From Blastocatellia bacterium (GTDB lineage: Bacteria; Acidobacteriota; Blastocatellia; RBC074), in assembly GCA_035331565.1 (NCBI GenBank), contig DAOLKO010000004.1, forward strand, positions 239,802 through 303,801: a stretch of 64,000 nucleotides of DNA. The letters are read 5' to 3'. Numbering within the stretch: the first letter of the stretch is position 1; the number at the start of each line of letters is the position of its first letter. Positions 1 to 64,000 of this stretch are shown here, piece by piece. Under the pieces are notes generated by a model. It worked only from the letters and a program-made list of their open reading frames with translations, had not been told where the DNA came from and searched no databases. Both the position numbers and the translations under genes were made by a program.

Positions 1-420
1 CAATCATCAATCGCCTGCCGAACAGCGTCGGCTTTCTCGGCATTTTCCGTCGAATAGTAAGCGCGGCCTCCCGCCGGGCCGTAATGTTCCGAGATGAAGC
101 CCAACGCGCCTTCCAACCCATTGAGCAGCGCCAACACTTGTTCCGCCGGCGACGCGGCTTCGGCAATCACGGCGCTGTACACCTTTCGTAACCGCGTGAA
201 TCGCGGCGGTCGGTTGATTTCCAAATAAGCTTTGTTGAGCACGAAGGCGTAATGCTGAAAGTCGTTGGCGACGACGCGCAATCCCAGCCGCTTGAACATT
301 CGCCCGACCGCGCCGGTTCCGGCAAAGAGGTCACAAGCCGTCTGCTCGTCGCCTTCGCGGACTTCGCGCCAGACTTGTTCAATGAAAGGAAGCAGCGAAT
401 GTTTGGAGCCGATATAGTTC
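1..420 (-). CDS. N6-adenine DNA methyltransferase, D12 class (N-terminal ~140 aa; gene runs off window start)
   Basis: Reverse-strand translation from ATG at 420-418 reads MNYIGSKHSLLPFIEQVWREV...DLFAGTGAVGRMF. The YIGSK N-terminus and the FxGxG SAM-binding motif I are typical of Dam/D12-family type II m6A MTases. There is no stop before position 1. Confidence 0.5.
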
Positions 421-429
421 ATGCGGCTG

Positions 430-1542
430 CTACTCGTCTCCGAAAGAAATGCCCAAATCACGTGCCGCCTGAATAACATCGTAATCGGTGGGGACTTGTT
501 TGCGTTCTCTGACGGCGCTTTCCAGCGGAACGGTAATAATGGAAGAAGCCTGGTGAGCGACCATCACGTTGTATTCGCCGCGTTCGATGGCTTGGACGGC
601 AGCACAACCGAAACGGGTGGAGAGCAAACGATCCGCCGGCGTGGGCTGTCCGCCGCGCTGCAAGTGGCCAAGCATCAGCGAGCGCGTTTCGTAGCCGGTC
701 AATCGTCCCAGGTCTTTGGCCAGCAGTTCGGCGATGCCGCCCAGTCGCCGGGGTTCGCCTTCTACGTAAGGGTCTTGATAAGTCAACTCGCCACCGACCG
801 CATGCGCGCCTTCGGCGGCGACTATCACCGCGAACTTGCGTTTGTGCTGCCAGCGTTCGTGCAGCTTTTCGGCGATGGCTTCCAGGTTGAAAGGAATTTC
901 CGGGATCAGGATCACGTCCGCCGCACCGGCCACACCGGAATACAGCGCAATCCAGCCGGCATTGCGTCCCATCACTTCGACGATCATCACGCGCTCATGC
1001 GATTCGGCGGTGGCATGGACTTTATCAATCGCTTCGGTGGCGGTGGTGACGGCAGTGCTGAAACCGAAGGTCATCTCGGTCGCCATCAAATCGTTATCAA
1101 TGGTTTTGGGAACGCCGACAACGGGAATGCCTTTTTGCGCCAAGTCGTTGGCGATGGTCAGCGTGCCGTCGCCACCGATGACGATCAGCGCGTCGAGTTT
1201 TAGCTGGTGAAAGGCTTCGACGACTTGCGCTGAGATGTCCACCTCTTTCACTTTGCCGTTTTCGTTGATTTTCAGTCGGAAAGGATTGCCGCGATTGGAC
1301 GTGCCGAGAATGGTTCCACCGCGATAAATGATGCCACGAACATCGTGGGTATTGAGCCGGTGAATGCGTTCAGGATGCAGTAGTCCTTCAAAGCCCTTTT
1401 CGATGCCGCAAACTTCCCAGCCGCGATTGAGCGCACTGATGACTACAGCGCGAATAACCGCATTCAAGCCGGGACAATCGCCGCCCCCGGTGACTACGCC
1501 GATTTTTTTGAAGGAAGATACTTCGTTGGAGTTCTCTGCCAT
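430..1542 (-). CDS. pfkA: 6-phosphofructokinase (ATP- or PPi-dependent)
   Basis: 370 aa ORF. N-terminus IGVVTGGGDCPGLNAVIRAVV plus the GGDGS / MGR motifs are characteristic of the PFK-A family. Confidence 0.85.
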   Translation of the reverse strand: MAENSNEVSSFKKIGVVTGGGDCPGLNAVIRAVVISALNRGWEVCGIEKGFEGLLHPERIHRLNTHDVRGIIYRGGTILGTSNRGNPFRLKINENGKVKEVDISAQVVEAFHQLKLDALIVIGGDGTLTIANDLAQKGIPVVGVPKTIDNDLMATEMTFGFSTAVTTATEAIDKVHATAESHERVMIVEVMGRNAGWIALYSGVAGAADVILIPEIPFNLEAIAEKLHERWQHKRKFAVIVAAEGAHAVGGELTYQDPYVEGEPRRLGGIAELLAKDLGRLTGYETRSLMLGHLQRGGQPTPADRLLSTRFGCAAVQAIERGEYNVMVAHQASSIITVPLESAVRERKQVPTDYDVIQAARDLGISFGDE

Positions 1543-1681
1543 GCTTGAGCCAGTTTAACGATTCAGGCTCAAAGTGCAAATTCATAAAGGTAGGACAATT
1601 CAGGACGCGAGCACGAAAAATCACTTCCGTGCCCGCGTCTTCCCAGATGATTGCACCGCCTCCACAAATCACGTTTCCGCT

Positions 1682-2428
1682 TCAAGCTTCGCCTGACAGG
1701 ATGGCCATATCATTAATCACGATATGTCTTTCCTGAATGTCAATCAGTTCGCGGCGGCGAAGCTCATTCAGATGAGCGGTGACGGATTCACGCGTGCTGC
1801 CGACCAGATCGGCAATTTCCCGGTGCGGCAGTTTCAGATTGATAACCACAGAGCCGTTTTCCTGCACTGTCCCATAGCGAAATGCCATTTCGGACAGCAC
1901 TTTCGTCAGGCGTCCGGGAACGGCTTCAAGCGAAAGATTGAGCACGCGGTCTTCCGTGCGCTTGAGCCTTTCTCCAATGGTTCGGAAAACGTAATCGTAG
2001 AGCTTCGGATATTGAGTAATTAGTGCCTGAAAATCGCTTTTGTCGGTGTAAACGACAATCACGTCTTCATGCGCCTGAATGGAGCGGTCGCGTGGCCCGG
2101 TCAGATAAAGCGCGTCCTCGCCAAAAATCACTCCCGGAGCAAAGATGTCAATTAACGCCTGATTGCCCCGGCGATCCTGGCGCATCACTTTGACATAGCC
2201 TTGAATCAAACCGTAGATAGTGCTTCGGTCGTCTCCAACCTTGTAAATCCAGCTTCGATGAGGAAACCGTTTGAAGGAAAAATGGCTGGCGATGTCTTTC
2301 AATGACATATAGTCAAACAAATAGCCAAATTCCAATCCGGCTAAAGCCTCAATCAAATCCAGTCCAGAAAGAGACCGCCTTCTTTGTCTGGTGCTTCCCG
2401 TGGTGCGAGTGTCGTCAAGAATTTCCAT
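1682..2428 (-). CDS. Crp/Fnr family transcriptional regulator (cNMP-binding domain + C-terminal HTH)
   Basis: The ORF 1682..2620 contains a cNMP-binding-like core and a C-terminal HTH (REIADLVGSTRESVTAHLNEL). Start is placed at the internal Met (MEILDD...), because the upstream 190 nt are low-GC and non-coding-like. Confidence 0.6.
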   Translation of the reverse strand: MEILDDTRTTGSTRQRRRSLSGLDLIEALAGLEFGYLFDYMSLKDIASHFSFKRFPHRSWIYKVGDDRSTIYGLIQGYVKVMRQDRRGNQALIDIFAPGVIFGEDALYLTGPRDRSIQAHEDVIVVYTDKSDFQALITQYPKLYDYVFRTIGERLKRTEDRVLNLSLEAVPGRLTKVLSEMAFRYGTVQENGSVVINLKLPHREIADLVGSTRESVTAHLNELRRRELIDIQERHIVINDMAILSGEA

Positions 2429-2973
2429 ATCTTTAGTGTTGTGATCTTCTGTAATTGTCTTGAAGCATTTGTTCACCAATTTCCCCAAGAGTCCTGGTTC
2501 AAATGAACCTAGTTCCACCTCCGACCACTGAAAATTCTCGGGGCGAAAATCCTCTTTTCGTGGGTAACAAGTAGCTCCCGAAGAGTTTGTTGGATGTATA
2601 TGCCGCCGACGCTTAAGCAATGGGACGACGGCCTAAGATCGCGCCTAGTCTCGCTTCACATTCCTAATGCTTGTGCAATGCGCTAAGAGACTCTTGCGAG
2701 GTTGCCTATTGAATTTATAGGGGGAAAATCACCAACGTGGCCTAACATAACATAACTCTTCTTTTTGAAACAACCATTTCCCACAAGGCACTCTTACATT
2801 TTGTCATCTTTTATCTGACATCGCATTATTCCAATGACTAGAGCCTGTAAAAATTAGATGTAATCGCTTCTGATCTTAAGCTTTCCTACACTTGTAAAAG
2901 ACAATTAACCAACTTCTACGGCTTTGATATTTTGTTGCTTGTTGCGAAGTAGGAATTCCGCTAAGATTTCACG

Positions 2974-2993
2974 CTGAATGAGCGTTCATTCAG
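2974..2993. promoter_or_regulatory. 20-bp palindrome CTGAATGAGCGTTCATTCAG in the AT-rich promoter region upstream of the TetR/fad operon (candidate FadR operator)
   Basis: Near-perfect inverted repeat ending 26 nt before the TetR start. The surrounding 2.7-3.0 kb region is about 38% GC against about 60% elsewhere. TGAATGA half-sites resemble TetR-type FadR boxes. Confidence 0.4.
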
Positions 2994-3018
2994 TATTCCT
3001 TTCAATCCGTGTCACGTC

Positions 3019-3657
3019 ATGCGAACCAAACACAAAGCAGCAACTCGGACAGTTGAGTCGGCAGACGAGAAAACCCGCAACGGTAAGTCGGAGTTGATCT
3101 TGCGCGCGGCAGCGAAAGTCTTTGCGCAGTTCGGTTATTTCAACGCCAAAGTTTCCGATGTAGCGCGAGCAGCGGGAATTGCTGACGGCACTGTTTACCT
3201 GTACTTCAAAAACAAAGACGACTTGCTGACTTCAATTTTCAGTTGGGCGATGGGCCAATTTTTGAATCGCGCCCGCGTCGAACTGGCCGATCTGAAGGAG
3301 TCGCGCGAAAAATTGCGGCGTTTTGCCAATTTGCAGTTTTCCTTGCTTGAACAGGAGCGCGACATTGCCATTGTGTTCCAAATCGAACTTCGTCAGTCCG
3401 CCAAGTTCATGGAACAGTTTTCCACAACCTATTTGGCTGAGTACCTGCAAATGCTGCGTGAAATCATTGAGGAAGGACAACGAAGCGGAAGTTTTCGCAA
3501 AGGACTCAATTCCAAGCTGATGGCCAAACTGCTATTTGGAATGCTGGACGAAATGGCCACGAACTGGGTCTTGAGTCATGGCAATCACAGTCTGACCGCA
3601 ATGGCCGAACCGGTGCTTGACATTTTCTTCAACGGAGTTACCGCAAGCCATGCCTGA
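3019..3657 (+). CDS. TetR/AcrR family transcriptional regulator (FadR-like; fatty-acid degradation repressor)
   Basis: N-terminal TetR HTH (ILRAAAKVFAQFGYFNAKVSDVARAAGIADGTVYLYFKNKDDLL). It overlaps the start of the downstream acyl-CoA synthetase by 8 bp. Confidence 0.8.
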   Translation: MRTKHKAATRTVESADEKTRNGKSELILRAAAKVFAQFGYFNAKVSDVARAAGIADGTVYLYFKNKDDLLTSIFSWAMGQFLNRARVELADLKESREKLRRFANLQFSLLEQERDIAIVFQIELRQSAKFMEQFSTTYLAEYLQMLREIIEEGQRSGSFRKGLNSKLMAKLLFGMLDEMATNWVLSHGNHSLTAMAEPVLDIFFNGVTASHA

Positions 3658-5491
3658 TTCCAAACCGCCAATCAAAACTTTAATAGACTTGTTTGAACAC
3701 GTCGCCGCTAATCCCAAAGCCGACTTGCTGAATTACAAAAGCAATGGTCAATGGAAAGCGATGGCTACCGGCGAGTTGATCGAAAAAGTCCGCCTGACAA
3801 CCATGGGTTTATTTGCGCTGGGCGTGGAACCAGGCAATCACGTTGGTCTGCTTTCCGAAAACAGAGTGGAATGGACGATTGCCGATCTGGCGGCAATTCA
3901 TTGCGGCGCAGCGGACGTCCCTATTTATCCGACGCAATCTCCAAAACAGGTTGCCTACATTTTGAAAGACGCCGGCGTCGAAGTACTCTTCCTCTCCAAT
4001 CAAGCGCAATACGACCGCGTGCGCGATGCCCTGAATACCTGTCCTAAACTGCGTGTCATTATTTCCTTCGATCCGGTCAACGCCCCAAGCGGCAAAGTCA
4101 TGAATTTTGAAGAGCTAATAAATTGGGGGATCGCCGCCAACGACACCGATCCGCAAGCCTTTGACAGAATGCGGGCAACCGTCACGCCGGAAACCTTGGC
4201 GACTCTGATTTACACCTCCGGCACGACTGGGGATCCCAAAGGCGTGATGCTGACGCACCGCAACTTGATCGCCAATGCGCTGAGTACGTCACAAGTAACC
4301 GTCGTTCACGAAGACGATCCCGGTCTTTCCTTTCTCCCGTTCTCTCACATCTTCGAGCGCGCCGTGATCTACTTTTACTTCTATAACCGGGCGCGAATCT
4401 TTTACGCGCAAAGCATTGAAACCGTCGCCAGGGATTTGCTCGAAGTCAGGCCGTATTACATGACCAGCGTGCCGCGCCTGTTTGAAAAAATCTACGCGAA
4501 AGCCATGGACAAAGCCGAAGAAAAAGGCGCGGCGGCAACCAAGCTCGCTCGCTGGTCGGTGGAAGTCGCCAAACAATGGGCGGAAGTTGTGAGCAAAGGC
4601 GGCCAACCTTCTTTCGGATTGAGTCTCAAGCACAAGATCGCCGACGCGCTGGTGCTGTCAAAGTGGCGGGCGGCGATGGGCGGGCGTATCAAGTATTTCG
4701 TTTGCGGTGGCGCGGCGCTCGCGCCCGATTTGGCAAAAGTTTTTTACGCCGCTGGCATGCCCATTTTGCAAGGTTACGGTTTGACGGAAAGCTCACCCGG
4801 CATTTCCGCCAACAGCGCGAAGGAAAATCGTTTGGGTTCGGTGGGCCGTCCGATGCCCGGCGTGACGGTGAAAATTGCCGAAGACGGCGAAATCCTCTGT
4901 GCCGGTGCCAACGTCATGCGCGGTTATTACAACAAGCCAGAAGAAACCGACGCCGCGCTGGAAACTGACGCCGACGGTCGCGTCTGGCTTCACACCGGCG
5001 ATGTCGGTTATCTTGACGCCGACGGTTACCTATTCATCACCGACCGCAAAAAAGACCTGCTGAAAACCAGCGGCGGAAAATACATCGCCCCACAGCCAAT
5101 TGAAAACGCCATTAAACAAAGCCGTTTCGTCAATCAGGTGCTGGTCATCGGCGAAGGACGCAAGTTCCCTGCCGCCTTGATCGTGCCGCAAATGGACGTG
5201 CTGCTGACTTATGCCGCGCAGCAAGGCATCACCGCCAAAGACGCAACGGAGTTGATCCGGCATCCCCAAATCATCAGCCTGATGGAAAGCGAAGTAGACA
5301 GAAACTGCGGCGATCTGTCGAAGTACGAACGCATCAAAGCCGTGCTGCTGCTTGACCGCGAACTGACGATCGAAAGTGGCGAATTGACGCCGACGCTGAA
5401 AATTAAACGTCGTGTCGTCGTGGACAAAAACAAAAAGGCGATTGACCGGCTTTACGAAGAAAAACAAGCCGCGCACGCCGAAACTCACTAA
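3650..5491 (+). CDS. fadD: long-chain-fatty-acid--CoA ligase (AMP-dependent synthetase)
   Basis: AMP-binding motif LIYTSGTTGDPKGVMLTHRNL and the GYGLTE motif; about 600 aa. Start is taken at MPDSKPPIK, the ATG overlapping the TetR stop. Confidence 0.85.
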   Translation: MPDSKPPIKTLIDLFEHVAANPKADLLNYKSNGQWKAMATGELIEKVRLTTMGLFALGVEPGNHVGLLSENRVEWTIADLAAIHCGAADVPIYPTQSPKQVAYILKDAGVEVLFLSNQAQYDRVRDALNTCPKLRVIISFDPVNAPSGKVMNFEELINWGIAANDTDPQAFDRMRATVTPETLATLIYTSGTTGDPKGVMLTHRNLIANALSTSQVTVVHEDDPGLSFLPFSHIFERAVIYFYFYNRARIFYAQSIETVARDLLEVRPYYMTSVPRLFEKIYAKAMDKAEEKGAAATKLARWSVEVAKQWAEVVSKGGQPSFGLSLKHKIADALVLSKWRAAMGGRIKYFVCGGAALAPDLAKVFYAAGMPILQGYGLTESSPGISANSAKENRLGSVGRPMPGVTVKIAEDGEILCAGANVMRGYYNKPEETDAALETDADGRVWLHTGDVGYLDADGYLFITDRKKDLLKTSGGKYIAPQPIENAIKQSRFVNQVLVIGEGRKFPAALIVPQMDVLLTYAAQQGITAKDATELIRHPQIISLMESEVDRNCGDLSKYERIKAVLLLDRELTIESGELTPTLKIKRRVVVDKNKKAIDRLYEEKQAAHAETH

Positions 5492-5502
5492 AGTCCGGCA
5501 TT

Positions 5503-6195
5503 ATGTTTCCAATCAATCTAAGCATTACGCGCATTCTTAAGCACACGCCGACAACCTGGAGTTTCTTCATGATTCCGCAACACGCCGTGCGCCCGAACTT
5601 CATTGCCGGGCAGGTGGCAGTGCTGGAAATGGATAATTACGGCGATTCCTATTACGCCTTTGCTTCCGCGCCGGAAGAAAACGAATTCGAGTTTCTAATC
5701 AAACGCCGCGCGTCGGCCAACGTCACGGCGGCGCTGTTCGATCCGCACATCGCCAAACGCATCGTGCTGAAGGACATCATCGGCAGCGGTTTTCCGGTCG
5801 AAGCACACAAAGGCCACGATCTGGTTTTCGTCGCGATGGGAACCGGGCTTGCGCCGCTGCGTTCGGCGCTGCGGCATATTTTTCGGCAGCGAGAAGATTA
5901 CGGCCGTTTGTTCGTGCTTTACGGCGCGCGCACCGTGGAAGACTTTTGCTTTGAAGACGAAATGACCGTCGAATGGCGGCAGAAAGGCGTGGAACTTCGC
6001 CAGGTGCTGAGCCAGCCTGGCGACGCAGCCTGGGATGGGCCGACAGGTTATGTACAAAGCCTGCTCGATAACGTCGTGCCGGGAATGAACAATCCGCTGG
6101 CACTGGTTTGTGGCTCAGGCGAAATGATTCAGCAAACCAAAACCAGGCTGAGCGAACTGGGCTTCGCGCCCGAAAAGATTTTGACCAATTACTGA
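5503..6195 (+). CDS. FNR-like oxidoreductase (FAD-binding + NAD(P)-binding domains; PyrK / sulfite-reductase-B-like)
   Basis: A ferredoxin-reductase-type fold is suggested by the YYAFASAP...EFLIKRR segment, a GxGxAP NAD-binding motif (FVAMGTGLAPLRS) and a C-terminal LVCGSGEM segment. Confidence 0.5.
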   Translation: MFPINLSITRILKHTPTTWSFFMIPQHAVRPNFIAGQVAVLEMDNYGDSYYAFASAPEENEFEFLIKRRASANVTAALFDPHIAKRIVLKDIIGSGFPVEAHKGHDLVFVAMGTGLAPLRSALRHIFRQREDYGRLFVLYGARTVEDFCFEDEMTVEWRQKGVELRQVLSQPGDAAWDGPTGYVQSLLDNVVPGMNNPLALVCGSGEMIQQTKTRLSELGFAPEKILTNY

Positions 6196-6213
6196 CGAAC
6201 GACCGATCCCCGA

Positions 6214-7113
6214 ATGGCTGCTGAATACGACAATCTGCTGAAATACCTAGCTGAAAACCACGCCGAGGCGTTGGCTTCATGGCTGCTTGGCAGGCCGGTC
6301 AAAAATCGCGTGCGATTGTTGAAAACCGAACTGTCGCTGCAGCCGATCCGCTCGGACTTTTTGGCACAGTACGAAGTGGACGATGAAATCCTGCACGCCG
6401 AATTCGAGACCGATCCGGGCAATAGCGAACCGCCGCTGCCGCTGCGAATGATTGATTACTTCGTGCGCACCTACCGCCGCGAACGCAAGCCCGTGCGGCA
6501 AGTCGTCATAGTCCTGTCCGAAACCGGCGCGCCCATCCCGGACGAGTTTCGCGTCGGCGATACCTGCCATCGTTACCGCGTTATCAAAATGTGCGAACAA
6601 GATCCCGCACCACTCTTGGCCGATCCGGGTCTTGCGCCGCTGGCCGTACTGGCACAATCCGATCAGCCCGAACAACTGGTGCGACAAGTCGCCGAAGTGG
6701 TGCAGAATATTCCTGAACCCGGATTGCGCAGCGATTCCACCGCAGCGGCATTCATTCTGGGCGGATTGCGCTTCGACAAAACGCTGTTACGAAGCTTGTT
6801 TAAGGAGGAGATCATGAAACATTCGTCAACTTATCTGGACCTTGTGGAAAGAAGCGAACAACGCGGCGAACAACGCGGCGAACAACGCGGCGTTGTGCTT
6901 GGCGCGCTGAGCGTGTTGAAAGAATTGCTCAAACATCATTTCGGCCAATTGCCTGAAGTGATCGAAGAAAAGCTCGCCAATCTGGACGCGCCGACACTGA
7001 CGCAATTGGGTGTGGCACAGTCCGGTCTCACCTCGCTAGATGAAGTATCCGCCTGGATCGAGCAACACAGACCGCATTCCCATAACGGCACAGTTCAAAA
7101 CGGCGCGGCTTAA
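6214..7113 (+). CDS. Rpn (YhgA-like) family PD-(D/E)XK recombination-promoting nuclease/putative transposase, with DUF4351-like C-terminus
   Basis: N-terminal YDNLLKYL...ALASWLLG resembles the Rpn/Transposase_31 N-terminus. The C-terminal helical region has an EQRGEQRGEQRG repeat, as seen in DUF4351 tails. Confidence 0.45.
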   Translation: MAAEYDNLLKYLAENHAEALASWLLGRPVKNRVRLLKTELSLQPIRSDFLAQYEVDDEILHAEFETDPGNSEPPLPLRMIDYFVRTYRRERKPVRQVVIVLSETGAPIPDEFRVGDTCHRYRVIKMCEQDPAPLLADPGLAPLAVLAQSDQPEQLVRQVAEVVQNIPEPGLRSDSTAAAFILGGLRFDKTLLRSLFKEEIMKHSSTYLDLVERSEQRGEQRGEQRGVVLGALSVLKELLKHHFGQLPEVIEEKLANLDAPTLTQLGVAQSGLTSLDEVSAWIEQHRPHSHNGTVQNGAA

Positions 7114-7150
7114 AACGCGTCCGAATTCATTCAAGGAGACATTCATACTT

Positions 7151-9541
7151 ATGCAGATCAAAAAAGCAGCGGTGTTGGGCGCAGGAGTGATGGGCGCACA
7201 AATTGCCGCACACCTGGCCAACGCCGGCATCCCCTGTTTGCTGCTCGACATTGCGCCGAAAGAACTGACGCCCGAAGAAGCAGCCAAAGGCTTGACGCTC
7301 GACGCGCGCGCCGTGCGCAACCGCATCGCCCAAGCCGGTTTCGACGCCGCGCAAAAAGCCAAACCGGCAGCCTTCTTTGTCGGCGATGCCGCCAAGCTCG
7401 TCACGGTCGGCAACTTTGAAGACGATTTGCCGAAGCTCAAAGATTGCGACTGGATCATCGAAGCCATCGTCGAAAAGCTCGACATCAAACGCTCGCTCTA
7501 TGAACGCATCGAACCGCACCTGAAACCCGAAGCGATCATCACCTCGAACACTTCCGGCATTCCGCTCGCGAGCCTTGCCGAAGGCCGTTCGGACAACTTC
7601 CGCCGGTGTTTTCTGGGCACGCACTTTTTCAACCCGCCGCGTTATCTGCACTTGATGGAAATCATCACGCAGCCGGAAACCGACGCCGAAGTCACGAAGT
7701 TCATCGCCGATTTCACCGACCGTCAATTGGGCAAAGGCGTCGTTTACGCCAAAGACACGCCAGGTTTTGTCGCCAACCGTATCGGCAATTTTTCGATGCT
7801 CAATGCGTTTAACGTCATGGGCGAACTCGGCCTGAGCTTTGAAGAAGTGGACGCGCTGACCGGAACCGTTATCGGCCACGCCAAGAGCGCCAGTTTCCGC
7901 ACGTTGGATGTCGTAGGACTCGACACCGCCTACAACGTGGCCAAGAACCTTTACGCCGCGCTGCCCAACGACGAAAAGCGCGAATCTTTCAAAGTACCGG
8001 CGTTTATGGAAGCGATGGTCGAACGCCGTCTGCTCGGCGATAAGACCGGCGGCGGCTTTTACAAGAAAGTCGGCAAAGACATCGTCACGCTCGACACCAC
8101 GACCTTTGAATATCGCCCGCAGCAGAAAGCACAATTCGCTTCGCTGGGCGCAGCCAAACAAATCGAAAGCCTGCCCGAACGGCTGCGCTCGCTGGTTTAT
8201 GCGCAGGACAAAGCAGGCGAATTCCTCTGGCGCACGATGTCCGAAGCCGGGAGCTACGCCGCCAACCGCATCCCTGAAATCGCCGACAACATTGTCGAAA
8301 TTGACAACGCGATGAAATGGGGCTTCGCGCACGAAATGGGGCCGTTTGAAAAATGGGACGCCATCGGCGTGGAAAAATCCGTCGCACGTTTGAAAGAAGA
8401 AGGCCGCCCCATTCCCACAAACGTCGAAAAGATGCTCAGCACGGGAGCCAAAAGCTTTTACAAAACCGAAAATGGCACGCGCTATTACTTTGATTTTGCC
8501 GGCGGCGAATACAAACCTGTTCCCATTCCGGCGGGCATCACGATCCTGAAATCGCTGAAAGACCAAAGCAAAATCATCAAGAAAAACGCTGGAGCAAGCT
8601 TGATTGACCTGGGTGACGGCGTGGCCTGCGTCGAATTCCATTCCAAGATGAACGCTCTGGGCAGCGATCAACTGGGAATGATTCAGTGGGCGATCAAGGA
8701 AGTCGAAAAGAATCACGTCGGTCTGGTCATCGGCAATCAGGGCGAGAATTTTTCGGCGGGCGCAAACATCATGATGATGCTGATGGCCGCGCAGGAAGGC
8801 GAATGGGACGAAATCAACCTGGGCGTTCGCCAATTCCAAAACACGACAATGAGTTTGCGGTATTCAGCCAAACCGGTCGTCGTTGCGCCGCATCACCTGA
8901 CGCTAGGCGGCGGCTGCGAAATGGTTTTGCACTCCGACCGCGCTGTAGCTGCGGCGGAAACCTACATCGGCTTGGTTGAAGTCGGCGTTGGCTTGCTGCC
9001 GGGCGGCGGCGGCACAAAGGAAATGGCCGTTCGCGCTGCGGAAGCCGCTGAAGCCGCGCCGGGCGTGGATCATTTTGAAGTGCTGAAAAGCAATTTTGAA
9101 TTGACCGCGATGGGCAAGGTCGCCACTTCCGCTGTTGAAGCGCGCAAATGGGGATTGCTGCGCAAGGCCGACCGCGTGGCAATGAACGACAAACGTGTCA
9201 TCGAAGATGCCAAACAAACCGTGCTGACGCTGGTCGCCGAAGGCTACACGCCACCGCAACCGCGCCAGGATGTCTTGGTGTTGGGCGAAGCGGCGCTGAG
9301 CAAATTCAAACTGGGAATGCACATGATGCAACGCGGCGGGTACATCTCCGCGCACGACGCCTTGATCGGCTTGAAAATCGCGACAGTCATCAGCGGCGGT
9401 AATCTCTCTCGCCCAACACGCGTCAGTGAACAATACCTGCTCGATCTGGAACGCGAAGCCTTTGTCAGCCTGTGCGGAACCAGAGCAACGCAGGAACGCT
9501 TGGCGCACATGTTGAAGACGGGCAAACCGCTGAGGAATTAG
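7151..9541 (+). CDS. fadN: bifunctional 3-hydroxyacyl-CoA dehydrogenase / enoyl-CoA hydratase (FadN/FadB-like; dehydrogenase domain N-terminal)
   Basis: Start MQIKKAAVLGAGVMGAQIAAHLA (Rossmann GxGxxG) is preceded by a GGAG RBS. The 3HCDH domain is followed by a crotonase-fold C-terminal half; about 796 aa. Confidence 0.85.
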   Translation: MQIKKAAVLGAGVMGAQIAAHLANAGIPCLLLDIAPKELTPEEAAKGLTLDARAVRNRIAQAGFDAAQKAKPAAFFVGDAAKLVTVGNFEDDLPKLKDCDWIIEAIVEKLDIKRSLYERIEPHLKPEAIITSNTSGIPLASLAEGRSDNFRRCFLGTHFFNPPRYLHLMEIITQPETDAEVTKFIADFTDRQLGKGVVYAKDTPGFVANRIGNFSMLNAFNVMGELGLSFEEVDALTGTVIGHAKSASFRTLDVVGLDTAYNVAKNLYAALPNDEKRESFKVPAFMEAMVERRLLGDKTGGGFYKKVGKDIVTLDTTTFEYRPQQKAQFASLGAAKQIESLPERLRSLVYAQDKAGEFLWRTMSEAGSYAANRIPEIADNIVEIDNAMKWGFAHEMGPFEKWDAIGVEKSVARLKEEGRPIPTNVEKMLSTGAKSFYKTENGTRYYFDFAGGEYKPVPIPAGITILKSLKDQSKIIKKNAGASLIDLGDGVACVEFHSKMNALGSDQLGMIQWAIKEVEKNHVGLVIGNQGENFSAGANIMMMLMAAQEGEWDEINLGVRQFQNTTMSLRYSAKPVVVAPHHLTLGGGCEMVLHSDRAVAAAETYIGLVEVGVGLLPGGGGTKEMAVRAAEAAEAAPGVDHFEVLKSNFELTAMGKVATSAVEARKWGLLRKADRVAMNDKRVIEDAKQTVLTLVAEGYTPPQPRQDVLVLGEAALSKFKLGMHMMQRGGYISAHDALIGLKIATVISGGNLSRPTRVSEQYLLDLEREAFVSLCGTRATQERLAHMLKTGKPLRN

Positions 9542-9551
9542 TTAGGTCACG

Positions 9552-10328
9552 ATGAACGATCACCTAAAATCCAACGTTTACGAGCGATGCGTCGCAGCTT
9601 GGGCGATTGAGGAATTTGATTTCATCGATATCACGGTCACTGCGAATGCGAAGATTCGCGGCCAAATCAGTGGTAGATATCGCCAAGTCGATGTCCTGTT
9701 GGAAGACAGAACCAAAGGCAACCCAAAAGCCCGCGTAATTGTGGAAGCCAAGCTACATGGTCGTCCTATAGATATCGAGGTTGTAGAAGCTACGGAAGCC
9801 AAGCTTCGTGATGTGAATGCCGCCCATGCGGTAATCGTGTCATCAGGTGGTTTCACCAAATCAGCAATTCGCCGTAGCGAAGAGTTCATTGAGTTGACGC
9901 TATTGGGTTACGATCAACTGGTTAACGAATACTCGGATGCGTTCGATAACTGTCTTGCTGATAGTAACTGCGACTTAGAACTTTTATGGTCTGTCGAAAA
10001 GATAGATGGAGCCGGTCCCGGCTGGCTTATGTACAAATACGGCAAGTGCCTCCGCTGCCACACGTTTCACATCCTTTGTCGTGACTGCGATAGCGAATTC
10101 CCAGTTCCAGATGGCCACACTGTGAGGTGTGGATGTGACGACCGAGAATGGGGGGCAATTCCAGAATCAGAAGCGTCAGGCCACACGGGCACTCCAGAGT
10201 CGACATGGCTAATGCTGAGGCTTAATGATGAATTCTACGGATTGCAAAGAAAACCCATTAGCAAGGTCACTTCTCAGATTAACCGGCACGAGAACCACGG
10301 AGGTTGTAATGGTAACGGCGCAAGCTGA
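9552..10328 (+). CDS. Mrr-cat-like restriction endonuclease-fold protein with C-terminal Cys-rich zinc-finger region
   Basis: PD-(D/E)XK-like motif (QVDVLLED...ARVIVEAK). C-terminal CLRCH...CRDCD...CGCD cysteine cluster. Local GC is about 48%, against about 60% in the flanks. Confidence 0.5.
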   Translation: MNDHLKSNVYERCVAAWAIEEFDFIDITVTANAKIRGQISGRYRQVDVLLEDRTKGNPKARVIVEAKLHGRPIDIEVVEATEAKLRDVNAAHAVIVSSGGFTKSAIRRSEEFIELTLLGYDQLVNEYSDAFDNCLADSNCDLELLWSVEKIDGAGPGWLMYKYGKCLRCHTFHILCRDCDSEFPVPDGHTVRCGCDDREWGAIPESEASGHTGTPESTWLMLRLNDEFYGLQRKPISKVTSQINRHENHGGCNGNGAS

Positions 10329-10914
10329 AGCACTTGAACCGAAAGCTTATAAATTGACCGTCGAGGAGTATTCCCGGATGGCGAAAATAGGCATTTTCGA
10401 CGGCAAGCGCGTGGAATTGATCGAAGGGGAGGTGATCGAGATGAGCGCGATGGGCAGACCGCACGTGATTGCGTTGAATAAAACGGCGGATTTGCTGAAG
10501 CGGATTTTCGCCGACGGCTGGTTCGTGCAGACGCAAGCGCCCTTGCGATTCGGCAAACGTTCGGAGCCGGAACCCGACATCGCCGTCATCAAAGGCAAAA
10601 TGGAAGATTACCCAACCGATCACCCAACCACTGCGGACTTAATTATCGAGGTGTCGGACCAAACCCTGAATTACGACCGCAAACGAAAAGCGAGCTTGTA
10701 CGCAAAGGCCGGGATCCAAGATTACTGGGTACTCAATCTCAAAAAGCATCAACTCGAAATTTTTCGCCGCCCCGTTCCCGACGCCGAAGCCCGGCACGGT
10801 TTCAGCTATGAGGATCAACAGGTGGTGAAAGAGAGCGAATCCGTCTCGCCGCTCATCAAACCCGATGCGGCAATTGCCGTCGCCGACTTATTGCCGCCGA
10901 CAAATTACAGATAG
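10309..10914 (+). CDS. Uma2 family (DUF820) PD-(D/E)XK endonuclease
   Basis: YTVEEY / ELIEGE / EPDIAV / DYxxK signature segments typical of Uma2/DUF820. Start is set at the internal Met (MVTAQAEALEPKAY). Confidence 0.65.
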   Translation: MVTAQAEALEPKAYKLTVEEYSRMAKIGIFDGKRVELIEGEVIEMSAMGRPHVIALNKTADLLKRIFADGWFVQTQAPLRFGKRSEPEPDIAVIKGKMEDYPTDHPTTADLIIEVSDQTLNYDRKRKASLYAKAGIQDYWVLNLKKHQLEIFRRPVPDAEARHGFSYEDQQVVKESESVSPLIKPDAAIAVADLLPPTNYR

Positions 10915-10922
10915 GGGTAAGT

Positions 10923-11528
10923 ATGGGAACGACTGTGTCGAAAACGCTGAAAACGGTTGTGATGGGACCGACGCCTCATCGCTGGACGCGCGATGAGTAT
11001 TACAAGATCGGCGAGCTTGGCTTTTTCGACGGCAAGCGCGTCGAATTGATCGAGGGGGAGGTGCTTGAAATGAGTCCTGTTTACAGCCCGCACGTCACGT
11101 CGGTTGTCGTCACGGCGGACATCTTTCGACTGGCGTTCGGCAAAGGCTGGGTTATTCGGGAAGAAAAGCCGATTAGCTTGGGGGCCAGTTCAGACCCGGA
11201 ACCTGACATTGCCGTCGTGGCCGGCAAAGCGCGCGATTACAAAGACGCTCATCCGACAACTGCGGCACTGGTGGTCGAGGTTTCCGATTCATCCTTGGCT
11301 TACGACAGAAATGAAAAAGCCGGCCTGTATGCCAAATCAGGCATCAAGGATTACTGGATCATCAACTTGCCGGATCGGCAGGTTGAAGTTTATCGCCGCC
11401 CGATTGCGGATAACGCGGCGGAGTTTGGATTCAGTTATGCCAACAAAATGATTTTCAAAGAGGGCAAGTCCGTCGCGCCGCTGGCCAAACCCAAAACCAA
11501 AATCGCCGTGGCGGAGTTATTGCCATAA
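10923..11528 (+). CDS. Uma2 family (DUF820) PD-(D/E)XK endonuclease (tandem paralogue)
   Basis: Paralogous to the preceding gene ([11 protein letters not shown]...VELIEGEV...EPDIAVV...[16 protein letters not shown]). Confidence 0.65.
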
Positions 11529-11550
11529 TTTATTTTCAAGGAGAAACACA

Positions 11551-12747
<1,197 letters not shown>

Positions 12748-12754
12748 ACAACTA

Positions 12755-12850
12755 TCCACGAAGTCACACGAAGATTCACGAAGGAATTTGCAAAACTGGC
12801 TCTTCAAGTTTCCTGAAAAACCTTCGTGCCGCTTTGTGTAACTTCGTGGA
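12755..12850. repeat. MITE-like palindromic intergenic element, copy A (CACGAAG-motif family)
   Basis: Inverted arms TCCACGAAGTCACACGAAGATTCACGAAGG ... CCTTCGTGCCGCTTTGTGTAACTTCGTGGA sit in the fadA-ACAD spacer. Related copies lie at 25488-25610 and 55815-55952. Confidence 0.6.
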
Positions 12851-12872
12851 TGAATTTTATAGGAGAGTAACC

Positions 12873-14657
12873 ATGGCAGCAGCACTCGGAAAAGAAGTCA
12901 TCAAAGGCGGCGCGTTTCTGCTTCAGGAAACGTTGCCCATCAGCGTGTATTCCCCGGAAGATTTCAACGACGAACAGAAATTGATCGGGCAAACCACAAC
13001 CGAATTTTTCGACAAGGAAATCATTCCCAACAGCGACAAGATCGAAAGCAAGGATTACGAAATCCAGCGCGAACTCATCAAAAAAGGCGCGGACCTCGGC
13101 TTGATTAATGCCAGCATTCCCGAAGAGTACGAAGGCCTCGAACTCGATCACGTCTCGAACATGCTCATCGCCGAAAACATGTCCGGGCAGGCGTCGTTTT
13201 CCACTGGTTTCGGTGCGACCAGCAGCATCGGCCTCTTGCCGATTGTGTTGTTCGGCACGCACGAACAAAAGAAAAAGTATTTGCCGAAGATCGGCTCCGG
13301 CGAATGGATCGGCGCGTATTGCCTGAGCGAATCCGGTTCCGGTTCGGACGCGCTGGCGGCCAAATCCACTGCGCGTTTGAGCGAAGACGGTCAGCACTGG
13401 ATTCTGAACGGCGAAAAAATGTGGATCACCAATGGCGGCTTCGGCGATGTCTTCACGGTTTTTGCCAAAGTGGACGGCCAGCATTTCACGGGCTTCATTG
13501 TCGAACGCAACGATGCCGGCCTCAGCAACGGCAACGAAGAACACAAGCTCGGCCAGCGCGGCTCTTCGACTACGCCGATTCTGATGCAGGATTGCAAAAT
13601 CCCTAAAGATCGTTTGCTTGGCGAAATCGGCAAAGGCCATTTGATCGCCTTCAACGTGCTGAATTTTGGCCGCATCAAAATGGGCGCAGGAGCCATCGGC
13701 GGCGGCAAGCGCGTGTTGTCGCAAGCCGCGAAGTATGCCGCGCAACGCCATCAGTTCGGACGTTCAATCGCCACGTTCGGCGCGATCAAATATAAGCTGG
13801 CAGAAATGCTGGCGCGGTTGTATGCGGGCGAATCCGCCGTTTATCGCACCGCCGGCATGATCGAAACCAAGGAAGAAACGATTGATAAAAAGAATCCGGC
13901 AGAATTGATGAAAGCCATTGAGGAATACGCCATCGAGTGCGCCATCATCAAAGTCGCCGGCACCGAAACGCTGTTTTATTGCGCTGATGAAAACGTGCAG
14001 ATTCACGGCGGCAACGGCTTTACCGAAGATTACCCGGCTGAAGGCGTGTATCGCGATTGCCGCGTCAACCGCATTTACGAAGGCACGAACGAAATCAACC
14101 GCCTGTTGATTCCCGGCCAACTCATCAAACGCGCCATGAAAGGCGGCTTGCCGCTGTTCCAGGCCGCGATGAAGCTGCAAGAAGAATTGCTGGCCGGGCC
14201 GTCGTTCGATATGGACGAAGACGATTCGCCGCTGGCAAACGAACGCAAACTGGCCGCCAACGCCAAAAAAATCGCCCTGATGCTGATCGGTTCCGCCGCG
14301 CAGAAATTCCAGGCCGCGCTGACCGAACAGCAAATGATTTTGAGCTGGGCGGCAGATGTCATTATCGAAGCTTTCCAGATTGACAGCGCCATTGGCCGCA
14401 CCATCAAGCTGATTGACCGCGACGGCGCGGACAAACACAGCTACGCGATTGATGCGACCAGGCTCTACACGCACGACGCCATCCTCCGCATCGAAGTCGC
14501 CGCGAAAAACGCGCTGGCCGCGATTGCCGAAGGCGACGAACTGCGTGTGATGCTGGTGGCGTTGCGCCGCCTGACCAAACAAGACCCCATCAACACCGCT
14601 GCCATCCGCGAACGACTGGCCGACAAAGTCGTCGAAGCGGGCGGCTATATTTTCTAG
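12873..14657 (+). CDS. fadE: acyl-CoA dehydrogenase, large (about 594 aa) FadE/AcdA type with ACAD C-terminal domain
   Basis: ACAD motifs (YCLSESGSGSDA, ITNGG, GGNGFTEDYPAEGVYRDCRVNRIYEGTNEI). AGGAGAG RBS 6 nt upstream of the ATG at 12873. Confidence 0.85.
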   Translation: MAAALGKEVIKGGAFLLQETLPISVYSPEDFNDEQKLIGQTTTEFFDKEIIPNSDKIESKDYEIQRELIKKGADLGLINASIPEEYEGLELDHVSNMLIAENMSGQASFSTGFGATSSIGLLPIVLFGTHEQKKKYLPKIGSGEWIGAYCLSESGSGSDALAAKSTARLSEDGQHWILNGEKMWITNGGFGDVFTVFAKVDGQHFTGFIVERNDAGLSNGNEEHKLGQRGSSTTPILMQDCKIPKDRLLGEIGKGHLIAFNVLNFGRIKMGAGAIGGGKRVLSQAAKYAAQRHQFGRSIATFGAIKYKLAEMLARLYAGESAVYRTAGMIETKEETIDKKNPAELMKAIEEYAIECAIIKVAGTETLFYCADENVQIHGGNGFTEDYPAEGVYRDCRVNRIYEGTNEINRLLIPGQLIKRAMKGGLPLFQAAMKLQEELLAGPSFDMDEDDSPLANERKLAANAKKIALMLIGSAAQKFQAALTEQQMILSWAADVIIEAFQIDSAIGRTIKLIDRDGADKHSYAIDATRLYTHDAILRIEVAAKNALAAIAEGDELRVMLVALRRLTKQDPINTAAIRERLADKVVEAGGYIF

Positions 14658-14683
14658 AGCTTGTGACGCAATCGCTTTAACCA

Positions 14684-14731
14684 GAATTCGCCCATCAATC
14701 TTTCCGATTGAAAAGATTGATGGGCGAATTC
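14684..14731 (+). terminator. Rho-independent terminator-like hairpin closing the fad operon
   Basis: Perfect 20-bp stem GAATTCGCCCATCAATCTTT / AAAGATTGATGGGCGAATTC with a 7-8 nt loop, 27 nt after the ACAD stop, followed by a T-rich stretch. Confidence 0.6.
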
Positions 14732-14801
14732 TCTTCAAAACTCTATCCATCGAGCGACGACCCATGGTTGCAGTTATAATTGCGTATCGAAAAAGGAGGC
14801 A

Positions 14802-15179
14802 ATGAAGATGTCAACGCAAACAATGGAACTGACGGTTGAAAACATTCTCTCGCTGATTGAAAAACTTTCCCTGCCCGACAAACTCAGATTGCGTAGTGCG
14901 CTCAATCAAACCGTGAAAGCGCCTTCCGCCGTTAAAGCGCCACTCGACAAGCGAGTGCCGTGCGAGCCAATGCCGGACAGAGCGCGCGAAAGGCAATGGG
15001 TGAAAGATCATAAGCACGAATATGCTGGTCAGTGGGTGGCGCTGGATGGCGACCAGCTTATTGCTGCCAGTTTCACTCAGCAGGAAGTCTGGGACACAAT
15101 CAATGCCGATAGTCCAAATCCGCCGCTGGTTTTGCGCGTGGCGTCTCCCGATGATCTGCCTTATGTCGGCATTCTTTGA
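14802..15179 (+). CDS. DUF5678-domain protein (antitoxin-like small protein)
   Basis: C-terminal YAGQWVALDGDQLIAAS matches the DUF5678 core. N-terminal helical segment TVENILSLIEKLSLPDKLRL. GGAGG RBS upstream. The stop overlaps the start of the next gene. Confidence 0.45.
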   Translation: MKMSTQTMELTVENILSLIEKLSLPDKLRLRSALNQTVKAPSAVKAPLDKRVPCEPMPDRARERQWVKDHKHEYAGQWVALDGDQLIAASFTQQEVWDTINADSPNPPLVLRVASPDDLPYVGIL

Positions 15180-15592
15180 AGTTTATGAAACAACTCAATT
15201 TCGATCAGGAATACGCTTACCCGGATGATGAGGAAGGTATCTCCATCGCAGTAAAGCTGGCTTATGCCGGACGTCGCTTTGAGGTGTTAGCCAAAGTAGA
15301 CCCAGGCGCTGCCGTCTGTCTTTTCAGTCGTGAAGTTGGATTGAAACTCGGCATTCCGATTGAGCAAGGAGAGCTGATCCGCCTTGGCACGCTGGGCGGT
15401 TCTCTGGAAGCCTTCGGCCACGAAGTGACGCTGCAAACGGGCGACATCGCGTTTCAGAGTTTTGTCTATTTCGCCAAATATTCTGGCTTGCAACGCAATC
15501 TGCTTGGGCGGCGCGGCTGGTTGCGCAACTTGCGGTTGGGCCTGATTGATTACGACAACCTGCTTTATCTGAGCGCCTACGATTCCAATTGA
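15176..15592 (+). CDS. retropepsin-like (clan AA) aspartic protease-fold protein, non-canonical DPG active-site variant
   Basis: AKVDPGAAVCLFSREVGLKLGI follows the retropepsin hhhDTGAs...LGL pattern but has DPG instead of DTG/DSG. The ORF track begins at a TTG at 15176; the first ATG is at 15185. Confidence 0.4.
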   Translation: MKFMKQLNFDQEYAYPDDEEGISIAVKLAYAGRRFEVLAKVDPGAAVCLFSREVGLKLGIPIEQGELIRLGTLGGSLEAFGHEVTLQTGDIAFQSFVYFAKYSGLQRNLLGRRGWLRNLRLGLIDYDNLLYLSAYDSN

Positions 15593-15593
15593 G

Positions 15594-15830
15594 ATGACGA
15601 CAAATTTTCAAATCATTGATGCCTGGGTGCAGCCGGCGCAGCGCGAAGCTTTCGAGAAGCTGCCGGAAGTCACCGCCCCAAACGTGATGGCCACGATTGC
15701 CGAAGGCGACGAACTGCGCGTGATGCTGGTGGCCTTGCGCCGCCTGACCAAACAAGACCCAATCAACACCGCTGCCCTCCGCGAACGTCTGTCAGATAAA
15801 GTCGTCGAAGCGGGCGGCTATATTTTCTAA
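15594..15830 (+). pseudogene. relic of the acyl-CoA dehydrogenase C-terminal domain (mosaic fragment)
   Basis: The last about 150 nt (15683-15830) are about 90% identical to the 3' end of the resident ACAD gene (14510-14657), encoding IAEGDELRVMLVALRRLTKQDPINTAALRERLSDKVVEAGGYIF. The 5' part, AWVQPAQREAFEKLPEV, corresponds to a diverged ACAD SWAADVIIEAFQID segment and is about 96% identical to a second relic at 51720-51770. Confidence 0.55.
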
Positions 15831-15838
15831 ACCAGATC

Positions 15839-15879
15839 AAAGCCTCAAGCACATACGCTACTTGTGTGCTTGAGGCTTT
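15839..15879 (+). terminator. hairpin terminator (AAAGCCTCAAGCACA...TGTGCTTGAGGCTTT)
   Basis: 15-bp perfect stem, 11-nt loop, followed by CTGTTCC. Confidence 0.5.
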
Positions 15880-15909
15880 CTGTTCCCGCCAACTCTTGCC
15901 AATCAACCT

Positions 15910-15971
15910 GATGTTGGGACACTTTTGGAGTGCGGTTGCTTGAAACCGCACTCCAAAAGTGTCCCAACATC
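15910..15971. terminator. 27-bp-stem palindrome between convergent genes (bidirectional terminator candidate)
   Basis: GATGTTGGGACACTTTTGGAGTGCGGTT gcttgaa AACCGCACTCCAAAAGTGTCCCAACATC, immediately 3' of the minus-strand BNR protein gene. Confidence 0.5.
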
Positions 15972-15995
15972 AGCGGCGGTACTGATTCGGCTATT

Positions 15996-18900
15996 TTATT
16001 TGATTCGAATGCGAACCGTGTTTGCCGTCAGGCCGTCAACGACGACCGTAACATCCACTTCGCCGCGCCCGATCAGCGTGCGCGGCAACAGCACGTTGAT
16101 TTGATCCAGACCGGTAAAGCCCGGCGCTTCGCTTGCGTAATCAGCGGGCAACGCCACGCCGCCCACCGTCACACGCACTGCGGACAGATTCGACCTTCGC
16201 CGCACGCCGGAGCCATAAAGCGCCAGGACGACTTGATCGGTTGCCGGTCCCAAATCAATTTCCGCCGGGACGAATTGATTGCCGGTGCTGTCGAATTGCG
16301 CGACCGGAAAGTAAGTCAGCGTGCCATTGCGCACGCGCACGGCTTGCGCGGCGGGAACGCCGCGTCCGCTGGCGTTGGCGGTGAAAAGCGCAGGCGCAAC
16401 CCGGCTGACGGTTTCAAGTCCGAACGCCGTTGCGCCGTTGCCGCTGGTGATTTTCACACTGACGTTGCCCGGTGCGACGGCGGCCGGCATCAGATAATTG
16501 ACCTGCCCCGGCGAAACGAAAAACAGCGGCGCGAGATGTTCGACGCCGGCTGAATCCGTCAACCGCACTGTAGTTCCGGCCAGTTGCGTCGGCAGAGGTA
16601 AGGTGGTCGCGGCTTGTGTGGCCGTCGCCAGATTGTTGCCGAAGGCCGCGACTATGCTTTCCAAGGCCAGCGCAGAGCGGCTAAAACTGGCCGCCGAAAC
16701 GGTGGTTGTGGCGTCAGGCAAATTCAAACGGAACATTCCGCGTCCGTGAGTGGCGACCACTATGCTGCGTGTGGCCGCGTGGTAACGAACCATAAACGAC
16801 GCCACGCGCGGCATACCGTTGCTCAGCCGCACCCAGTTCGCGCCTCCGTTAGTGGTTTGAAACACGCCGATGTCAGTGCCGATGAACAGCGAATTCTCGA
16901 TCATCGGATCCACAGCCACCGAAGTGACCGGCACATCCGGCAAATCGCCGCTGATGTCGCGCCAGCTCGCGCCTTGATTGTCTGTGACAAAGACGTGGCC
17001 GGGCGTGGTTGGCGTGGCCAGATTGAAGCCGGAATAGACGACATAAGCGCGATTGGTGTTGGCGGGAGACATTGCGATGTCGGTGATGAAGCGATTGGGC
17101 AGCGGCGCTTTGGTGACGTTGGTGAACGCGGCTTCGGCGAGTTTGCCGGCGTTGGTCGTCACTTGCACGTTGCCGTCGCTGGTTCCCACCCAAACGATTT
17201 CGCCGGGCGGCGTCGTGCTGTTGTCCAGCTTCGGATGCGCAGTCATAACAGTCACAGTGCCCGCGCCTTTCGACAAATCCTGTCCGAAGCCGTCCGCGCT
17301 CGGCCCCAGTCCAGTCCAGGTCACTCCCAGATCGGGTGAGCGGTAAACTCGCTGCGTTCCCCAGTAAATGACATTATTCGGTTCGGCGAAGCCCGTGTGC
17401 AGATTCATCGGCGAATAAAACCGCACGCGATCGTTGACGTTCATTCGTCCGGGCGCGACGGCGCAATTACGGCAGCCGCGATCCACGAAACTGTCACCGC
17501 CGTTAGTTGACAGGCGTGGGCCGAAACTGGCTGTGGTCGTGCCGGCGGCAGCGTTGTTCTGTGTGGATTGCCAAACGATGTTCGGCTTCGATTGGTCAAC
17601 CAGCGCGAAGCCGCCGTCGCCGCCGAAAATGCGCGTCCAGGCCGCAGTGCCTGTGAAGCGGTTGGTCCCGTTGTCCTGCGTGCCGCCGACCAAAAAGTCA
17701 GGGTTGGTCGGATGCATAGCCACGCCCTGAAACTGCACCGTGTTGAGCGTCTGATTCAGGTTCACCCAGGGAATGGTCGCGGCTTTGGCGTTGTCCGTGC
17801 GCCAGATGCCGCCGTCATTGGCGAGGAAGAAAATGTTCGGATTGGCACGGCTGACCGTGCTGTCATGTTGATCCACGTGAACGCCGCCGTCGCCGGTGCC
17901 GTTGACTTGCGTCGTCCAGGTCGCGCCGCCGTCCAGGCTGCGATAAAAATTGACCGCCCCCAGATACATCACATTCGCGTCGGATGGATCCACCGAAAAC
18001 GTCCAGTTGTAGCCGGCCTGACCGATGTTCGGCGGATTGGTCGGCGTCGCCTGCCAGTTTTCGCCATTGTCCGTCGAACGGAAAATGCCGTTGATGCCGT
18101 CGCCGTTGGCGATGGCGGCGTAATAGGTCGCAAACGTCGAAGGCGCAATAGGCGGCCCCAGCGTCAAATCAATGCGCCCCACGTTGGCTGACGGCAGACC
18201 GCCCGCCAGCAATTGCCAGGTGTCGCCGCCGTTGCGCGAACGATAAATGCCGCGCCCGTTCAGTGCAGCGTAAATTACGCTTGAATTCTGCGGATCGAAA
18301 ATCAGATCGTTGGCCGTAACGACGGTGTTGTTGCCTGCGACATCCAGAAAGCGCCAGGTTTCGCCGCCGTCCGTTGACTTCCACACGCCGCGCTGTCCAG
18401 CGGCATAACCCGTGATGCCGCCTCCGCCCGAAGGCCCGTAAGTCGTCGCCGTGCGCGTGCAAAGATAGATCGTCTGCGTGTTCGACGGATCAATGCCGAC
18501 GCGCATAATCGCCACGCCCTGAAAGGCCGGCACTTGCGGCGCGATGGCCGAAAGCGGCCCGGAAATCAATCGCCAGTTGTTGCCGCCGTCAGTGCTTTTG
18601 AGCAGACCTGCGCCGTAATAACAATCGCCGCTGGCATTGCCTTCGCCGGTTCCGGCATAAATCACATTGGGATTGGTGGGATCAATCGCCAGCGAGCCTA
18701 TGGCCAGCGAGGCTTCGCCGTCGGCAATCGGCGTCCAGTTCGCGCCGTTGTCCGTGGTGCGCCAGATGCCGCCTTGCGCCGTGCCCAGATAAAGCGTCTG
18801 GTTGGTCGTGCCGTTGTAATTCGGATGCAGCGCGATGGCCGTCGCACGCCCTGACACAGGACGTTGCGGCGTGCCGGTGTTACCGTTGGAAATCGGTTGC

Positions 18901-19229
18901 GGCCCCAGCGGCTGCCATTTGGGCTGACTCTGTTCGATGATTTCGGCTGCTTCCGCGCCATAGAGCCTGCGTAATTCCGCCGCGCGCAAAGCTTCGGTTC
19001 GTTCCAACTGTTCGACGGCTTCGGCGCGCGCGCCGAGCGGGATGTCTTTCAAAGGATAAGCGCGTTGTTCGACGAACCATTCGTCGGCTTTGGCCTTTTC
19101 GTCACCGGTTTCGACTTCGGCTTCGACCCGTGGCGCGTGCCCGGTCAACGCGCTCGCCAGAAACGCCAGTACCAGAACGAAGGGAAGAACTCGCGAAAAG
19201 AAAGCGCAAAGATGCCTGGTTGAATTCAT
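15996..19229 (-). CDS. large secreted BNR/Asp-box beta-propeller repeat protein with Solibacter-type C-terminal domain (Soli_cterm-like)
   Basis: More than 8 S/T-x-D-x-G-x-T-W repeats (e.g. GIWRTTDNGANWTPI, VWKSTDGGETWRFL, IYRSRNGGDTWQLL). Signal peptide after the start MNSTRHLCAFFSRVLPFVLVLAFLASALTG; GGAGA RBS. The last about 215 aa (...APGFTGLDQINVLLP...VRIRIK) resemble TIGR03437. Confidence 0.7.
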   Translation of the reverse strand: MNSTRHLCAFFSRVLPFVLVLAFLASALTGHAPRVEAEVETGDEKAKADEWFVEQRAYPLKDIPLGARAEAVEQLERTEALRAAELRRLYGAEAAEIIEQSQPKWQPLGPQPISNGNTGTPQRPVSGRATAIALHPNYNGTTNQTLYLGTAQGGIWRTTDNGANWTPIADGEASLAIGSLAIDPTNPNVIYAGTGEGNASGDCYYGAGLLKSTDGGNNWRLISGPLSAIAPQVPAFQGVAIMRVGIDPSNTQTIYLCTRTATTYGPSGGGGITGYAAGQRGVWKSTDGGETWRFLDVAGNNTVVTANDLIFDPQNSSVIYAALNGRGIYRSRNGGDTWQLLAGGLPSANVGRIDLTLGPPIAPSTFATYYAAIANGDGINGIFRSTDNGENWQATPTNPPNIGQAGYNWTFSVDPSDANVMYLGAVNFYRSLDGGATWTTQVNGTGDGGVHVDQHDSTVSRANPNIFFLANDGGIWRTDNAKAATIPWVNLNQTLNTVQFQGVAMHPTNPDFLVGGTQDNGTNRFTGTAAWTRIFGGDGGFALVDQSKPNIVWQSTQNNAAAGTTTASFGPRLSTNGGDSFVDRGCRNCAVAPGRMNVNDRVRFYSPMNLHTGFAEPNNVIYWGTQRVYRSPDLGVTWTGLGPSADGFGQDLSKGAGTVTVMTAHPKLDNSTTPPGEIVWVGTSDGNVQVTTNAGKLAEAAFTNVTKAPLPNRFITDIAMSPANTNRAYVVYSGFNLATPTTPGHVFVTDNQGASWRDISGDLPDVPVTSVAVDPMIENSLFIGTDIGVFQTTNGGANWVRLSNGMPRVASFMVRYHAATRSIVVATHGRGMFRLNLPDATTTVSAASFSRSALALESIVAAFGNNLATATQAATTLPLPTQLAGTTVRLTDSAGVEHLAPLFFVSPGQVNYLMPAAVAPGNVSVKITSGNGATAFGLETVSRVAPALFTANASGRGVPAAQAVRVRNGTLTYFPVAQFDSTGNQFVPAEIDLGPATDQVVLALYGSGVRRRSNLSAVRVTVGGVALPADYASEAPGFTGLDQINVLLPRTLIGRGEVDVTVVVDGLTANTVRIRIK

Positions 19230-19828
19230 AGTGATTTCTCCTGAACAAGGCGCGGACTCGGCGTCGGCGCGGGGTTGGCAATGACCATTTGGTAACGATT
19301 GGATTGGAGGTGCGCCGGTCAAAGACGGCCAGACCGGCAATTTCCGCAATTCAGTGCAACGAAGGTGCGGCGCAGTCTAAAAAAACGGTGTGGGCTTTTC
19401 AACCTGGTGCTTACCGCCGGAAATACCTTTCCGGCGGTAAGCGAGCGCTTTGCCGGGATGCTGTTGGCTATGTTCTCTTGCCGCAAATGTAAGTAGTGAA
19501 CTGATGTCCGGACACCGTTTGGGGTGCGGCAGCTGGGGGGGGCGGTAGCTGAAGGATAACGTTGGGAAACTCATTGCCCTGAAACCGGATACCTAGGACC
19601 GGAAACCTGACTACCAAAAAACCTTTTGAATCACACGGCACAGTCCAGTGCCGTCGCTCCCAAAAACGGGCGACGGAACAGTGCCGCCGCCACGTTTTTC
19701 TTTCCAGTCAAAAGCGGGCCGATCAACCAGGCTGTGCCGTTCGGACAGCCGCGCCAGAGCAATGTAACCGTACCCATTCACTTGATAAATCGGCGTTTTG
19801 CGCGGCTGACGTTGCGCTACGCTGCCGA

Positions 19829-20713
19829 CTAAAACCTCATTGTGGCTTCAACCAATGGCGTTACGTACCCGCCGACTTCTATGCCGTCCGCGCCGCCTTC
19901 GCCGTGAAGTTGAACGTGCAGAAAGCTGCGGCGGCCCATTTTCGCGCCTTGTTCGCTGATGAAGCGCGTTCCATCGGCGCTCGGCACCAGGCCGTGCTGA
20001 AGCATATACGCCGCCAGCGGCCCGGTGGCGCTGCCAGTAGCAGGGTCTTCGACCACGCCGTGTTCGGGCGCAAACATTCGCGAGTAAGCGCCCGCATGAG
20101 TCGGCGTGAAAACGAAAACACAGACGGACTCGCCTCCGAGGTCAAGCGCGCGCACGCCCTGCATATCGAACCAAGCGCGATCCACCGCCGCTTGATCCTT
20201 GAGCGCGATGTAAAGCGTTGGATTGCCTGCGCTGAAAATTTGCGGCACCACGCCGAGCAAATCATCCGGCGTCAGTCCCAAAGCCTGCGCGCAGAGCTTC
20301 GGCTCGAACGTTTTGCCGGCGTGAATCGGCGGCGTGGTGAGCCAGATCAAGGGGCGTTCGCCGCGCTCGACGCGAATCGGAACCGGGCCGATTTTTTCTT
20401 CCAGCACGAAATGCTCGCTGTCTTTCGGCACAATGCCTTCGTCCAGCAAGACGAAGCTCGCACCGATGGTCGGATGTCCGGCGAAAATCATTTCACTCAT
20501 CGGCGTAAAGATGCGGACACTGACCGCGCAGTCCGCCCGCGTGGCCGGGCTGATGAAGACGGTTTCGGACAGATTCAGTTCGCGCGCGATTTTTTGCATC
20601 GTCGCGCCGTCAAGTCCCGCCGCATCGGTGAAGACAGCCAGTGCGTTTCCTTCCAGCGGCTGCCGGGTGAAAACGTCCACGACGCGATAGCGGTACGCGT
20701 TGGTTTTACTCAT
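19829..20713 (-). CDS. PhzF family phenazine-biosynthesis-like isomerase
   Basis: YRVVDVFT...GNALAVF N-terminus and the overall 294 aa PhzF/YddE pattern. Confidence 0.8.
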   Translation of the reverse strand: MSKTNAYRYRVVDVFTRQPLEGNALAVFTDAAGLDGATMQKIARELNLSETVFISPATRADCAVSVRIFTPMSEMIFAGHPTIGASFVLLDEGIVPKDSEHFVLEEKIGPVPIRVERGERPLIWLTTPPIHAGKTFEPKLCAQALGLTPDDLLGVVPQIFSAGNPTLYIALKDQAAVDRAWFDMQGVRALDLGGESVCVFVFTPTHAGAYSRMFAPEHGVVEDPATGSATGPLAAYMLQHGLVPSADGTRFISEQGAKMGRRSFLHVQLHGEGGADGIEVGGYVTPLVEATMRF

Positions 20714-20728
20714 CGTTTTTGTCGCTCC

Positions 20729-21187
20729 TTACTTTTTCCGGTGTTTCATTTCCCACAGTACATTGACGATTACCCAGCGTCCGTCGAATTTCGACACGTG
20801 AAGGTAATCAATCCAATCATTGGCCACGATTTTGACGCTGGCGGCGTTCTCGAACAGATCGAGAATGGTCACGTCTTTTTGCTGTTTGTCCTTCGGCACG
20901 GCTCTGCTTTTCATGTTTCCGGCGATTTGCACCAGTGTCGGTGCGGTCATGTGTTCGAGCCTGCTTTTGCTCGTACTCGGATTCGCGCGGACGATGCGCT
21001 TGGCCAAATCCGGGTGCAGGCTACGCTCCATGCGCTCGGCGTTGCCCTCGTAATAACCTTCTATGTAATCCAGCGCCGTTTGCTTGATCGCTTCGCGGTC
21101 GGCGTCGGACTGCGCGCGGACGGTTCCGGCGACCAACAGCAGCAGTGAAAGCGCCATCAACAATGATCCAAATGTTCTTTGCATCAT
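20729..21187 (-). CDS. secreted NTF2-like (SnoaL/DUF4440-type) protein
   Basis: Signal peptide, then the AIKQTALDYIEGYYEGNAERM...WVIVNVLWE pattern of the NTF2-like fold. Confidence 0.55.
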   Translation of the reverse strand: MMQRTFGSLLMALSLLLLVAGTVRAQSDADREAIKQTALDYIEGYYEGNAERMERSLHPDLAKRIVRANPSTSKSRLEHMTAPTLVQIAGNMKSRAVPKDKQQKDVTILDLFENAASVKIVANDWIDYLHVSKFDGRWVIVNVLWEMKHRKK

Positions 21188-21211
21188 GATCTCCTTTTGA
21201 AGTTTTGAAAT

Positions 21212-22729
21212 TCAAACCAGTGCTTTGCGCACCGGCGAGTTTTTCGGCGCGCGTGCGCCGGACGAGATTTGTTTTTTAACCAACTTGCCCAGAACTTTTA
21301 TTCCCGCGTCAATCTGTGAGGTTGTTGTCATTGTGAACGAAAGGCGCAGCGTATCGGCTTGCGCGCGGCTGGCGTAAAACTGCGGCCCCGGCGTGAAGTA
21401 AATGCCTTGTTGCTGTGCCTGCGCCAGCAATTCGTCGGCATTCACGCCTTCCGGCAACCGTAGCCACAAAGCCATGCCGCCTTCCGGCTGCGACCAACTC
21501 GTCTCCGGCGGAAAGTATTGCTGCAAGGCCGTCAGCATTGCGTCGCGCCGTTGCGCGTAGTGGCGGCGACAGCGTTGAAGGTGTTTTTGAAACTGTCCCT
21601 GCCGCGCAAAATCGGCCAACGCGGCTTGCGCCAGCAAATTGCCGTGAAAATCGCTGCGCTGCCGAAGCGCCTGCAAATGCGCGATCAATAATCGCGGCGC
21701 GATAACCCAACCGACGCGCAAACCCGGAAAACCCACTTTGGAAAAACTGTTCAGATAAATGACCACGCCGTAACGATCCAGCGATTTCAACGAAGGCAGT
21801 GCCGCGCCCTCGTAGCGCAGTTCGCGGTAAATTTCGTCTTCGACCACAGGCACGCGATGTTGCGCGGCCAATTCGATCAAACGCCTGCGCGCCGCCAAAT
21901 CCATCGTCGCGCCGGTCGGATTTTGAAACGTCGGCACAACGTAAATCAGCTTCGGCCTGCGCCGTCGCAAGACGTCTTCGAGCGCATCCAGGTCAAGCCC
22001 CTGCGCGCCGACCGGCACGCTGATGCATTGATACTGCGACCGGCTGAACAAACTGAGCGCGCCGGGATAAGTAGGATTTTCAATGACGACCTCATCGCCC
22101 GGCTGCAACAAAGTCTGGCGCAGCAAGTCCAGCGCCTGTTGGCAACCGCTGGTCAGCAAAATTTCGTCGGCTTCGGCGCGAATGCTCGCCAGCGCCATTT
22201 GCTGCAACAGATATTGCTGCAACGTTTCGTAGCCGCTGCCGGCACCGAGTTGCAGCAAGCTGCGCCCTTCGCGCCGCAATACACGTTCGACCGAACGGCG
22301 AAAAGCATCCAGCGGAAACAACTCCGCCGCCGGCAGCGCGTGCGTAAAGAGCAGATTGCCTTTGCTCCGCGCCGCCTCACGAGCAGCCAGCCATTCCTCG
22401 CCGCGCAGTTCGGGCAACAAAGCCTCCCAATTGAGCGGCGGCAGCGGCGGCGCGACAGGTTCCGCCGCCGTCGCACTCGTTTGCACGACGGGCGCGGCAG
22501 CGATGTATGTGCCGCTGCCCACGCGCGAAGCGATCAGTCCGTCCGCGAGCAATTCATCATAAGCCGTGGCCACCGTGCTGCGATTGACGCCGAGTGAAAC
22601 GGCCAGCACGCGGTTCGGCGGCAAACGGTCGCCGATTTTCAGCGTGCCCTGCCGAATCAAACGCCGCACTTCGGCGGCGATTTGCGCGTAAAGCGGCGCG
22701 TGACTTTGCCGGTCAAGTTCGAGAATCAC
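21212..22729 (-). CDS. MocR-type regulator: GntR-family HTH fused to PLP-dependent aminotransferase domain
   Basis: N-terminal GntR HTH (LYAQIAAEVRRLIRQGTLKIGDRLPPNRVLAVSLGVNRSTVATAYDEL) plus a class-I aminotransferase-like body with the conserved K region (SFSKVGFPGLRVGW). Confidence 0.85.
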   Translation of the reverse strand: MILELDRQSHAPLYAQIAAEVRRLIRQGTLKIGDRLPPNRVLAVSLGVNRSTVATAYDELLADGLIASRVGSGTYIAAAPVVQTSATAAEPVAPPLPPLNWEALLPELRGEEWLAAREAARSKGNLLFTHALPAAELFPLDAFRRSVERVLRREGRSLLQLGAGSGYETLQQYLLQQMALASIRAEADEILLTSGCQQALDLLRQTLLQPGDEVVIENPTYPGALSLFSRSQYQCISVPVGAQGLDLDALEDVLRRRRPKLIYVVPTFQNPTGATMDLAARRRLIELAAQHRVPVVEDEIYRELRYEGAALPSLKSLDRYGVVIYLNSFSKVGFPGLRVGWVIAPRLLIAHLQALRQRSDFHGNLLAQAALADFARQGQFQKHLQRCRRHYAQRRDAMLTALQQYFPPETSWSQPEGGMALWLRLPEGVNADELLAQAQQQGIYFTPGPQFYASRAQADTLRLSFTMTTTSQIDAGIKVLGKLVKKQISSGARAPKNSPVRKALV

Positions 22730-22857
22730 AATGCACCTTTTCCTCTCATCATAATTGGCCCAACGATGCAGGCCATTTTAGCGATTTCCATCGAAGCATA
22801 AACCGCCAATTGCGAGCCAATTTCGCCCAGCCAATTTTCAGCCGAAAAACGAATGCG

Positions 22858-22919
22858 GTAAGCGAGCGTGAGCAAGCGCCAACAGCTTGATGTTGATGCG
22901 CTCGCTCACGCTCGCTTAC
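22858..22919 (-). terminator. hairpin terminator downstream of ADOP permease 1
   Basis: 22-bp inverted repeat GTAAGCGAGCGTGAGCAAGCGC / GCGCTCGCTCACGCTCGCTTAC with an 18-nt loop, followed on the minus strand by a TTTTT run. Confidence 0.5.
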
Positions 22920-22954
22920 CGCATTGAGAAAAGGCTCCGGCTGCGTCAGAGCGA

Positions 22955-25405
22955 CTACTCGCAGCGCAAAGCAATCATCGGCTCGACCTTCGTTGCCCGG
23001 CGCGCGGGAATCCAACAGGCCAACAACGCAACCGTCAGGAGCACCAACGGCACGCTAATAAATGTCGGCGGGTCGGTCGGGCTGATGCCGTAAAGCAGGC
23101 TTTTCAGCACGCGGGTCGCGGCAAAGGCTCCAGCCAGACCAAGCGCAGCGCCTAGGGCAACCAGCTTGATTCCCTGCCCCACAACCAACCGCAACACGTC
23201 CCTGCCTTGCGCGCCCAACGCCATACGGATGCCGATTTCCCGCGTTCGCTGTGCAACGCTGAACGCCAACACGCCGTACAGTCCCAACGCCGCCAGCACC
23301 AACGCCAGCAAACCGAATCCGCCGATCAGGAATGTTTGCAGCCGTCTGGTAAACAGCGCATCGCGCCAATAAGCATCGAGCGTTTTGACCTGATAAATCG
23401 GCAGCCGAGCATCGAGCGAACGGATTTGCTGTTGCACAGCGGCAAGCAACGATTCCGGCCCGGCAGCCGCGCGTAAATGTAAAGTCATGCCGCTGTTGTA
23501 TTGCTGAGCGAACGGAAAGTAGGCGGTGACGGACGGCTCATCGAACAACGAATGACCTTTGGCATCGCGCACCACTCCGACGACTTCGACAGGCTCGTCT
23601 CCTTTGCGGTTTTTCCACCTGAAGACTTTGCCCAGCGGGTTTTCGTTCGGCCAGATGCGGCGCGCAAAGGTTTCGTTGATCAGCGCAACACGCGGAGCTT
23701 CGGCCTTGTCCTGTTCGGTAAAGCCTCGCCCGACCAGCAAAGGCAATCCAATCGTGTTCGGATAATCGGGCGTGACGACGTTGTATTTCACGTTGAAATT
23801 CGGATGCATTTCCGTCGCGGCGTTGTTACCGAAACTGTTGCCTTGCAACGGAACCGTCAGCGCCAGACTTGCGGATTCGACTCCGGGCAATCCGCCCAGG
23901 CGTTCCAGCAATTGTTGGTAAAACAGTTTCCCTTGCTGTTCGGAATAATTCTGCCGCCCCAAATCCAGTCTGGCGGTCAACACATTTTCCCTGCTAAAGC
24001 CGACGTTGATCGCCTGTGCTTTTTGCAGCGAACGCACGCACAAACCCGCGCTGACCAGCAGCATCAGCGACAAGGCGATTTGCGCGACCACCAACCCGGA
24101 ACGCAACCGAGTCCGCGTGTGACGACTGACGGCACTGCCGGAGTTTTTGAGCAACGGCAACAAATTCGTTCGCGTGGCCTGCAAGGCGGGAGCAAGCCCG
24201 AACAACAACCCCGTCAAAACCGAGATTCCGGCTGTAAATCCAAACACGCGCCGGTTCAACGCGAAACCGAGCGAAGCACGCATATCGCTTTGTTCGTCCG
24301 GCAATCCGATGCGCAACGCATCGGTCAGCCACCAGGCAACCATTAACGACAACATTCCGCCAAGCAACGCCAGCAAAGTGCTTTCGGTCAGCAACTGCCG
24401 CACAACGCGCCACCGACCTGCTCCCAGCGCCAATCGAACACCGATTTCTTTTTGCCGGGCCGCCGTGCGAGCCAACGTCAAGCCGGCGATGTTCGCGCAG
24501 GCAATCAACAACACCAGCGCGACAATGCCGAATTGAATGGTCACAAGCTGCCCGATTTCGGCGGAATCTCCGGGCGACATTCCCAATCCGGCAACGACGC
24601 GCGCACCGCGTTTCGCATTCGTTTTCGGATAGGCCAGCCCCAGACGCGCGGCAATGACATCCAAATCGGCTTGTGCCTGAGCCACTGTGACGCCGGGTTT
24701 CAATCGCCCAATGACGCCGGCGAAATCCGAACTGCGACTGTTCAGCCAATCCGCGCCGATTTGCACCATCCACGGATTGCCGTGTCGCCACATCGTAATG
24801 GGAATCCAGACATCAGTGTTCTCGTCCATTCGGCTCGTGCCTTTGAATTCGGCGGCAACGCCGACGATTGTGTACGAATGGGAATTCAAGCTGACGGCCG
24901 TGCCCGCAACGTTGGGCGAAGCGCCGAATTGATGTCGCCACAACCGTTCGCTGATGACGGCAACCGGGTTCGCGCCTTCGACAACCGATTCCGCCGGTTG
25001 CAGCAAGCGTCCAAGTTTGGGTTGCACGCCCAGCACGTCAAAGTAATTGCCCGTTACCAGCGAACCTTTGATGCGTTCGGCGGCTTTGTCCGTGCCGAAA
25101 TGAAATTGCTGCTCGCTTTCGGCGGCAATTGCCGCAAACGCCGTCGTTTGCGCCGCGTAATCGCGGTAATCGGGAAACGACACCGAATTGAATCCTTTGC
25201 CGCCGTAGGTTTGTCCCACCTGCACCAGTTGCGACGGCTCAGTCACTCCGGGCAAAGGCTTCAGCCAGAGTGCGTCCAGCACGCTGAAGATCGTCGCATT
25301 CGCTCCAATGCCGAGCGCCAGAATGACCACCGCAATCAGCGTGAAGCCCGGTTGTTTCGCCAACATACGCGCGCCGTAGCGCAAGTCTTGCCAAAGTGTC
25401 TGCAT
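22955..25405 (-). CDS. ADOP-family ABC transporter permease (duplicated MacB-like periplasmic domain + FtsX; TIGR03434-like)
   Basis: N-terminus [41 protein letters not shown]; 816 aa; AAGGAG RBS. Confidence 0.85.
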   Translation of the reverse strand: MQTLWQDLRYGARMLAKQPGFTLIAVVILALGIGANATIFSVLDALWLKPLPGVTEPSQLVQVGQTYGGKGFNSVSFPDYRDYAAQTTAFAAIAAESEQQFHFGTDKAAERIKGSLVTGNYFDVLGVQPKLGRLLQPAESVVEGANPVAVISERLWRHQFGASPNVAGTAVSLNSHSYTIVGVAAEFKGTSRMDENTDVWIPITMWRHGNPWMVQIGADWLNSRSSDFAGVIGRLKPGVTVAQAQADLDVIAARLGLAYPKTNAKRGARVVAGLGMSPGDSAEIGQLVTIQFGIVALVLLIACANIAGLTLARTAARQKEIGVRLALGAGRWRVVRQLLTESTLLALLGGMLSLMVAWWLTDALRIGLPDEQSDMRASLGFALNRRVFGFTAGISVLTGLLFGLAPALQATRTNLLPLLKNSGSAVSRHTRTRLRSGLVVAQIALSLMLLVSAGLCVRSLQKAQAINVGFSRENVLTARLDLGRQNYSEQQGKLFYQQLLERLGGLPGVESASLALTVPLQGNSFGNNAATEMHPNFNVKYNVVTPDYPNTIGLPLLVGRGFTEQDKAEAPRVALINETFARRIWPNENPLGKVFRWKNRKGDEPVEVVGVVRDAKGHSLFDEPSVTAYFPFAQQYNSGMTLHLRAAAGPESLLAAVQQQIRSLDARLPIYQVKTLDAYWRDALFTRRLQTFLIGGFGLLALVLAALGLYGVLAFSVAQRTREIGIRMALGAQGRDVLRLVVGQGIKLVALGAALGLAGAFAATRVLKSLLYGISPTDPPTFISVPLVLLTVALLACWIPARRATKVEPMIALRCE

Positions 25406-25433
25406 AAACTTTTCTCCTTAACAATCCGGCATT

Positions 25434-25667
25434 TAGACAGGATTGACAGGATTTTTTCGGGATTGACAGGATGCCTTTATAGCTTTCAAGAAAATGTTTT
25501 CCACGAAGTCACACGAAGCTTCACGAAGAAAAACCAAATTTCTCTGATTCCACTCTTCGTGGTTTCTTCGTGTGGCTTCGTGGAGGGAAACTCTTTTTCT
25601 TAGTGGCTGTCGGCGAGCTTTTTGCCGATCCCGTCAATCCTGTGACAAATCCTGTCAATCCTGTCTA
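25434..25667. repeat. composite palindromic element: about 40-bp inverted arms with GATTGACAGGAT repeats flanking MITE-like element copy B (25488-25610)
   Basis: Left arm TAGACAGGATTGACAGGATTTTTTCGGGATTGACAGGAT. The reverse complement of the right arm is TAGACAGGATTGACAGGATTTGTCACAGGATTGACGGGAT. The inner element is CAAGAAAATGTTTTCCACGAAGTCACACGAAGCTTCACGAAG...CTTCGTGTGGCTTCGTGGAGG. It lies between two ADOP genes, immediately upstream of the 25405 start. Confidence 0.65.
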
Positions 25668-25686
25668 TTCCGCCTTGCTTTTTGCA

Positions 25687-28107
25687 TTACTCACAACGCA
25701 AAGCGACCATCGGATCAACCTTTGTTGCGCGCCACGCCGGAATCCAGCAGGCCACAAAGGCCACGCCGATCAGCAAACCCGACGCCGCAAGAACACTGAG
25801 CGGGTCGGCGGCTTTGACGCCGTAAAGCAAACCGGCGATCAAGCGTGCAAGCCCGAATGCGCCGAACAATCCCAGCGCGACGCCGGCGGCAACCAGTTTC
25901 ATTCCCTGCCCGACAATCAGCCGCAAAACGTCACGCGAACCGGCCCCCAGCGCCACGCGAATGCCGATTTCGTGCGTGCGTTGCGAAACCATTTGCGACA
26001 TCACGGCGAACAGTCCCGCCGCCGACAACAACAGTGCAACAAGCGCAAACGTTCCCAACATGACCATCGGAAAACGACGACGCGCCACGGCGTCGGAAAG
26101 GTGCTGTTCCAGAGTCTTGAGATTGTAAAGCGGCTGATCGCGATCCAGTTCGGCCAGCGCCTGCCGTACGGCATTCGCCGACGCCGCCGGGTCGCCAGCG
26201 GTTTTCATCGCAACGCTGATGAAGGCCGCAGGCTGTTGCTGCGAGTGCAGGTAAAATTCCGGCAGAACTTCGCTTTCCAGTCCCAGCGTTTTGACATCGC
26301 CGACGACACCGACGACTTCGTAAACTTGCGGATTGCCGCGATCCAACAACACGCGTTTGCCGACGGGGTTGTCCTGTTGAAAGAGTTTCCGCGCCAGCGT
26401 CTGATTCAACATCAGAACTCGCGGCGCACCTCGGCGGTCTTGTTCGTTGAAAATGCGTCCGGCCAATAGGGGAATGCCCAGCGCGCGGAAGTAATCCGCG
26501 CCGGCCACTTGCGACAAACCGACGATGCCTTCTTTCTCCGCGCCGTCGCCTTCGCGTTTGATCGGCCAGCCGTTCAGTGCCGCGTTCGCCGCCATAGGCA
26601 AATGGCTGGCGGAACCGACTGCCTCGACGCCCGGCAATGCCTGCAAACGTTCGATCACGCTTTGATAAAAAGCCGCGCGCTGTTCGGGCGTACCGTATTT
26701 CAACGCGGTAGGCGCAAGCTCGAAGGTCAACACGCGCTCCGGGTTGAAGCCGGGTTGAAGCTGCATCACCGCATAAAAACTTCTGACCATCAGCCCTGCG
26801 CCCAGCAGCAAGACCAGCGCCAGCGCAACTTCGCCGACCGTGAAAATCCTGCGCAAACGCGGTGTCATTCCGATGGCGGTGCGGCTTCCGCTTTCTTTCA
26901 GCGCCTGCGCCAGATCGGGTTTCGACGCCTGCCAGGCCGGAATCAATCCGCAAAGCAAACCGGTCAGGAAGGTCACGCCCAGACAAAACAACAGCACACG
27001 CCAATGCAGCGTCACGGAGTTCAAGGAGGCAATCTGCGTCGGGCTGACGGCCGTCAGCGCGTCCACCAGCCAGATTGAAAGCAGCAATCCCAGCGCGCCG
27101 CCGACCGCTGCCAGCAACAGGCTCTCGGTCAGCCACAAACGCAGCAATCGCGCCCGGCTTGCGCCCAACGCCGCACGCAACGCCGTTTCCTTGCCGCGCG
27201 CCACGGATCGCGCCAGCAATAGATTGGCGACGTTGGCGCAAGCAATCAGCAACACGAAGGCCACCGCCGCCAATAACATCAACAACGGTTTTTGAATTTC
27301 GCCCGAAAACTTTTCGCTGAGCGGCGACAGCCTGACGCGCGGGTCATAGGTGAATTCGCCGAATGTTTTGACTTCGAGTTTGAGTCGTTGGTTGAGCAGC
27401 GTCAGTTCGGCTTGCGCCTGTTCAAGCGGCACGCCGACTTTGAGTTTACCGATGGCTTCCCAGTAATAAGTTTCTTTGGCCAGCACGTCATCGTTGGGCA
27501 GCAGCGGAATCCACAGCGCGGCGCGGCGGCCGTCGTGGGCGTATTGGAAACTCGGCGGCATCACGCCGACGACATCGAAACCGACGCCGTTGAGCCGGAT
27601 CGTTTGCCGCAAAATGTCCGGGGAACCGCCGTAGCGTCGCTGCCAAAGTTCATGGCTGAGCAAGGCGACGCGATTGCCGCCGCTGCGTTGTTCGTCCGCA
27701 GAAAACCAACGTCCCAGCAGCGGATTGACGCCCAGCAACGGAAAGAACTCCGCCGAAACGCGCATCACCTGCGCGCGTTCCGGCGTGTGTTCATCGGTCA
27801 GGTTGGCGCGCCCGGCGTCGTAAGCCGCCAGCGATTCCAGCGACTGCACAGGCTGTTTGCGCTGCATGAATTTGTCCGGCGCATCGAAAACGGCTTCGAG
27901 CAAGGTTCCGACGCCTTGTTTGACCAGCACCAGACGCTCCGGCGCGGTAAACGGCAACGGACGAAACAGCAAAGCGTCCGCAAAGCTGAACAGCGCGGTG
28001 TTCGCTCCAATCGCCAGCGCCAGCATGCCGACCACAACCAACACAAAGCTTTTTTGCCGGCTTAAAAATCGGATGATGTATTTCAAGTCTTGTCGCAGGG
28101 TTTGCAT
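25687..28107 (-). CDS. ADOP-family ABC transporter permease
   Basis: MQTLRQDLKYIIRFLSRQKSFVLVVVGMLALAIGANTALFS. The start at 28107 is preceded by a GAGGAGATA RBS; about 806 aa. Confidence 0.85.
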   Translation of the reverse strand: MQTLRQDLKYIIRFLSRQKSFVLVVVGMLALAIGANTALFSFADALLFRPLPFTAPERLVLVKQGVGTLLEAVFDAPDKFMQRKQPVQSLESLAAYDAGRANLTDEHTPERAQVMRVSAEFFPLLGVNPLLGRWFSADEQRSGGNRVALLSHELWQRRYGGSPDILRQTIRLNGVGFDVVGVMPPSFQYAHDGRRAALWIPLLPNDDVLAKETYYWEAIGKLKVGVPLEQAQAELTLLNQRLKLEVKTFGEFTYDPRVRLSPLSEKFSGEIQKPLLMLLAAVAFVLLIACANVANLLLARSVARGKETALRAALGASRARLLRLWLTESLLLAAVGGALGLLLSIWLVDALTAVSPTQIASLNSVTLHWRVLLFCLGVTFLTGLLCGLIPAWQASKPDLAQALKESGSRTAIGMTPRLRRIFTVGEVALALVLLLGAGLMVRSFYAVMQLQPGFNPERVLTFELAPTALKYGTPEQRAAFYQSVIERLQALPGVEAVGSASHLPMAANAALNGWPIKREGDGAEKEGIVGLSQVAGADYFRALGIPLLAGRIFNEQDRRGAPRVLMLNQTLARKLFQQDNPVGKRVLLDRGNPQVYEVVGVVGDVKTLGLESEVLPEFYLHSQQQPAAFISVAMKTAGDPAASANAVRQALAELDRDQPLYNLKTLEQHLSDAVARRRFPMVMLGTFALVALLLSAAGLFAVMSQMVSQRTHEIGIRVALGAGSRDVLRLIVGQGMKLVAAGVALGLFGAFGLARLIAGLLYGVKAADPLSVLAASGLLIGVAFVACWIPAWRATKVDPMVALRCE

Positions 28108-28141
28108 CTTTATCTCCTCAAGGTGAACCGCCGAAAAACTT

Positions 28142-30586
28142 CTACTGACAGCGCAACACAACCATCGGATCCACTTTCGTCGCGCGGCGCGCCGGAATCC
28201 AACAAGCCGTCAGTGACGCGGCGACAAGCAACAGCGAAACGCCCGCAAAAGTCACTGGCTCAATCGCCGGCACGCCGTAAAGCAATCCGCTCAACAACCG
28301 CGTCCCGGCAACGGCGGCGATCAGACCGACGGCAAAGCCCAGCAGCGTCAGCCGCAAACCGTAGCCGATAACTACTCGCGCAATCAGCGCCGCATCTGCG
28401 CCGAGCGCCATGCGGATGCCGATTTCGCGCGTGCGCGCCGTGACCGAATGCGACATCACGCCGAAAATGCCTATCACCGCCAGCAACAGCGCCAGCAAAC
28501 CGAACGCCGCCAGCAAACCCGCCGCCACGCGCGCCGGGAACAGTGGCACGTCCATGTGCTCGGTCAACGTCTTCACGTTGTAAATCGGCAACTGCGCGTC
28601 CAGCCGTTGAAACTCTTCGCGCAGGGCGGCAATCAGCGTTTGCGTATCGCCGGAGGTGCGCGCAACCAACGTTAAAAAGCCGCCGTGTTGCGAGCGCAGA
28701 TTGAGATAAGCAAAAGGCTGCGTCGCTTCGTTCAGGCTGAAATACTTGCCGTTTTCAATGACGCCTACGATTTCAATCCACGGCCCCTCCGCGCCGTTCA
28801 GGCTGAAGCGTTTGCCCAAGGCGGATTGTCCCGGCCAGAAACGGCGGGCCAAGCTATCGTTGACCAGCGCCAGCGCGCGGTCATTCATGATTTCCTGCCG
28901 TGTGAAATCGCGGCCTTCCAGCAGCCTTGTCCCCATCGCCGCAATCAAACCTTCAGTGCCGCGCGAAGTGACGGCCATGGGCGCATTGGCCCCCAATTGT
29001 TCGGGTTGCCCCTCGATGGCAAGGGATTCGGTGTTCAGGTTCAGACTGAGCGGCATGGAATTGGTCAGCCCGGCGGCTTGCACGCCCGGCAAAGAAAGTG
29101 CGCGGGTCAGAATTTGCTCTTTGAATTGCCGCGTGCGCCCTTCATCGTATCCTTGCAAAGCCAGATCGAACGACACCTCTACGGCGCGCTGCGTGACCAT
29201 CCCGTGACGGATGCGTTGTGCGTTTTGCAATCCGCGCAAAACCAGTCCGGCGCAAATCAACAGCACCAACGACAGCGCCACCTGCACGACGACCAACCCG
29301 CCGCGCAACCACGAACGACGATACCCGCCGATGGAAGTGTCGTCTTTCAACACCGGGACAAGTTCAGGCTTGGCGGCCTGCAAAGCGGGCAACAATCCAA
29401 ACACCAAGCCGGTCAACATCGAAGCCGCGCCGGTAAACAGCAGCACACGCAAATCCACGCGCAATTCCAGAGTCAACGGAATGTCCGCCGGCGGTTTGAA
29501 CGCCATTACCAAATCCATCAACCAATAGGCCAGCAGCAGCCCCAGCCCCCCACCCATCAGTGAAAGCAGAATGTTTTCGGTCAGCAATTGCCGCACGATA
29601 CTCCAGCGCCCGGCACCAAGCGCCAGACGAATGGCGATTTCCTTGCGCCGTTCCGCCGCGCGTGCCAGCAATAGATTGGCCAGATTGGTGCAGGCCAGCA
29701 GCAACACCATCCCGACCACGGCCATCAACACGCCCGCGAAGCCCAGCACAGGCCCGCGCATAAACGCGCCGAACAACCCCGGCGGCGAAAGCGCGATGGT
29801 CGCGCCTTCGTTTTCTTTCGGGTATTCGTGCGCCAATTGCGCGGCGATGTTTTTTAGCGCGACTTCAGCTTGCTCCCCGGTAACGCCGGGTTTGAGCCGC
29901 CCTTGGACAAAAAAATTCGATGTGTCGCGGTCGTTCAGGTAATCGCGCCCCGGCTCAATATTCTTCAACATCATCGAAGAAAACCACATCTCCGCACGGT
30001 AGCTGACTTCCGTGCCATGAAATCCTTGCGGAGTGACGCCGATGATCGAATAGCTGCTTCCGTTGACCAAAACGCCGCGTCCCACTATGTTCGGATCGCC
30101 GCCGAAACGCCGCTGCCAGCAGTCATAAGAAAGCACCGTCACCGGATGCGCGCCCGCCGTTTTGTCGTCTTCCGGCGTGAGCAAACGTCCCAGCGCCGGT
30201 TTCACGCCGAGCAACGGAAAGTAATTGCCCGTCGCCAGATAACTCCACACCCGCGCGTTGACGCCGTTTTCGCTTAAACCGACCGGCACAAAACGATAAG
30301 CCAGCAAACCTTCCAGCACGTCGTTGCGGTCGCGTATATCCCGATAATTGGGAACTGAAAACGTCGGAAAATTTCGTTTCCCATCCAACGAGACGCTGTT
30401 GAGCGCCACCAATCGTTCAGGCTCTGCCACGGGCAATGGCCGCAGCAGCACCGTGTTCACCAAACTGAAAATCGCCGTATTCGCGCCTATGCCCAGTGCC
30501 AGCGTCAGCAAAGCAATCAGCGTAAAGCCGGGTCGTTTCCTCAACATTCGCGCGCCGTAGCGCAGGTCTTGCAACAGGGTTTGCAT
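28142..30586 (-). CDS. ADOP-family ABC transporter permease
   Basis: [41 protein letters not shown]; 814 aa. There is a 34-nt gap to the downstream paralogue, so the two are likely co-transcribed. Confidence 0.85.
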   Translation of the reverse strand: MQTLLQDLRYGARMLRKRPGFTLIALLTLALGIGANTAIFSLVNTVLLRPLPVAEPERLVALNSVSLDGKRNFPTFSVPNYRDIRDRNDVLEGLLAYRFVPVGLSENGVNARVWSYLATGNYFPLLGVKPALGRLLTPEDDKTAGAHPVTVLSYDCWQRRFGGDPNIVGRGVLVNGSSYSIIGVTPQGFHGTEVSYRAEMWFSSMMLKNIEPGRDYLNDRDTSNFFVQGRLKPGVTGEQAEVALKNIAAQLAHEYPKENEGATIALSPPGLFGAFMRGPVLGFAGVLMAVVGMVLLLACTNLANLLLARAAERRKEIAIRLALGAGRWSIVRQLLTENILLSLMGGGLGLLLAYWLMDLVMAFKPPADIPLTLELRVDLRVLLFTGAASMLTGLVFGLLPALQAAKPELVPVLKDDTSIGGYRRSWLRGGLVVVQVALSLVLLICAGLVLRGLQNAQRIRHGMVTQRAVEVSFDLALQGYDEGRTRQFKEQILTRALSLPGVQAAGLTNSMPLSLNLNTESLAIEGQPEQLGANAPMAVTSRGTEGLIAAMGTRLLEGRDFTRQEIMNDRALALVNDSLARRFWPGQSALGKRFSLNGAEGPWIEIVGVIENGKYFSLNEATQPFAYLNLRSQHGGFLTLVARTSGDTQTLIAALREEFQRLDAQLPIYNVKTLTEHMDVPLFPARVAAGLLAAFGLLALLLAVIGIFGVMSHSVTARTREIGIRMALGADAALIARVVIGYGLRLTLLGFAVGLIAAVAGTRLLSGLLYGVPAIEPVTFAGVSLLLVAASLTACWIPARRATKVDPMVVLRCQ

Positions 30587-30924
30587 ATTCGACTCCCGTG
30601 AATGAAAAGGTTTAAGACAGGCAGTGGGAAGGTCTACTCAGCAAGCATCATTCCCTTCCAAATTCCAGGCCAAGTTGCTGAAAGTATTGTCGTTGGTCTC
30701 GGTCGTCGCCAAACGTCGGACTGTGGGGTGTTCAGTTCTGGGAAGTGGAAATGCCAAAACCGGGCGGGGCGGCAACGATCAAGGACTGTGGATTTCACGG
30801 TTTTGCGTCGTGGCGCGGACTGTTCTGCCGGCTCGCTCCTTTGCGTAGCATCCGCCCGTCGAAAAGGAAGTAAAAGGACGCCCTCGATGGGCGATGAACG
30901 GCAACCTGATTTTTTCAACTTGAG

Positions 30925-32913
30925 GTGATTATGCAAAGCATTTTGCGAAAACTTGGTCCGGCGTTGTTGCTGAGCGTGGCGTTTTCACTGGCCGGCACGG
31001 CGCAAACACAGCCACCGTCTGAAGACAAAACTCTCGCGCCGTATTTCTTCGTGCAAGGCGATCCGGCGGTGGATCATCTGCCGCTCAAAAACACTCGCGT
31101 GCAAATTGATGTTTCCGGCGTCATCGCCGATGTGAAAGTGCTGCAAACCTATCGCAACGAAGGTTCGCGTCCGATCAATGCGCGCTACGTCTTTCCGGCT
31201 TCGACGCGCGCCGCCGTCTACGCAATGCAGATGCGCATCGGCGAACAGGTGATAGTCGCCAAAATCAAAGAGCGCGAACAGGCCAAGCAGGAATTCGAGC
31301 AAGCCAAACGCGACGGCAAAAGCGCCTCGCTGCTGGAACAGCAGCGTCCTAACGTCTTTTCAATGAACCTCGCCAACGCCATGCCCGGCGAACAGATCGA
31401 AATCGAATTGCACTACACAGAATTGCTTGTTCCCACCGACGGCGTTTACGAAGTCGTCTTTCCCACCGTCGTCGGGCCGCGCTATTCCTCGCAACCGGAA
31501 GCTGCCGCGCCGTCGTCAGATCAATGGATCAAAAGCCCTTACCTGCGCGAAGGCAGGCCGTCCAGCAGCGCGTTTCATCTTTCCGCGCGGCTTTCCACGG
31601 GCGTGCCGCTGCGGGATTTGAGCTGCCCTTCGCACAACATCGCGCCGCAATGGCTGGGGCCGGCTTCGGCGCAATTTAGTTTGGAGCAAACCGGCCAATC
31701 GCAAGCCAATAAGGATTTCATCCTGCGCTACCGGTTGACGGGCGAACAACTCGCCGCCGGTTTGTTGCTCTACCAAGGCGCGGATGAAAACTTTTTCCTT
31801 TACATGGCGCAGCCGCCGGAGCGCGTGGCGACGGCGGCCATTCCCGCGCGCGAATACATTTTCGTGGTGGATGTTTCGGGTTCGATGAACGGCTTTCCGC
31901 TCGACACGGCCAAAGCATTGCTGAAAGACTTGATCGGTCAGTTGCGCCCGACGGATTTGTTCAATGTGGTGCTGTTTGCCGGAGACGCCGCCGCACTCGC
32001 GCCGCACTCGCTGCGCGCCGAACCGGAAAACCTAGCCAAAGCCATTCGCCTGATCGAACAGCAACGCGGCAACGGCGGAACCGAATTACTTGCCGCCATT
32101 CAACAGGCTATGGCGCTGCCTCGACAGTCCGGCATTTCGCGCAGCGTGGTGCTGGTGACGGACGGTTTCGTTTCCGGCGAACAGGGCGCGTTCGATTACA
32201 TCCGCGACCATCTGAATCAATGCAACGTGTTTTCGTTCGGCATAGGCTCTTCGGTCAATCGTTACCTGATCGAAGGCGTGGCCAAAGCCGGAATGGGCGA
32301 ACCGTTCATCGTCACCAAAGCGGAAGAAGCGCCCGCTGTCGCCGCCAAATTCCGCGAATACATTCAAACGCCGCTGCTGACGGACTTGCGCGTCACGGCC
32401 ACAGGCTTCGACATTTACGATGTAGCGCCGACGCACCTGCCGGATTTGTTCGCGCGGCGTCCGATCGTTCTGTTCGGCAAATGGCGGGGGCCGTTGACAG
32501 GCGCGTTTGAATTGCGCGGCAAGACGGGTGATGGCGATTACCTGGCGCGTATGGATGTCGCCGGCGTCAAACCGGAAGAAAGCAACCGCGCGCTGCGTTA
32601 CCTGTGGGCGCGTTCGCGCATCGCTGAGCTTTCCGATTACGGCGCGAGCGATCTGCCCAAAGAGCAAATCAACGAAATCACCGCGCTCGGATTGAAGTAC
32701 AACTTGCTGACTCGCTACACCTCTTTCATTGCCGTGCGCGAAGTCGTGACCAACAAACAGGGCGCGGCTGACGACGTGGAACAACCGCTGCCATTGCCCG
32801 AAGGCGTCAGCGAAATGGCCGTCGGCAGCGAACCTGAACTCGTCTGGCTGTTGGTTGTGATGGCGGCGTTCGCAATGTTGATGGTGTTTCGCGGACGGAG
32901 GACGTTGGCATGA
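30925..32913 (+). CDS. secreted VIT + von Willebrand factor A domain protein with C-terminal exosortase-type sorting signal
   Basis: Signal peptide. The vWA core is at VVDVSGSM (MIDAS motif). C-terminus: ...SEPELVWLLVVMAAFAMLMVFRGRRTLA, i.e. an acidic-Pro motif, a TM helix and an Arg-rich tail (PEP-CTERM-like). Confidence 0.65.
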   Translation: MIMQSILRKLGPALLLSVAFSLAGTAQTQPPSEDKTLAPYFFVQGDPAVDHLPLKNTRVQIDVSGVIADVKVLQTYRNEGSRPINARYVFPASTRAAVYAMQMRIGEQVIVAKIKEREQAKQEFEQAKRDGKSASLLEQQRPNVFSMNLANAMPGEQIEIELHYTELLVPTDGVYEVVFPTVVGPRYSSQPEAAAPSSDQWIKSPYLREGRPSSSAFHLSARLSTGVPLRDLSCPSHNIAPQWLGPASAQFSLEQTGQSQANKDFILRYRLTGEQLAAGLLLYQGADENFFLYMAQPPERVATAAIPAREYIFVVDVSGSMNGFPLDTAKALLKDLIGQLRPTDLFNVVLFAGDAAALAPHSLRAEPENLAKAIRLIEQQRGNGGTELLAAIQQAMALPRQSGISRSVVLVTDGFVSGEQGAFDYIRDHLNQCNVFSFGIGSSVNRYLIEGVAKAGMGEPFIVTKAEEAPAVAAKFREYIQTPLLTDLRVTATGFDIYDVAPTHLPDLFARRPIVLFGKWRGPLTGAFELRGKTGDGDYLARMDVAGVKPEESNRALRYLWARSRIAELSDYGASDLPKEQINEITALGLKYNLLTRYTSFIAVREVVTNKQGAADDVEQPLPLPEGVSEMAVGSEPELVWLLVVMAAFAMLMVFRGRRTLA

Positions 32914-33650
32914 AATGGCCGTTGACTCGCCGACAATGCTTGCAGGCCGTGGTCGTTTTGAGTTGCGCCTTCGCGCTTAAACTTCATTACGCCACGGCCA
33001 CGGCCAATCAGTTGCGCTGGATTCTGACGCCGACCACGGCGCTGGTCGAAGCGATGACCGGCCTTGCCTTCGAGTTTGAATCGCAGGCCGGTTACTTGAG
33101 CCGCGAGCGCGGATTTCTGATTGCGGTTTCCTGCGCGGGTGTCAATTTTCTGCTCACGGCCTTTTTGTTGCTGACGCTGAGCAGACTGTGGCGCGGGCGG
33201 CTGACCTGGCGCTTTCTGCCGGCGGCGGCGGCAATTGCCTACTCGGTTACGCTGGCGGCAAACTCTGTCCGCATCTGCCTGGCGCTATGGCTGCTGCGGC
33301 TACCCGCCAAAAGCTACGGTTGGCAGCCGGCGCAGCTTCACCGTTATGAAGGCATTCTCGTTTACTTCGGATTTCTGCTGCTGTTGTTCGTGGTCAGCGA
33401 ACTGCCGCGCGCGGAGAAGATGACAGGATGGCGACAACGGGTGTATGTTCCATTGCTGATTTATTACGCGACGACGTTAGGCATTCCGCTGGTCACTCGT
33501 GCCTGGCGGCAGGAAACGGCATTTACGGAACACGCGGTTGCGGTGCTGTTGCTGCCCCTGCTGCTATTGCTGCCGGCGTTGCCGCTCGCGGCGTTGCGCC
33601 GTCAAACGTTTTCCCGGTTTTCCCTTCCTGATTGGGGTAAACGATTATGA
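32910..33650 (+). CDS. exosortase family protein (small XrtN-like polytopic membrane transpeptidase)
   Basis: 246 aa, multi-TM. Candidate active-site Cys in IAVSCAGVNFLL and an N-x-x-R motif (LAANSVRICLALWLL), matching exosortase/archaeosortase conserved Cys/Asn/Arg. ATGA overlap with the VIT-vWA gene. Confidence 0.55.
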   Translation: MKWPLTRRQCLQAVVVLSCAFALKLHYATATANQLRWILTPTTALVEAMTGLAFEFESQAGYLSRERGFLIAVSCAGVNFLLTAFLLLTLSRLWRGRLTWRFLPAAAAIAYSVTLAANSVRICLALWLLRLPAKSYGWQPAQLHRYEGILVYFGFLLLLFVVSELPRAEKMTGWRQRVYVPLLIYYATTLGIPLVTRAWRQETAFTEHAVAVLLLPLLLLLPALPLAALRRQTFSRFSLPDWGKRL

Positions 33651-34345
33651 CCACATTGGTCGTCATTTTTTTCCTGTTGCTTGTGGCGACGACGCTCGCC
33701 GCAAGATTTTCAACCCGCCGCACGAATCTTCCAGAAATATCCCGCTCAGTGCCCGCTTCTCAATTCGACGGATTGTTCGCTGACAAACGCGCTGAAGAAA
33801 TGAAATTGCTGGCGGAAGAAGACGCCGGAGCGGTTCAATCAACAGCGCGACAGCAATTGCTGGAACGTGCGGCGGCGGGCGACCTGGAATCGCTCAACGA
33901 AGCGCAGGCGCTCAACCAACCGCAGTTTTACCAGCAGGCATTGCGGGCAATTCTCACACAAGCAGATGGCAACCCCAGACTTTTCCAATCAACAGTTGAA
34001 CACATCGTCAGCAGCCGGAAGCTGCGTTCCAGCCGCGAATTCGCCGAAGCGACCATCGCGCTGTGGGCGGAGTCTCCAGATCGGTTTTCGCTGGGAAGCG
34101 TTCTTTGCCTGGCGGCGCTGGCCGACGATGAAAATGTTTTCGTTCGCGCGCTCGACACTGCGCTCAGGCTGTGGCGCGAAGAGCGAATCGAGAAGATTTC
34201 CGCAGCGCACTTTCTCGCAACGGTTGAAAGCGCCTACTGGCTGGTGGCCGGTGACGTGAGAAGTTCCGGGGCAGGCTTTCTGCTGAAACAGGCCATTGCC
34301 GATGTTCGCCGTGCGCTAGCGGCGGCAGACCGGCGACCGGCTTGA
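33647..34345 (+). CDS. membrane-anchored hypothetical protein (EpsI-like partner of exosortase?)
   Basis: N-terminal TM helix (LVVIFFLLLVATTLAA). ATGA overlap with the exosortase gene. Size and position resemble EpsI-family partners; no motif was recognised. Confidence 0.35.
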   Translation: MTTLVVIFFLLLVATTLAARFSTRRTNLPEISRSVPASQFDGLFADKRAEEMKLLAEEDAGAVQSTARQQLLERAAAGDLESLNEAQALNQPQFYQQALRAILTQADGNPRLFQSTVEHIVSSRKLRSSREFAEATIALWAESPDRFSLGSVLCLAALADDENVFVRALDTALRLWREERIEKISAAHFLATVESAYWLVAGDVRSSGAGFLLKQAIADVRRALAAADRRPA

Positions 34346-34385
34346 GTTACACAAACCTCCTATTCGCTAGCAGCAAAGGAAACCT

Positions 34386-36590
34386 ATGGATTCCGTACTT
34401 GGATTTTCACCTTTCCCGCTCGTTGCGGGAGTCATTGGGCTGCTGATAGTGCTCTATGTGTTGAGCAAAATTTTCGTCAACGTCGGCCCGAAAGAAATCG
34501 CCATCAAGGAGCGCCGCTACTTTGGCCGCAAGATGCCGCCCGGTCGCGTTGTCGCTACCGAAGGCGAAGTCGGCATTCAGGCCGATGTACTCAAACCCGG
34601 CCTGCACTTGATCCGCTATCCGTTCGAGCAGGTAGTCAGCAAAGTTCCGCTAATTGAAATTGGCTCGGACGAAATGGGCGTGATCGAAGCGATTGATGGT
34701 GAACCGCTGCCGCCGGGGCGCATTTTCGCACCCGACCGCGCACAGAACGCGCACAACAACTTTCAAGACCCGATTGCCTTCATCAAGGAAGGCGGCGTCA
34801 AAGGCATTCAAATGCGCAGCCTGCCGCCGGGTTTGTGGCCGATTCATCCTTATCTGTTTCGCGTTTCGATTACCAAGGCAACGACGATTCCGCAAGGCAA
34901 GGTCGGCATCGTCAACGCTGCCGACGGCGCGTCGCTGGATCAAGGCCGTTTGATAGGCCGCAGCGTCGAAGGCCACAGCAACTTTCAAAACGCCGAACAA
35001 TTCATCGCCGCCAACGGACAGAAAGGCCCGCAGGTGGACATTTTGACACCCGGAACCTATCGCATTCTGTGCAATTCGATTTCGCTGGAAGACAACACGG
35101 TCAAGCCCGGCTTGTTTTCAATTCAACTGGCGGATGCCGCCGTCATCAATGAAAACCAGGTCGGTTTGGTCGAAGCTCTGGACGGTTCGCCGCTCAATCC
35201 GCGCGATTACGTCGCTCTGCCGGTCGAAGGCCATGGCAATTTTCAGAACGGCAATGAGTTCATCAAACGTGGCGGCCAGCGCGGGCCGCAAAAAGACCTG
35301 TTGTTGCCCGGCACTTATTACATCAACCCCATGCTCTTCAAGGTGATTCACGACACCGCCAAGGAGGTCAAACCGGGCGAGGTCGCGGTCATTGTCTCGA
35401 ACACCGGCAAAGATCCCGGCGAGGAAATTCGCCGCGCCATGGCTGAAAAAATCCGCGCCAAACTTGAACGCGAGGAAAAAGAGCAATTAGCAGCAGCTGC
35501 CGCTCATCTCGATCAGCTTGACGGAAAAAACGGCGACGACCTGCTGGAAATTCAGCAGGAGTTGAAACTGAGCGATCCGGCGGACAATCGTCTGGATCAA
35601 GGCGCGCACGAAGCTTACGTCGTGCCCGACGGCTTCAGAGGCATACAGGAAACAGTGGTTGGCCCCGGACGGTATTACGTCAACACGCTGGCCGTCACGC
35701 CGGTCGTTATTCCGACCACCAACCAAACCGTCGAATGGACTGCCGAACAAATCAAAGGTTCCTTCGATCCTTTTGAAGTGATTTCCAAAGACGGGTTCAC
35801 GATGCAGTTGGAAGTTCGGGTCGTGTTTCGCGTCAAACCGGAAGACGCGCCGTTTATGGTTGCCAAGATCGGTTCGATTGATCGGCTGATTCAAAACGTC
35901 ATGCATCCGCTGATTGATTCCATCTTCCGCAATCAAGCCAGCGAATCGTCGGCAATGGCTTATTTGCAGAACCGCCACGAAGAGCAGGAACGCGCCGAAG
36001 CCCGTGTCCGCGCACATCTGCTGAAATACCACGTGGACGTGGTCAACGTGCTGATCTGCCACATCCGTTTGCCGGAAGAATTGATGAAAACGCAGACCGA
36101 AAAAGTCCTGGCCGAACAACGCCAGACCATGTTCAACGCGCAACGCGAAGCAGAGGTCAATCGCATCGAACTCGAAAAAACCAAAGCTCACGCCGACAAC
36201 CAGAAATCGCTGATGGAAGCGACGGTCGGCGTTGAAATCTCCAGCCGTCGCGCCGAACAGCGCCGGTCTGAAGGCGAAGGCGAAGCGCACTACATACTGC
36301 AAACCGGCAAGGCCGAAGCCGAAAAGGTTCGCCTGATGGGCGAGGCGCAAGGCGTGGCTTACAAGGAACAGGTCAACGCGCTCGGCCCGCAAGGCGTTGC
36401 GCTGGTCGAAACGCTGAAAGTCATTGGCGAAAAAGGCGTCCGCATCACGCCAGACGTGCTGGCTTCCGGCGGGGGCGGCGAAGGCGGCGGAAATCTGGGG
36501 ACGCTGCTGCTGTTGAATCTGTTCCGCGACCAAATGAAACTAAACGGAACCAAACCCGAACCGGCTAACGGCACGGCTAAACAATGGTAA
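34386..36590 (+). CDS. flotillin-like SPFH/band-7 domain protein
   Basis: N-terminal TM helix and an SPFH-like region with internal duplicated modules (GHSNFQNAEQFIAANGQKGPQVDILTPGTY / GHGNFQNGNEFIKRGGQRGPQKDLLLPGTY). C-terminal flotillin-type EA-rich coiled coil (...KAEAEKVRLMGEAQGVAYKEQVNALGP...). Confidence 0.6.
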   Translation: MDSVLGFSPFPLVAGVIGLLIVLYVLSKIFVNVGPKEIAIKERRYFGRKMPPGRVVATEGEVGIQADVLKPGLHLIRYPFEQVVSKVPLIEIGSDEMGVIEAIDGEPLPPGRIFAPDRAQNAHNNFQDPIAFIKEGGVKGIQMRSLPPGLWPIHPYLFRVSITKATTIPQGKVGIVNAADGASLDQGRLIGRSVEGHSNFQNAEQFIAANGQKGPQVDILTPGTYRILCNSISLEDNTVKPGLFSIQLADAAVINENQVGLVEALDGSPLNPRDYVALPVEGHGNFQNGNEFIKRGGQRGPQKDLLLPGTYYINPMLFKVIHDTAKEVKPGEVAVIVSNTGKDPGEEIRRAMAEKIRAKLEREEKEQLAAAAAHLDQLDGKNGDDLLEIQQELKLSDPADNRLDQGAHEAYVVPDGFRGIQETVVGPGRYYVNTLAVTPVVIPTTNQTVEWTAEQIKGSFDPFEVISKDGFTMQLEVRVVFRVKPEDAPFMVAKIGSIDRLIQNVMHPLIDSIFRNQASESSAMAYLQNRHEEQERAEARVRAHLLKYHVDVVNVLICHIRLPEELMKTQTEKVLAEQRQTMFNAQREAEVNRIELEKTKAHADNQKSLMEATVGVEISSRRAEQRRSEGEGEAHYILQTGKAEAEKVRLMGEAQGVAYKEQVNALGPQGVALVETLKVIGEKGVRITPDVLASGGGGEGGGNLGTLLLLNLFRDQMKLNGTKPEPANGTAKQW

Positions 36591-36603
36591 CCGGCACAAA
36601 CAT

Positions 36604-36636
36604 CATCAGCCGCCGCATCACACGCGGCGGCTGATG
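36604..36636 (+). terminator. Rho-independent terminator after flotillin gene
   Basis: Perfect 13-bp stem CATCAGCCGCCGC / GCGGCGGCTGATG with a 7-nt loop, followed by AGCTTTATCTC. Confidence 0.6.
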
Positions 36637-36897
36637 AGCTTTATCTCAATGCCGGCGGGCGAAAACCTTATCCTTCCTCGTTTGCCTGATACTTTCCCAA
36701 ACTAAAATTTCCTGCCTTGCCACTTTCCTGCTGCCACGAATGGGACAGGCGCATCCCAAAAGTGGACAGGTTGTCACCAGCCATTCGCGATACCGCCTAA
36801 TTTTTACAGCCATTTAGCAATATTTTTTCTGGCACGCATCTGGCTACCGGGAACTCTCTTTTTTTGAATAGCGGAAACCACACAACCGGATAAAGAG

Positions 36898-39318
36898 GTG
36901 AAAATGAATTCGCTTTGGCAAGACTTGCGCTATGGCGCGCGAATGTTACTGAAACGACCCGGCTTCACGTTGATCGCCGTGTTGACGTTGGCATTGGGCA
37001 TCGGCGCGAACACTGCAATTTTCAGTGTCGTGAATGCCGTGTTGTTGCGCCCGCTGCCTTACCCGGAATCGGAGCGTCTGGTGATGGCGTATCTGTCCAA
37101 TCCGCAAGGGCAAAAGCGCGCCAATTTGGGAATGGCGGACTTTTTGGCCGTCCGCGAACGCAATCAGAGTTTCGAGAAAGTGGCGATGTTTACTTTCGGG
37201 CAATTCGCGTTCACGGGCGGCGAACAGCCGGAGCAAATTTCAGGTGCCTGGGTGAGCGCGGATTTTTTCGCCACGTTGGGCGTCGCGCCGGCACAGGGGC
37301 GCGCTTATCAGGCCGAAGACGAGCGACCGGAAAATGCGCGTATGGTCGTCATCAGCGACGGATTTTGGCGGCAGCGGCTGGCGGCGGATTCGCAGGTGAT
37401 CGGCAAAACGATCACGTTGAACAGCACGCCGCACACGGTCATCGGCGTGATGCCGAAGAACTTTCATTTCCCGCTGACGCCCGAAGCTGAATTGTGGCCG
37501 GTGCGGGCGATTCGTCCGGCGACGAACCGCCCGCCTTATTTCAATCGTTGTGTTGGACGGTTGAAACCGGGCGTGAGCGAAGAGCAGGCGCGGGCGGATT
37601 TGAGCGCCATCGCCGCGCAGGTGCATCAGCAGTTTCCCGAATCGCCTTTTGGTGCGATGACCACACGGCCATTGATCGCTTCGGTGGTGGGCGATGTGCG
37701 CCAGGCATTGCTGTTGATTTTGGGCGCGGTGGCGTTTGTGTTGTTGATCGCGTCGGCCAACGTTGCCAATTTGCAACTGGCGCGCGCGGCTTCGCGCGAA
37801 CGCGAGATGTCTGTGCGGTTGGCGTTGGGTGCGAATCGTTGGCGGATCGTGCGGCAATTGCTGACGGAAAGCCTGTTGCTGGCCGCGATAGGCGGTCTGG
37901 CGGGTTGGGGCCTGGCGTTCTGGGGAGTTGATCTTTTCCGCGCGCTCGGCCCTGTGGATTTGCCGCGCTTGCAGGAAGTCAGTCTGGATGGGCGCGCGCT
38001 TGGGTTCACCATGCTGGCGGCGCTCGTTAGCGGATTGCTGTTCGGACTTGCGCCGGCCTTGCAATCCTCGCGAATGGATTTGAACGAATCGCTCAAGGAA
38101 GGCGGTCGCGCGGGCAGCGAAGGTCGCGGACGCCGGCGTGTGCGCGGCTTGCTGGTGGTTGCTGAAATGGCGCTGACGCTGGTGCTGCTGGTCGGCGCGG
38201 GATTGTTGCTGCGCAGCTTCCTGCACTTGCAGGAAGTCAACCCGGGTTTCAATCCGAAGGGATTGCTGACCGCGCAGGTTTCGCTGCCGCAGGCGCGTTA
38301 CGGCGAAGAGCAAAAGATCATAGCCTTTCATCGCGAATTGATGACGCGCGCGAAAAGCCTGCCGGGCGTGCAGTCCGTCGGCATCAGCATGAGTTTGCCG
38401 CCGAACCTGCTGGAAATCAGCAATCCTTTCGCCGTCGAAGGCCGCCCGCCCGCGCCCGGACAAGCGCGTCCGCTGGCAGAGGAAATGACCATCAGCCCGG
38501 ACTATTTCACCGCGCTCGGCGTGCCGCTGCTGCGCGGACGCTTTTTCAACGACGCCGACAAAGAAAACATTTTGATTATCAACGAAGCCATGGCGCGCCG
38601 TTACTTTCCGAACGAAGACCCTGTCGGCAAGCGATTACAAACAGGCGACCCCAGTCCGAACAGTCCCTGGGAAACGATTGTCGGCGTGGTCGGCAACGTG
38701 AAATACACAGGGCTGGACGCTGACGACTCGCCGACAATGTACGTGCCTTACACGACGCCCGGCTGGGCTTCGTGGTCGCGTTCAATGTATCTGGTCGTGC
38801 GCACGACGGGCGCTCCATCGAGCTTGGCGTCCGCGTTGCGCCGCGAAGTCAACGCACTGGACGGCGACCTGCCGTTGACCAATGTCCGCGCGATGGAGCA
38901 GGTGATTCACGAATCGGTCGCCGAGCCGCGTTTTCGCACTTCGCTGCTGGGCTTGTTCGCGGCGGTGGCTTTGCTGTTGGCGGGCATAGGCATTTACGGT
39001 GTGATCTCGTATGCAGTCACCGAACGCAGGCACGAAATCGGCATTCGGATGGCGCTGGGCGCGCAACGTGGCGATGTGATGCGGCTGGTGGTCAAACAAG
39101 GAATGCTGCTCGCCGGCGTCGGCATCGCCATCGGTTTGGCTGCTTCGTTGGCGTTGACGCGGCTGATGAAGACTTTGCTTTTCGGCGTCAGTGCGACTGA
39201 TCCGCTGACCTTCGGCGGCATCGCGCTGTTGTTGGCGCTTGTGGCGTTGGCGGCTTGCTGGATTCCGGCGCGACGCGCGACGAAAGTTGATCCGATGATT
39301 GCGTTGCGATGCGACTGA
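36898..39318 (+). CDS. ADOP-family ABC transporter permease
   Basis: [43 protein letters not shown]; 806 aa; GAGGTG RBS. Confidence 0.85.
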
Positions 39319-39459
39319 TTGGGGCGAACGCGGCTGCTCGTCAGGCGGGTTGGTACTTTTTCGGTGGGTGTTTTTGAAAGTGCAACAACAGTTTGCGTTG
39401 ATTGATTGCGCCCTTTCGATTCAAGTCCAACTCCGCGACAGTGGCGCGTCCGGTCGGAG

Positions 39460-39780
39460 TCAGGCCGATGATGATTGCAAAGTCATCGCTCCAGGCAAAG
39501 TGTTCGTGCCAGTCGTGCCGGCGCGGATGTTAAAGCGGGACGGATTCCTGGCTAATCGGATCAATCGCGTAGTCTTGTTGTATTTGTGGTTGTTACACCG
39601 CTGGCAGGCTCGCGCGAGGTTTTCCGCAATGCTTTTGCCGCCGACTGAAAGCGGGTTGATGTGCTCGGTGGAGAAAGCGTCCGGGCCGTAATCTTCCTGA
39701 CAGATGCAATATTCACAGCATCCTCCCGCGCGTTCTTTAACCAACTGCCGGAGTTTGGTTGGAATTCGGTGTTTAGTCAT
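39460..39780 (-). CDS. HNH endonuclease
   Basis: HNH motif CEYCICQ...EHINPLSVGG...NLARACQRCNNHK. Start MTKHRIPTK at 39780; 8-bp overlap (ATGACTAA) with the upstream partner gene. Confidence 0.75.
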   Translation of the reverse strand: MTKHRIPTKLRQLVKERAGGCCEYCICQEDYGPDAFSTEHINPLSVGGKSIAENLARACQRCNNHKYNKTTRLIRLARNPSRFNIRAGTTGTNTLPGAMTLQSSSA

Positions 39781-40162
39781 GAGGCACTGGTTTGATGCCA
39801 AGCTGCCGCATCAATTCATCGAGTGTGACACTGCGCAACATCGCCAGTTGGGCCAGGCATTGCAACCGCTCGACGCCGATCTCTTCGGATTGATCCGTGA
39901 GTCGGATCAATTCTTCAAGTTCAGCAGGAGTAATGACGCCTTCTCCGCGCCTCTCGATCAATTTGTTCATTCGCCGGCGCGCCGGAGGCGGGAGGTCTTG
40001 ATTGATTTTGAGCAGCAGTCCGGTTTCAGCTTCGGATAGGTTGGGGGTTTCTTCTCGCGCCTTAAGAGCAAAGAGTTTGGCGGCGAATCGGTCAAACTCC
40101 TGACGCGGCAATTGCAACGCGGCGTTCAAGATTTGTTCGGGTTCAATTTGAATGGTTGGCAT
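39773..40162 (-). CDS. small helical protein translationally coupled to the HNH endonuclease (function unknown)
   Basis: MPTIQIEPEQILNAALQLPRQEFDRFAAKLFALKAREE... Its stop overlaps the HNH start. The start coordinate is approximate (about 40159-40162). Confidence 0.4.
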   Translation of the reverse strand: MPTIQIEPEQILNAALQLPRQEFDRFAAKLFALKAREETPNLSEAETGLLLKINQDLPPPARRRMNKLIERRGEGVITPAELEELIRLTDQSEEIGVERLQCLAQLAMLRSVTLDELMRQLGIKPVPHD

Positions 40163-40231
40163 AACGCTGACTCCTGATTTCGGTAACGCGCCAAATAATA
40201 AACTGCTCCGCGCGACATTGGCGAACAAAAC

Positions 40232-40310
40232 GAGGTGTGAAATGAGGAGATTGGCGCAAACTCTTTAGCAAGACTTGCGCTACGGCGAGCGAATGCTGAT
40301 AGCGGGATGA
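40232..40310 (+). pseudogene. relic 5' end of an ADOP permease gene (RBS + about 20 codons, in-frame stop)
   Basis: GAGGTGTGAAATGAGGAGATTGGCGCAAACTCTTTAGCAAGACTTGCGCTACGGCGAGCGAATGCTG aligns with the ADOP4 start region (GAGGTGAAAATGAATTCGCTTTGGCAAGACTTGCGCTATGGCGCGCGAATGTTACTG). It translates to MRRLAQTL*QDLRYGERMLIAG*. Confidence 0.6.
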
Positions 40311-40418
40311 TGCTGCTGCTGACTGCGCTCCGCAGGGAATGATGAAATCGTCGAACTGCAACGCGAGGGGACGATCATCAAAACGACAAAGATTGACAGC
40401 GAATGGGAGGATTTACAG

Positions 40419-42905
40419 ATGAACGGGTTTTGGCAGGATTGGCGATTCGGTTTGCGGATGTTGCTTAAACGTCCCGGCTTTACGTTTGTCGCCGCGTTGA
40501 CGCTGGCCATCGGCATTGGCGCGAACACGGCGATTTTCAGTTTGCTGGACAAACTGCTGTTGCGAACGTTGCCGGTCAAAGACGCCGAACAGTTGGTGTT
40601 GATTACGGCGGAAAGCGTCAATCCGAAGTTTCTCAACAACATTTTCTCTTACCCGGACTTCAACGATTACCGCGACCGGAGTCAGGAGTTGTCCGGGTTG
40701 TTTGCTTTCATTCAGGTGCAAACCAAATTCGGCACAGTGGACGATGCGCCGAACCTGCGAACGGAATTGGTTTCGGGAAATTACTTCGACGCGCTGGGCG
40801 TGACTGCCGCCAATGGCCGCGCCATCGGTATGGAAGATGAAAAGGAAGAAGGCGCACATCCAGTGGCGGTGCTCAGCCACGCCGCCTGGCAACGGCGATT
40901 CGGTTCCGCGCCGAACATCGTCGGGCAGCAGATTCAGCTCAACGGCGTGAAGCTGACCGTCATAGGCGTTGCGCCGCGCGAATTCGCCGGGATGAAGCTC
41001 GAAAATCCAACCGAAGTTTGGGTTCCGCTGATGATGCGACGCGACTTACTGGAAGCGACCGGTTCCATTCGCGAACGCCGTCTGTCCTGGCTGATGCTGG
41101 CCGGCAGGCTGAAACCCGGCGTGCCGCTGGAGCATGCGCGAGCCGGACTGGATTTGCTGGCGCGCAACATTCGCGACGCCAATACGTCGCCCGAACAACG
41201 CAACGTTCCTTTTTACGAAAAGCGCATGCTGATGGAACCGGGCGGCAGGGGAATTTCCTACCTGCGCAAGAATCTGGATCAACCGCTGATGTTGCTGATG
41301 GCGATTGTCGGTTTATTGCTGCTGATTGCCTGCGCCAATGTCGCCAATTTGCTGATGGCGCGCGCCACCACTCGGCACAGGGAAATCGCCGTTCGGTTAG
41401 CATTAGGCGCAAGCCGTTGGCAAATCGTCAGGCAGTTACTGGTAGAAAGCTGGTTGCTGGCCGGCATTGGAGCCGTGGCTGGAATGCTGTCTGCGCCGTG
41501 GCTTTATGAATTGCCGCTGCTGTTTCAACCCAATCTGGCCGTGACGCAAACGGTTTTTGAATCCAGTCTGGACAGACGTGTGCTGGCCTTCACGCTCTTG
41601 CTGACGGCGTTGACCGGAACGATTTCCGGTCTGGCTCCGGCCTGGCAAAGCGCGCGCTTCGATCTGGTCCCGGCGTTGAAAGACGCCGACGCGAATCTGC
41701 ATTCGCGCGAGCGCCGGTTCAACGTTCGCAATCTGCTGGTGGTCGGGCAAATCGCGCTTTCGCTGGTAATGGTCATCGGCGCGGGCTTGCTGGTGCGCAG
41801 CCTGCAACGGCTACTGGCCGTGGATACTGGCTTTCGGGCGGAAAACGTACTGGTTGTGCCGGTGGAATTGCCGCGCGAAAAGTTCAATGGCGTGGGCAGT
41901 CGGGAAGAGTTTCTGCGCGGGCAGGATGAAAAGAACAATGCTTTCTTTCGTCAGGCAGTGGAACGCGTTCGCGCGCTGCCCGGCGTCGAAGCCGTCAGCA
42001 CCGCAGGCATTACGCCGATGAGCGGATCGTTTATGTCCATGAGCGCGAAGATCGAAGGTTGGCAACCCAAGCCCGGCGAAAATCTGGCGATTGACGCCAA
42101 CAAAGTGGGGCCGGGCTATCACGAGTTGATGGGCACGCAAATCATCGAAGGACGCGGTTTCACTGAACAAGATCGCGCGGGCGCACTCGGCGTCATCATC
42201 ATCAACGAAACGATGGCGCGCACGTTTTTCCCGAATCAAAATCCGCTTGGCAAACGCATCAACGACCGCGAAATCGTCGGCGTGGTGCGCGACGCCAAAA
42301 TGCGCACACTGACCGACGCGCCCATTCCGCATTTCGATTTGCCCGCCTTGCAGGATACGTATGGAAGCTTCGCACGACTGGTCGTGCGCGCTAAAGGCCG
42401 GCCGGAAGCTTTGATTCCGGCGGTGCGCAGCCAATTACGCGCGTTGAATTCCAACGTCGCACTCGACGGCGTGACCACGCTTTCGCAAGAGCTGAACAAC
42501 TCCATCGCGGCGACGCGAATGGCCACAAGCTTGACCGGCTTGTACGGCTTGATGGCGCTGCTGCTGGCGGCGATTGGTTTATATGGCGTGATGACTTACG
42601 CCGTCAGCCGCCGCACGCGCGAAATCGGCGTGCGAATGGCGCTCGGCGCGCAAGGCCGCGACGTGCTGCGAATGGTCATCGGGCAAGGCATGTCGCTGGC
42701 GCTGATCGGCATTGCGGTTGGCGTTGCGGCTTCGCTGGCGCTGACGCGGCTGATTCAAAGCTTGCTGTTTCAGGTCAAAGCTACTGATCCGTTGACGTTC
42801 GCGGCGATTACCGGATTGCTCGTCGCCATCGCGGCGTTGGCGTGTTACCTGCCTGCGCGTCGTGCAACCAAAGTTGATCCGATGGTTGCCTTGAAATGTG
42901 AGTAA
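40419..42905 (+). CDS. ADOP-family ABC transporter permease
   Basis: [41 protein letters not shown]; 828 aa. Confidence 0.85.
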   Translation: MNGFWQDWRFGLRMLLKRPGFTFVAALTLAIGIGANTAIFSLLDKLLLRTLPVKDAEQLVLITAESVNPKFLNNIFSYPDFNDYRDRSQELSGLFAFIQVQTKFGTVDDAPNLRTELVSGNYFDALGVTAANGRAIGMEDEKEEGAHPVAVLSHAAWQRRFGSAPNIVGQQIQLNGVKLTVIGVAPREFAGMKLENPTEVWVPLMMRRDLLEATGSIRERRLSWLMLAGRLKPGVPLEHARAGLDLLARNIRDANTSPEQRNVPFYEKRMLMEPGGRGISYLRKNLDQPLMLLMAIVGLLLLIACANVANLLMARATTRHREIAVRLALGASRWQIVRQLLVESWLLAGIGAVAGMLSAPWLYELPLLFQPNLAVTQTVFESSLDRRVLAFTLLLTALTGTISGLAPAWQSARFDLVPALKDADANLHSRERRFNVRNLLVVGQIALSLVMVIGAGLLVRSLQRLLAVDTGFRAENVLVVPVELPREKFNGVGSREEFLRGQDEKNNAFFRQAVERVRALPGVEAVSTAGITPMSGSFMSMSAKIEGWQPKPGENLAIDANKVGPGYHELMGTQIIEGRGFTEQDRAGALGVIIINETMARTFFPNQNPLGKRINDREIVGVVRDAKMRTLTDAPIPHFDLPALQDTYGSFARLVVRAKGRPEALIPAVRSQLRALNSNVALDGVTTLSQELNNSIAATRMATSLTGLYGLMALLLAAIGLYGVMTYAVSRRTREIGVRMALGAQGRDVLRMVIGQGMSLALIGIAVGVAASLALTRLIQSLLFQVKATDPLTFAAITGLLVAIAALACYLPARRATKVDPMVALKCE

Positions 42906-42925
42906 CCGAAAGAAGGGGAATCTAC

Positions 42926-45328
42926 GTGCAAAACTTATTTCAAGACCTGCGTTACGCTTTACGGACTTTGTTGGGCAAGCCGGGGTTCAGCGTGATCGCC
43001 ATCATCACGCTGGCGTTGGGCATCGGTGCCAACACTGCAATTTTCAGCGTCATCAATACAGTGTTGCTGAAACCGCTGCCTTACAAGGACGCCGACCGGC
43101 TGGTGGCCGTGTGGGGCAAACTGTTGAGAACGGATCAGGTTGAATTGTCGCCGCGAGAGATGGCGGACTTTCGCGAACGTAGCCGCGTCTTCGCGCAATT
43201 CGCCGCTTCGGAACGGTCGAATCTGAATCTGACCGGCAACGGCGACCCAGTGCGATTGGAAGGACAGGCCGTCACCGCGAATATGTTTTCGATGCTGGGC
43301 GCATCGCCGCTGCTGGGACGGACGTTCACAGCGGAAGAGGATAAGGCCAATGCGCGCGTTGCGGTTTTGAGCTACGGTTTGTGGCAAAAACGGCTGGGCG
43401 GAAAAGCTGACGCCGTCGGCAAACCCATATTGCTGGACGGCAAAAGTTACGAAGTCATCGGCGTGATGCCGGGCGAATTTCAATTTCCGCCGCCGGGAAC
43501 GAACAACTTGCCGGGCGAAATCTGGGTTCCGCGTTCGCTGGAAACCGAAACGCGACTGGACGCTCACAACCTGTTTGCCATCGGTCAGCTCAATGCCGGC
43601 GCGACTTTTGCGCAGGCGCGCGCCGAAATGGACGGCATCGTTAGGCAGCGCGAACAGGAAGATTCCCGGCGGCAAGGAACAGGCTTCAATCTGGTTCCGT
43701 TGCAAGCGCAGGTGGGGCGACAGCTTCGCCCGGCGCTGTTGATTCTGGCCGGAGCCGTGGGTTTCGTGTTGCTGATTGCCTGCGCCAACGTCGCCAATTT
43801 ACTGCTGGCATCGGCTTCAGTGCGACAAAGGGAAATCACCATTCGACTGGCGCTCGGCGCAAGTCGCCTGCGCATTGTCCGGCAATTGTTGACGGAAAGC
43901 CTACTGCTGTCGTCGCTCGGCGGCGGCCTGGGATTGCTGCTGGCTGTGTGGAGCAGCGAAGCCATTCGCGCGCTGGGCGGCACACAGATTCCGCGCGCCG
44001 ACCAAATCGGCTTAGATGGCGTGGCGCTCGGCTTCACCTTTTTGCTTTCGATGCTGACGGGCGTTGTTTTCGGACTCGTTCCGGCGCTGCAGGCTTCGCG
44101 CGCCGATTTGAACGGAACCTTGAAAGAAGGCGGCAGAAGCGGTGCCGCCGGCGGACGCCATCGCTTGCGAAGCGCGCTGGTCGCGGTCGAAATCGCGCTG
44201 TCGCTGATGCTGCTGGTGGGCGCGGGACTGCTCATCAAAAACTTCCGGCAGTTGTTGAATACCGATCCGGGCTTCAACACGCGGAACCTGTTGTCGCTGG
44301 AAGTGGCTTTGACCGGCGAACGCTACGGCGACAGTCGGCAGCGGTCGGCCTTTTATCGGCAGGCGCTGGAACGCCTTTCAAGCCTGCCCGGCGTGCAAGC
44401 GGCAGCGGCCGTCAATCATCCGCCCTTTTCCGGTCGCCGAGGCATCAACGTGTTCAGAATCGAAGGCCGCCCGGAACCGACCGGAATGAGCGATACGCCG
44501 CTGGCCGATTTCCGCGTCATCAGTTCGGGCTATTTCCGTATGATGGACATTCCGGTGTTGCAAGGTCGCGCGTTCAATGAATCCGACGGAGCGGACGCGC
44601 CGCGCGTGGCAATTGTCAATCAGGCTTTCGTTCAGCGTTTTCTGCCGGGCGAAAATCCGCTGGGGCGACGGCTGAGCGGAGGCAACGAATGGGTGACGGT
44701 GGTCGGCGTGGTCGGCGATATTCGACAATCGGGATTGGATCAGGAAACCGCGCCGCACGTTTACGCGCCCTACCTGCAATTGCCCGCCGGACGCTCCGGG
44801 ATTTTACTGCGCACTTCGGTTGACCCGCTGAGTCTGGCGGCGACGGTTCAAAAACAAGTGAACGCGGTTGATCCTGACCTGCCGATTTATAACCTTCACG
44901 CAATGGACGAATTGATTGCCGATTCGATGGCCGGACGGCGGCTGAACCTGGTGCTGCTGACAGTGTTTGCCCTGACGGCGCTGGCGTTAGCCGCGGTGGG
45001 CATTTACGGAGTGATTTCGTATTCGGTGTCTCAACGCGCGCGGGAAATCGGCATTCGTCTGGCAATCGGCGCACAGCGCGCTGACGTGCTGAAACTGATT
45101 GTCCGGCAGGGAATGATTCCGGTGGCGATTGGAATGGCGGCGGGAATTGCCGGCGCGTTGGCATTGGCTCGCGTGGTCGCCACGCTGCTGGTCGGTATCA
45201 GTGCCAATGACCCGATCACCTTCGCGGCGATTGTGATCTTGCTTGCAACGGTGGCGCTGCCGGCCTGTTTCATTCCCGCGCGACGAGCGACCAAAGTGGA
45301 TCCCATCATCGTTTTGCGCGCTGAATGA
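42926..45328 (+). CDS. ADOP-family ABC transporter permease
   Basis: [41 protein letters not shown]; 800 aa. 20-nt gap from the previous paralogue. Confidence 0.85.
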   Translation: MQNLFQDLRYALRTLLGKPGFSVIAIITLALGIGANTAIFSVINTVLLKPLPYKDADRLVAVWGKLLRTDQVELSPREMADFRERSRVFAQFAASERSNLNLTGNGDPVRLEGQAVTANMFSMLGASPLLGRTFTAEEDKANARVAVLSYGLWQKRLGGKADAVGKPILLDGKSYEVIGVMPGEFQFPPPGTNNLPGEIWVPRSLETETRLDAHNLFAIGQLNAGATFAQARAEMDGIVRQREQEDSRRQGTGFNLVPLQAQVGRQLRPALLILAGAVGFVLLIACANVANLLLASASVRQREITIRLALGASRLRIVRQLLTESLLLSSLGGGLGLLLAVWSSEAIRALGGTQIPRADQIGLDGVALGFTFLLSMLTGVVFGLVPALQASRADLNGTLKEGGRSGAAGGRHRLRSALVAVEIALSLMLLVGAGLLIKNFRQLLNTDPGFNTRNLLSLEVALTGERYGDSRQRSAFYRQALERLSSLPGVQAAAAVNHPPFSGRRGINVFRIEGRPEPTGMSDTPLADFRVISSGYFRMMDIPVLQGRAFNESDGADAPRVAIVNQAFVQRFLPGENPLGRRLSGGNEWVTVVGVVGDIRQSGLDQETAPHVYAPYLQLPAGRSGILLRTSVDPLSLAATVQKQVNAVDPDLPIYNLHAMDELIADSMAGRRLNLVLLTVFALTALALAAVGIYGVISYSVSQRAREIGIRLAIGAQRADVLKLIVRQGMIPVAIGMAAGIAGALALARVVATLLVGISANDPITFAAIVILLATVALPACFIPARRATKVDPIIVLRAE

Positions 45329-45373
45329 CGCAACGCAGGAGTCCGGCGAGTTCCGCTTTGCGTCGGCTACGCC

Positions 45374-46636
45374 TCAATCTCTCAAAACAAATGTCAGGTC
45401 GTTGTAAAGATAATCCTTGCCATAACTGGCCGCGCCGCCCGTGACAATCAGTTTACCGTTCACGACTTCCGCCGCGCCCCAACTCAAAGGGCGCGGCAAG
45501 CGCGGCCCCTGTCGCCAGGTTTTGCTGCGCGGCGAAAAAATCAGGGTTTGATCTTCGCCGGCGGTATCGCGTCCGCCCAGCATCCAGATTTCGTTGCGGT
45601 AAGCCGTCATCTGACAGGAGCGTGGCTTAAATGCTGCATCCAATTCCCAACGTCGCGTCGCCGGATCGTAAATCGCCAGACCGCGATCCCGCACGGCGGC
45701 GTAAAGCTTGTTTTCAAGCGTTGCGCCGGCCAGCGGGCCCATTCCCGTCGGGCCGTCCGCTTCGCGCCGCCAAGCGGTTTCGCCAGCGCCTATGCTTTCC
45801 ATCTGGCCGGGTTGATCGTAGCGGTCGCGTTCGTTGCCCATCACGTAAAGCCTGCCGTTTGCGGCCAGCGCCATCGGCATCGGACGAGCAATCGTGTTCG
45901 GAACCCCTTCGGTGATTTTGCCGGTGCGCGGATCGTAAATCTGCACGGTCGTTACGGCGTGGCGTGTGCCGTCGGCTTCGATCACATCGCCGCCGATGAT
46001 CCAGATTTTGTTATCGAACGCCGCTGTTGCGCAGTAAATGCGCCCGCGCCCGAAATTGCCTGCCACGCGCCATTGCCAGGTTTTGGTGTCCAACTCCCAT
46101 AACTCGTCGAATGGATGCGAGCGCGTCGGGAAGCCCCATTCGGCGGTCAATCCGCCTGCGACATAAAACCTGTCGCCCAGTACCGCCGCCGTCAGATCGT
46201 GATTGCTGGCTGGCATTCTTGCGACGATTTGCCATTGGCTTTGCGCCGCAACGCTGGTTGCCGCAAATGCCGTTTCCTTTGCGCCTTCCTGCGGTTTGCG
46301 CGGATCGAAACGCACGGTGCGCGTTTTTTCAGCCAACCAGACAAAACCGATTTCATCCGCGCGAATCGAAGTCCAGGCGGCGGCTTCGGCCCCGCTGATG
46401 TTCGGCTCAATCCAGGCTGTCGGCGCTTGCGCGGGCAAGACCAGCAAACTCCGCCTCCTGCCGGTCGCGGCACTGACCGGCGCGAGCGTCCAGAAGTTGG
46501 CGCAGGTGTCGCGCACGGCGGGCAGCGATCCGGCGGGCGGTGCAAGCGGCGGTTTGGGCGTGCGCGAAGCAGGCTGAGACAAAACAAGCAGGCTTCCCAG
46601 GCAGATCAATATCAGCAACGCGAACGAACGCTTCAT
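45374..46636 (-). CDS. secreted Kelch-repeat beta-propeller protein
   Basis: Signal peptide MKRSFALLILICLGSLLVLSQPAS and GGAGG RBS. Kelch-type repeats (DRFYVAGG, KIWIIGG, RLYVMG, EIWMLGG, KLIVTGG). ATGA overlap with the upstream amidohydrolase. Confidence 0.7.
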   Translation of the reverse strand: MKRSFALLILICLGSLLVLSQPASRTPKPPLAPPAGSLPAVRDTCANFWTLAPVSAATGRRRSLLVLPAQAPTAWIEPNISGAEAAAWTSIRADEIGFVWLAEKTRTVRFDPRKPQEGAKETAFAATSVAAQSQWQIVARMPASNHDLTAAVLGDRFYVAGGLTAEWGFPTRSHPFDELWELDTKTWQWRVAGNFGRGRIYCATAAFDNKIWIIGGDVIEADGTRHAVTTVQIYDPRTGKITEGVPNTIARPMPMALAANGRLYVMGNERDRYDQPGQMESIGAGETAWRREADGPTGMGPLAGATLENKLYAAVRDRGLAIYDPATRRWELDAAFKPRSCQMTAYRNEIWMLGGRDTAGEDQTLIFSPRSKTWRQGPRLPRPLSWGAAEVVNGKLIVTGGAASYGKDYLYNDLTFVLRD

Positions 46637-47580
46637 TTTTTCAGCCTCCGCGCTTCGCCGCGCGCAATCCAGCCATAAGCGGCGAGCGAATTTTTCCAGA
46701 AGTATTTTTCCGCCGCCGATTGTCCTCGTGCGGCGAAATAATCGGCGACGATTTTGTGCAAGGCGGCGTAAGGCGCAACGCGATTGCTGACCGGCCAGTT
46801 GCTGCCGAAGATCAACCGTTCCGCGCCGAAAAGTTTCCACAACGCATCCAGCGCGGGCCTGTAACTTTCCGGCGCTTCGATCACTTTGCCGTCCAGGCGG
46901 CGCACGACGTTGGAAACCTTCGCGTAAACATTCGGCAGTTGCGCGGCCTCTGCCAGCACGCGCTGCATTGCGGGAACGTCCTTGTCCCATTCGCCGAAGG
47001 GCAGATGGTCAATGACTATGCGTAAGCCCGGCGCGAGTTTGGCGGCGCGCACAACGTTCGGCAGCATTGCGCCGTCGCCCACCACGTCCATAGCGTATTT
47101 CCGCTCGCCCAGAGCTTGCAGGTCTTTTTCAAAAGCCGATTGTCCCAACCCGTTGCCGAGCGCGCGTCCGTTCACACGCAAGCCGCGAAAGACAGGATTC
47201 GCACCAAAGCGATTCAGATTCGCGGCGAATTCCGGCTTGCCCAATTCCAGATTGCCTATGAAGCCGACAATAAACGGATTGTCTTTGGCCAGATTCAAAA
47301 TCCACTGATTGTCTTCCACCCACGGACTGGCTTCGACCACAACCGTGCCGACGACGCCGTGCGTTTTGGTCAGGGTTTGAAATTCCGGCGGAAAGTGTGG
47401 CTTGTACAGCACAGGCTCGCTCGGCGGCGGCCAGGGGACGCCTTGCGCGCGGGCGGTGTCGTAAAAATGCGTGTGAGTATCAATGACGGGAATCGGCCTG
47501 GCCGATGCAAACGCCGCTGTCGCCAGCGCTGCCGATTGAAACAAAAATGCGCGGCGCGCGAGAGAAGTGAAGGGAGTCAT
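46633..47580 (-). CDS. amidohydrolase-2 family (TIM-barrel metal-dependent hydrolase) with Tat signal
   Basis: RRAFLFQSAALATAAFASA twin-arginine signal, IDTHTHFYD metal-binding motif and DH..F patterns downstream. Confidence 0.7.
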   Translation of the reverse strand: MTPFTSLARRAFLFQSAALATAAFASARPIPVIDTHTHFYDTARAQGVPWPPPSEPVLYKPHFPPEFQTLTKTHGVVGTVVVEASPWVEDNQWILNLAKDNPFIVGFIGNLELGKPEFAANLNRFGANPVFRGLRVNGRALGNGLGQSAFEKDLQALGERKYAMDVVGDGAMLPNVVRAAKLAPGLRIVIDHLPFGEWDKDVPAMQRVLAEAAQLPNVYAKVSNVVRRLDGKVIEAPESYRPALDALWKLFGAERLIFGSNWPVSNRVAPYAALHKIVADYFAARGQSAAEKYFWKNSLAAYGWIARGEARRLKK

Positions 47581-47788
47581 TGTTGGTAAGGGTTTGGGAG
47601 TGTGATGGCGATGGCGAATTTAACGCCACTCTCGATACCCGATCCCCAAAACCTGGTACCTGACTAAAAAACACTTTCCAACATAGACCGCTGAGATTTT
47701 GTAGTCAGGTTTCGGGCGTCAGGTTTCAGGGATCAGGCGCGACCGACTACGCCGGCGGCAGCCACTCGCCGTCACACTCCAGGGTTCA

Positions 47789-49090
47789 CTAAACTTCCAA
47801 TTTCCACGGTGCGCGGTATTTGGCTTTCAGGTGCGGGCGGACATGACTTTGTTTGACCGTCCAGTTCTTTTCGTCCCAATCGAGCCAAGTTTTATGGCGC
47901 ATCGAAAGATTGGCCAGGATGCAGGCCGTTGAAGAGCGAACGCAGGTTTCGATGTCGCTGGTGGGCTTGGCGCGCGACTTGATGCATTCAACGAAGTTTT
48001 TCCAGTGCGGCATGTTCAGGTCGCGCATCGCATTGTTGTTTTCGTAGGTTTGCGCTTCGACTTTTGATTTGCCGTTCGGAACCAGCCAGCAACCGCCGCG
48101 CGTGACGATGACGGTGGCTTCCGTGCCGTGAATAGCCGTGCCCGCGCCCTGATTGCCGAACATAGGCATCGGATTGGCGGTGCGGCTTTCGTAAGTCAGC
48201 ATGAACTTCGGATAACGGAACGTAGCGATCATAGTGTCTGGCGTGTCCACGTTGTCCTGCACGTAAAGCTTGTCGCCCTGCGCGGAAATCGAAGTCGGCA
48301 TCGGTTCGCCGAAGCACTGATGTACCGGATCAATCAAGTGAACGCCCCAATCGGTCATCGCGCCACCGGCGTAATCCCAGAAATATCTGAAGGTCGGAAA
48401 CGTCGTCACTCCGACGCCCCAGCGGTTCAGATTGAATGGCACTTTCGGTGCCGGCCCCAGCCACATATCCCAATCCAACCCCGCCGGAACAGGGCCGTCG
48501 GCGGGTTTGCCCCAGCCCTCTTTTTTGACTGCGCCGGATTGCCAGGTATGAACGAAGGTCACGTCGCCCAGAATCCCGCTTTTCACCAGTTCGGCGGCTT
48601 TTTTGAAATATCCGCCGGAGCGTTGCATCGTGCCTGCCTGAACGACGCGATTGTATTTGCGCGCGGCCTGCACCATTTTCAAACCTTCCTCGACATAGAC
48701 CGACGCGGGCTTTTCGACGAACACATCTTTGCCCGCCTTGCAGCCTTCGACGGCCATGTAAGCGTGCCAGTGATCGGGCGTCGAAACGCAGATGGCGTCA
48801 ATGGATTTGTCGGCCAGAATTTCGCGAAAGTCCTTAACGGTTTTCGGCTTGACCTCGGCTTTGGCCGCCGTGGCGACGGCTCTTTCCAAATGCGGCTGGT
48901 AAACATCGCACAGCGTCGCAACCTGGACTTCGGGGATTTTCAAAGCGAAACCTAGATTGCTCGATCCCATCGCGCCCAGGCCGATGTGGCCGATGGCTAT
49001 GCGGTCGTTTGCGCCTTTGACTCGGCCCGTGAACAACGACGCGGTGAACGCCGCGCCGGCGCCTTTGAGTACGGTTCTTCGTTCGATCAT
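47789..49090 (-). CDS. Gfo/Idh/MocA family oxidoreductase with Tat signal
   Basis: MIERRTVLKGAGAAF Tat motif; Rossmann IGHIGLGAMG; EKP motif (VFVEKPAS). Confidence 0.8.
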   Translation of the reverse strand: MIERRTVLKGAGAAFTASLFTGRVKGANDRIAIGHIGLGAMGSSNLGFALKIPEVQVATLCDVYQPHLERAVATAAKAEVKPKTVKDFREILADKSIDAICVSTPDHWHAYMAVEGCKAGKDVFVEKPASVYVEEGLKMVQAARKYNRVVQAGTMQRSGGYFKKAAELVKSGILGDVTFVHTWQSGAVKKEGWGKPADGPVPAGLDWDMWLGPAPKVPFNLNRWGVGVTTFPTFRYFWDYAGGAMTDWGVHLIDPVHQCFGEPMPTSISAQGDKLYVQDNVDTPDTMIATFRYPKFMLTYESRTANPMPMFGNQGAGTAIHGTEATVIVTRGGCWLVPNGKSKVEAQTYENNNAMRDLNMPHWKNFVECIKSRAKPTSDIETCVRSSTACILANLSMRHKTWLDWDEKNWTVKQSHVRPHLKAKYRAPWKLEV

Positions 49091-49197
49091 TTTTGCTCCT
49101 ATGAGGGGTTTATGGGTTGAAGTGTGACGCGCGTTTGCGCGGCCAGAAAATACAGCAACCGTTTCTTGATGAGAAGACCTGCGAGCCTGGTTTCGTC

Positions 49198-49244
49198 CGG
49201 CGCAAATACAAAACCGCGCTCCAATTTGTGTTGAAGCGCGGTTT
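49198..49244 (-). terminator. Rho-independent terminator of atpC
   Basis: On the minus strand, stem AAACCGCGCTTCAACAC...GGAGCGCGGTTT is followed by TTTTGTATTTG, 24 nt after the atpC stop. Confidence 0.6.
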
Positions 49245-49267
49245 GGTGGTTGTGATTAAACTTCAGC

Positions 49268-49672
49268 CTAGCCTTTGCCGGCCAGTTGAATGCGCGTCAG
49301 TGCGCGTTGGAGTTTCTGTTCGGCGCTGCGGAAATCAACATCCTCGCCTTGCGACTTCAGCTCTCTTTCCGCTTGTTCTTTGGCCCGCTGCGCGCGTTCC
49401 AGATCAATCTCCTCCGGCTTTTCGGCGACATCGGAAAGAACGGAAACGCGATCCGGCTGGACTTCGACGAAGCCGCCGCTGACGTGCAACTGCTTGCGAT
49501 CCGCGCCCTGACGATAGACCAGCACGCCGGTTTGAAGCTGGGAAATCAGCGGCGTGTGTTCCGGCAAAATGCCCAGTTCGCCGCCCAGACCCGGCACGAC
49601 GACTTCGTCCACCGCTTCACTCAGCACGCGGCGTTCCGGCGTAATGACTTCAAGATTGAGTTTGTCTGCCAT
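49268..49672 (-). CDS. atpC: F0F1 ATP synthase subunit epsilon
   Basis: 134 aa; typical epsilon N-terminal beta-sandwich sequence (LNLEVITPERRVLSEAVDEVVVPGLGGELGILPEHTPLIS). Confidence 0.9.
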   Translation of the reverse strand: MADKLNLEVITPERRVLSEAVDEVVVPGLGGELGILPEHTPLISQLQTGVLVYRQGADRKQLHVSGGFVEVQPDRVSVLSDVAEKPEEIDLERAQRAKEQAERELKSQGEDVDFRSAEQKLQRALTRIQLAGKG

Positions 49673-49683
49673 ATTCAGTTATC

Positions 49684-49740
49684 CGTTGTCAGTTGTCCGT
49701 GGCCGTCATTGCAATCAGCAACCGACAACGGACAACTGAC
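49684..49740 (-). other. large stem-loop in the atpD-atpC intergenic spacer
   Basis: GTTGTCAGTTGTCCGT ... ACGGACAACTGACCAAC inverted repeat (about 17-bp stem, about 26-nt loop) between the atpD stop and the atpC start. Confidence 0.45.
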
Positions 49741-49744
49741 CAAC

Positions 49745-51280
<1,536 letters not shown>

Positions 51281-51477
51281 CTACGATATTCTCTGTGCCC
51301 CTCGGTGGCCAATTGTTTCCTCACAGTGTCGCTTGGTGAATTATATGAATGCTCAATTAAAGGTGGGGAGTATACACAAGCGATTGTGCTTTGCCAAACC
51401 ACGTCTGCAACCGGTTTGGTTGTCAAAAGTGGTGTCCATGAGGCCGCCGCCGCCTGAGTCCCACTTCTCATCACAAG

Positions 51478-51798
51478 CTTTGATTTAGAAGATGTAACCG
51501 CCCACTTCGACGACTTTGTCAGCCGGCCGTTCGCGCAGCGCAGCCGTGTTAATCAGGTCTTGCCTGGTCAGAGGGCGCAACGCCATCAGCATCACGTGCA
51601 GTTGTGCTTGTCCGCACCGTCAATGCCGGTGCGATCCATCTCAGCAATGATTTGCGCGGCGGTTAATCCGGTTTCCGGCAATTGCGCCAAGCCGGATTGT
51701 TTGAACAAGCGGACGACTTCCGGCAGCTTCTCGAAGGCTTCGCGCTGCGCCGGCTGCGCCCAGGCGTTGATGAAAGTTGAGTTTTTCATATTGGACAA
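51478..51798 (-). pseudogene. second, frameshifted relic of the acyl-CoA dehydrogenase C-terminal domain
   Basis: Minus-strand reading gives ...INAWAQPAQREAFEKLPEV...EMDRTGIDGADKHNCT*, then a shifted frame LHVMLMALRPLTRQDLINTAALRERPADKVVEVGGYIF*. It is collinear with the ACAD C-terminus (...SWAADVIIEAFQID...LIDRDGADKHSY...LRVMLVALRRLTKQDPINTAAIRERLADKVVEAGGYIF). Confidence 0.55.
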
Positions 51799-51882
51799 AC
51801 CGTGCCGACGTAAAGCAGGTCGTCAGGCGAAGGCATGCGATGAATGGTTGGGAGTTCCGCAACTTCCGATACTATCTCCGGC

Positions 51883-52473
51883 TTATTTCAGCGGCGGCGT
51901 AATCATGATGTGCGCGCCGGGCGTGCCTGCATCCATCAGCCAGGGTTCGCCGCGTTTCGGCGTTGTGGAAAGACCTGTGGATTGGGCTGTCGCATAAGGC
52001 ACGTAAATCACCCAACGCACGGAACCTTCAATCACTTTCTTGGTCGCCGTATCGAACCCCTTACCCGAAAGCACGTAAAGCATGCGCGGTTCTTTAGGCA
52101 TGCTCAGCTTCCCTTCCTTGATTTCTTTCCAGCGGTAATTGTCGTTGCGATTTCCACCGGTGATGCCTTGCGCCGTCAATTGGCGGCCTCGCGCCATGAA
52201 TGGTTCCAGGTCTTTGTGGTAACAGGCCGCACTGAAACGATTGTCTTTCGGATCGTCGGCCAGACAGATCAATTCGTTCGTGCCTTTGCGCAGTTCGATC
52301 AATTTGCCGTCCGCGCCATAACCAAGCACCGCCGCTCCCGCGCGCAGTTCTTCAGGCGCGGCCTGAACCGTGGCGGCGATTTGATCTTCCGCCGAAGGCA
52401 CAGCCGGAGCAGCGGTCTGCGCAGCGGCAGTCATTGAAAACAACACCAGAGCGAACAAAACAGAAGCTTTCAT
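51883..52473 (-). CDS. secreted hypothetical protein
   Basis: Signal peptide MKASVLFALVLFSMTAAAQ. No recognisable catalytic motif. Confidence 0.4.
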   Translation of the reverse strand: MKASVLFALVLFSMTAAAQTAAPAVPSAEDQIAATVQAAPEELRAGAAVLGYGADGKLIELRKGTNELICLADDPKDNRFSAACYHKDLEPFMARGRQLTAQGITGGNRNDNYRWKEIKEGKLSMPKEPRMLYVLSGKGFDTATKKVIEGSVRWVIYVPYATAQSTGLSTTPKRGEPWLMDAGTPGAHIMITPPLK

Positions 52474-52548
52474 TTTCTCGATCCTCCAAAAAAGTTTTTT
52501 TACCTGCAAACAACAACATCCTTTTCTCTTTGCGGCGAGCGCGAGCTT

Positions 52549-52594
52549 ACCGGCCTACCGGCCTACCGGCCTACCGGCCTACCGGCCTACCGGT
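52549..52594. repeat. octanucleotide microsatellite (CCGGCCTA) x5.5
   Basis: taccggcctaccggcctaccggcctaccggcctaccggcctaccgg. It overlaps the stop codon of the 52587..53045 gene and lies about 75 nt upstream of the next minus-strand gene. Confidence 0.8.
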
Positions 52595-53045
52595 TTGCTG
52601 CGGGCAGCATGTTGCGAATGGCCGTAATGCGCCAGCTTTTCCCTTCCCGCTTCAACACCAGCGTCGTCCACATGTTTCGATTCGCGCCGCCCGATTGGCC
52701 CGTCAATTCATACCGACCATCGGCGATGGCCACGTCGTTTGAAACGAAGCGAACGGATTCCAGCGTAATCGTGCGTTTGCCGCCGGAGTTGCGCGAACTG
52801 GCCATCGAACCGACGACGACGGCTTCGCGGCCTTTGCGCCATTCGCCGGACGAAACCAGTTGATCGGCGTCGGCGGTGAACAGTTCTTCAGTGGCTTTCG
52901 GATCAATGCGTTCCCGCGCCTCCACGTATTTGGCCACCACTTCGCGAATGGCTGCCTCGTCTTTGTCGCGCTTGCCGTTTTTGGTTTGCGCCGAACAAAC
53001 AGCCGTCAGCATCAGACAGCACAACATTGCCGATAGAATTCGCAT
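52587..53045 (-). CDS. secreted SgcJ/EcaC-type NTF2-like protein
   Basis: Signal peptide, then [12 protein letters not shown]...[21 protein letters not shown], a typical SgcJ/EcaC (DUF4440-like) pattern. Confidence 0.55.
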
Positions 53046-53069
53046 ATCCCCTCCGAATGATGTCTTTCG

Positions 53070-53921
53070 TTATTTGCGTGACGCGCGTTGTTGCTGAACG
53101 TATTTCGCAATCGTCGCCACCGGAGCGTTCCACAGTTTGTTTTCCGGCGCGCCGGCATACGCCGCCAGTTTTTCCAGAGTGTCCAGACGCGTGGTTTGCG
53201 CGCCGTCCTTGTTCATTTCGTGGCCCATCAGAATCAGCCAGCCGCCTTGTTTTTTGGTTTGTTCCAGAATCGGCAACAACTGATCGAATGATTTGGCGTC
53301 CATATCGAAACTGGCAAGTTGGGCGAAGTCGCAAAACAGCGGATCGTTCGGCGTTTCGTCGTAGGCGCTACGTCCGGTCAGAAACAGCGAGGCGACGACC
53401 GGAATGTAACTGCGCGCGTCCAGCCCGCGCCCGACAAAGGTTTGCCCGCAGGTATAGGCATATGAAACCGGCGTGATGCCGAGCAGCGCCTTGATCTGCC
53501 TGTTGGCTTCCAGAAGTTCGTCGTTCATTTTTTGCAGCGAGTAATCTTCCAGCGCCTTGTTGCGCGCCCAGGGAAAGTTCCCGCTGCACGGATGAACGAT
53601 GGTGTGGTTGGCGATTTCGTGCCCGGCGGCAGCCATTTTCTTCCAGCCGTCCAGACGTTTTTCGACGTTAGCGGGCTGCACATAAAACGTGGCGTTGGTT
53701 TGCAAGCGATCCAGCGCCGCCATACCAATGTCCACCTGACTGAGTCGCGCATCGTCAAACGTCAGACTGAGCGCCCCTCGCTGCCCGTCCGGCCAGACAA
53801 AGCCGCTGACTTGCTGTTGCGCGGACGGCGCGCCGGCCGGTCGTCCCAGGGCAAACAGCAACGCCGCAATCGCCAACATCAGTTTGTTTTTTGAACTTCT
53901 CTGCTTTGTTTCGGTTTTCAT
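53070..53921 (-). CDS. polysaccharide deacetylase (NodB-homology, CE4) family protein
   Basis: LTFDD and HTIVHP motifs; N-terminal signal peptide. Start taken at MKTETK. Confidence 0.7.
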   Translation of the reverse strand: MKTETKQRSSKNKLMLAIAALLFALGRPAGAPSAQQQVSGFVWPDGQRGALSLTFDDARLSQVDIGMAALDRLQTNATFYVQPANVEKRLDGWKKMAAAGHEIANHTIVHPCSGNFPWARNKALEDYSLQKMNDELLEANRQIKALLGITPVSYAYTCGQTFVGRGLDARSYIPVVASLFLTGRSAYDETPNDPLFCDFAQLASFDMDAKSFDQLLPILEQTKKQGGWLILMGHEMNKDGAQTTRLDTLEKLAAYAGAPENKLWNAPVATIAKYVQQQRASRK

Positions 53922-53948
53922 TAGACAGCCTCCGTCTCGCAATGAAGC

Positions 53949-54716
53949 CTATAGAGACTTCAGCACTGCCAGCATCTCGTCGTGAATCGGACCGTTCGTG
54001 CAAAGCAGGCTGGACGAATAACTATCGAACGGCGAGCCATCCAGTTTGGTCACGCGCCCCCCGGCTTCTTCGATGATGACCCAGCCGGCGGCCACGTCCC
54101 AGGCGTTCAAGCCTTTTTCCCAGAAACCGTCCATCCGCCCGTTGGCGATGCAGGCCATATCAATGGCGGCTGCGCCCAAGCGGCGAACGCCTTGCGCGTG
54201 GTTCAGGAATTCGCGCCAGGCCGGCAAATACTCTTCCATCTTTTCGCGCACATCGTAGGGAAAGCCGGACACGACCAGCGCGCGTTCGAGCGAATCAATC
54301 TCCGAAACGCGAATCTTCTGACCGTTGCAAGTCGCGCCCGCGCCACGTTCGGCGGCGAAAAGTTCGTCGCGGCTCGGATCGTAAATGACGCCGACGACCG
54401 AACGGCCTTTGTGTTCGACGCCAATGGACACGGCGTAACAGGGAAAGCCGTGCGAAAAATTCGTCGTGCCGTCCAGCGGATCAATGATCCAGGTGTATTC
54501 GTCCGTTTCGTGCGCGCTGATGCCGCTTTCTTCGGCCAGAATACGATGCGTTGGATAGCGCGAGGCGATCAATTCCTTGATGTGGCGTTCGCTGGCCAGA
54601 TCGGCTTCGGTGACGAGGTTGATGCGGCCTTTGTGTTCAATCTGGAATCCGCGCGCGGCGAACTCCTGCAAAATTGCGCCGGCTTCGCGTGCGGCTCGAA
54701 TCGCTAAATCAATCAT
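53949..54716 (-). CDS. suhB: inositol monophosphatase family protein
   Basis: WIIDPLDGTTNF and EESG motifs; 255 aa. Confidence 0.85.
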   Translation of the reverse strand: MIDLAIRAAREAGAILQEFAARGFQIEHKGRINLVTEADLASERHIKELIASRYPTHRILAEESGISAHETDEYTWIIDPLDGTTNFSHGFPCYAVSIGVEHKGRSVVGVIYDPSRDELFAAERGAGATCNGQKIRVSEIDSLERALVVSGFPYDVREKMEEYLPAWREFLNHAQGVRRLGAAAIDMACIANGRMDGFWEKGLNAWDVAAGWVIIEEAGGRVTKLDGSPFDSYSSSLLCTNGPIHDEMLAVLKSL

Positions 54717-54767
54717 TGTTCTTTGTCCGTTGCCCGTTGTTAGTTGTTGGTTGTTAGGCGCGGATTA

Positions 54768-55748
54768 TCAACCGGCTGCGGCTGGCTGACAATCCTGGCT
54801 GATGAGAGCGGCGGCCAGCAATGGGATCATCAATTCGTGATGTCCTGTGATGCCGTAGCCTTTCCCGGCTCCGTTGGCCACGGGGCGGCGCACGACATTG
54901 GTTTGCGGGCGGTAATGTTGCAGGAAGTCGAAATTCGCGGTGGTGAAATCCTGAAGCGAATGCCCCAGGTTGCGCACGACCGTGACGGCTTTCAAAAAGA
55001 TTTCCGGCAGCGTCACCGCCGAACCCAGGTTCAGATAAACGCCGCCGCCGTCCAATCCGCGAACCAGCGAAGTGAAAAGTTTGAAGTCGCGGTAACTGGC
55101 CGCGCCCAGCGCCGCGCCGTCGGCGTGCGGGTGAATGTGAATGATGTCAGTGCCGATGGTGATGTGCGCCGTCACAGGCACGCACAGTTTGTAAGCTTCG
55201 TGCAGCAGCGAGAATTCGCCGTGCGGGGGCTGCAGTTCAACCAAAAATTGGCCGACCGCTTCGCCGATGCCGCAATCTTCGGCAGCACCGCGTTTGATGG
55301 CCTGATTCAACAGGCGTCCGGTTTCTTCGGCCATTCCAAACGCGCCGGAACCGAGTGCGCTGTCCACGTCTTCCGAAGTCCAACCGGCCAGCGCAATCTC
55401 GAAATCGTGAATAACGCCGGAACCGTTGGTTGCCAGCGCCGTGACGAAACCGCGCCGCATCAAGTCAATCAGCACGGGAGCTAACCCGGTTTTGATGACG
55501 TGGCCGCCGAATCCCCAAATGATGGCGCGGCCTTTGGCTTTGGCTTCGATGATGGCAGCCACCACAGCGCGCAGGCTTTCCGCCGCCAATAGATTCGGCA
55601 GCGAATCCAGCAACGCGACGGCGGCGCGCGCCTGTTCGTCGGTCAGCGGTTTGGCAAAATCGCGCACGGTCACTTTGCTCGGTCTTTCGTGAAGCGAGTA
55701 AGTGGCGATGCGGGAAAACTCAATCGGGTCTTGGTTGTAAATGGACAT
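54768..55748 (-). CDS. deoxyhypusine synthase-like (DHS-like NAD-binding fold) protein
   Basis: IIWGFGGHVIKTGL...ATNGSGVIHDFEIA and LDGGGVYLNLGSAVTLPE resemble DHS/homospermidine-synthase family motifs. Start taken at MSIYNQDPIEF. Confidence 0.4.
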   Translation of the reverse strand: MSIYNQDPIEFSRIATYSLHERPSKVTVRDFAKPLTDEQARAAVALLDSLPNLLAAESLRAVVAAIIEAKAKGRAIIWGFGGHVIKTGLAPVLIDLMRRGFVTALATNGSGVIHDFEIALAGWTSEDVDSALGSGAFGMAEETGRLLNQAIKRGAAEDCGIGEAVGQFLVELQPPHGEFSLLHEAYKLCVPVTAHITIGTDIIHIHPHADGAALGAASYRDFKLFTSLVRGLDGGGVYLNLGSAVTLPEIFLKAVTVVRNLGHSLQDFTTANFDFLQHYRPQTNVVRRPVANGAGKGYGITGHHELMIPLLAAALISQDCQPAAAG

Positions 55749-55814
55749 TGCGCCGCTTGTTATCGCAGCGCCAAGTTGAAAGTCAAGACAGGAAAAATCC
55801 GGCAAGTCGAACGA

Positions 55815-55952
55815 TCTATAACCTTCAAGAAAATGTTTTCCACAAAGCCACACGAAGCTTCACGAAGAAAAACAACAATCATTTGAGTACTCCCTTCGTG
55901 TTTTCTTCGTGCGGCTTCGTGGAAGGAAAATGTTTTTCTTGATGTCTATAGA
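55815..55952. repeat. MITE-like palindromic element, copy C (CACGAAG-motif family)
   Basis: TCTATAACCTTCAAGAAAATGTTTTCCACAAAGCCACACGAAGCTTCACGAAG...CCCTTCGTGTTTTCTTCGTGCGGCTTCGTGGAAGGAAAATGTTTTTCTTGATGTCTATAGA: about 55-bp inverted arms. It sits at the left edge of the defence island. Confidence 0.65.
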
Positions 55953-56062
55953 ACGCCGCCGAATCGGTCAGTCTGACGAATTCGCCTTTCTCGATTTCGC
56001 GTGGTAGTCTCTGCCCCGTTTTGCTCACCCGCCAGTGATGGCAACTCCTTTTTGAAGGTTCA

Positions 56063-57262
56063 ATGATGGAAGATTTTTCGGCAAACGCATCCGCGCTTGG
56101 ATACTTTTATCAGTCTCGCTACGCCCTGTTTTTGCTGCTTTCGCGTGCAGAGGCGGATGCGGAACTCTGCGTCGAGCGGCTGGACGATATTTCTTTCGAG
56201 CGCGACGGCAGCGCCATCGAATTGCTGCAAACCAAACATCACATCAAAGCCACGGCCAGCCTGTCGGACGCCAGCACCGCGCTTTGGAAAACTTTGCGCG
56301 TGTGGAGCGCGGCATTGGTCGAAAACAAAATCCGTCCGGGCGAAACCATCCTGACGCTGGTCACCACTGGACGCGCGCCCAAAGATTCCGCCGCCGCCAA
56401 ATTGCGCCCGCACCCAACGCGCGACCGCGACCACCAAGCGGCGTTGAAGATTCTGCGCGAAGTCGCAGACCAATCCGACAGCCGAACGAACCGTCCGGCT
56501 TACGAAGCCTTTCGCAATCTTTCCGACCGCCAGCAAAGCGAACTGGTAATGAGCATTCAATTGCTGGATGCCTCGCCGAACATCCTGGACACGGGCGGGC
56601 GCATTCTGGATCAACTGCGTCTTAGCACTCGCCCACAGTTTCTGGAAGCTGTTTACGAGCGCATTGAAGGCTGGTGGTTCAATCGGCTGATTCAGCATCT
56701 TTCCGCCGATTCCACCGCGCCGATTCTTTACAGAGAGTTGCTGGATCAGATCAACGACCTTCAAGAGCAATACCACACGGACAATTTGCCGATTGAGTTT
56801 CTGCCGATTGAGTTTCTAGATGCCATCGCGCCGGACGAGCAAAAGCTAGGCGCGAAAGAACGGCTCTTCATCGAACAGCTTCGGCTGGTGGCAGTCGCCG
56901 CGCCGCGCATTCGCAAAGCGATCAACGATTATTACCGCGCGTTTCAACAACGCTCCAAATGGGTGCGCGAAGATTTACTGCTGGTGGGCGAACTGGAAAC
57001 TTACGAACGGCGGCTGGTGGACGAATGGGAAAGACTGTTTGAACGAATGAAAGAAAACCTCGGCGACCACGCGGAGGAAACCACGCTTCAACACGAAGGC
57101 CGCGCGCTGTTCAATGCCGTCGAAGACCTGGAACTGAACATTCGCCCGCGCTGCAACGAACCCTACATAATGCGCGGCAGCTTTCACCTGCTGGCCAATC
57201 AACTGCGCGTCGGCTGGCACGCGGACTTCGTTCAACGGCTCAATCAATTACTGACAACCTGA
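56063..57262 (+). CDS. lmuA: Lamassu/ABC-3C effector: Cap4-like (DUF4297-type) PD-(D/E)XK nuclease N-terminal domain + helical C-terminal domain
   Basis: N-terminus ...LGYFYQSRYALFLLL...VERLDDISFE...IELLQTKHH carries D/E-x-K nuclease residues in a DUF4297-like arrangement. 399 aa; first gene of a three-gene cluster. Confidence 0.5.
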   Translation: MMEDFSANASALGYFYQSRYALFLLLSRAEADAELCVERLDDISFERDGSAIELLQTKHHIKATASLSDASTALWKTLRVWSAALVENKIRPGETILTLVTTGRAPKDSAAAKLRPHPTRDRDHQAALKILREVADQSDSRTNRPAYEAFRNLSDRQQSELVMSIQLLDASPNILDTGGRILDQLRLSTRPQFLEAVYERIEGWWFNRLIQHLSADSTAPILYRELLDQINDLQEQYHTDNLPIEFLPIEFLDAIAPDEQKLGAKERLFIEQLRLVAVAAPRIRKAINDYYRAFQQRSKWVREDLLLVGELETYERRLVDEWERLFERMKENLGDHAEETTLQHEGRALFNAVEDLELNIRPRCNEPYIMRGSFHLLANQLRVGWHADFVQRLNQLLTT

Positions 57263-57267
57263 AGCAT

Positions 57268-57357
57268 CTTTGGAGTGCGACGGCGTCGGCGTCGCTTTGG
57301 TAGTCCTTCTTGTCGAACGACTATGAAAGCTACGCCAACGCCGTCGCACTCCAAAGG
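57268..57357 (+). other. 25-bp inverted repeat hairpin between lmuA and lmuC
   Basis: CTTTGGAGTGCGACGGCGTCGGCGT ... ACGCCAACGCCGTCGCACTCCAAAGG, within the operon spacer. Confidence 0.45.
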
Positions 57358-57374
57358 CTCAATCTGAAAACACC

Positions 57375-57860
57375 GTGAATTCCTGGGAAACAAGACCGAC
57401 TGAAATTGCGCATTTGCTGAACCCTGCGTTTTGCGGCGAATTGCTGCGCCGCGTCATTCGCACGCACAACGCCGTCAGCCCGCGACTGATTCCGTTTCCG
57501 CTGCTGTTTTTGGCGCTGCCGGTGGTGCTGCATCGCGAAACGCGCGAAAGCATTTCCGCTACGACCAAAGAGCAAATGCACGTCTGGCTGCAAGATCGTC
57601 AGCACCTGCGTTTGGGCTTTGCCGAACGGGCGAAGAATCTGGTTCCGATCACTCGCGAAGCCATTGCCTTTCTGCTGCAAATCGGCGCAATTGCCGTGGA
57701 CGAACGCGCGGGCGTGCGGTTGACGCGCTACGTGGCGCGGCAGGTTCCGGTCAGCGAGGAAATCACCGATTGCCAAAAGAAGGCTGAAATTCTGGGGCGC
57801 TGGTTCGCCCGCGCCGGTGCGCCGGCGGCGATTTATACGATGTGGGGAGTGAAACCTTAA
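57375..57860 (+). CDS. lmuC: Lamassu/ABC-3C middle component (small helical protein)
   Basis: 161 aa, alpha-helical, no enzymatic motif. It ends 5 nt before the ABC ATPase start. Confidence 0.4.
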   Translation: MNSWETRPTEIAHLLNPAFCGELLRRVIRTHNAVSPRLIPFPLLFLALPVVLHRETRESISATTKEQMHVWLQDRQHLRLGFAERAKNLVPITREAIAFLLQIGAIAVDERAGVRLTRYVARQVPVSEEITDCQKKAEILGRWFARAGAPAAIYTMWGVKP

Positions 57861-57864
57861 CGCG

Positions 57865-59817
57865 ATGCAAATTCTGGAAATTGTTCTTTACGGACGGCAA
57901 GGCCAAAAGCGCGTGCTGCCGCTCCAGGCCGGCAAGACCAACATCATCACGGGCGGTTCGGCAACGGGCAAATCCGCGCTGATTCAAATCGTTGATTACT
58001 GCCTGGGGCGCGGCGAATGCACCGTCCCCGAAGGCGTCATTCGCGAATCCGTCTCCTGGTTCGGGCTGCGTTTGCAGTTCGCGTCGGGACAGGTTTTCGT
58101 TGCGCGGCAAAATCCTCCCAAAGGCCGCACGACGACCAACCGCGCTTACTTTGAAGAAGGCACAATCGTTCCCAGCCCCGACGCGCCGCCCGCGCAGCCG
58201 AACACCGTTATCGAAGCTCTGGAAGATTTGCTGACCGACAAACTCGGCATTGCGCCGAACATGAACTTCCCCGCGCCCGGCCAAACACGTTCGCCGCTGG
58301 CGGCCAACATTCGCCACGCTTTGGTTTATTGTTTTCAACAGCAAAGCGAAATCGCCTCGAAAGACGTGCTTTTTCACGGCCAGTATGACGGCTGGGTCGC
58401 GCAAGCCATCAAAGACACCATCGCCTATTTCCTCGGTGCGATTCAGGAAGACCGTCTGGCGCTTGAACAGGAACTTGCCCGCGCACGCCGCGAACTCAAA
58501 CGCGCCGAACAATCCCTGCGCGAAGCCGAAGCCATCACCGGCGACGGCGTCAGCAAAGCCGGCAGCCTGTATCAGGAAGCCCGTCATGTCGGCCTGCTTC
58601 CGGATGAAACGATTCCCGAAAACCTGGAAGTCTTACGCACGAGATTGCAGGAAGTGCTGCGTTGGACGCCGGAGGCCGACAGCTTTCCCGGTTCGGAACG
58701 GCTGACGCAGTTTCAGGAAGAAGTCCGCACCTTGCAGATTCAGGCGCGCGAAAAAGCAGACGCCGCGAACGCCGCGCGCAGCTTCGCGCAGGAAGCCGAA
58801 GGTTACCTTGCCGAGGCCCGACAGCAGGAACTGCGACTGGAATCCATCGGCCTGTTCGACGCCGGCAAACAAAACGCCCACGCCTGCCCTGTTTGCACGC
58901 AGGAACTGGACGTGCCTGTTCCGACGGCGGAAGCCATGCGCCGTTCGCTGGAACAACTGAAAGCCAATCTGGAAAATACCGTCCGCGAACGCCCACGCTT
59001 GCGCCGGCACATCGAAAGTCTGGAAAAGGAACGCGAAGAAATCCGCCAACGCATTCGCGAAAAGAACGAAGACATACGCAGCCTGCTCGCGGAACAGCAA
59101 GCCGCCGCCCAATTGCGCGAACTGAACGTTCGCCGTGGCAGAGTGATTGGCCGCATCAGCCTGTGGCTGGAAAGCGTGGACACCGCCGACACCACTTCGC
59201 AACTGCGAGAAGACGTGCGCCAAAAACACGAACGCGTCGCCACACTGGAACAACAACTGGAAGACGGCGAGAAACAGGAGCGGCTGTTTTCCATCCTGAA
59301 CCGCATCGGCGTGCAGATGACCGATTGGGCGAACAATCTGGAATTGGAACACAGCCGCAATCCGGTGCGGCTGGATTTATCGAAGCTGACCGTGCTGGTG
59401 GATCGCGACGACCGCCCCATCCCGCTCAACCACATGGGCAGCGGCGCGAATTGGGTGGGCTTTCATTTGATTGCGCACTTGGCGTTGCACAGGCATTTCG
59501 TCCAACACGGACGGCCTGTTCCCGCGTTTCTGTTTCTCGATCAGCCTTCGCAGGTTTATTACCCGCCCGACAAAGACACGGAGTTGCAAGGTTCGCTGGC
59601 CGGCATCGGTGACGAAGATCAATTGGCCGTGTCGCGTATGTACAACCTAATTTTCGATGTGGTCGAAAACCTGTCGCCGAACTTTCAGGTGGTCGTCACG
59701 GATCACGCGGATTTGGCTGAGGCACGTTTTCAATCTGTGATTGCCGAACGCTGGCGCGGCGGTCAGGCGCTGGTTCCGCAGGACTGGATCAATGTCGCCG
59801 AACCGCCGGAAGCGTAG
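57865..59817 (+). CDS. lmuB: Lamassu/ABC-3C SMC-like ABC ATPase with coiled-coil and zinc hook (LmuB/DdmC-like)
   Basis: Walker A ITGGSATGKSALIQIVDYCL. Long coiled coil carrying CPVC (HACPVCTQ), a Rad50-like zinc hook. C-terminal FLFLDQPSQVYYP Walker B/D-loop, as in DUF3732. Confidence 0.6.
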   Translation: MQILEIVLYGRQGQKRVLPLQAGKTNIITGGSATGKSALIQIVDYCLGRGECTVPEGVIRESVSWFGLRLQFASGQVFVARQNPPKGRTTTNRAYFEEGTIVPSPDAPPAQPNTVIEALEDLLTDKLGIAPNMNFPAPGQTRSPLAANIRHALVYCFQQQSEIASKDVLFHGQYDGWVAQAIKDTIAYFLGAIQEDRLALEQELARARRELKRAEQSLREAEAITGDGVSKAGSLYQEARHVGLLPDETIPENLEVLRTRLQEVLRWTPEADSFPGSERLTQFQEEVRTLQIQAREKADAANAARSFAQEAEGYLAEARQQELRLESIGLFDAGKQNAHACPVCTQELDVPVPTAEAMRRSLEQLKANLENTVRERPRLRRHIESLEKEREEIRQRIREKNEDIRSLLAEQQAAAQLRELNVRRGRVIGRISLWLESVDTADTTSQLREDVRQKHERVATLEQQLEDGEKQERLFSILNRIGVQMTDWANNLELEHSRNPVRLDLSKLTVLVDRDDRPIPLNHMGSGANWVGFHLIAHLALHRHFVQHGRPVPAFLFLDQPSQVYYPPDKDTELQGSLAGIGDEDQLAVSRMYNLIFDVVENLSPNFQVVVTDHADLAEARFQSVIAERWRGGQALVPQDWINVAEPPEA

Positions 59818-59824
59818 CTAAGGT

Positions 59825-59974
59825 GAAGCCTGTGCAAATTGAAGTCTCACGCAAAGCCGCGAAGACGCAAAGACTGGAAGGGAAAAGGACTCACCTAAAC
59901 CTCTTTCTTCTTTTTCTCTTTGCGGCTTTGCGTGAACCTGTTGATTCCATTCAAGTTTAATTTGCACAGGCTTC
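59825..59974. repeat. nested palindromic element between convergent defence operons
   Basis: Outer inverted repeat GAAGCCTGTGCAAATTGAAGT / ACTTCAAGTTTAATTTGCACAGGCTTC and inner inverted repeat TCACGCAAAGCCGC / GCGGCTTTGCGTGA, separated by a CT-rich core. Confidence 0.5.
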
Positions 59975-59998
59975 AGTTATGGTGCTGAAGTTTCGGCT

Positions 59999-62173
59999 TT
60001 ACAGCACGATGTCTTCGAGGTCTTGCAGCGGATGATAGTCAAACATCTCAACCGGCAATATCGCTGCTTCGCCTGCCAAACGACGATTGGGACGACGGCG
60101 TCCGAGGTTCACTCTCATCAGGGGATCACATTCGCTTAAAGGTTTGGCATCGTCGCCGTAGGTGAATAGAAGCCCTGTCAGCCGCTCGATTTCGCCGATT
60201 TTGACTTGATAGTGCTGATAAGGGCCGAAAGGATCGGTCACGGCTTCGATTCCGAAGCGGGCAATCACTTCGTCCTGGCTGGCGATGTAAGCGGTCGCAA
60301 ACAAGTCGCCATTGGATTTCAGCGCGGCGACTACCTTCCAGTATTGCAACGGATACTGAATGCCTTTGTACACAGGATCGCCGGGATCAAGCACAGGGCC
60401 TGTAATCACCTGCGCGTCGAAGTTTCCTTCCAAAATGCTCGTCTCCAAAATGTACCTTTCGATGCCCTGCCAGATTTCTTTATTTTGATTGAACTTCTCG
60501 TGCTGCGGCGTGCAGTTGGTCCAATGACAGGTGTCTCCGGCGGATTGAAGCGCTTCTACCGGAGTCTTGCCGAATTCCAGGTCTTCGCGCCGCGTCAGAT
60601 GTCCCCGATCGAACTTGTTGTTCGTGTAATACCAATTTTGGATTTGGTATTCCCCCTTGATGCGCGGATCAACGCGCCATACATCGGCTGGGCGGCTCAT
60701 TTCGTAACGTTCGGCAAACCGCAGATTGGCGGCGCTGTAAATCGCGAACTTGCGTTTGGCGTGCATCACCACGCTGTAGTTGTTGTAATGCAGTAAGTAT
60801 TCGTCCGGCGCGGCGATCAGACTCACGGCTTCGGCTTCCAGCGCGTCCGTCAATGTCGGGAAGTTGACCTTCTTTGCGCCCGCTCCGAGGAACTCCGGGT
60901 TGTAGCCCTGGCGCTTGCTGTAATCCGAATCGAACGGCGCATCAAACCTGGGCGCACGAGCGGCGTCATTGCGTTCCAGCATGAACCCAGCCGACTCGCG
61001 CGCCGTCCGCGCCACCGAAGCGCCCACAGTGGAAACGACTCCAGCGGCGTCAAGATTGAGAGTGACTTCCACGGGAACTGTGATTGTTTGCGTGTTGCTC
61101 ATAACTTTGATCTCCGTTTTTACTGAGGGTTGAACTTTGTTGTTTCCGGCGCAAGCTCTGCGCGCTTCTCCAATGCGCGCGCCGGCCGGAGTCGCCGCAA
61201 ACAAGGGTTGCAGCAAAGGATGATCGGGAAGCGCCTGCTTCAACGTTTGCGCGATGCGGCTGGCGCGAATGCCTTCGTTGGCGATCCATTTAATGTCACG
61301 CTCGTCCATGGTGTCTGGATCGAAATCGCGCCCGTCCACAGTTTGAATAACGCCGTTGCGCCTTTCAGGCACGCCGCTGTGATGCAGCGCCACCACGTAC
61401 CAATCGTTGTCGAAAACCGGTGCCCCGGAAGAGCCTGGAAGCGTGTCGGTGGAGTACCAGAGCACATCATCTGCACGTTTGATCAGGCGGTTTTCGCGCA
61501 CACACAGTTGCTTTCGTTCACCTGAAGGATGCTGAACAATGGTCAGCCATTCGCCTTCCAATGCCTTGCCCGGCACGGCCAGCAAGGGCAAAACCCCATA
61601 CTCCGAAAGCAGGGTTTCGCCGTCGCGCGAACGCTCTTCGACGGCCACCACTGAAAAATCCAGTGCCGGAGAGGTGAAAAAAAGTCTTTGCGGTGCCAAC
61701 GCAAACCGAACCGGCCCGACGGGGTTGTCGTCCAAATCGGTTTCGTAATGAAACTGCGCTTCGGAAGCAATCGCGGCGGACGCATTGCCGAAGACATGGT
61801 TGTTGGTAATCAGCACGCCCGGCGCGATCAGAAACCCGGTTCCCCAACCCAGGTGCGCGCCGGACGGATTGCGAATCTCGATGCGGGCAACGGCTCTGAC
61901 GGCCACTTCGCCGCGCGCCAGATAGCTTGCGGGTTGCAATTCGTTCCCGTCCAGCAACCGTTCCAGCGTCTGATCGGCAAGCCGGCGATCTCCCAAAGCT
62001 TCCGTCAGGAAGAATTGCCGCGACCGCACCTGCTCGCCGGTAACAAATTCTTTCGGAAGCTTGTCTTTTCTTTCGGCAATCAGGTCATCAATTTCCAGAC
62101 CTGCCGCCCGCCGCATCGCTTTTCGGATTTGAGACTCGATGATGCTCATAAAACGGCCCACGGTATTAGACAA
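59999..62173 (-). CDS. fusion protein: trypsin-like serine protease domain + DNA/RNA non-specific (EndoG/Serratia-type) nuclease domain
   Basis: N-terminal half has chymotrypsin-fold motifs GWGTGFLIAPGVLITNNHVF (His) and TLPGSSGAPVF (GDSGGP-like Ser). C-terminal half has the NUC beta-beta-alpha-Me motif FDRGHLTRREDL and downstream Asn. 724 aa. Confidence 0.6.
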   Translation of the reverse strand: MSNTVGRFMSIIESQIRKAMRRAAGLEIDDLIAERKDKLPKEFVTGEQVRSRQFFLTEALGDRRLADQTLERLLDGNELQPASYLARGEVAVRAVARIEIRNPSGAHLGWGTGFLIAPGVLITNNHVFGNASAAIASEAQFHYETDLDDNPVGPVRFALAPQRLFFTSPALDFSVVAVEERSRDGETLLSEYGVLPLLAVPGKALEGEWLTIVQHPSGERKQLCVRENRLIKRADDVLWYSTDTLPGSSGAPVFDNDWYVVALHHSGVPERRNGVIQTVDGRDFDPDTMDERDIKWIANEGIRASRIAQTLKQALPDHPLLQPLFAATPAGARIGEARRACAGNNKVQPSVKTEIKVMSNTQTITVPVEVTLNLDAAGVVSTVGASVARTARESAGFMLERNDAARAPRFDAPFDSDYSKRQGYNPEFLGAGAKKVNFPTLTDALEAEAVSLIAAPDEYLLHYNNYSVVMHAKRKFAIYSAANLRFAERYEMSRPADVWRVDPRIKGEYQIQNWYYTNNKFDRGHLTRREDLEFGKTPVEALQSAGDTCHWTNCTPQHEKFNQNKEIWQGIERYILETSILEGNFDAQVITGPVLDPGDPVYKGIQYPLQYWKVVAALKSNGDLFATAYIASQDEVIARFGIEAVTDPFGPYQHYQVKIGEIERLTGLLFTYGDDAKPLSECDPLMRVNLGRRRPNRRLAGEAAILPVEMFDYHPLQDLEDIVL

Positions 62174-62179
62174 GATGAC

Positions 62180-62887
62180 TCAGCCTTTGCGGCTCTTGAC
62201 GGCTTTCTTGGCGCTTTTTTTCTTTGCAGGCGGAGTCGCGCCAAGAGGATTGCCGTTGTTGTCCGTCTTGAAGGTTTGCGATTGAAAGGCGAGGAAAAAC
62301 GCGCGCCATTTGTCGCCGGGGTATTGAATGAAAAGCGCGCCGTCCTGAAACGCGCCGTTGTCTTTCTTCCATTTCCCGGAATTCCCCTGGTTCATGTGGA
62401 TGTCGTGAATGCCGTTGCCCGGCTTGAACTTGAAGTATTTGTCGGCCTTGTTGTTTTCAGGCCCCCATTTTTCGCCGAAGGCATAAAGCATGGAGCCGGG
62501 TTCGGCCAAAGCTTTGATGATGGCGTCTTCGAGTTTGTCTTTGAGGTCATTGTCCGGGCCTTCGGATTCAGGCGGAACAGGTTTCATATTGGCGGGATTG
62601 ACCAACCCTCCGCGAACGTAATCCTGAGCTAGCCCGCCGGCTTTCGAGGCGAGCTTTTTATAACCGGCGTTCAGGGCGCTCAGCCCTGTTTTCAATTCGG
62701 CGGGAAGTGTCGTCGAGGTGGCATACAACAAATCGGACGGCGCGTTCTCGGCGGCGGACTTTACGTTCACCGCTATTCGGTACAACGTGTTGCCTGCTTT
62801 GATCAGAATTTGATAGTGGTCATCGTCGGCATTCCTCAAATGACCGATCACAGTTCCTTTGAGGACACCGTAGTTTTTGAGTGGCAT
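62180..62887 (-). CDS. YukJ-like (DUF2278) protein
   Basis: N-terminus MPLKNYGVLKGTVIGHLRNADDDHYQILIKAGNTLYRIAVNVKS...LLY resembles the DUF2278/YukJ pattern. Lys-rich C-terminal tail. 7 nt upstream of the protease-nuclease gene. Confidence 0.4.
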   Translation of the reverse strand: MPLKNYGVLKGTVIGHLRNADDDHYQILIKAGNTLYRIAVNVKSAAENAPSDLLYATSTTLPAELKTGLSALNAGYKKLASKAGGLAQDYVRGGLVNPANMKPVPPESEGPDNDLKDKLEDAIIKALAEPGSMLYAFGEKWGPENNKADKYFKFKPGNGIHDIHMNQGNSGKWKKDNGAFQDGALFIQYPGDKWRAFFLAFQSQTFKTDNNGNPLGATPPAKKKSAKKAVKSRKG

Positions 62888-63046
62888 GTTGAAATCCTCC
62901 TATGGCAATTAGCGCCTGACAGAGCGTGCTTGTTTGTGAATCTCGGCGGAGACAACTGAGCGAGAACAAAAAGAACGCCGGGAATATACTCAAACTTCCG
63001 GCAAAGACAATGAAAATCTTCGGATGCGCGCGGCCAAGCCCGAAAA

Positions 63047-64000
63047 TCATTCCGGCAATCGCAAACCGCGTCTTGCATCCTTGCGACGAACTCGAAGCAC
63101 GGCAATCTTGGTCGAATGATTGAACGGCGCTGGATCCGTCACGGCAGCCGCCACGCGCGTGTTTTCGTACCCGGTGAAGTCTTCGGCCACCGGGATCAAC
63201 TCCTCAATCGTCAGATAGCCGTCCGCGCAAACGTCTTCCAGCAAACGCAAATACTCCGCGCCGCCGACAAAGAGCGCATTGTTGACCGCCACCAGCCTGC
63301 CGCCATCGGCCACCAGCGGGCGGACTTTGTTAATCAACCGCACGTAATTCTTTTCGGCATCCACCAAGCCTTTGCCGGTGGCGGCGAAAAATGGCGGATC
63401 AAGCAACACGCAATCGAACAACTCTCCGGCGCGAATCATACGGCTGACCAACGGCCAGAAATCCCCGGCTTGAAAGTCCTGTTTGCGAATGGGAAAGCCG
63501 TTCAATGTGTAAGAAGTTTTCGCCACGTTCAGAAACGTGCGGTTCAAATCCAGATGCACGACTTGTGAAGCGCCTGCCGCCGTTGCCGCCACGCCCAGGC
63601 TGCCGGTGTAAGCAAAGGTATTGAGCACGCGCTTGCCGCTGAGGTTTTGCAAAATCCAGCCGCGTAAGCTTCGAGTGTCTAGGTAAAGGCTGGCATCGCG
63701 GTTCAGCAGCAATTCGACCGCGTACCAGACGCCGTGTTCGCGGATTTTGCGTGCATGGGCGTCGCCAGCCAGCAAAACGCCGTTGCGCGCACCGGCATCG
63801 GCGGCATGATGCGATTTCAAAAGCACCGCATTCAGCCACGACAATCGGGTTTGATAAAACGCCTGCGCGGCTATGACGGCGGCGCGGCGTTGTTCAGGCG
63901 TTTCGGCGTAATCGTGCAGCACCAGCGTTTGCGCATAAAGGTCAACCGCCAGCGTCGGCCAGCCTTCGGCAAAACCGTTGAACAATCGAAATGCCGCTTC
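63047..64000 (-). CDS. class I SAM-dependent rRNA methyltransferase (RlmI/RlmK-like), partial, runs off window end
   Basis: VLNTFAYTGSLGVAA (SAM motif I) and LLDPPFF (motif IV). The ORF is open to position 64000. Confidence 0.6.
   Translation of the reverse strand, partial: EAAFRLFNGFAEGWPTLAVDLYAQTLVLHDYAETPEQRRAAVIAAQAFYQTRLSWLNAVLLKSHHAADAGARNGVLLAGDAHARKIREHGVWYAVELLLNRDASLYLDTRSLRGWILQNLSGKRVLNTFAYTGSLGVAATAAGASQVVHLDLNRTFLNVAKTSYTLNGFPIRKQDFQAGDFWPLVSRMIRAGELFDCVLLDPPFFAATGKGLVDAEKNYVRLINKVRPLVADGGRLVAVNNALFVGGAEYLRLLEDVCADGYLTIEELIPVAEDFTGYENTRVAAAVTDPAPFNHSTKIAVLRVRRKDARRGLRLPE

Follow-up and report, generated by a model that had tools for sequence, protein, structure and literature searches.

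Gene X and its place in the fad operon

The window analysed here, a 64,000-nucleotide stretch of DNA from a Blastocatellia bacterium, carries a β-oxidation operon into which a small gene, here called X, is inserted. The ORF coordinates place X between fadN and the Uma2/fadA genes on one strand, as the earlier note on this DNA had described. The features used below are as follows.

7151 to 9541, plus strand: fadN-type 3-hydroxyacyl-CoA dehydrogenase/enoyl-CoA hydratase, the upstream operon gene (Pfam 3HCDH_N, 3HCDH and ECH_1; 796-aa gene call)
9541 to 9551, plus strand: putative left cassette boundary, G/TTAGGTCACG (the same 10–11 nt, with at most one base changed, stand before the ATG in loci L091, L007, L009, L092 and L097)
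9552 to 10328, plus strand: gene X, 258 aa, ATG start (ORF list; identical protein called on 18 contigs)
9552 to 9926, plus strand: PD-(D/E)XK (Mrr_cat) nuclease domain of X, residues 1–125 (Mrr_cat match; catalytic candidates E11, D47, E65 and K67)
9582–9584, 9690–9692, 9744–9746 and 9750–9752, plus strand: codons of the candidate catalytic residues E11, D47, E65 and K67, respectively
9939 to 10256, plus strand: all-beta C-terminal domain of X, residues about 130–235 (invariant Cys/His, codons 9951–10136)
10280 to 10328, plus strand: non-native 3' tail of X (blastn end points, end alignments)
10309 to 10914, plus strand: Uma2a, 201 aa, PD-(D/E)XK Uma2 family (Pfam Uma2, 7.9e-33; gene calls)
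10923 to 11528, plus strand: Uma2b, 201 aa, tandem paralog of Uma2a (Pfam Uma2, 1.7e-27)
11551 to 12747, plus strand: fadA thiolase, the downstream operon gene (Pfam Thiolase_N and Thiolase_C)

The start of fadN is given at 7151 by the gene callers and at 7040 in the longest ORF. Only 10 nt separate its stop from the start of X, and fadN, X, both Uma2 genes and fadA are co-directional, with gaps of 8–22 nt along the Uma2 genes and fadA behind X. The 3' end of X overlaps Uma2a by 20 nt, and the ribosome-binding site of Uma2a, GGAGG, sits within the X tail; the ribosome-binding site of X itself is weak (AGG at −10 to −8). The GC content of X had been put at about 48% against about 60% in its flanks. 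The dip is real but smaller than claimed, with X at 49.3%, the window at 57.1% and the genes acs, fadN, fadA and acd at 54–59%. At third codon positions X has 49.8% GC versus 63–70% in the same four genes, and its overall value falls at the 2.3rd percentile among 777-nt segments.

The identical X protein occurs on 18 contigs from several samples. The six copies examined, three of them from NCBI metagenome-assembled genomes, have the same neighbours and share 99.99–100% DNA identity, a figure that is uninformative either way on within-species decay.

A nuclease domain with a Cys/His-rich partner

X consists of an N-terminal Mrr_cat nuclease domain followed by a Cys/His-rich beta domain. In a Pfam scan, residues 41–125 match Mrr_cat (PF04471) at 33.3 bits, above the gathering cutoff of 21, and the N-terminal half of the protein by itself scores 35.3 bits, which bears out the earlier suggestion of an Mrr-like nuclease with a D...E.K core. 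The alpha-beta-beta-beta-alpha-beta core fold expected of the PD-(D/E)XK superfamily is present. A lack of conservation at the active-site positions had been named in the earlier note as grounds for abandoning the nuclease assignment; these residues are instead kept across the family. Among 30 members at 45–95% identity, D47 and K67 are invariant, residue 65 is acidic (E or D) throughout and E11 is kept almost everywhere; in more distant members (24–37% identity), D65, K67 and the cysteines hardly vary. Values of dN/dS between X and its relatives, 0.07–0.15, indicate strong purifying selection on the family. X has the look of an active Mrr-type PD-(D/E)XK endonuclease, and nuclease activity would be expected of it.

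The canonical Mrr order, an Mrr_N winged-helix domain and then the catalytic domain, is not that of X, in which the catalytic domain is N-terminal. Mrr_N is absent from the whole-protein Pfam scan to E = 1, which lists Mrr_cat and three sub-threshold families. Structure comparison identifies MspJI, AspBHI, Can2, Card1, NucC and Cap4 as relatives of the nuclease fold.

The remaining 130 residues, the C-terminal domain, match no Pfam family and have no counterpart among solved or viral folds: a PDB profile search returned weak, non-significant matches only, and a viral fold library held nothing for X. Neither does NCBIfam contain a family for X, and the domain bears no resemblance to known readers of modified bases or to DNA-reading folds. 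The CxxC...CxxC...CxC cluster reported previously is conserved as C166-x2-C169, C176-x2-C179 and C193-x-C195, and seven cysteines and one histidine (C134, C166, C169, H173, C176, C179, C193 and C195) are invariant among the 30 family members. These eight conserved candidate ligands would probably fit two zinc ions; the alignment of the CxxC-x6-CxxC stretch to the bL32 zinc ribbon is non-significant (E = 0.36). A profile of the domain recovered 42 clusters among 1.84 billion representatives, and the full-length members among them are nearly all 230–270 aa long, with the same nuclease domain ahead and the same cysteines. This two-domain nuclease family is rare, and its second domain is without a described relative.

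Homologs of X and the cargo of the fadN–fadA spacer

Protein homologs at 73–95% identity are found in Mariprofundus ferrooxydans, Gallionella and several metagenome contigs, always as single genes in unrelated neighbourhoods. X is GC-poorer than its surroundings wherever the flank is long enough (five hosts), with values in other hosts of 46 versus 53, 52 versus 56, 51 versus 61 and 53.5 versus 65%. A phage collection contained no match to X and a plasmid collection only remote matches to the nuclease domain. A methyltransferase beside X is absent in nine of ten contexts; the exception is L094, a member at 50% identity that adjoins a C5 DNA methyltransferase, a neighbour that misfits a modification-dependent enzyme. 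Near the left edge of the window, 9 kb upstream of X, is a gene for a Dam-like methyltransferase; it is syntenic in relatives without X and was rejected as a partner on that ground.

A scan for FadN in 185,579 species genomes yielded 80 related fad loci, none of which holds X or a remnant of it (all tblastn hits at E > 0.8). This comparison of the operon, taken with the homologs at 73–95% identity in unrelated contexts, strongly supports the horizontal acquisition that the earlier note had proposed from composition. Just 36 nt separate fadN from fadA in the four closest relatives, whose FadN is 92–94% identical. The spacer is empty in 12 of 25 assessable Blastocatellia and filled with other cargo in 13, the kinds being Uma2 genes, PIN-domain pairs, DUF4160/DUF2442 pairs and a DUF7674 protein. 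An ortholog of Uma2a (86% identical) occupies the same slot in the sister genome L014, as do orthologs of Uma2b (61–74% identity) in L018, L025, L028, L032 and L062. In Blastocatellia, the fadN–fadA spacer has repeatedly taken in small genes for nucleases and toxins, and X is its newest, lineage-specific arrival.

Cassette boundaries and attC sites

Integron cassettes are bounded by the core site GTTRRRY and the inverse core site RYYYAAC, and the integrase crossover falls between the G and the TT of the core site, so that a cassette bears at its 5' edge the TTRRRY half of its own attC. A box of this kind, G/TTAGGTCAC, abuts the ATG of X, where TTAGGTCAC is the portion of the attC R' core site that the cassette itself supplies. 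The sequence GTTAGGTCAC followed by T or G, or a one-base variant, stands directly before the ATG in the window, L007, L009, L091, L092 and L097, and upstream of this 10–11-nt box there is no homology between these loci. At the other end, GTGACCTAAC, the R'' box, overlaps or closely follows the stop codon in L007, L009, L091, L093 (one base different) and L097. The 5' GTTAGGTCAC and 3' GTGACCTAAC boxes are reverse complements of each other, and GTTAGGT conforms to GTTRRRY as ACCTAAC does to RYYYAAC. Both boxes are found in L007, L009, L091 and L097, the 5' box in L092 and the 3' box in L093, the closest relative (94% nt), which has a 3' attC and a different 5' flank.

Folding of the 3' flanks gave long, imperfect hairpins with z-scores of −6.3, −7.5 and −6.8, and a weaker −2.8 in L093; as the outer R''/R' pairing is imposed by construction, the inner stem alone is independent evidence. 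Single-base bulges occur at matching hairpin positions in L091 and L009, and no Rfam family accounts for the hairpins. The attC calls come from our own folding and our own structure scanner, not from the validated model of IntegronFinder. The scanner demands a single hairpin and misses attCs with long branched loops, such as those of L091 and L009, which were therefore folded individually. Without a single hit in shuffled controls, it marked attCs to either side of X in L007 and another upstream of the gene in L092. Direct folding supplied a further one for L007, three for L097 and, in L091, one ahead of X. L007 (at about 7013–7100, 7925–7996 and 8738–8798) and L097 each hold an array of three or more attCs in the same orientation; in L097 the order is a 158-aa gene, attC, AbiTii, attC, X, attC and a 314-aa gene. 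Other array neighbours of X are likewise defence or toxin genes, and together they include AbiTii, HEPN, CcdAB and Imm70. Neither an integron integrase nor a tyrosine recombinase appears in the gene list of any X locus, most of these contigs being short, and L010, L094 and L095/L096 have no attC.

Two other interpretations of the paired boxes, as the terminal inverted repeats of a very small transposon or as a split palindromic homing site, were rejected because attC hairpins follow the boxes and neighbouring genes have attCs of their own; GTTAGGTCAC and GTGACCTAAC fit integron core sites. These features identify X as a putative integron gene cassette in six independent loci (L007, L009, L091, L092, L093 and L097). 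The Uma2 and PIN cargo of the fadN–fadA spacer was also considered as cassettes and rejected, since its junctions have no GTTRRRY boundaries, which limits the cassette reading to X.

The window copy and its route of entry

In the window, the cassette half-site is joined to G9541, the final base of the fadN TAG stop, and blastn homology to L091 and L007 opens exactly at this base. The sister genome L014 reads TAG/TTA at the same point. At the right end, homology to the foreign cassettes stops at 10279, and homology to the Uma2a cargo of L014 resumes at 10292. The last two native codons, the native stop, the R'' box and the attC are missing from the window copy; its frame runs on for 15 extra codons to a TGA at 10326–10328, within the leader and start of Uma2a. 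The structure model predicts the tail to be disordered (pLDDT < 50 from residue 238). The attC scanner found nothing near X in the window, and no direct repeats or target-site duplication flank the gene. The window copy therefore appears to be a fossil cassette outside an integron and not a mobile one.

Integron integrases can insert cassettes at genomic 5'-GWT-3' sites termed attG, and the inserted cassettes are expressed when they lie downstream of a resident promoter (Loot et al., 10.1101/2022.09.11.507474). The left junction of X, a half-site of 10–11 nt, is consistent with this route, and the argument for an integrase turns on one junction because the right junction has been deleted. In the history that we propose, a cassette that is promoterless elsewhere would have inserted at the GTT to which the fadN stop contributes its final G, by integrase-mediated recombination at a non-classical genomic site of the attG type. 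The attC and last codons of X would then have been lost, through a subsequent deletion or through the adjacent Uma2a cassette, and with the attC gone an integrase could no longer excise the gene. X would most likely be transcribed from the TetR-controlled promoter of the fad operon. Co-transcription is suggested by the geometry, by the need to transcribe fadA and by the finding of no promoter or terminator signals above chance; unless fadA has a promoter of its own, its transcription would have to pass through X and both Uma2 genes.

Entry into the spacer by homologous or illegitimate recombination, for instance after transformation with DNA from a relative that already had the gene, would make the 5' TTAGGTCAC a remnant of an earlier cassette. 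A general hot spot for small selfish genes is indicated by the 13 of 25 relatives with spacer cargo, none of it with GTTRRRY boundaries. Another cassette in the same genome, found downstream of acd, has duplicated host sequence of 164 nt on either side, which points to insertion by recombination, and the window contains neither an integrase nor an attC. Against these observations stand the exact start of foreign-cassette homology at the G of GTT, where the integrase makes its crossover, the presence of GTT at this position in the sister target L014, and the failure of any of the 80 loci to provide a relative with X in the slot. We regard such a recombination route as rather doubtful. Entry of the attG type followed by loss of the attC is the reading retained below, and the account as a whole, namely a fixed integron cassette that entered in this way, lost its attC, is co-transcribed with the fad genes and encodes a solitary defence nuclease, seems to us fairly likely.

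Relation to known systems

Like Type IV enzymes with Mrr or Mrr_cat (PF04471) domains, MspJI and AspBHI, X has a PD-(D/E)XK domain with an E...D...(E/D)xK arrangement, is solitary, with no cognate methyltransferase, and combines one nuclease domain with one other domain. It differs from them in having no Mrr_N and no SRA-like reader, in its N-terminal nuclease domain and in its Cys/His-rich beta partner, which is without a detectable relative. The linked methyltransferase by which Type II restriction-modification is recognised is found only at L094.

In six loci X resembles the cassettes of integrons and of CALIN and SALIN elements in being a promoterless ORF with TTRRRY on its 5' side and RYYYAAC and an attC hairpin on its 3' side, and in L007 and L097 it forms part of co-oriented arrays with other small genes, as in integrons and CALINs, the latter being integrase-free arrays with two or more attCs (PMC4889954). 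The window copy departs from this pattern in lacking an attC, and an integrase was seen near no copy. The definitions were built on clinical integrons, from which the hosts of X (Zetaproteobacteria, Gallionella, Acidobacteriota and metagenome contigs) are remote.

The closest parallel to the window junction is provided by attG insertions (10.1101/2022.09.11.507474) and older reports of ‘secondary sites’, in which the junction likewise falls at the G/TT of 5'-GWT-3' outside an att site; X is also sense-oriented downstream of a resident promoter, the condition for expression of attG insertions. Unlike those insertions, X is a natural and ancient-looking case in a core catabolic operon, in which the left junction alone survives and loss of the attC would have fixed the cassette. 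Loss of the attC gives rise to fused, polycistronic cassettes (PMC4670013). X would share with the fused cassettes described there the total loss of the attC, an ORF that runs into the next leader and polycistronic expression, whereas the evidence does not establish the downstream Uma2a as a cassette, and the location is outside an integron.

Phage defence encoded by integron cassettes has been described as BRiCs (10.1101/2024.07.02.601719). X resembles these, and the PADLOC candidate system PDC-S02, in being compact and cassette-borne, with a nuclease domain and defence-type neighbours. It was not found among the tested BRiCs, and the words ‘Mrr’ and ‘nuclease’ have no occurrences in the searched text of that study. 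The PDC-S02 profile matches X at E = 4.3e-08, through the Mrr_cat domain at 93 of 346 profile positions (236–328); as the match is to the nuclease domain only, X was rejected as a PDC-S02 member.

Function of X

The most likely role of X would be that of a solitary defence nuclease acting against foreign DNA in the manner of Type IV (modification-dependent) restriction enzymes, because no methyltransferase travels along with it and its neighbours in cassette arrays are defence and toxin genes. Dependence on modified DNA is suggested by the solitary state of X together with its structural similarity to MspJI and AspBHI, and the C-terminal beta domain may serve as a substrate-recognition module. 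A more far-reaching possibility, which we put forward tentatively, is that this domain is a new zinc-dependent reader of nucleic acid and that the family represents unrecognised, compact (~245 aa) single-protein restriction or defence nucleases that integrons have spread from phylum to phylum.

The main functional rival casts X as an effector of the toxin-like or abortive-infection kind, a poorly specific nuclease that its C-terminal domain keeps inactive until infection or stress sets it free. The array neighbours CcdAB, HEPN and AbiTii are toxin–antitoxin or abortive-infection genes, Can2, Card1, NucC and Cap4 are ligand-activated effectors among the related folds, and the C-terminal domain is unlike any DNA-reading fold, all of which would suit such an effector. 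However, no sensor, signal-generating partner or antitoxin appears in the contexts of X, and constitutive transcription of a toxin within an essential catabolic operon should carry a cost, whereas X is intact and identical in 18 contigs. On balance we consider an effector of this sort unlikely.

Less likely are a dead passenger, a repair nuclease and an orphan Type II enzyme. The loss of the native C-terminus, stop codon and attC and the weak ribosome-binding site would be expected if X were a functionless gene decaying in the Blastocatellia genome, but its frame is intact across all conserved residues, the replaced residues are predicted to be confined to the disordered tail and the family is under strong purifying selection, so that decay appears quite improbable. 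With structure-specific repair nucleases like NucS/EndoMS or Hjc, X has only the core nuclease fold in common (93–122 aligned residues at 16–19% identity); it has no N-terminal domain of the NucS type and no PCNA-binding motif, and its patchy, cassette-borne distribution and absence from all close relatives make a housekeeping role in DNA repair very unlikely. The least likely reading makes X an orphan Type II restriction endonuclease, its methyltransferase being encoded somewhere else in the genome. The divergent L094, which is followed by a C5 DNA methyltransferase, and the Dam-like gene upstream of X could be taken to favour it, but the other nine contexts offer no adjacent methyltransferase, the Dam-like gene is kept by relatives that lack X, and a cassette carrying the nuclease alone would be lethal to every host that it entered. 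A solitary defence nuclease is the function that we favour.

Significance

The identity of X as a cassette, its fossil state at a non-integron site in a core operon and its undescribed C-terminal domain are what this analysis adds to the earlier note. X would represent a natural footprint of cassettes leaving integrons and becoming fixed in core chromosomal operons, an escape route that has been shown only recently in the laboratory. As the window copy has no attC, it is invisible to attC-based tools, and such events may be under-counted. The C-terminal domain of the X family is a candidate for a new specificity module in defence, and the fadN–fadA spacer offers a tractable natural system in which to ask why operon-internal spacers gather cargo of this kind. 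If the tentative reading of the C-terminal domain and the proposed history are both true, the attG route would have wired a defence gene permanently into a fatty-acid-responsive operon, and immunity would be expressed along with β-oxidation.

The fadN–fadA spacer as a variable slot

Across the Blastocatellia, the content of the spacer between fadN and fadA was found to vary: 12 of 25 spacers are empty, while the 13 that are occupied contain Uma2 genes, PIN-domain two-gene pairs, DUF4160/DUF2442 pairs or DUF7674, with the cargo placed in the orientation of the operon in every case. The loci behind this observation are the related fad loci L013, L014, L016, L018–L021, L025, L027, L028, L032, L033, L036 and L062. 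The 36-nt 'empty' spacers of the related loci L011, L012, L063 and L068 contain ATTGCCAT or ATTGCAAT, followed by TTCAAAGGAG, and this sequence is similar to window positions 11508–11550, which span the last codons of Uma2b (TTATTGCCATAA) and the fadA leader. Because of this resemblance, the empty fadN–fadA sites may be what a deletion left behind of an earlier Uma2 resident, and not sites that were never occupied.

The public records of four related loci (L015, L016, L036 and L063) are titled 'Heliomicrobium' or 'Heliobacteriaceae'. Their FadN proteins are 76–94% identical to the Blastocatellia FadN of the window and their operon order is the same; the titles on these assemblies are probably a taxonomic mislabel.

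Upstream of fadN lies another gene with a patchy distribution:

6214..7113, 299-aa gene between a ferredoxin-reductase-like gene and fadN

It displays a weak Rpn-family signature (TIGR01784), far under the cutoff, and a sub-threshold match to DUF4351 (24.5 bits vs a cutoff of 25). Among relatives, the gene is carried by L011, L014, L016 and L019–L021 and is missing from others, such as L012 and L063. This looks like one more nuclease-type passenger of variable occurrence in the fad operon.

Repeats downstream of fadA

The acyl-CoA dehydrogenase gene (acd) has its 3' end duplicated, in the form of a 164-nt direct repeat of 91% identity (14493–14656 vs 15666–15829). The two copies flank an insert of ~1.17 kb containing two genes:

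14802..15179, DUF5678 gene
15176..15592, Asp_protease_2-like gene

Duplication of the acd end also explains why a terminator-like hairpin occurs twice, at 14627 and 15800. The '78-aa ORF' called by gene finders at the acd repeat is the copied acd end.

Directly past the duplicated end, at 15908–15973, is a perfect inverted repeat of 30 nt with a 6-nt loop, which may be a terminator or a recombination site; its Rfam microRNA matches, all sub-threshold, arise because the repeat is a long hairpin. A second inverted repeat, with 36-nt arms that are 81% complementary and 26 nt apart, occupies 12754–12851 in the fadA–acd intergenic region and may be an operator or an attenuator.

Homologs of the Mrr_cat nuclease gene in other contexts

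In L009, an unrelated metagenome contig, a Uma2 gene lies directly upstream of a homolog of the window's Mrr_cat nuclease gene on the same strand (6984–8738); the adjacency is common to L009 and the window, but the gene order is reversed. At L094 (229–4378), genes for a C5 DNA methyltransferase and then a GHKL-type ATPase (HATPase_c_3) come after a family member of 50% identity, all on one strand. No attC sites, the cassette recombination hairpins, are present in this interval, and the setting is island-like, unlike that of the cassette arrays.

Within the arrays, the attC sequences of the nuclease cassettes differ widely from one array to another (L097, 1515–1600 and 2332–2400; attCs of L007, L091 and L009), and in L097 the attC of the nuclease cassette is near-identical to that of the neighbouring cassette. 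The extended outer core-site boxes R'' and R' (GACCTAAC and GTTAGGTC) are constant across these differing attCs. Taken together, these sequence comparisons suggest that attCs are homogenised or exchanged inside arrays.

Follow-up and report, generated by a model that had tools for sequence, protein, structure and literature searches.

Small palindromic repeats (REP, BIME, and Correia elements, as well as MITEs) are among the most common non-coding features of bacterial genomes. To our knowledge, they have been studied almost entirely in Proteobacteria, Neisseria, streptococci, and cyanobacteria. Correia elements (CREE) are non-coding intergenic palindromes of 100–155 bp. Their ends read TA/TATAG... 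(the slash marks the boundary of the element), with an apparent duplication of the TA, and they are co-transcribed as long hairpins. They share a conserved 26-bp inverted repeat (TATAGTGGATTAACAAAAACC...), are cleaved by RNase III, and are bound by IHF. We know of no cognate transposase for the Correia elements, and as far as we know they are confined to Neisseria.

Several other groups of repeats and transposases are relevant here. REP elements form super-families that are tagged by GTAG or CGTC, a short motif that is conserved across phyla (PMC3733652). In a census of prokaryotic MITEs, the clusters were almost always genus-specific (PMC11602168). Quentin et al. 2018 (PMC6006769) describe class 3 TnpA_Y1 genes from Planctomycetes and Acidobacteria, which are flanked by atypical structures with a 5' CnGA foot, with about 600 copies in S. 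usitatus.

Here we analyze three palindromic elements within a stretch of 64,000 nucleotides (the window), which thiolase homologs place in the Blastocatellia (Acidobacteriota). The first-pass annotation of the window had proposed a MITE-like palindromic family built on CACGAAG motifs. Three of our results support that proposal: there are further copies elsewhere, one of the copies is an insertion polymorphism, and the flanks of the copies are unrelated. We think it probable that the three copies belong to a small, non-coding, non-autonomous family of mobile elements, similar to MITEs or REPINs, and that the CACGAAG heptamers are candidate recognition sites for the mobilizing protein. What we add is an empty site for copy C, the TA/TAR ends, reciprocal nesting with another family, arms made of helically phased heptamers, occurrence in multiple phyla, and sister variants of the heptamer. 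We searched the literature both by sequence and by concept and found papers about REPs, RAYTs, and MITEs, but none that named a family of CACGAAG arrays; the sequence matches were primer noise. Judging from their sequences, these elements appear to be akin to MITE- or REPIN-type repeats, and the family itself is without a name in the databases and literature that we searched.

Three elements with phased arrays of heptamers

The three elements in the window are:

Copy A: 12754 to 12851, no strand assigned; short form (from motif reading, arm profile, and folding)
Copy B: 25480 to 25603, no strand assigned; long form (from motif reading, arm profile, and folding)
Copy C: 55819 to 55948, no strand assigned; long form (from motif reading, arm profile, folding, and an empty site in the relative contig L353)

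These boundaries are within a few bases of those given by the first-pass annotation, which was also correct that all three copies are intergenic. The elements are 98, 124, and 130 bp long, which is within the size range of MITEs (50–800 bp); they lie wholly in intergenic DNA and contain no ORF.

All three elements share a plan: two or three copies of CACGAAG at a spacing of ~10 bp, a variable loop of 26–38 nt, and two or three copies of CTTCGTG. In copy A, the left arm (12754–12789) has CACGAAG at 12757, 12767, and 12777; the loop is 12790–12815; and the right arm (12816–12851) has CTTCGTG at 12822 and 12842, which flank a degenerate CTTTGTG. These 36-nt arms are 81% complementary. Copies B and C have core arms that are comparable to those of copy A. 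Copy B has CACGAAG at 25502, 25512, and 25522, a loop of 26 nt, and CTTCGTG at 25555, 25566, and 25576. Copy C has a degenerate CACAAAG, CACGAAG at 55851 and 55861, and CTTCGTG at 55894, 55905, and 55915.

As had been noticed before, copies B and C extend outward: both have outer arms of the form TATAG-nnn-TCAAGAAAA-nn-TTTTCC. Copy C runs from TAACCTTCAAGAAAATGTTTTCC to GGAAGGAAAATGTTTTTCTTGATGTCTA and has TA on both sides (55817–55818 and 55949–55950). The ends of the other copies are atypical. The left end of copy B reads TA/TAGCTTTCAAGAAAATGTTTTCC, and its right outer arm (GGAGGGAAACTCTTTTTCTTAG) is shortened and lacks the terminal CTATA; copy A lacks both outer arms and consists of the core only. 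Copies B and C are 30 kb apart and are 83% identical over 131 nt. Across the three copies, the arms are terminal inverted repeats of 36–50 nt, as in MITEs, and are 81–95% complementary in their conserved parts.

CACGAAG is found 30 times in the window, as compared to a background of 11.4 ± 3.2 when the sequence is shuffled with its dinucleotides preserved. The elements account for 16 of these occurrences (5 in A, 6 in B, and 5 in C), and the remaining 14 correspond to the background level. We also searched the window with an nhmmer profile of the arms, which we made from 105 arms of other genomes. This recovered the six arms of the three elements and no others (E = 4e-11 to 4e-7), and the match that followed them had E = 0.12.

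Copy A lies between the thiolase gene fadA (stop codon at 12747) and an acyl-CoA dehydrogenase gene (ACAD; ATG at 12874). It begins 6 nt past the stop codon of fadA and finishes 8 nt ahead of the Shine-Dalgarno sequence, so it does occupy the fadA–ACAD spacer, as previously described, except that this spacer is 126 bp long instead of 125 bp. Copy B is between two tandem minus-strand genes for ADOP/MacB-type (MacB/FtsX-type) permeases. Copy C is in a divergent spacer of 314 bp, between a deoxyhypusine-synthase-like gene (probable start at 55748) and an ABC-3C defence operon. Because the flanks of the three copies are unrelated, local duplication, which was the alternative that the first-pass annotation had put forward, does not explain them. 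Instead, as for a MITE, there are several dispersed copies with unrelated flanks: three within 64 kb, and more in related and distant genomes.

Similar elements are found in several phyla

To describe the distribution of these arrays, we searched one genome from each species for three CACGAAG units separated by 3–4 nt and found at least 120 stretches. Among the matches listed, 59 of 120 had a partner array in inverted orientation no more than 160 nt away; 17 of the 120 were plain tandem repeats. Related copies, including long forms, are present in many Blastocatellia assemblies and beyond; a lack of further copies, which the first-pass annotation had named as a refutation, is thus not what we see. 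Considering only long contigs or chromosomes, we found the palindromic form in the Acidobacteriota (Blastocatellia, Pyrinomonadaceae, and, on 1.6 Mb, Holophagaceae), the Planctomycetota (1.08 Mb), the Chloroflexota (Chloroflexia, 186 kb, and Caldilineaceae, 741 kb), the Bacteroidota (Bacteroidales, 437 kb), the Calditrichota, the Desulfobacterota (Syntrophobacter), and the Lindowbacteria. Searches of plasmid and phage collections found no similar DNA.

Triples of a heptamer are not unusual by themselves. In viral contigs, two shuffled heptamers formed triples in 16 and 49 stretches, versus 19 stretches for CACGAAG. However, none of the 65 shuffled-heptamer stretches had an inverted partner array, versus 7 of the 19 viral CACGAAG stretches. 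It is therefore the architecture that is special and not the triple, and we dropped the raw counts of triples as evidence.

The outer arms vary by lineage (for instance, they read GCAACTGC...TTAACC in Planctomycetota), and the inner heptamer is constant. A family of transposons usually shows the reverse pattern, with termini that are more conserved than the interior. The constant inner heptamer with lineage-specific outer termini counts against a mobile family, and it could point to a conserved host protein.

CACGAAG is not the only heptamer that forms such arrays. We searched 666 kb of acidobacterial DNA, most of which was fetched regardless of the motif, for phased palindromes without bias toward any hexamer, and found 14 real cases. 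Seven of these were CACGAA, and the others were CACGGA, CACAGA, CGCAGA, CGCGAA, CAGGAT, and GCACAA. Many of the sister variants in other Acidobacteria (such as CACAGAG or CACGGAG) lie right after the stop codon of a thiolase. A scan of metagenomes with the thiolase returned only relatives with 71% identity or less, which are too distant for identifying empty sites, but these revealed sister variants at the thiolase–ACAD site. In general, a unit consists of C-R-C and then four or five purines.

The heptamers are conserved, rather than the pairing of the arms

We measured the start-to-start distances between heptamers in 72 distinct palindromic elements. Most were about one helical turn: 10 bp (n = 149), 9 bp (n = 34), or 11 bp (n = 40), with another 22 at 20–21 bp. 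The consensus on the 5' side of the outermost unit is T-Y-A-T-C, and the C at position –1 is present in 89% of arms.

To compare the heptamers to the spacers, we picked arms by the search pattern and then scored the opposite arm. In these partner arms, 1,696 of 1,785 heptamer positions (95%) were intact. The spacers were far less complementary: 65% for the outer spacer and 38% for the inner spacer. When we considered only the 20 elements whose six heptamers were all intact, the corresponding values were 65% and 23%, and the latter is the level expected by chance. Because the heptamers are intact and the inner spacers do not pair, the arms are rows of a conserved motif and not inverted duplicates that are kept by pairing. 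The first-pass annotation was thus right that the copies have inverted arms, but phased arrays of heptamers are a better description of them, as the spacers between the heptamers are not complementary.

If the elements were selected as RNA from one strand, there should be a bias in the mismatches that remain compatible with G·U pairing. In 28 elements between co-oriented genes, there were 43 such mismatches for the coding strand and 55 for the other strand (p = 0.27). This lack of strand bias argues against selection as a one-strand RNA. Conservation of the heptamer instead of arm pairing points to a sequence-specific protein partner, which is something that can be looked for.

Insertion, turnover, and persistence

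In the relative contig L353, the site of copy C is empty. L353 encodes a deoxyhypusine-synthase-like protein that is 94% identical to the window's and has the same ABC-3C neighbors, and the alignment of the intergenic regions has a gap of 132 columns between well-conserved flanks. Relative to L353, copy C is a clean and discrete insertion of ~130 nt. The filled site reads GATC-TA/TAACCTTCAAG...CTTGATGTCTA/TA-GAAC, where the element starts with TAACC and ends with GTCTA. At other Blastocatellia loci, the consensus for the ends of the long form is (c)TA-TAR-nn-TTCAAGAAAA-nn-TTTTCC-ACGAAG. As sequences, these ends fit with duplication of a TA target. From the one filled/empty pair, the flanks of copy C can be read as TA...TA or as TCTATA...TCTATA, and CTATAG recurs at other copies; since CTATAG is palindromic, duplication of TA, duplication of TCTATA, and a terminal repeat all look alike.

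The spacer between fadA and ACAD varies among relatives of the window (the percentages are protein identity of the thiolase to the window's):

L121 and L122 (identical): element as in the window
L228 to L230 (98%): the copy A element with decayed heptamers
L123 and L124 (97%): two GTAG-type REP hairpins
L125 (95%): a composite, with CACGAAG outside and ACAGGAT (described below) inside
L126, L128, and L231 (89–96%): an extra small ORF

Similarly, the spacer upstream of fadB contains a CACGAAG element in L125 and L228, a minimal hairpin in L126, another palindrome in L128, and an Rpn-like gene in the window. Both spacers show turnover of elements between relatives. Because copies are polymorphic between close relatives, they might be useful as a marker for strain typing.

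The comparison of the window to L228 shows how copy A has changed in place. The thiolase genes are 90% identical (DNA), with differences at 25.6% of third positions. The spacer that contains copy A differs at 9 of 125 positions, and the flanking 100-nt windows are 96–100% identical. The changes within the element include 4 of the 42 heptamer positions and 5 of the 54 other positions, so the heptamers of copy A are under no special constraint at the fadA–ACAD locus.

We also compared three distant acidobacterial contigs (L204, L215, and L223), whose thiolases differ at 34–39% of third positions. All three have an array of CACGAAGG and CCTTCGTG at one common site, directly after the stop codon of the thiolase (TAACCAC...). 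The units are kept although the loops cannot be aligned, and one unit has a compensatory change to CACAAAG and CTTTGTG. This persistence is more suggestive of selection, or of one arm being corrected by the other in place, than of simple decay; it could also be explained by re-insertion at a preferred site. These units look maintained in place, which counts against simple decay of a mobile element.

We looked for a protein that might move the elements. The window does not encode a transposase or a Y1 gene. In 2.8 Mb of loci, we found no transposase between widely separated arms; arms that are 0.5–4 kb apart enclose ordinary genes (hemerythrin/PAS, cupin, and phage Mu F-like). An autonomous IS with matching ends, which a MITE would be expected to have, was not found in the window, in the 2.8 Mb of loci, or recurring beside the arrays. 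All-against-all clustering of the ORFs beside 120 loci, among the matches listed, identified no recurrent neighbor gene, which makes a shared regulon or a linked gene unlikely. A scan of the loci for HUH/Y1 motifs identified one RAYT-like ORF (in L173), which is linked to GTAG REPs and not to CACGAAG arrays. Many of the elements are halves: for 60 of the 145 arms that were ascertained, we could recognize no partner.

Nesting with another family of palindromes

Copy B lies at the center of a second palindromic element, whose arms are:

25434 to 25475, + strand: left arm, made of (T)GACAGGAT units, with units at 25441 and 25461 and a partial unit
25622 to 25667, – strand: right arm of this ACAGGAT element, with units at 25628, 25649, and 25658

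The ACAGGAT arms are 21 nt and 100% complementary, and the units are spaced by 9–20 bp. The composite (25434–25667) fills the spacer between the two ADOP permease genes. It folds as a single rod of ~240 nt (–124.6 kcal/mol, z = –12.5, for the sense strand).

The reverse nesting, with ACAGGAT inside the loop of a CACGAAG element, is found in at least eight Blastocatellia loci (L003, L072, L074, L087, L092, L096, L118, and L125). These composites of ~200 bp have internal sequence in common, so they seem to spread as units.

Predicted hairpins within operons

The first-pass annotation had predicted that copy A would form a large RNA hairpin, and folding in silico agrees (–45 kcal/mol). Each of the three copies is predicted to form a hairpin on either strand, with energies of –45 to –57 kcal/mol (z = –7.4 to –8.7), and none of 200 shuffles was as stable.

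Given their insertion sites, copies A and B are probably transcribed together with their operons, and the modeled hairpins could be processing sites, stability elements, or attenuators. Very stable intercistronic hairpins are predicted for both the fad operon and the cluster of ADOP permeases, and they may uncouple the expression of neighboring genes. Elsewhere, many copies end 8–25 nt ahead of a Shine-Dalgarno sequence and ATG.

A consensus scan for intrinsic (Rho-independent) terminators, which have a G+C-rich stem, a short loop, and a U tract directly after the stem, found none at copy A or at copy C; at copy B, it found only part of a hairpin. The loops are 26–38 nt, and in copies B and C, the T runs belong to the outer arms, where they are paired. 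A simple scan called no canonical promoter at copies A or C. In the window, no Rfam family matched at the gathering thresholds; below threshold, there were only models of eukaryotic microRNA hairpins and a few other chance matches. The purine-rich plus arm had raised the ideas of Shine-Dalgarno or anti-Shine-Dalgarno mimicry and of CsrA (GGA) sites, which we set aside; the elements are palindromic and have no strand bias.

A model for the elements, and alternatives to it

In its anatomy, each end of an element is a row of two to four inward-pointing CACGAAG heptamers, one helical turn (9–11 bp) apart, with the outermost heptamer usually preceded by C. The long form adds the outer inverted repeat TAR-nn-TTCAAGAAAA-nn-TTTTCC beside a TA. 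In the model that we favor, the heptamers would be bound by the protein responsible for moving or copying the element, and the most likely candidate is a transposase that acts in trans. This protein would bind cooperatively at both ends, on a single face of the helix. New copies would derive from intact master copies. They would land in the few places that tolerate them, typically in sequence that contains TA and lies past a stop codon or promoter and ahead of the following ribosome binding site, or else in the center of another palindrome. Once inserted, most copies would decay, and for those in operons, the hairpins may lead to processing, stabilization, or attenuation of the mRNA.

A more specific version of this model is that the elements are copied via single-stranded hairpins by an HUH tyrosine transposase (either a RAYT or a class 3 TnpA_Y1) that has been domesticated and is present in single copy, and that inheritance is mostly vertical. 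This version would account for hairpin-forming inverted doublets that insert into the centers of other palindromes and for persistence at orthologous sites over deep divergence. Also, the taxonomic range of the elements overlaps that of class 3 TnpA_Y1, and acidobacterial Y1 transposases that are flanked by repeated TIRs have been reported (PMC3733652). On the other hand, the foot of the hairpin has no GT[AG]G or CGTC tag. CACGAAG also lacks the CnGA foot, although the variants CACAGAG and CACGGAG have it. The sole RAYT-like ORF in our loci, in L173, goes with classical GTAG REPs. Furthermore, a DDE element that moves by cut-and-paste would be a better match to the TA-flanked ends than a Y1 enzyme; Y1 enzymes make no target duplication. 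Overall, we consider the HUH version rather unlikely.

Another alternative is that these are structural hairpins that the host selects and keeps in place, for processing by RNase III or RNase E, to block 3' exonucleases, as attenuators, or to stall ribosomes that are finishing the upstream gene. Such roles would fit with copies A and B, which fill stop-to-RBS spacers in probable operons with sense-strand hairpins of –45 and –125 kcal/mol, and with the many copies elsewhere that end shortly before a Shine-Dalgarno sequence and ATG. In nearly every acidobacterial lineage that we examined, some palindrome lies directly after the thiolase stop codon, and the units in L204, L215, and L223 persist, with one compensatory unit, despite high divergence. 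But the in-stem spacers are not complementary (23–38%), and the sense strand has no excess of G·U-compatible mismatches. A close relative lacks copy C, which is situated in a region of divergent promoters, and in L228, copy A decays equally inside and outside of the heptamers. The simple scans called no canonical terminator or promoter at copies A or C. Structural selection also leaves the recurrence of one heptamer across phyla unexplained. Overall, it seems improbable to us as the main explanation.

The heptamers might instead be operators for a conserved DNA-binding protein of the host, such as an OmpR/PhoB-type response regulator or a nucleoid or replication protein, so that the copies would mark a regulon or chromosome-organizing sites. 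Response regulators of the OmpR/PhoB type read direct repeats with a period of 10–11 bp. Helical phasing, with strict conservation of the heptamers and free spacers, would be expected for operators, and so would finding one heptamer in several phyla although the outer sequences differ. The consensus at the outermost unit, T-Y-A-T-C-CACG, also matches the DnaA box (TTATCCACA) at 8 of 9 positions. We had considered DnaA boxes as the main reading of the arrays and dropped it: the inner units are unlike the box, position 9 is G instead of A, and the sister families differ. As for operators in general, the flanking genes have no common family or function, and many of the sites are between a stop codon and the next RBS, not in promoters. 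The presence of the elements varies among close relatives, and they nest inside other repeats. Each of the sister heptamers (CACAGAG, CACGGAG, and CGCAGAT) would also require its own protein. We think it quite unlikely that the arrays are operators.

Finally, the idea that the copies are three unrelated hairpins or simple 10-bp tandem repeats, due to chance or local duplication, draws on the triples of shuffled heptamers (16 and 49) being about as frequent in viral contigs as those of CACGAAG (19), but it is refuted by the inverted partners (0 of 65 control stretches, versus 7 of 19 in viral contigs and 59 of 120 in genomes, among the matches listed) and by the profile search, in which all six arms in the window are highly significant, and copies B and C are 83% identical despite being far apart with unrelated flanks.

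Returning to the mobile family, a broader idea, which we raise tentatively and would not favor as it stands, is that the CACGAAG arrays and their variants (CACAGAG, CACGGAG, CGCAGAT, and CGCGAAA, with a period of 9–11 bp) form a third, undescribed super-family of extragenic palindromes beside the GTAG and CGTC REPs. These would be read by a conserved protein that is common to Acidobacteriota, Planctomycetota, Chloroflexota, Bacteroidota, and others, which might be a transposase that has been domesticated and is present in single copy (class 3 TnpA_Y1, for example) or else a factor of the host, and they would be maintained in operon spacers and shape the processing of mRNA. If one conserved protein across phyla is the partner, then the arrays would be a new handle on an unknown DNA transaction.

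Comparison with known systems

If these elements are what we propose, then soil phyla that are hard to culture would gain a counterpart to the repeats of better-studied bacteria, one that is easily recognized and has an unusual design. The closest analogues are the Correia elements, which are similar to the CACGAAG elements in the structure of their ends (TA/TAR...), size, location, and formation of hairpins. Beyond the TA/TAR start, the sequences are unrelated: the 26-bp repeat of Correia elements is not present, and the host is from the Blastocatellia, not Neisseria. Also, the arms of Correia elements are plain 26-bp inverted repeats, while the CACGAAG elements have phased arrays of heptamers and are found in several phyla.

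The CACGAAG elements resemble generic MITEs, such as those derived from IS630, in being small, with TIRs and no ORF, in having dispersed intergenic copies that are flanked by TA, and in their insertion polymorphism. Unlike generic MITEs, no parental IS with matching ends was found, the heptamer array is shared across phyla, and the arms are conserved only at the heptamers.

Having several putative binding sites in the same orientation at each end, and mirrored at the other end, is reminiscent of the ends of Mu, Tn7, Tn402/Tn5053, and the IS607 family. The sites at the ends of Mu contain CGAAA-type motifs. However, in the Mu- or Tn7-type elements, the sites are ~20 bp long and are spaced irregularly or by 20 bp, the termini are TG...CA, and the duplications are 5 bp; the CACGAAG elements have none of these features.

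Like REP, BIME, and REPIN elements, the CACGAAG elements are high-copy extragenic palindromes that lie after stop codons or within operons, form hairpins from inverted doublets, and persist vertically for a long time. They differ from REPs and REPINs in that the feet of the elements read ATCCACGAAG or TTTTCCACGAAG, with no GT[AG]G or CGTC tag. A REP is one imperfect palindrome of 20–40 nt, while the CACGAAG elements have 7-nt units that are repeated two to four times with a 10-bp period. We found no RAYT beside any CACGAAG copy in the window or the fetched loci, and classical GTAG REPs coexist with the arrays as a separate family in relatives (L123, L149, L170, and L173).

The structures that flank class 3 TnpA_Y1 genes, as described by Quentin et al. 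(PMC6006769), are similar to the CACGAAG elements in occurring in overlapping phyla, in their high copy number, and in their REP-like behavior. By analogy, class 3 TnpA_Y1 would be the best lead for the partner protein.

Cassettes and a rearrangement in the fad operon

In the window, the fad operon is broken up by small, apparently selfish genes at 6214-7113, 9552-11528, and 14802-15592. The interrupting genes are a putative Rpn-like nuclease/transposase (a weak match, E = 3e-4), a Mrr_cat nuclease, two Uma2 nucleases, and, 3' of the acyl-CoA dehydrogenase gene (ACAD), a DUF5678/aspartyl-protease-like gene pair. At the same junctions of the operon, relatives have different cassettes: PIN, DUF4160/DUF2442, YCII, and ParE. 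Also, the site of the window's Rpn-like gene is the exact site of a CACGAAG element in the relative L228.

The 3' end of ACAD is found three times in the window: the true copy is at 14493-14656, a direct copy (91% identical) is at 15666-15834, and an inverted copy is at 51481-51773. The gene for ATP synthase beta is directly 3' of ACAD in L228, but in the window it lies at 49745-51235, which is 35 kb from ACAD and on the other strand. Thus, a ~35.7-kb segment (15.83-51.48 kb) is inverted or inserted relative to L228. Alternatively, this arrangement could be an assembly error. The segment contains two clusters of ADOP-type permease genes (MacB_PCD + FtsX, ~800 amino acids), and most of the reported long repeats of the window, both direct and inverted, are due to these clusters:

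22955-30586: three paralogous ADOP-type permease genes
36898-45328, on the opposite strand from the first cluster: three paralogous ADOP-type permease genes

Other repeats in the window

Hairpin repeats are unusually abundant in this genome. Besides the CACGAAG elements, the window contains these repeats:

15908-15973 and 57268-57356: two long hairpins with the common motif TTTGGAGTGCG / CGCACTCCAAA
22852-22925: intergenic palindrome, arms of 28 nt, 96% complementary
25434-25475 and 25622-25667: arms of a second palindromic repeat family, with units (T)GACAGGAT, enclosing copy B of the CACGAAG family
49675-49739: intergenic palindrome with GTCAGTT-type units
51241-51309: intergenic palindrome with degenerate CACCGAAG/CACGGAAA units
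52545-52600: tandem array, 7 copies of the 8-bp unit GCCTACCG
59824-59975: nested palindrome, outer arms TGAAGCCTGTGCAAATTGAA / TTTAATTTGCACAGGCTTCA

The two long hairpins belong to another dispersed palindromic family. The first of them has 30-nt arms with 100% complementarity, and palindromes of the same motif are also found 3' of the thiolase gene in the distant Acidobacteria L151 and L155. The family that encloses copy B is found 3' of the thiolase gene in L167, a distant acidobacterium. In relatives (L003, L072, L074, L087, L092, L096, L118, and L125), the nesting is reversed and this family lies inside CACGAAG elements.

The nested palindrome has the ABC-3C operon on one side and a nuclease/protease gene on the other, and it probably represents a sister variant of the CACGAAG family. 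Its inner arms (59847-59873 / 59909-59935) have CGCAAAG/CGCGAAG units. A variant with four units per arm (TTCACCACGAAGgaCACGAAGgnnnCACGAAGgnaCACGAAGg ... GTGGTGAAG) is found in one lineage of "viral" contigs from IMG/VR (L131, L134, L137, L139, L141, and L146), where 14 kb can hold as many as four copies. The contigs of this lineage may represent prophages, or bacterial DNA that was mis-assigned.

Compared with L353, the window has 10 extra nucleotides at a distance of 25 nt from copy C (55975-55988). This insertion creates a small hairpin (GTCAGTCTGAC) within a GAATTC site.

Taxonomic labels of the compared assemblies

Some of the loci (L001, L045, L054, L064, L065, L068, L076, and L230) are from MAGs named "uncultured Heliomicrobium sp." (Bacillota). 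Judging from their sequences, this label looks wrong. The thiolase from L230 is 98% identical to the thiolase from the Blastocatellia window, and the DNA of L054 is nearly identical to that of the Acidobacteria MAG L050.

REP hairpins in relatives

The relative L123/L124 shares 97% thiolase protein identity with the window, and its fadA-ACAD spacer is filled by classical GTAG-tagged REP hairpins (11198-11288), such as TTCCGCC-nnnn-GGCGGGACTAC. GTAG-tagged REP hairpins are also found in L149, L170, and L173. In L173, a RAYT-like gene (501-1112) is immediately upstream of the thiolase gene and the GTAG REPs are downstream.

Follow-up and report, generated by a model that had tools for sequence, protein, structure and literature searches.

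What are two small genes doing between the end of a fatty-acid degradation (fad-like) operon and a partial copy of the last gene of that operon? The question is raised by a stretch of 64,000 nucleotides from a Blastocatellia bacterium, hereafter the window, in which a gene for a DUF5678 protein is followed on the same strand by a gene for a retropepsin-like aspartic protease. The two genes are enclosed by a strong hairpin behind the acyl-CoA dehydrogenase (ACAD) gene on one side and by a 165-nt copy of the ACAD 3′ end on the other (Table 1). On the basis of sequence comparisons we give about even chances to the reading that the pair is an uncharacterised type II toxin-antitoxin (TA)-like module with an aspartic-protease effector, self-contained and horizontally mobile. 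Scans of the whole window for Rfam families and tRNAs gave no matches.

Table 1. Features of the locus and of its second copy; positions are counted from the first nucleotide of the window.
Feature	Position	Strand	Remarks
Acyl-CoA dehydrogenase (ACAD) gene	12873-14657	+	594 aa, last of fad-like operon; Pfam ACAD domains
Hairpin after ACAD stop	14683-14732	+	Perfect 21-bp stem, dG -33 kcal/mol, z -8.3
GGAGG ribosome-binding site	14795-14799	+	Read from sequence; 8 nt ahead of ATG 14808
DUF5678 partner gene	14808-15179	+	123 aa; PF18929 match; alternative ATG 14802
Acidic-hydrophobic C-terminal tail of partner (ASPDDLPYVGIL)	15144-15176	+	Alignment; C-terminal end in all family members
Retropepsin-like aspartic protease gene	15185-15592	+	135 aa; alternative start TTG 15176
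Active-site codons GAC CCA GGC (D39-P40-G41)	15299-15307	+	DPG variant of catalytic D-T/S-G
Chimeric relic ORF	15594-15830	+	78 aa; amidohydrolase 5′ end joined to ACAD 3′ end
Hairpin after relic	15840-15880	+	16-bp stem, A-run/T-run flanks, dG -29 kcal/mol, z -6.8
Second, decayed composite copy	51485-51866	-	Order: DUF5678 end, protease start, amidohydrolase, ACAD 3′ end

Hundreds of close homologues exist for each of the two proteins (E-values down to 1e-83 and 1e-75), and the open reading frames are therefore not chance. The first-pass annotation had described them as two overlapping small genes. Both are real, but the overlap requires the TTG start of the protease, whereas all homologues and the NCBI gene model start at ATG 15185 (M-K/T-Q-L), 5 nt behind the DUF5678 stop codon; an identical gap is present in 20 of 42 related loci. 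For the DUF5678 gene the ATG spaced 8 nt from the GGAGG is the preferred start, and the spacer upstream of this gene (14733-14807) contains an imperfect palindrome, GCAGTTATAATTGC. We infer that the two genes are likely co-transcribed and linked by translational coupling.

The ACAD protein matches P0391 exactly, and orthologues of 93-95% identity exist. In relatives with an ACAD 94% identical the order is ACAD followed by Amidohydro_2, without the pair, which supports the earlier proposal that the pair has been inserted at this site. Because the pair follows ACAD immediately and in the same orientation, it could also be taken for an accessory element of the fatty-acid degradation operon whose function is tied to ACAD. 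However, ACAD adjoins the pair in 0 of 136 other loci (L001-L056 and L060-L139), orthologous fad operons do without the pair, and the strong hairpin separates the two. Because the contexts vary in this way, a role in the fad pathway is effectively refuted, and we attach next to no probability to it. The hairpin had been named a strong ACAD terminator; its strength was borne out, but it carries no T-tract and was not listed by the terminator scan, and it is better described as a possible terminator.

The segment behind the pair had been interpreted as a partial duplicate of the ACAD 3′ end, which accounts for one of its two parts. The direct repeat (14493-14657 on the left, 15666-15830 on the right) matches at 149 of 165 positions, but the relic ORF that ends in it starts with amidohydrolase codons 1-26 (15594-15671), continued by the last 54 ACAD codons, and the joint is a GAAGTC microhomology (15666-15671). 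The second composite copy, on the opposite strand, retains the last 21 DUF5678 codons (51804-51866), the first ~8 protease codons (~51768-51790), amidohydrolase codons ~6-57 (51622-51783) and an ACAD 3′ end (51485-51603) with an internal deletion of ~100 nt. The module and a fragment of the amidohydrolase gene, which follows ACAD in relatives, probably travelled or were duplicated together. A donor and recipient polarity for the two ACAD 3′ copies was dropped, the differences being mixed and the relic slightly more diverged. A site-specific integrative element, with the two genes and the relic between its 165-nt direct repeats, was rejected because there is no recombinase.

The comparison of loci shows that the DUF5678 and protease genes form a module conserved as a pair. 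Upstream sequence is available for 125 related loci, and in 124 of these the gene directly preceding the protease gene encodes a DUF5678 protein. This same-strand arrangement is seen in 54 of 55 loci from GTDB genomes and in 70 of 70 metagenome loci, the latter retrieved with a 13-sequence alignment subset of distant proteases and representing a clade only about 35-45% identical. The co-occurrence that the first-pass annotation proposed to check was found. The two genes are mostly separated by 2-8 nt or overlap by 1-4 nt, and the related loci belong to soil Acidobacteria. Up to 6 copies of the pair occur in one genome (a MAG), and some pairs stand in tandem. Homology between loci is limited to the pair itself, and its 100 immediate neighbours fall into 111 unrelated Pfam families, mostly metabolic. 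Two adjacent, co-directional small genes, several copies in a genome, a patchy distribution that includes absence from the orthologous fad loci, and unrelated contexts are all characteristics of type II TA modules. Homologues of neither protein were present in the plasmid collection, the phage collection or the IMG/VR viral contigs, and a search of PHROGs gave no match.

The presence or absence of the pair differs between close relatives, which is also in keeping with a role in abortive infection or anti-phage defence. This would be a special case of the TA-like reading, with the protease as a latent effector that infection sets free. A Gabija system immediately downstream of the pair in locus L059 points in the same direction, as do weak matches of the protease family to the PADLOC models PDC-M52B (8 of 53 members, best E 1e-6) and PDC-M08B (10 of 53). 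Yet the neighbours are overwhelmingly metabolic genes, GajA being only 2 of the 100, and enrichment of the pair in defence islands was rejected. The protease from the window matches the B component weakly (E 5e-4), its partner matches no PADLOC A component, and the PDC systems are themselves putative candidates for which no paper was found in the literature. Taken together, we hold a defence role to be decidedly unlikely.

The DUF5678 partner is identical to the NCBI protein P0121, a 'DUF5678 domain-containing protein' from a Blastocatellia MAG. Its assignment to the Pfam family DUF5678 (PF18929) is supported above the gathering threshold (29.1 bits against 23.2, residues 72-106), and the same family is matched by 68 of 71 distant partners. 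The protein consists of a two-helix N-terminal module (residues 10-33), a disordered linker, the DUF5678 domain (residues 59-110), modelled by AlphaFold in the order alpha-beta-beta-alpha-beta (partner pLDDT 81), and a C-terminal tail. The tail peptide of this partner is ..RVASPDDLPYVGIL, and in the partner alignment residues P114, D115, D116, L117, P118, Y119, G121 and I122 are conserved to at least 90%. The tail takes the form ..PDDLPYIGI, which in a distant clade is replaced by ...DELPFGGW. A search for a solved structural relative of the DUF5678 domain with its tail found none.

The N-terminus of the partner is the variable part. Four of 71 partners clearly carry an AF2212-like antitoxin domain (PF01954, E 2e-12) joined to DUF5678, and a VapB15-antitoxin-like N-terminus is weakly matched in 21 of 50 partner homologues. 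For the partner in the window the match reaches 17.6 bits, far short of the family cut-off of 80. The remaining N-termini differ or are missing. Judged from these matches, the DUF5678 protein appears to be built like an antitoxin, with swappable N-terminal domains of antitoxin type and a conserved tail.

The protease is identical to P0001, likewise from a Blastocatellia MAG and named 'retropepsin-like aspartic protease' by NCBI. The HMM check proposed for it gave a mixed outcome: the score for Asp_protease_2 (PF13650) is narrowly below the gathering threshold (23.6 bits against 24.3) and that for gag-asp_proteas (PF13975) is well below it (16.5 against 28.2), while a precomputed PF13650 match exists for 12 among the 120 close protease homologues listed. 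The top 24 Foldseek matches of the AlphaFold model (pLDDT 68.5) in the PDB are HIV-1/2 proteases and the Rickettsia protease APRc (5c9f, TM 0.53). These scores are marginal (TM 0.4-0.55, probability 1.0, best E 1.2e-3, none at or below 0.001), and the ranking suggests a retropepsin fold. Sequence searches of the PDB with the protease and with the DUF5678 protein gave no matches. The motifs NLLGRxGWL (LLGR) and a flap-like GHE are conserved, and no N-terminal signal or membrane segment is recognisable by eye. The family is large: 1041 representative clusters (50% identity) match at E ≤ 1e-3. Proteolytic activity, as a homodimer with a shared Asp dyad, is putative. The first-pass annotation had stated two findings that would speak against its description of the pair, a lack of HMM support for either family and a lack of conservation of the pair; instead, HMM support exists, above the threshold for DUF5678 and just below it for the protease, and the pair is conserved.

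The codons of the active site confirm that the protease carries DPG in place of the catalytic DTG or DSG. In the wider family DTG is found in 113 of 128 representatives and DSG in 5, and the Asp is kept in 125 of 128. Phylogenetic comparison identifies DPG as the derived state and DTG as the ancestral and majority state. The hydroxyl of Thr26 in HIV-1 protease, part of the 'fireman's grip', stabilises retropepsin dimers; the Pro in DPG removes this hydroxyl, and the copy in the window may for that reason have low activity. One may go further and regard the DPG protein as catalytically dead, a pseudo-enzyme whose retropepsin fold serves as a scaffold for binding peptides, so that in this clade the pair would act by binding alone. 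Such a view can draw on the missing Thr/Ser hydroxyl and on the middle residue of the motif, for which the tree implies at least 13-17 changes among Thr, Ser, Cys and Pro, with Thr and Pro exchanged at least 13 times. It does not sit well with the alignment of the active-site loop, in which all 47 close homologues keep Asp39 and Gly41, nor with the observation that the same partner tail stands beside DPG and DTG copies. Overall conservation is the same in the DPG and DTG subsets, as it is for the active-site loop and the LLGR region taken separately; only the flap is slightly more variable in DPG. Since conservation equals that of DTG copies, the idea that DPG copies are decaying pseudo-enzymes was rejected, and we consider a dead scaffold improbable. 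The earlier suggestion that the protein may be inactive or non-canonical is therefore retained in its second half: the motif is non-canonical, but inactivity is not supported, given this conservation and the canonical DTG of the wider family.

The two genes do not decay alike. The protease is split, partial or absent beside an intact partner in 14 modules, while the reverse was seen once. An intact protease without an upstream DUF5678 gene was found in 0 cases, and one such DUF5678 gene is frameshifted. Frameshifts in MAG assemblies may be sequencing errors, but errors would strike both genes equally. In the second composite copy of the window the protease has likewise been lost. This 14-to-1 asymmetry lends indirect support to the putative roles of toxin and neutraliser. 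The protease, with a mean identity of 61%, is the better conserved protein in 97% of locus comparisons; the partner averages 47% and evolves faster. The divergences of the two are correlated (r = 0.74).

Such joint divergence could also be expected if the protease and the DUF5678 protein were an enzyme and its dedicated substrate, forming a regulatory switch in which the protease trims the tail or linker and the DUF5678 protein is the functional output. ImmA cleaves ImmR, and RimB trims RpsF tails. The strict conservation of the partner tail and its constant position at the very C-terminus are compatible with this explanation, and the bacterial retropepsin-like proteins RimB and RloA have acidic tails as their targets (PMC12239564). 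A module of two genes that recurs in unrelated contexts, multiplied within genomes and without an evident downstream target, is less readily explained in this way. The frequent loss of the protease with retention of the partner is easier to reconcile with a protease that is dispensable or harmful than with one essential for processing, and the N-terminal domains of the partner resemble antitoxin types. We therefore find the substrate explanation rather unlikely.

The TA-like character suggested at first for the pair thus gains comparative support from copy number, unrelated contexts, the asymmetric decay of the protease, the faster evolution of the partner and its antitoxin-type N-termini. The charge contrast between an acidic antitoxin and a basic toxin is absent, both proteins being acidic with a pI near 5. 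In the TA-like reading the DUF5678 protein would be made first, as cognate neutraliser and regulator, and the protease would then be translated by coupling. The effector would be a cytoplasmic, homodimeric aspartic protease, which the partner would bind via its DUF5678 domain while the C-terminal tail would probably fill the substrate cleft or dimer interface as a pseudo-substrate. The variable N-terminus, VapB15-like with two helices or AF2212-like, may mediate dimer formation and perhaps bind the operator. Once the labile partner is lost, the protease would be at liberty to cut targets in the cell. More tentatively, and with more doubt than confidence, one may speculate that retropepsin-fold proteases of this large, undescribed family are the toxins of type II TA or abortive-infection modules, that the tail plugs the cleft or dimer interface, and that toggling between Thr and Pro tunes dimer stability and hence toxicity.

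We know of no described TA toxin that is an aspartic protease. Literature searches on the DUF5678 and retropepsin pair, on protease toxins of TA systems and on retropepsins in anti-phage defence found nothing relevant, and DUF5678 is mentioned only in an unrelated plant-pathogen study. If the proposed function is true, retropepsin-like aspartic proteases would constitute a new enzymatic class of TA or abortive-infection effector, and the DUF5678 domain would obtain its first functional context. A large family with such constant pairing also offers a clean system for studying how a free-standing prokaryotic retropepsin stays silent and what it cleaves, and the natural DTG/DPG polymorphism offers a ready means of probing the need for a 'fireman's grip' outside retroviruses. 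The chimeric relic and the decayed second copy suggest how such modules, which bring no recombinase with them, can move when they recombine with the host DNA on either side.

Several known systems share part of these characteristics. A small regulator-like protein beside a dedicated protease, in a mobile pair, is also found in Xre/ImmR with ImmA/IrrE (COG2856). ImmA is a zinc metalloprotease serving a mobile element, whereas the protease described here is an aspartic one and its pair is free-standing, without element cargo. The PADLOC candidates PDC-M52 and PDC-M08 are likewise two-gene systems, with a small B protein that resembles the active-site region of the protease family, but the likeness is weak (E 1e-4 to 1e-6) and confined to 8-10 of 53 family members.

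Rickettsia APRc (PMC4140852; PDB 5c9f) and Pseudomonas RloA/RimB (PMC12239564) share with the protease the single-lobe clan AA fold predicted for it, a D-T/S-G-A active-site loop and a length of ~100-140 residues. APRc is among its best structural matches, and the partner tail is acidic like the tails on which RloA and RimB act. APRc is membrane-embedded (PMC4140852) and RloA proteins are secreted (PMC12239564). Unlike these proteins, the protease described here is always paired with a DUF5678 gene, carries DPG and has no sequence-level match in the PDB. The type II TA systems, exemplified by VapBC with antitoxins of the AF2212-like (DUF104) or VapB15 type, share the organisation of the pair. 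Two small genes run in the same direction, the putative antitoxin gene comes first and hardly any spacer follows it; genomes carry several divergent copies, and these stand in unrelated contexts. The first protein is modular, its N-terminal antitoxin-type domain being exchangeable and its C-terminal part partner-specific, and the second gene is the better conserved and the first to be lost. The difference lies in the parts themselves, since the putative effector is a retropepsin-fold aspartic protease and not a PIN, RelE or MazF toxin, and the putative neutralising part is a DUF5678 domain with a conserved C-terminal tail.

As judged from sequence comparison, the DUF5678 gene (the partner) and the gene for a retropepsin-like aspartic protease that follows it are a module. 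A GTDB scan with one genome per species yielded 56 loci, apparently all in Acidobacteriota MAGs (16 bear 'Heliomicrobium'-type labels, which we take as mislabels), and a same-strand DUF5678 gene, detected with HMMs built from homologues, lies directly upstream of the protease in 54 of the 55 loci with upstream sequence. A metagenome scan seeded with a distant clade, only ~35-45% identical, found 80 loci, and in each of the 70 whose upstream sequence is long enough the DUF5678 gene is in that place, 2-8 nt upstream of the protease or overlapping it by 1-7 nt; PF18929 is matched by 68 of 71 partners in this clade. Conservation as a pair, which the first-pass annotation had left to be checked by co-occurrence, is thereby established. 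Single MAGs hold up to six copies, and tandem pairs occur on some contigs. Granulicella is among the named carriers, which means that two or more classes of Acidobacteriota possess the family.

Homology between loci at the DNA level is limited to the pair itself, and its 100 immediate neighbours represent 111 unrelated Pfam families, metabolic for the most part, with GajA accounting for only two of the 100. On the strength of this genomic context we reject a role of the pair in fatty-acid degradation. No homologues of the pair proteins were found in IMG/VR viral contigs, phage records or plasmid records. At one related locus (L059:6453-10024) a complete Gabija system, with a GajA-type OLD/TOPRIM ATPase and a UvrD-like helicase, lies directly downstream of the pair; the closest relative of this locus, L057, has a different gene there, so that the site beside the pair is variable.

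Features of the locus, of the fad-like operon, of the partner protein and of the second, decayed copy
Feature	Position	Strand	Description
Mrr_cat gene	9552-10328	+	fad operon
Uma2 gene	10225-10914	+	fad operon
Uma2 gene	10923-11528	+	fad operon
Acyl-CoA dehydrogenase (ACAD) gene	12873-14657	+	5' neighbour of pair
Hairpin	14683-14732		3' of ACAD; perfect 21-bp stem, dG -33 kcal/mol, z -8.3, without U-tract
GGAGG	14795-14799	+	5' of DUF5678 ORF
DUF5678 partner ORF	14808-15179	+	123 aa
Retropepsin-like ORF	15185-15592	+	135 aa; starts 5 nt past partner stop
Chimeric relic ORF	15594-15830	+	78 aa; starts 1 nt past protease stop
Hairpin	15840-15880		3' of relic; dG -29
Hairpin / 66-nt palindrome	15908-15973		perfect 31-bp stem; dG -60 kcal/mol, z -11.7
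Sortilin/BNR-like gene	15996-19349	-	convergent; 3' end faces pair
Partner, two N-terminal helices	residues 10-33		AlphaFold model
Partner, disordered linker			AlphaFold model; after N-terminal helices
Partner, compact alpha-beta-beta-alpha-beta domain	residues 59-110		AlphaFold model; holds Pfam DUF5678 core W..HK.EYAGQWVALDG..L
Partner, disordered C-terminal tail			AlphaFold model
Second copy, last 21 codons of DUF5678 gene			18 bits against family HMM built here
Second copy, spacer and first ~8 protease codons			aligns with a score of 43, against a mean of 15 and a maximum of 25 in shuffled controls
Second copy, amidohydrolase codons ~6-57			
Second copy, ACAD 3' end			starts at equivalent of 14421 (unique 17/20 match); ~100-nt internal deletion

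Both proteins of the pair have identical entries at NCBI, where a Blastocatellia MAG lists the partner as 'DUF5678 domain-containing protein' and the other as 'retropepsin-like aspartic protease'. In HMM searches the partner scores 29.1 bits against a Pfam DUF5678 gathering threshold of 23.2, which upholds the first family assignment made from the sequence, while the second falls just short, the protease scoring 23.6 bits against 24.3 for Asp_protease_2. The two genes had also been described as overlapping, which needs a TTG start at 15176; in all homologues the protease begins M-K/T-Q-L at the ATG at 15185, leaving a 5-nt spacer that recurs in 20 of 42 related loci. About 25 nt 5' of the DUF5678 start codon an imperfect palindrome (GCAGTTATAATTGC, 14770-14790, recognised by eye only) overlaps a TATAAT box, and together they are a candidate promoter/operator for autoregulation. 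The arms of the 66-nt palindrome have no other occurrence in the window; it may terminate transcription from both sides or be left over from a small repeat element.

The AlphaFold model of the protease is moderate (pLDDT 68.5), and its best structural matches in the PDB are proteases of HIV-1/2 and APRc, a retropepsin-like protein of Rickettsia (5c9f, TM 0.53), at marginal scores (best E 1.2e-3, none at 0.001); a sequence-level match was not found among PDB chains. Alignment of 47 close homologues shows D39 and G41 to be invariant, together with a flap-like A-F/Y-G-H-E motif and RNLLGRxGWLRNL, the counterpart of the retropepsin LLGR(D/N) signature. The motif reads DPG in 88, DTG in 23, DSG in 3 and DCG in 2 of the 120 closest homologues, and the window copy indeed has Pro between Asp and Gly (GAC CCA GGC, 15299-15307), as first read. 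An exhaustive profile search gave 1041 clusters at 50% identity (E <= 1e-3), nearly all ~135 aa; the 128 alignable representatives of this wider family comprise 113 with DTG, 5 with DSG and 3 with DPG, and the Asp is kept in 125. A neighbour-joining tree under Fitch parsimony places Thr at the root and requires 13 or more changes to or from Pro. Overall, mean column entropy is 0.66 in the DPG subset and 0.63 in the DTG/DSG subset; the corresponding values are 0.38 and 0.41 for the active-site loop and 0.28 and 0.28 for the LLGR region, and the flap alone varies more among DPG members (0.52 versus 0.33). The Thr root, the repeated switches and the equal conservation of the subsets argue that the DPG form arose repeatedly within a canonical family, is kept under purifying selection and does not signal decay. 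The site of the Pro is equivalent to Thr26 of HIV-1 protease, whose hydroxyl stabilises the dimer; the Pro might lower activity. On another reading the DPG copies might be a non-catalytic scaffold, which we regard as very improbable. The window copy is an ordinary member of the protease-partner family, with the DPG variant.

The partner is modelled in four parts (pLDDT 81). Its C-terminal tail is strongly conserved and forms the protein end in every case. Partners of the window's clade end in ..PSPDDLPYIGI and those of a distant clade in ..(E/D)xxDELPFGGW, with further acidic-then-hydrophobic variants. Weak matches to the VapB15 antitoxin N-terminus come from 21 of 50 close partner homologues (best E 3e-4, far under the family cut-off), and in the distant clade an AF2212-like antitoxin domain is clearly recognisable in 4 of 71 partners (PF01954, E 2e-12); others have unrelated N-termini or none. 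Fusions of an AF2212-like (DUF104) domain to DUF5678 are seen in the upstream genes of loci L060, L062, L063 and L064, and a 'IVVNEDGAFIPRQLFG'-type N-terminus of other partners matches no Pfam model and is AbrB-like by eye. Tandem double-DUF5678 partners of ~202-219 aa were also observed (database homologues P0122, P0123, P0126, P0128, P0129, P0138 and P0193; L015:4388-4993), with the conserved tail on the second repeat only. As retropepsins work as dimers, these double forms may reflect the stoichiometry of a complex with the protease.

Both genes are intact in 39 of 59 modules. The partner is intact and the protease damaged in 14 (10 frameshifted, 2 partial, 2 absent), a broken partner accompanies an intact protease in one, and no intact protease without an upstream DUF5678 gene was found among the 59. 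The modules were located through protease searches, and orphan partners are therefore if anything under-counted. Mean identity between loci is 61% for the protease and 47% for the partner, the protease being higher in 97% of locus comparisons, and divergence of the one correlates with divergence of the other (r = 0.74). Gene order, tight spacing, copy number, decay asymmetry and a modular partner with antitoxin-type N-termini are features of type II toxin-antitoxin systems; with the rates, they lead us to retain the TA-like pairing of the first-pass annotation, with moderate confidence, as a type II toxin-antitoxin-like module in which the protease would be the effector. The DUF5678 domain and C-terminal tail of the partner would then keep the protease dimer inactive, the tail possibly acting as a pseudo-substrate within the protease cleft or at the dimer sheet. 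The same two proteins could instead constitute a dedicated protease-substrate switch, a possibility that we consider unlikely. A role in abortive infection appears rather improbable; it is suggested mainly by weak matches of the protease to PADLOC PDC-M52B and PDC-M08B, but the partner matched no PADLOC A component.

Insertion of the pair after ACAD, as had been supposed, is supported by the orthologous fad operons L140 and L141, in which ACAD is 94% identical and the pair is absent. There ACAD is followed, beyond a spacer of ~15-80 nt (by gene calls), by genes of the Amidohydro_2 and Lactamase_B types, in that order, and synteny with the window ends at the ACAD stop codon. The relic, first described as a duplicate of the ACAD 3' end, does carry the last 54 ACAD codons (15666-15830 against 14493-14657, 149 of 165 positions matching), but its first 26 codons are an amidohydrolase start (15603-15671; 74% amino-acid identity to L140) joined to them at a GAAGTC microhomology (15666-15671), making it a chimera. 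This order is the opposite of the native one, and such a junction is expected if a segment running from the ACAD 3' end through the pair-bearing spacer to the amidohydrolase 5' end was duplicated in tandem or circularised. A second, decayed composite copy lies on the - strand at 51485-51866. A single precursor (pair, amidohydrolase codons 1-57, last ~79 ACAD codons) can account for both composites via different internal deletions, that in the second copy having taken out the protease. No recombinase is present at the inserted module, and we infer that homologous or microhomology-mediated recombination carried it along with adjacent host DNA, candidate routes being in-situ duplication or a circle integrating into the ACAD 3' end; base differences between the ACAD 3' copies give no clear direction. 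The identical protease occurs on 15 contigs with the same arrangement wherever flanking sequence suffices, so the structure of pair and relic is fixed in the species.

The gene upstream of the second copy is an unrelated one of 208 aa (51883-52509); its product is predicted to be secreted, starts with a hydrophobic stretch resembling a signal peptide and matches no Pfam family. Just upstream of this gene a short tandem repeat (CCGGTAGG, ~5x) is found at 52545-52592 (- strand reading). Within the fad operon, between the FadB-like and thiolase genes, lie three small nuclease-like genes (9552-11528, + strand). Two of the three are Uma2 genes, of which the orthologous operon of L140 has one and that of L141 none, and the spacers of this operon thus seem to gather small, apparently selfish genes repeatedly.

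In the literature searched, DUF5678 is nowhere mentioned in a relevant way, and neither its pairing with a retropepsin nor a toxin of the aspartic-protease type is described; mention elsewhere is possible. The module would accordingly be toxin-antitoxin-like with both its putative effector class and its antitoxin domain undescribed. The retropepsin-like enzymes already known from bacteria are APRc, which is embedded in the membrane (PMC4140852), and the secreted RloA/RimB group, which trims acidic tails (PMC12239564). None of APRc, RloA and RimB is described as part of a two-gene module (PMC4140852; PMC12239564), whereas the protease of the window is paired.

What the first reader, a model, noticed from the sequence alone, without database searches (positions are those of the whole stretch)
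30925..36590. Dedicated substrate-exosortase operon: VIT-vWA protein, mini-exosortase, EpsI-like protein, flotillin
Four translationally coupled or tightly spaced genes. The first is a secreted VIT + vWA protein ending in an acidic-Pro motif, a TM helix and RGRR, which looks like a PEP-CTERM-type sorting signal. The second is a 246-aa polytopic protein with exosortase-like Cys (SCAG) and N-x-x-R motifs, overlapping the first by ATGA. The third is an N-terminally anchored protein of unknown function, possibly EpsI-like. The fourth is a 734-aa flotillin with internal duplications. The operon is embedded among six ADOP permeases. The arrangement resembles XrtN-type single-target exosortase systems, but the flotillin partner is unusual.
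Basis: partly seen in the sequence, partly recalled or inferred. Interest (0 to 1): 0.7.

Follow-up and report, generated by a model that had tools for sequence, protein, structure and literature searches.

The report
Exosortase K with its single substrate
This is a two-gene surface-protein sorting cassette of soil Acidobacteria: a membrane cysteine protease (exosortase K) next to the one adhesin-like VIT-vWA protein it processes. The flotillin pair beside it is an unrelated neighbour, so this is an ordinary, if neatly resolved, member of a known kind of system.

Summary
All four ORFs and the six flanking ADOP permeases exist as described. Gene 2 passes NCBI's curated model for exosortase K (XrtK, 115.7 bits; cut-off 55), not XrtN, and Cys75, Asn118-x-x-Arg121 and His144 are invariant.

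Gene 1 is a VIT + vWA protein with an intact MIDAS site. Its tail has three parts: G-S-E-P-E-L-x-W-L, a 17-19-aa hydrophobic span and an Arg cluster.

The VIT-vWA gene sits directly upstream of XrtK in 77 of 77 informative Blastocatellia genome loci. In an independent metagenome scan for the tail motif, every true tail was on a VIT-vWA protein (56/56) with XrtK downstream (66/66). No other neighbour is conserved. The dedicated enzyme-substrate reading therefore holds for genes 1 and 2.

It does not hold for genes 3 and 4. Gene 3 (one TM helix plus an α-solenoid, not EpsI-like) and the 734-aa flotillin form their own conserved pair, found elsewhere without XrtK. They follow XrtK only in this species-level lineage. 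The ATGA overlap comes from gene 3's own start codon, and XrtK's last ~15 codons run through gene 3's former leader.

Public annotation names XrtK but calls the substrate only "VIT domain-containing protein". Verdict: new member of a known kind, modest interest.

The parts
30931..32913 (+). g1: VIT-vWA surface protein, the single predicted XrtK substrate (660 aa from ATG 30931; 662 aa if the GTG at 30925 is used)
   Evidence: TIGR03788 (marine proteobacterial sortase target) aligns over aa 57-632 at 419 bits, below its 551.65 cut-off. The gene is directly upstream of XrtK in 77/77 informative genome loci.
30925..31002 (+). Predicted Sec signal peptide of g1 (MIMQSILRKLGPALLLSVAFSLAGTA | QTQ)
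   Evidence: Read from the sequence: basic n-region, hydrophobic h-region and small residues before the cut. No predictor was run, so this is inference.
31084..31416 (+). VIT domain of g1 (aa 54-164)
   Evidence: PF08487, E 1.4e-34, 119 bits.
31858..32328 (+). vWA domain of g1 (aa 312-468) with an intact MIDAS site (D316-x-S318-x-S320, T386, D413)
   Evidence: PF13768, PF13519 and PF00092. The MIDAS residues are invariant in 30 aligned sequences.
32824..32850 (+). Sorting-signal signature motif GSEPELVWL (aa 634-642)
   Evidence: Among 78 sequences: G 78, S 73, E 78, P 78, E 77, L 70, V/I 65, W 76, L 77. It is the only such tail in the 64-kb window.
32839..32901 (+). Hydrophobic transmembrane span (LVWLLVVMAAFAMLMVF) followed by the basic cluster RGRR at the C-terminus of g1
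   Evidence: Kyte-Doolittle score 2.26. The span is 17-19 aa, followed by 2-5 R/K in the next 8 aa, in all 78 sequences.
32910..33650 (+). g2: exosortase K (XrtK), 246 aa, six long helices. Predicted catalytic residues: Cys75 (33132-33134), Arg121 (33270-33272) and His144 (33339-33341).
   Evidence: TIGR04287 at 115.7 bits (cut-off 55) and TIGR04178 at 30.4 bits (cut-off 23). C75, N118, R121, H144 and R145 are invariant in 28 sequences. The AlphaFold2 model has pLDDT 78.
33603..33650 (+). Junction of the two modules: the last ~15 codons of XrtK read through what is the non-coding leader of g3 in other genomes. The TGA stop comes from g3's own ATG-ACC start.
   Evidence: 30 of 45 ungapped identities with the g3 leader in L081, anchored at the ATG (p about 8e-8).
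33647..34345 (+). g3: N-terminal TM helix plus an alpha-solenoid domain. It belongs to a separate g3-g4 module, not to the XrtK system.
34386..36590 (+). g4: 734-aa flotillin/SPFH protein with an N-terminal TM helix, three ~75-aa repeats (34650-35390), a charged linker, and an SPFH core (35637-36158). It is the partner of g3, not of XrtK.
   Evidence: PF01145, E 3.8e-24. Repeat z-scores are 17.6-28.5. It is absent next to XrtK in 79 of 80 genome loci and in 80 of 80 metagenome loci.
36603..36637 (+). Strong G+C-rich hairpin 13 nt after the g4 stop, the likely end of the transcription unit
   Evidence: Stem of 14-16 pairs with 10 G-C pairs. No comparable site lies between g1 and g4. The consensus scan as a whole is no richer than shuffled sequence.

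Best explanation
The conserved unit is a two-gene, one-enzyme/one-substrate sorting cassette typical of Blastocatellia (Acidobacteriota).

Proposed pathway, all steps inferred:
1. The VIT-vWA protein is exported by Sec through its N-terminal signal peptide.
2. It stays tethered in the inner membrane by its C-terminal helix. The Arg cluster stays in the cytoplasm, and the GSEPELxWL motif sits at the periplasmic edge of the membrane.
3. Exosortase K is a six-helix membrane cysteine protease. Its Cys75, Arg121 and His144 lie at the periplasm-facing ends of helices 2, 3 and 4. It recognises the motif and cleaves off the helix.
4. By analogy with sortase A and archaeosortase A, the new C-terminus is transferred to an acceptor, a lipid or a polysaccharide. 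The MIDAS-containing adhesin-like domain then ends up attached at the cell surface.

What is shown here: family membership, the invariant residues, strict adjacency and the exclusivity of the tail. What is inferred: cleavage, the cleavage site, the acceptor and the final location.

Genes 3 and 4 (membrane-anchored alpha-solenoid protein plus long flotillin) are a separate conserved pair. In this one lineage they landed directly behind xrtK and are probably co-transcribed with it. They are not part of the sorting system.
For: - Enzyme: XrtK HMM at 115.7 bits against a cut-off of 55, and no other Xrt subfamily matched. C75, N118, R121, H144 and R145 are invariant.
- Topology: the AlphaFold2 helices together with the positive-inside distribution (basic stretches RRQ at aa 7-9, RLWRGRLTWR at aa 92-101 and the basic C-terminus) put all three catalytic residues on one face.
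- Adjacency: VIT-vWA is directly upstream of XrtK in 77/77 informative genome loci, often with the same ATGA overlap. ORF clustering finds no third conserved neighbour; the next most common cluster occurs in 8 of 80 loci.
- Tail: the motif is nearly invariant while the hydrophobic helix varies freely.
- Independent test: in a metagenome scan for the motif DNA, 75 true tails were all on VIT-vWA where testable (56/56), with XrtK downstream (66/66). The 5 other matches were internal chance hits with no TM or Arg cluster.
- Passenger: relatives carry classical PEP-CTERM tails at the same place, for example P0275 MPEPELLWL...RTRR. The MIDAS site is invariant.
- Separate module: g3 plus the Band_7 gene are adjacent in three unrelated contexts without XrtK. 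XrtK relatives at 75-79% identity have convergent unrelated genes downstream. The XrtK 3' end is the former g3 leader.
- Literature: the tripartite signal, the criteria for dedicated systems and the Cys/Arg/His triad are described in Haft 2023 (bioRxiv 10.1101/2023.06.07.544157). VIT/vWA homologs carrying GlyGly-CTERM, PEP-CTERM or LPXTG tails, the LPXTG ones with a dedicated sortase, are shown in Haft & Varghese 2011 (PMC3237569).
Against: - No biochemical data exist for any XrtK. No exosortase has a solved structure.
- The tail is not recognised by any curated sorting-signal model. PEP-CTERM and MSEP-CTERM did not match; the best hit was JDVT-CTERM at 11.7 bits against a cut-off of 27.
- The one-substrate-per-genome claim rests on adjacency and on sampled loci, not on scans of complete genomes.
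- In this window g1-g4 have no internal terminator, and g2/g3 overlap. Co-expression with the flotillin pair is therefore likely here, and a lineage-specific functional link cannot be excluded.
Confidence: 0.85

Rival explanations
1. All four genes form one functional system. The flotillin and its alpha-solenoid partner build a membrane microdomain that organises XrtK and its substrate.
For: - g2/g3 overlap by 4 bp and the g3-g4 gap is 40 bp. No terminator-like site of comparable strength lies before the hairpin at 36603-36637.
- The arrangement is kept in L001 and L086-L088.
- From general knowledge: bacterial flotillins scaffold membrane protein complexes.
Against: - g3 and g4 are absent next to XrtK in 79 of 80 genome loci and in all 80 metagenome loci.
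- XrtK relatives at 75-79% identity lack them.
- The g3-g4 pair occurs on its own in unrelated contexts.
- The overlap is explained by g3's own ATG-ACC start and by read-through into its former leader.
Confidence: 0.07
2. The C-terminal tail is only a permanent membrane anchor and is not cleaved. The XrtK homolog next door has another substrate or role.
For: No cleavage has been shown for any XrtK substrate. No curated sorting-signal HMM recognises the tail.
Against: - A plain anchor would not keep G-S-E-P-E-L-x-W-L nearly invariant while the helix itself drifts.
- Homologs carry bona fide PEP-CTERM motifs at the same position.
- Adjacency with the enzyme is strict: 77/77 and 66/66.
- The catalytic triad is invariant.
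Confidence: 0.05
3. It is an XrtN-type system (exosortase N with its VIT-domain partner).
For: There is a superficial resemblance: a small exosortase next to a VIT-domain protein. That XrtN systems look like this is recalled from memory of the NCBIfam names, not tested here.
Against: g2 matches only XrtK and the generic exosortase/archaeosortase signature at E <= 0.1. g1 matches no XrtN-system VIT model. Public sources name the family exosortase K.
Confidence: 0.02

Closest known systems
Exosortase K (XrtK, TIGR04287) with its MSEP-CTERM target (TIGR04286); the target family and its Bacteroidota range are recalled from memory
   Same: g2 passes the XrtK model at twice its cut-off. The enzyme and its single target are adjacent. 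The signature motif shares the S-E-P core (GSEP here, MSEP in the named family).
   Different: - g1 does not match the MSEP-CTERM model, either as a whole protein (E <= 0.1) or as the tail alone (E <= 10).
- The host is Acidobacteriota (Blastocatellia).
- The XrtK model (163 positions) covers only aa 12-162. These proteins carry a conserved C-terminal extension of ~85 aa with two further helices.
Marine proteobacterial dedicated sortase and its LPXTG target (TIGR03784 / TIGR03788)
   Same: The passenger is homologous: VIT + vWA plus a C-terminal region, aligned over aa 57-632 at 419 bits. The logic is the same: one enzyme and one adjacent substrate in a Gram-negative cell.
   Different: The sorting enzyme is unrelated (sortase fold against polytopic exosortase). 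The signal is LPXTG rather than GSEPE. g1 scores below the family cut-off (419 against 551.65).
XrtA / PEP-CTERM (EpsH) systems
   Same: Same enzyme superfamily with a Cys/Arg/His triad, and the same tripartite signal with the invariant E-P core abutting the helix. Relatives of g1 carry true PEP-CTERM tails.
   Different: - XrtA serves many substrates per genome and sits in EPS loci, often with EpsI. Here there is one substrate, no EPS genes and no EpsI.
- The enzyme is much smaller: 6 helices against 8 or more (the figure given in Haft 2023).
Archaeosortase A / PGF-CTERM (Haloferax volcanii)
   Same: It is the only experimentally characterised homologous enzyme. It removes the C-terminal helix, and this is coupled to lipid attachment. 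It is the template for the proposed mechanism.
   Different: Archaeal host, a different motif, many substrates, and a known prenyl-lipid anchor. No acceptor is known here.
Exosortase N with the XrtN-system VIT-domain protein (recalled from memory)
   Same: A small exosortase next to a VIT-domain protein.
   Different: No HMM match for either gene. This is an analogy only.
Bacterial flotillins (YqiK, FloT/FloA) with operon partners such as NfeD
   Same: g4 has an N-terminal membrane anchor, an SPFH domain and a long charged helical region. Its Gly-rich C-terminus resembles that of YqiK by eye. It has a small membrane-anchored partner gene.
   Different: - Three ~75-aa repeats and a linker precede the SPFH core.
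- The partner g3 is an alpha-solenoid with no NfeD or other Pfam match.
- No PDB or NCBIfam match.

Membership tests
Exosortase K (TIGR04287) | Score at or above the curated HMM cut-off | tested here: met
   115.7 bits against a cut-off of 55, E 1.4e-33, aa 12-162 on profile positions 5-154 of 163. Homologs are named exosortase K by NCBI and JGI.
Exosortase K (TIGR04287) | Conserved Cys, Arg and His of the exosortase/archaeosortase superfamily | tested here: met
   C75, R121 and H144 (also N118 and R145) are invariant in 28 sequences. The TIGR04178 signature scores 30.4 bits against a cut-off of 23.
Exosortase K (TIGR04287) | Polytopic integral membrane protein | tested here: met
   AlphaFold2 gives long helices at 7-29, 76-94, 102-129, 140-167, 174-196 and 205-236.
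Exosortase K (TIGR04287) | Adjacent cognate target belonging to the MSEP-CTERM family (TIGR04286; the pairing is recalled from memory) | tested here: not met
   An adjacent target with an S-E-P motif exists, but neither g1 nor its tail matches the MSEP-CTERM model. The Bacteroidota seed sequences could not be fetched for direct comparison.
Tripartite C-terminal sorting signal of PEP-CTERM type (criteria of Haft 2023) | Signature motif abutting a transmembrane helix, then an Arg-rich cluster at the extreme C-terminus | tested here: met
   GSEPELxWL, a 17-19-aa hydrophobic span, then 2-5 R/K, in 78 of 78 sequences.
Tripartite C-terminal sorting signal of PEP-CTERM type (criteria of Haft 2023) | [quoted passage not shown] | tested here: met
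   77/77 genome loci. In metagenome loci found through the tail alone, 66/66 have XrtK downstream.
Tripartite C-terminal sorting signal of PEP-CTERM type (criteria of Haft 2023) | Homologs elsewhere lack the signal or carry a different one; N-terminal signal peptide present | tested here: met
   Among 150 representatives, 14 have PEP-type tails and others end in other domains or have no tail. LPXTG and GlyGly-CTERM versions are reported in PMC3237569. The signal peptide was read from the sequence only.
PEP-CTERM domain (TIGR02595) | Match to the curated PEP-CTERM HMM | tested here: not met
   No hit for the tail at E <= 10. The first Pro of PEP is replaced by Ser.
One substrate per genome (dedicated system) | No other protein in the genome carries the tail | not testable with these tools
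   Only the 64-kb window (one tail) and sampled loci could be scanned.
Exosortase N system | Match to the XrtN and XrtN-system VIT-domain models | tested here: not met
   Neither model appears among the hits at E <= 0.1.
Marine proteobacterial sortase target (TIGR03788) | Score above the cut-off, and an LPXTG signal next to a sortase | tested here: not met
   419.3 bits against a cut-off of 551.65. The tail has no LPXTG, and the neighbour is an exosortase.
EpsI family (suggested for g3) | Match to the EpsI HMM, or a compatible fold | tested here: not met
SPFH / flotillin (g4) | Band_7 domain above the gathering score, with an N-terminal membrane anchor | tested here: met
   PF01145 at 86.1 bits against 23.6. 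The hydrophobic segment is at aa 13-31.
ADOP duplicated permeases (flanking genes) | TIGR03434 above the cut-off | tested here: met
   All six ORFs score 907-1033 bits against a cut-off of 622.3.

The most novel reading that the evidence does not exclude
VIT-vWA proteins may share a deeply conserved 'cleave the C-terminus and attach covalently' biology.

From my own knowledge, not tested here: in animals the inter-alpha-trypsin-inhibitor heavy chains, which are also VIT + vWA, lose a C-terminal propeptide, and the new C-terminus is ester-linked to a glycosaminoglycan.

In bacteria the same passenger has been captured repeatedly by unrelated dedicated sorting enzymes: sortase, rhombosortase, XrtA-type exosortases and, here, XrtK. 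If XrtK transfers the Blastocatellia protein onto an exopolysaccharide or lipid acceptor, this compact two-gene cassette would be a minimal model for exosortase transpeptidation. The S-E-P core would then be the XrtK recognition code shared with MSEP-CTERM.
Probability: 0.15. Interest if true: 0.6.

Novelty: new member of a known kind. Interest (0 to 1): 0.3.

Why it matters
Exosortases are widespread, but no bacterial member has a defined cleavage site, a known acceptor or a solved structure. A cassette with one small enzyme (246 aa) and exactly one adjacent substrate is therefore about the simplest system in which to test whether exosortases are transpeptidases and what they attach proteins to. 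Here the recognition motif is nearly invariant across more than 150 orthologs.

There are three practical consequences:
- The tail (G-S-E-P-E-L-x-W-L, helix, Arg cluster) is missed by current curated models. Hundreds of Blastocatellia proteins named only "VIT domain-containing protein" or "Ca-activated chloride channel homolog" could be re-annotated as XrtK substrates.
- This is a cautionary example. A tight, translationally overlapping four-gene "operon" turned out to be two independent modules joined recently.
- The flotillin link, which made the finding look unusual, is not a property of the system.

Tried and rejected
- The first tail extraction was off by one base and gave nonsense. It was repeated correctly.
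- A literature search for XrtK, MSEP-CTERM or "exosortase K" found nothing relevant. No paper combines exosortase, Acidobacteria, PEP-CTERM and flotillin. The key paper Haft et al. 2012 (PMC3256604) is not held, so the statements about MSEP-CTERM and XrtN partners rest on memory of the family names.
- The afdb50 fold library was unavailable.
- Rfam found nothing in the window. PADLOC found nothing for the four genes.
- BLASTP of g4 against itself did not report the repeats at E 1e-3. Smith-Waterman alignment against shuffles did.
- The promoter/terminator scan gave counts equal to the chance expectation. Only the hairpin after g4 stands out.
- The promoter-like site inside xrtK (33420-33449) scores 9 of 12 and is no better than chance, so it was not used.
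- The idea that the ADOP permeases belong to the system was rejected. They adjoin the cassette in only a few loci, and ADOP is a large paralogous family.
- Bacteroidota XrtK loci could not be reached.

Full report
**1. Observation.** The four + strand ORFs are present at the stated coordinates: g1 30925-32913, g2 32910-33650, g3 33647-34345 and g4 34386-36590.
- The g1/g2 and g2/g3 junctions are ATGA overlaps, and g3 and g4 are 40 bp apart.
- Shine-Dalgarno-like sequences precede each start: GGAGGA before g2 and AAGGAA before g4.
- For g1, GAGGTG at 30922-30927 points to ATG 30931 as the true start. This agrees with the 660-aa public gene calls.
- The six neighbouring ~800-aa ORFs all pass the ADOP model TIGR03434.
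- A 14-16-bp G+C-rich hairpin follows g4 at 36603-36637, and nothing comparable lies inside the cluster. The four genes are therefore probably one transcript in this genome.
- P0380 is 100% identical to g1, and the same four gene calls recur in public Blastocatellia MAG contigs, for example DAOQPW010000055.1 in GCA_035333365.1. The window is therefore from this organism or a very close relative.

**2. The enzyme.** g2 scores 115.7 bits on NCBIfam TIGR04287, exosortase K (cut-off 55).
- It also passes the generic exosortase/archaeosortase signature TIGR04178. No other Xrt subfamily, XrtN included, matches at E <= 0.1.
- More than 1,100 homologs were found, and the named ones are called exosortase K by JGI and NCBI.
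- In an alignment of 28 sequences, Cys75 (S-C-A-G), Asn118, Arg121, His144 and Arg145 are invariant.
- An AlphaFold2 model (pLDDT 78) shows six long helices plus a short helix and beta-hairpin after helix 1.
- Basic residues lie at the N-terminus, in the loop at aa 92-101 and at the C-terminus. With that distribution, the three catalytic residues all sit at the periplasm-facing ends of helices 2, 3 and 4. This topology is inferred.
- The XrtK profile covers only aa 12-162. The remaining ~85 aa, with two further helices, are conserved within this clade (P181, L182, Y185, Y186, A187 and P193 are invariant).
- No solved structure resembles the protein by sequence or fold.

**3. The substrate.** g1 has VIT and vWA domains.
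- It aligns over nearly its whole length (aa 57-632) with the "marine proteobacterial sortase target" family TIGR03788, but below that family's cut-off.
- The MIDAS residues D316, S318, S320, T386 and D413 are invariant, so the vWA domain is probably a functional metal-dependent binding module.
- The last 29 residues are GSEPELVWL-LVVMAAFAMLMVF-RGRR-TLA.
- Across 78 sequences the motif is G(78) S(73) E(78) P(78) E(77) L(70) V/I(65) W(76) L(77). It is followed by a 17-19-aa hydrophobic span and then 2-5 Arg/Lys, while the helix sequence itself varies.
- This is the tripartite architecture, with the motif abutting the helix, that Haft describes for signals cut by membrane-embedded sorting enzymes.
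- No curated model recognises the tail. NCBI names the orthologs only "VIT domain-containing protein" or "VIT and VWA domain-containing protein", and JGI calls them "Ca-activated chloride channel homolog".

**4. Linkage.**
- A scan of one genome per species returned 80 loci, all Blastocatellia, Pyrinomonadaceae or unclassified Acidobacteriota apart from a few generically labelled MAGs and L001, which is labelled Heliomicrobium but is near-identical.
- The VIT-vWA gene lies directly upstream of xrtK in all 77 loci that have upstream DNA, frequently with the same ATGA overlap.
- Clustering all ORFs of these loci shows that only these two families recur (77 and 74 loci). The next family occurs in 8 loci.
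- As an independent test I searched metagenome contigs for the motif DNA alone. Of 80 loci, 75 carry a true C-terminal tail. All of those with enough flank are on VIT-vWA proteins (56/56) and have xrtK downstream on the same strand (66/66). The other five matches are internal to unrelated proteins and lack the helix and the Arg cluster.
- Within the 64-kb window, g1 is the only ORF with such a tail.

**5. The passenger elsewhere.**
- A full-library search found 23,469 relatives.
- Among the best 150 representatives, 14 end in classical PEP-CTERM tails at the same position, for example MPEPELLWL...RTRR in P0275. A few end in A/S/D-E-P variants. Most continue into other C-terminal domains or have no tail.
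- Haft & Varghese (2011) already showed VIT/vWA homologs ending in GlyGly-CTERM, PEP-CTERM or LPXTG, the last with a dedicated Gram-negative sortase encoded next door.
- The Blastocatellia cassette is thus another instance of a recurrent theme, here with XrtK and a Pro-to-Ser variant of the PEP motif.

**6. Genes 3 and 4.**
- g3 has 109 homologs, all from Acidobacteriota and all annotated as hypothetical.
- In three unrelated contigs g3 is followed, ~40 bp later, by a 731-735-aa Band_7 gene, with no XrtK or VIT-vWA gene nearby.
- Conversely, g3 and g4 follow XrtK only in the window, in L001 and in L086-L088 (>= 91% identity). XrtK relatives at 75-79% identity have convergent unrelated genes downstream, although ADOP genes persist upstream in two of them.
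- The 45 nt before the g3 ATG in the window, which encode the end of XrtK, match the non-coding leader of g3 in L081 at 30 of 45 positions without gaps (p about 8e-8). The TGA that ends XrtK is part of g3's own conserved ATG-ACC start.
- The apparent translational coupling is therefore a by-product of a recent juxtaposition.
- g4 is a flotillin-like SPFH protein with three significant ~75-aa repeats (z 17.6-28.5) ahead of the SPFH core. Its role, and that of g3, remains unknown.

**7. Mechanism and status.**
- Shown: family membership, the invariant catalytic residues, the conserved tripartite tail, strict one-to-one adjacency, and the independence of the flotillin pair.
- Inferred from the archaeosortase A and sortase A precedents: Sec export, retention by the C-terminal helix, attack by Cys75 at or near S-E-P-E at the outer face of the inner membrane, removal of the helix, transfer to an unknown acceptor, and surface display of the MIDAS domain.

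**8. Comparison and novelty.**
- The enzyme is a member of XrtK by every feature I could test.
- The substrate is not a member of the named MSEP-CTERM family, of PEP-CTERM (TIGR02595) or of TIGR03788 by their HMM thresholds. It works like all of them.
- The system is a new, unannotated member of the known class of dedicated exosortase/target pairs, not a new kind.
- Interest is modest. The value lies in a clean minimal model for exosortase biochemistry and in an annotation gap that is easy to close.

Noticed in passing
window 34386-36590 (repeats about 34650-35390) with 33647-34345; also L081 7001-9947, L082 7001-9940 and L084 7001-9998: A conserved Blastocatellia gene pair of unknown function. 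One gene encodes a 232-aa TM-anchored alpha-solenoid protein. The other encodes a ~732-aa flotillin-like protein in which three ~75-aa tandem repeats and a charged linker precede the SPFH core. Neither has a PDB, NCBIfam or PADLOC match.
   Followed up: partly
window 33603-33650: The last ~15 codons of xrtK are the former 5' leader of g3 (30 of 45 ungapped identities with L081). The ATGA overlap is created by g3's own ATG-ACC start. This is an example of apparent translational coupling produced by recent gene juxtaposition.
   Followed up: yes
window 30922-30933: The GTG at 30925 used by the mechanical ORF call lies inside a GAGGTG Shine-Dalgarno sequence. The ATG at 30931 is the likely start of g1 (660 aa, as in the public gene calls).
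   Followed up: yes
L001 (CAZRXE010000014.1): This contig is labelled 'uncultured Heliomicrobium sp.' (a Firmicute) but carries the same four genes at 91-99% protein identity, followed by an ADOP gene. It is probably a mis-binned or mislabelled Blastocatellia contig.
   Followed up: no
window 39460-39801 (-) and 39773-40228 (-): A 113-aa HNH endonuclease (PF01844 / PF14279) overlaps a 151-aa ORF with no family match. The pair sits between two ADOP genes. The equivalent 129-aa call is present in the public contigs L086 and L088. It may be a small mobile or toxin-like pair.
   Followed up: partly
window 22955-30586 (-) and 36898-45328 (+): Six full-length ADOP duplicated permeases lie in two divergent triplets around the cluster. 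ADOP genes also lie upstream of the cassette in the 75-79% relatives L089 and L090. That suggests a partly syntenic neighbourhood into which the g3-g4 pair moved.
   Followed up: partly
L106 953-980 and L150 (minus strand, about 2453-2478): The nine-residue string GSEPE[FL]VWL also occurs by chance inside unrelated proteins whose sequence continues LEHPPLYTAGTSA (it looks like octanoyltransferase LipB by eye). The short motif alone is not diagnostic without the helix and the Arg cluster.
   Followed up: no
window 1-64000: No Rfam family reaches its gathering score anywhere in the window, including the 338-bp divergent intergenic region upstream of g1 (30587-30924).
   Followed up: yes
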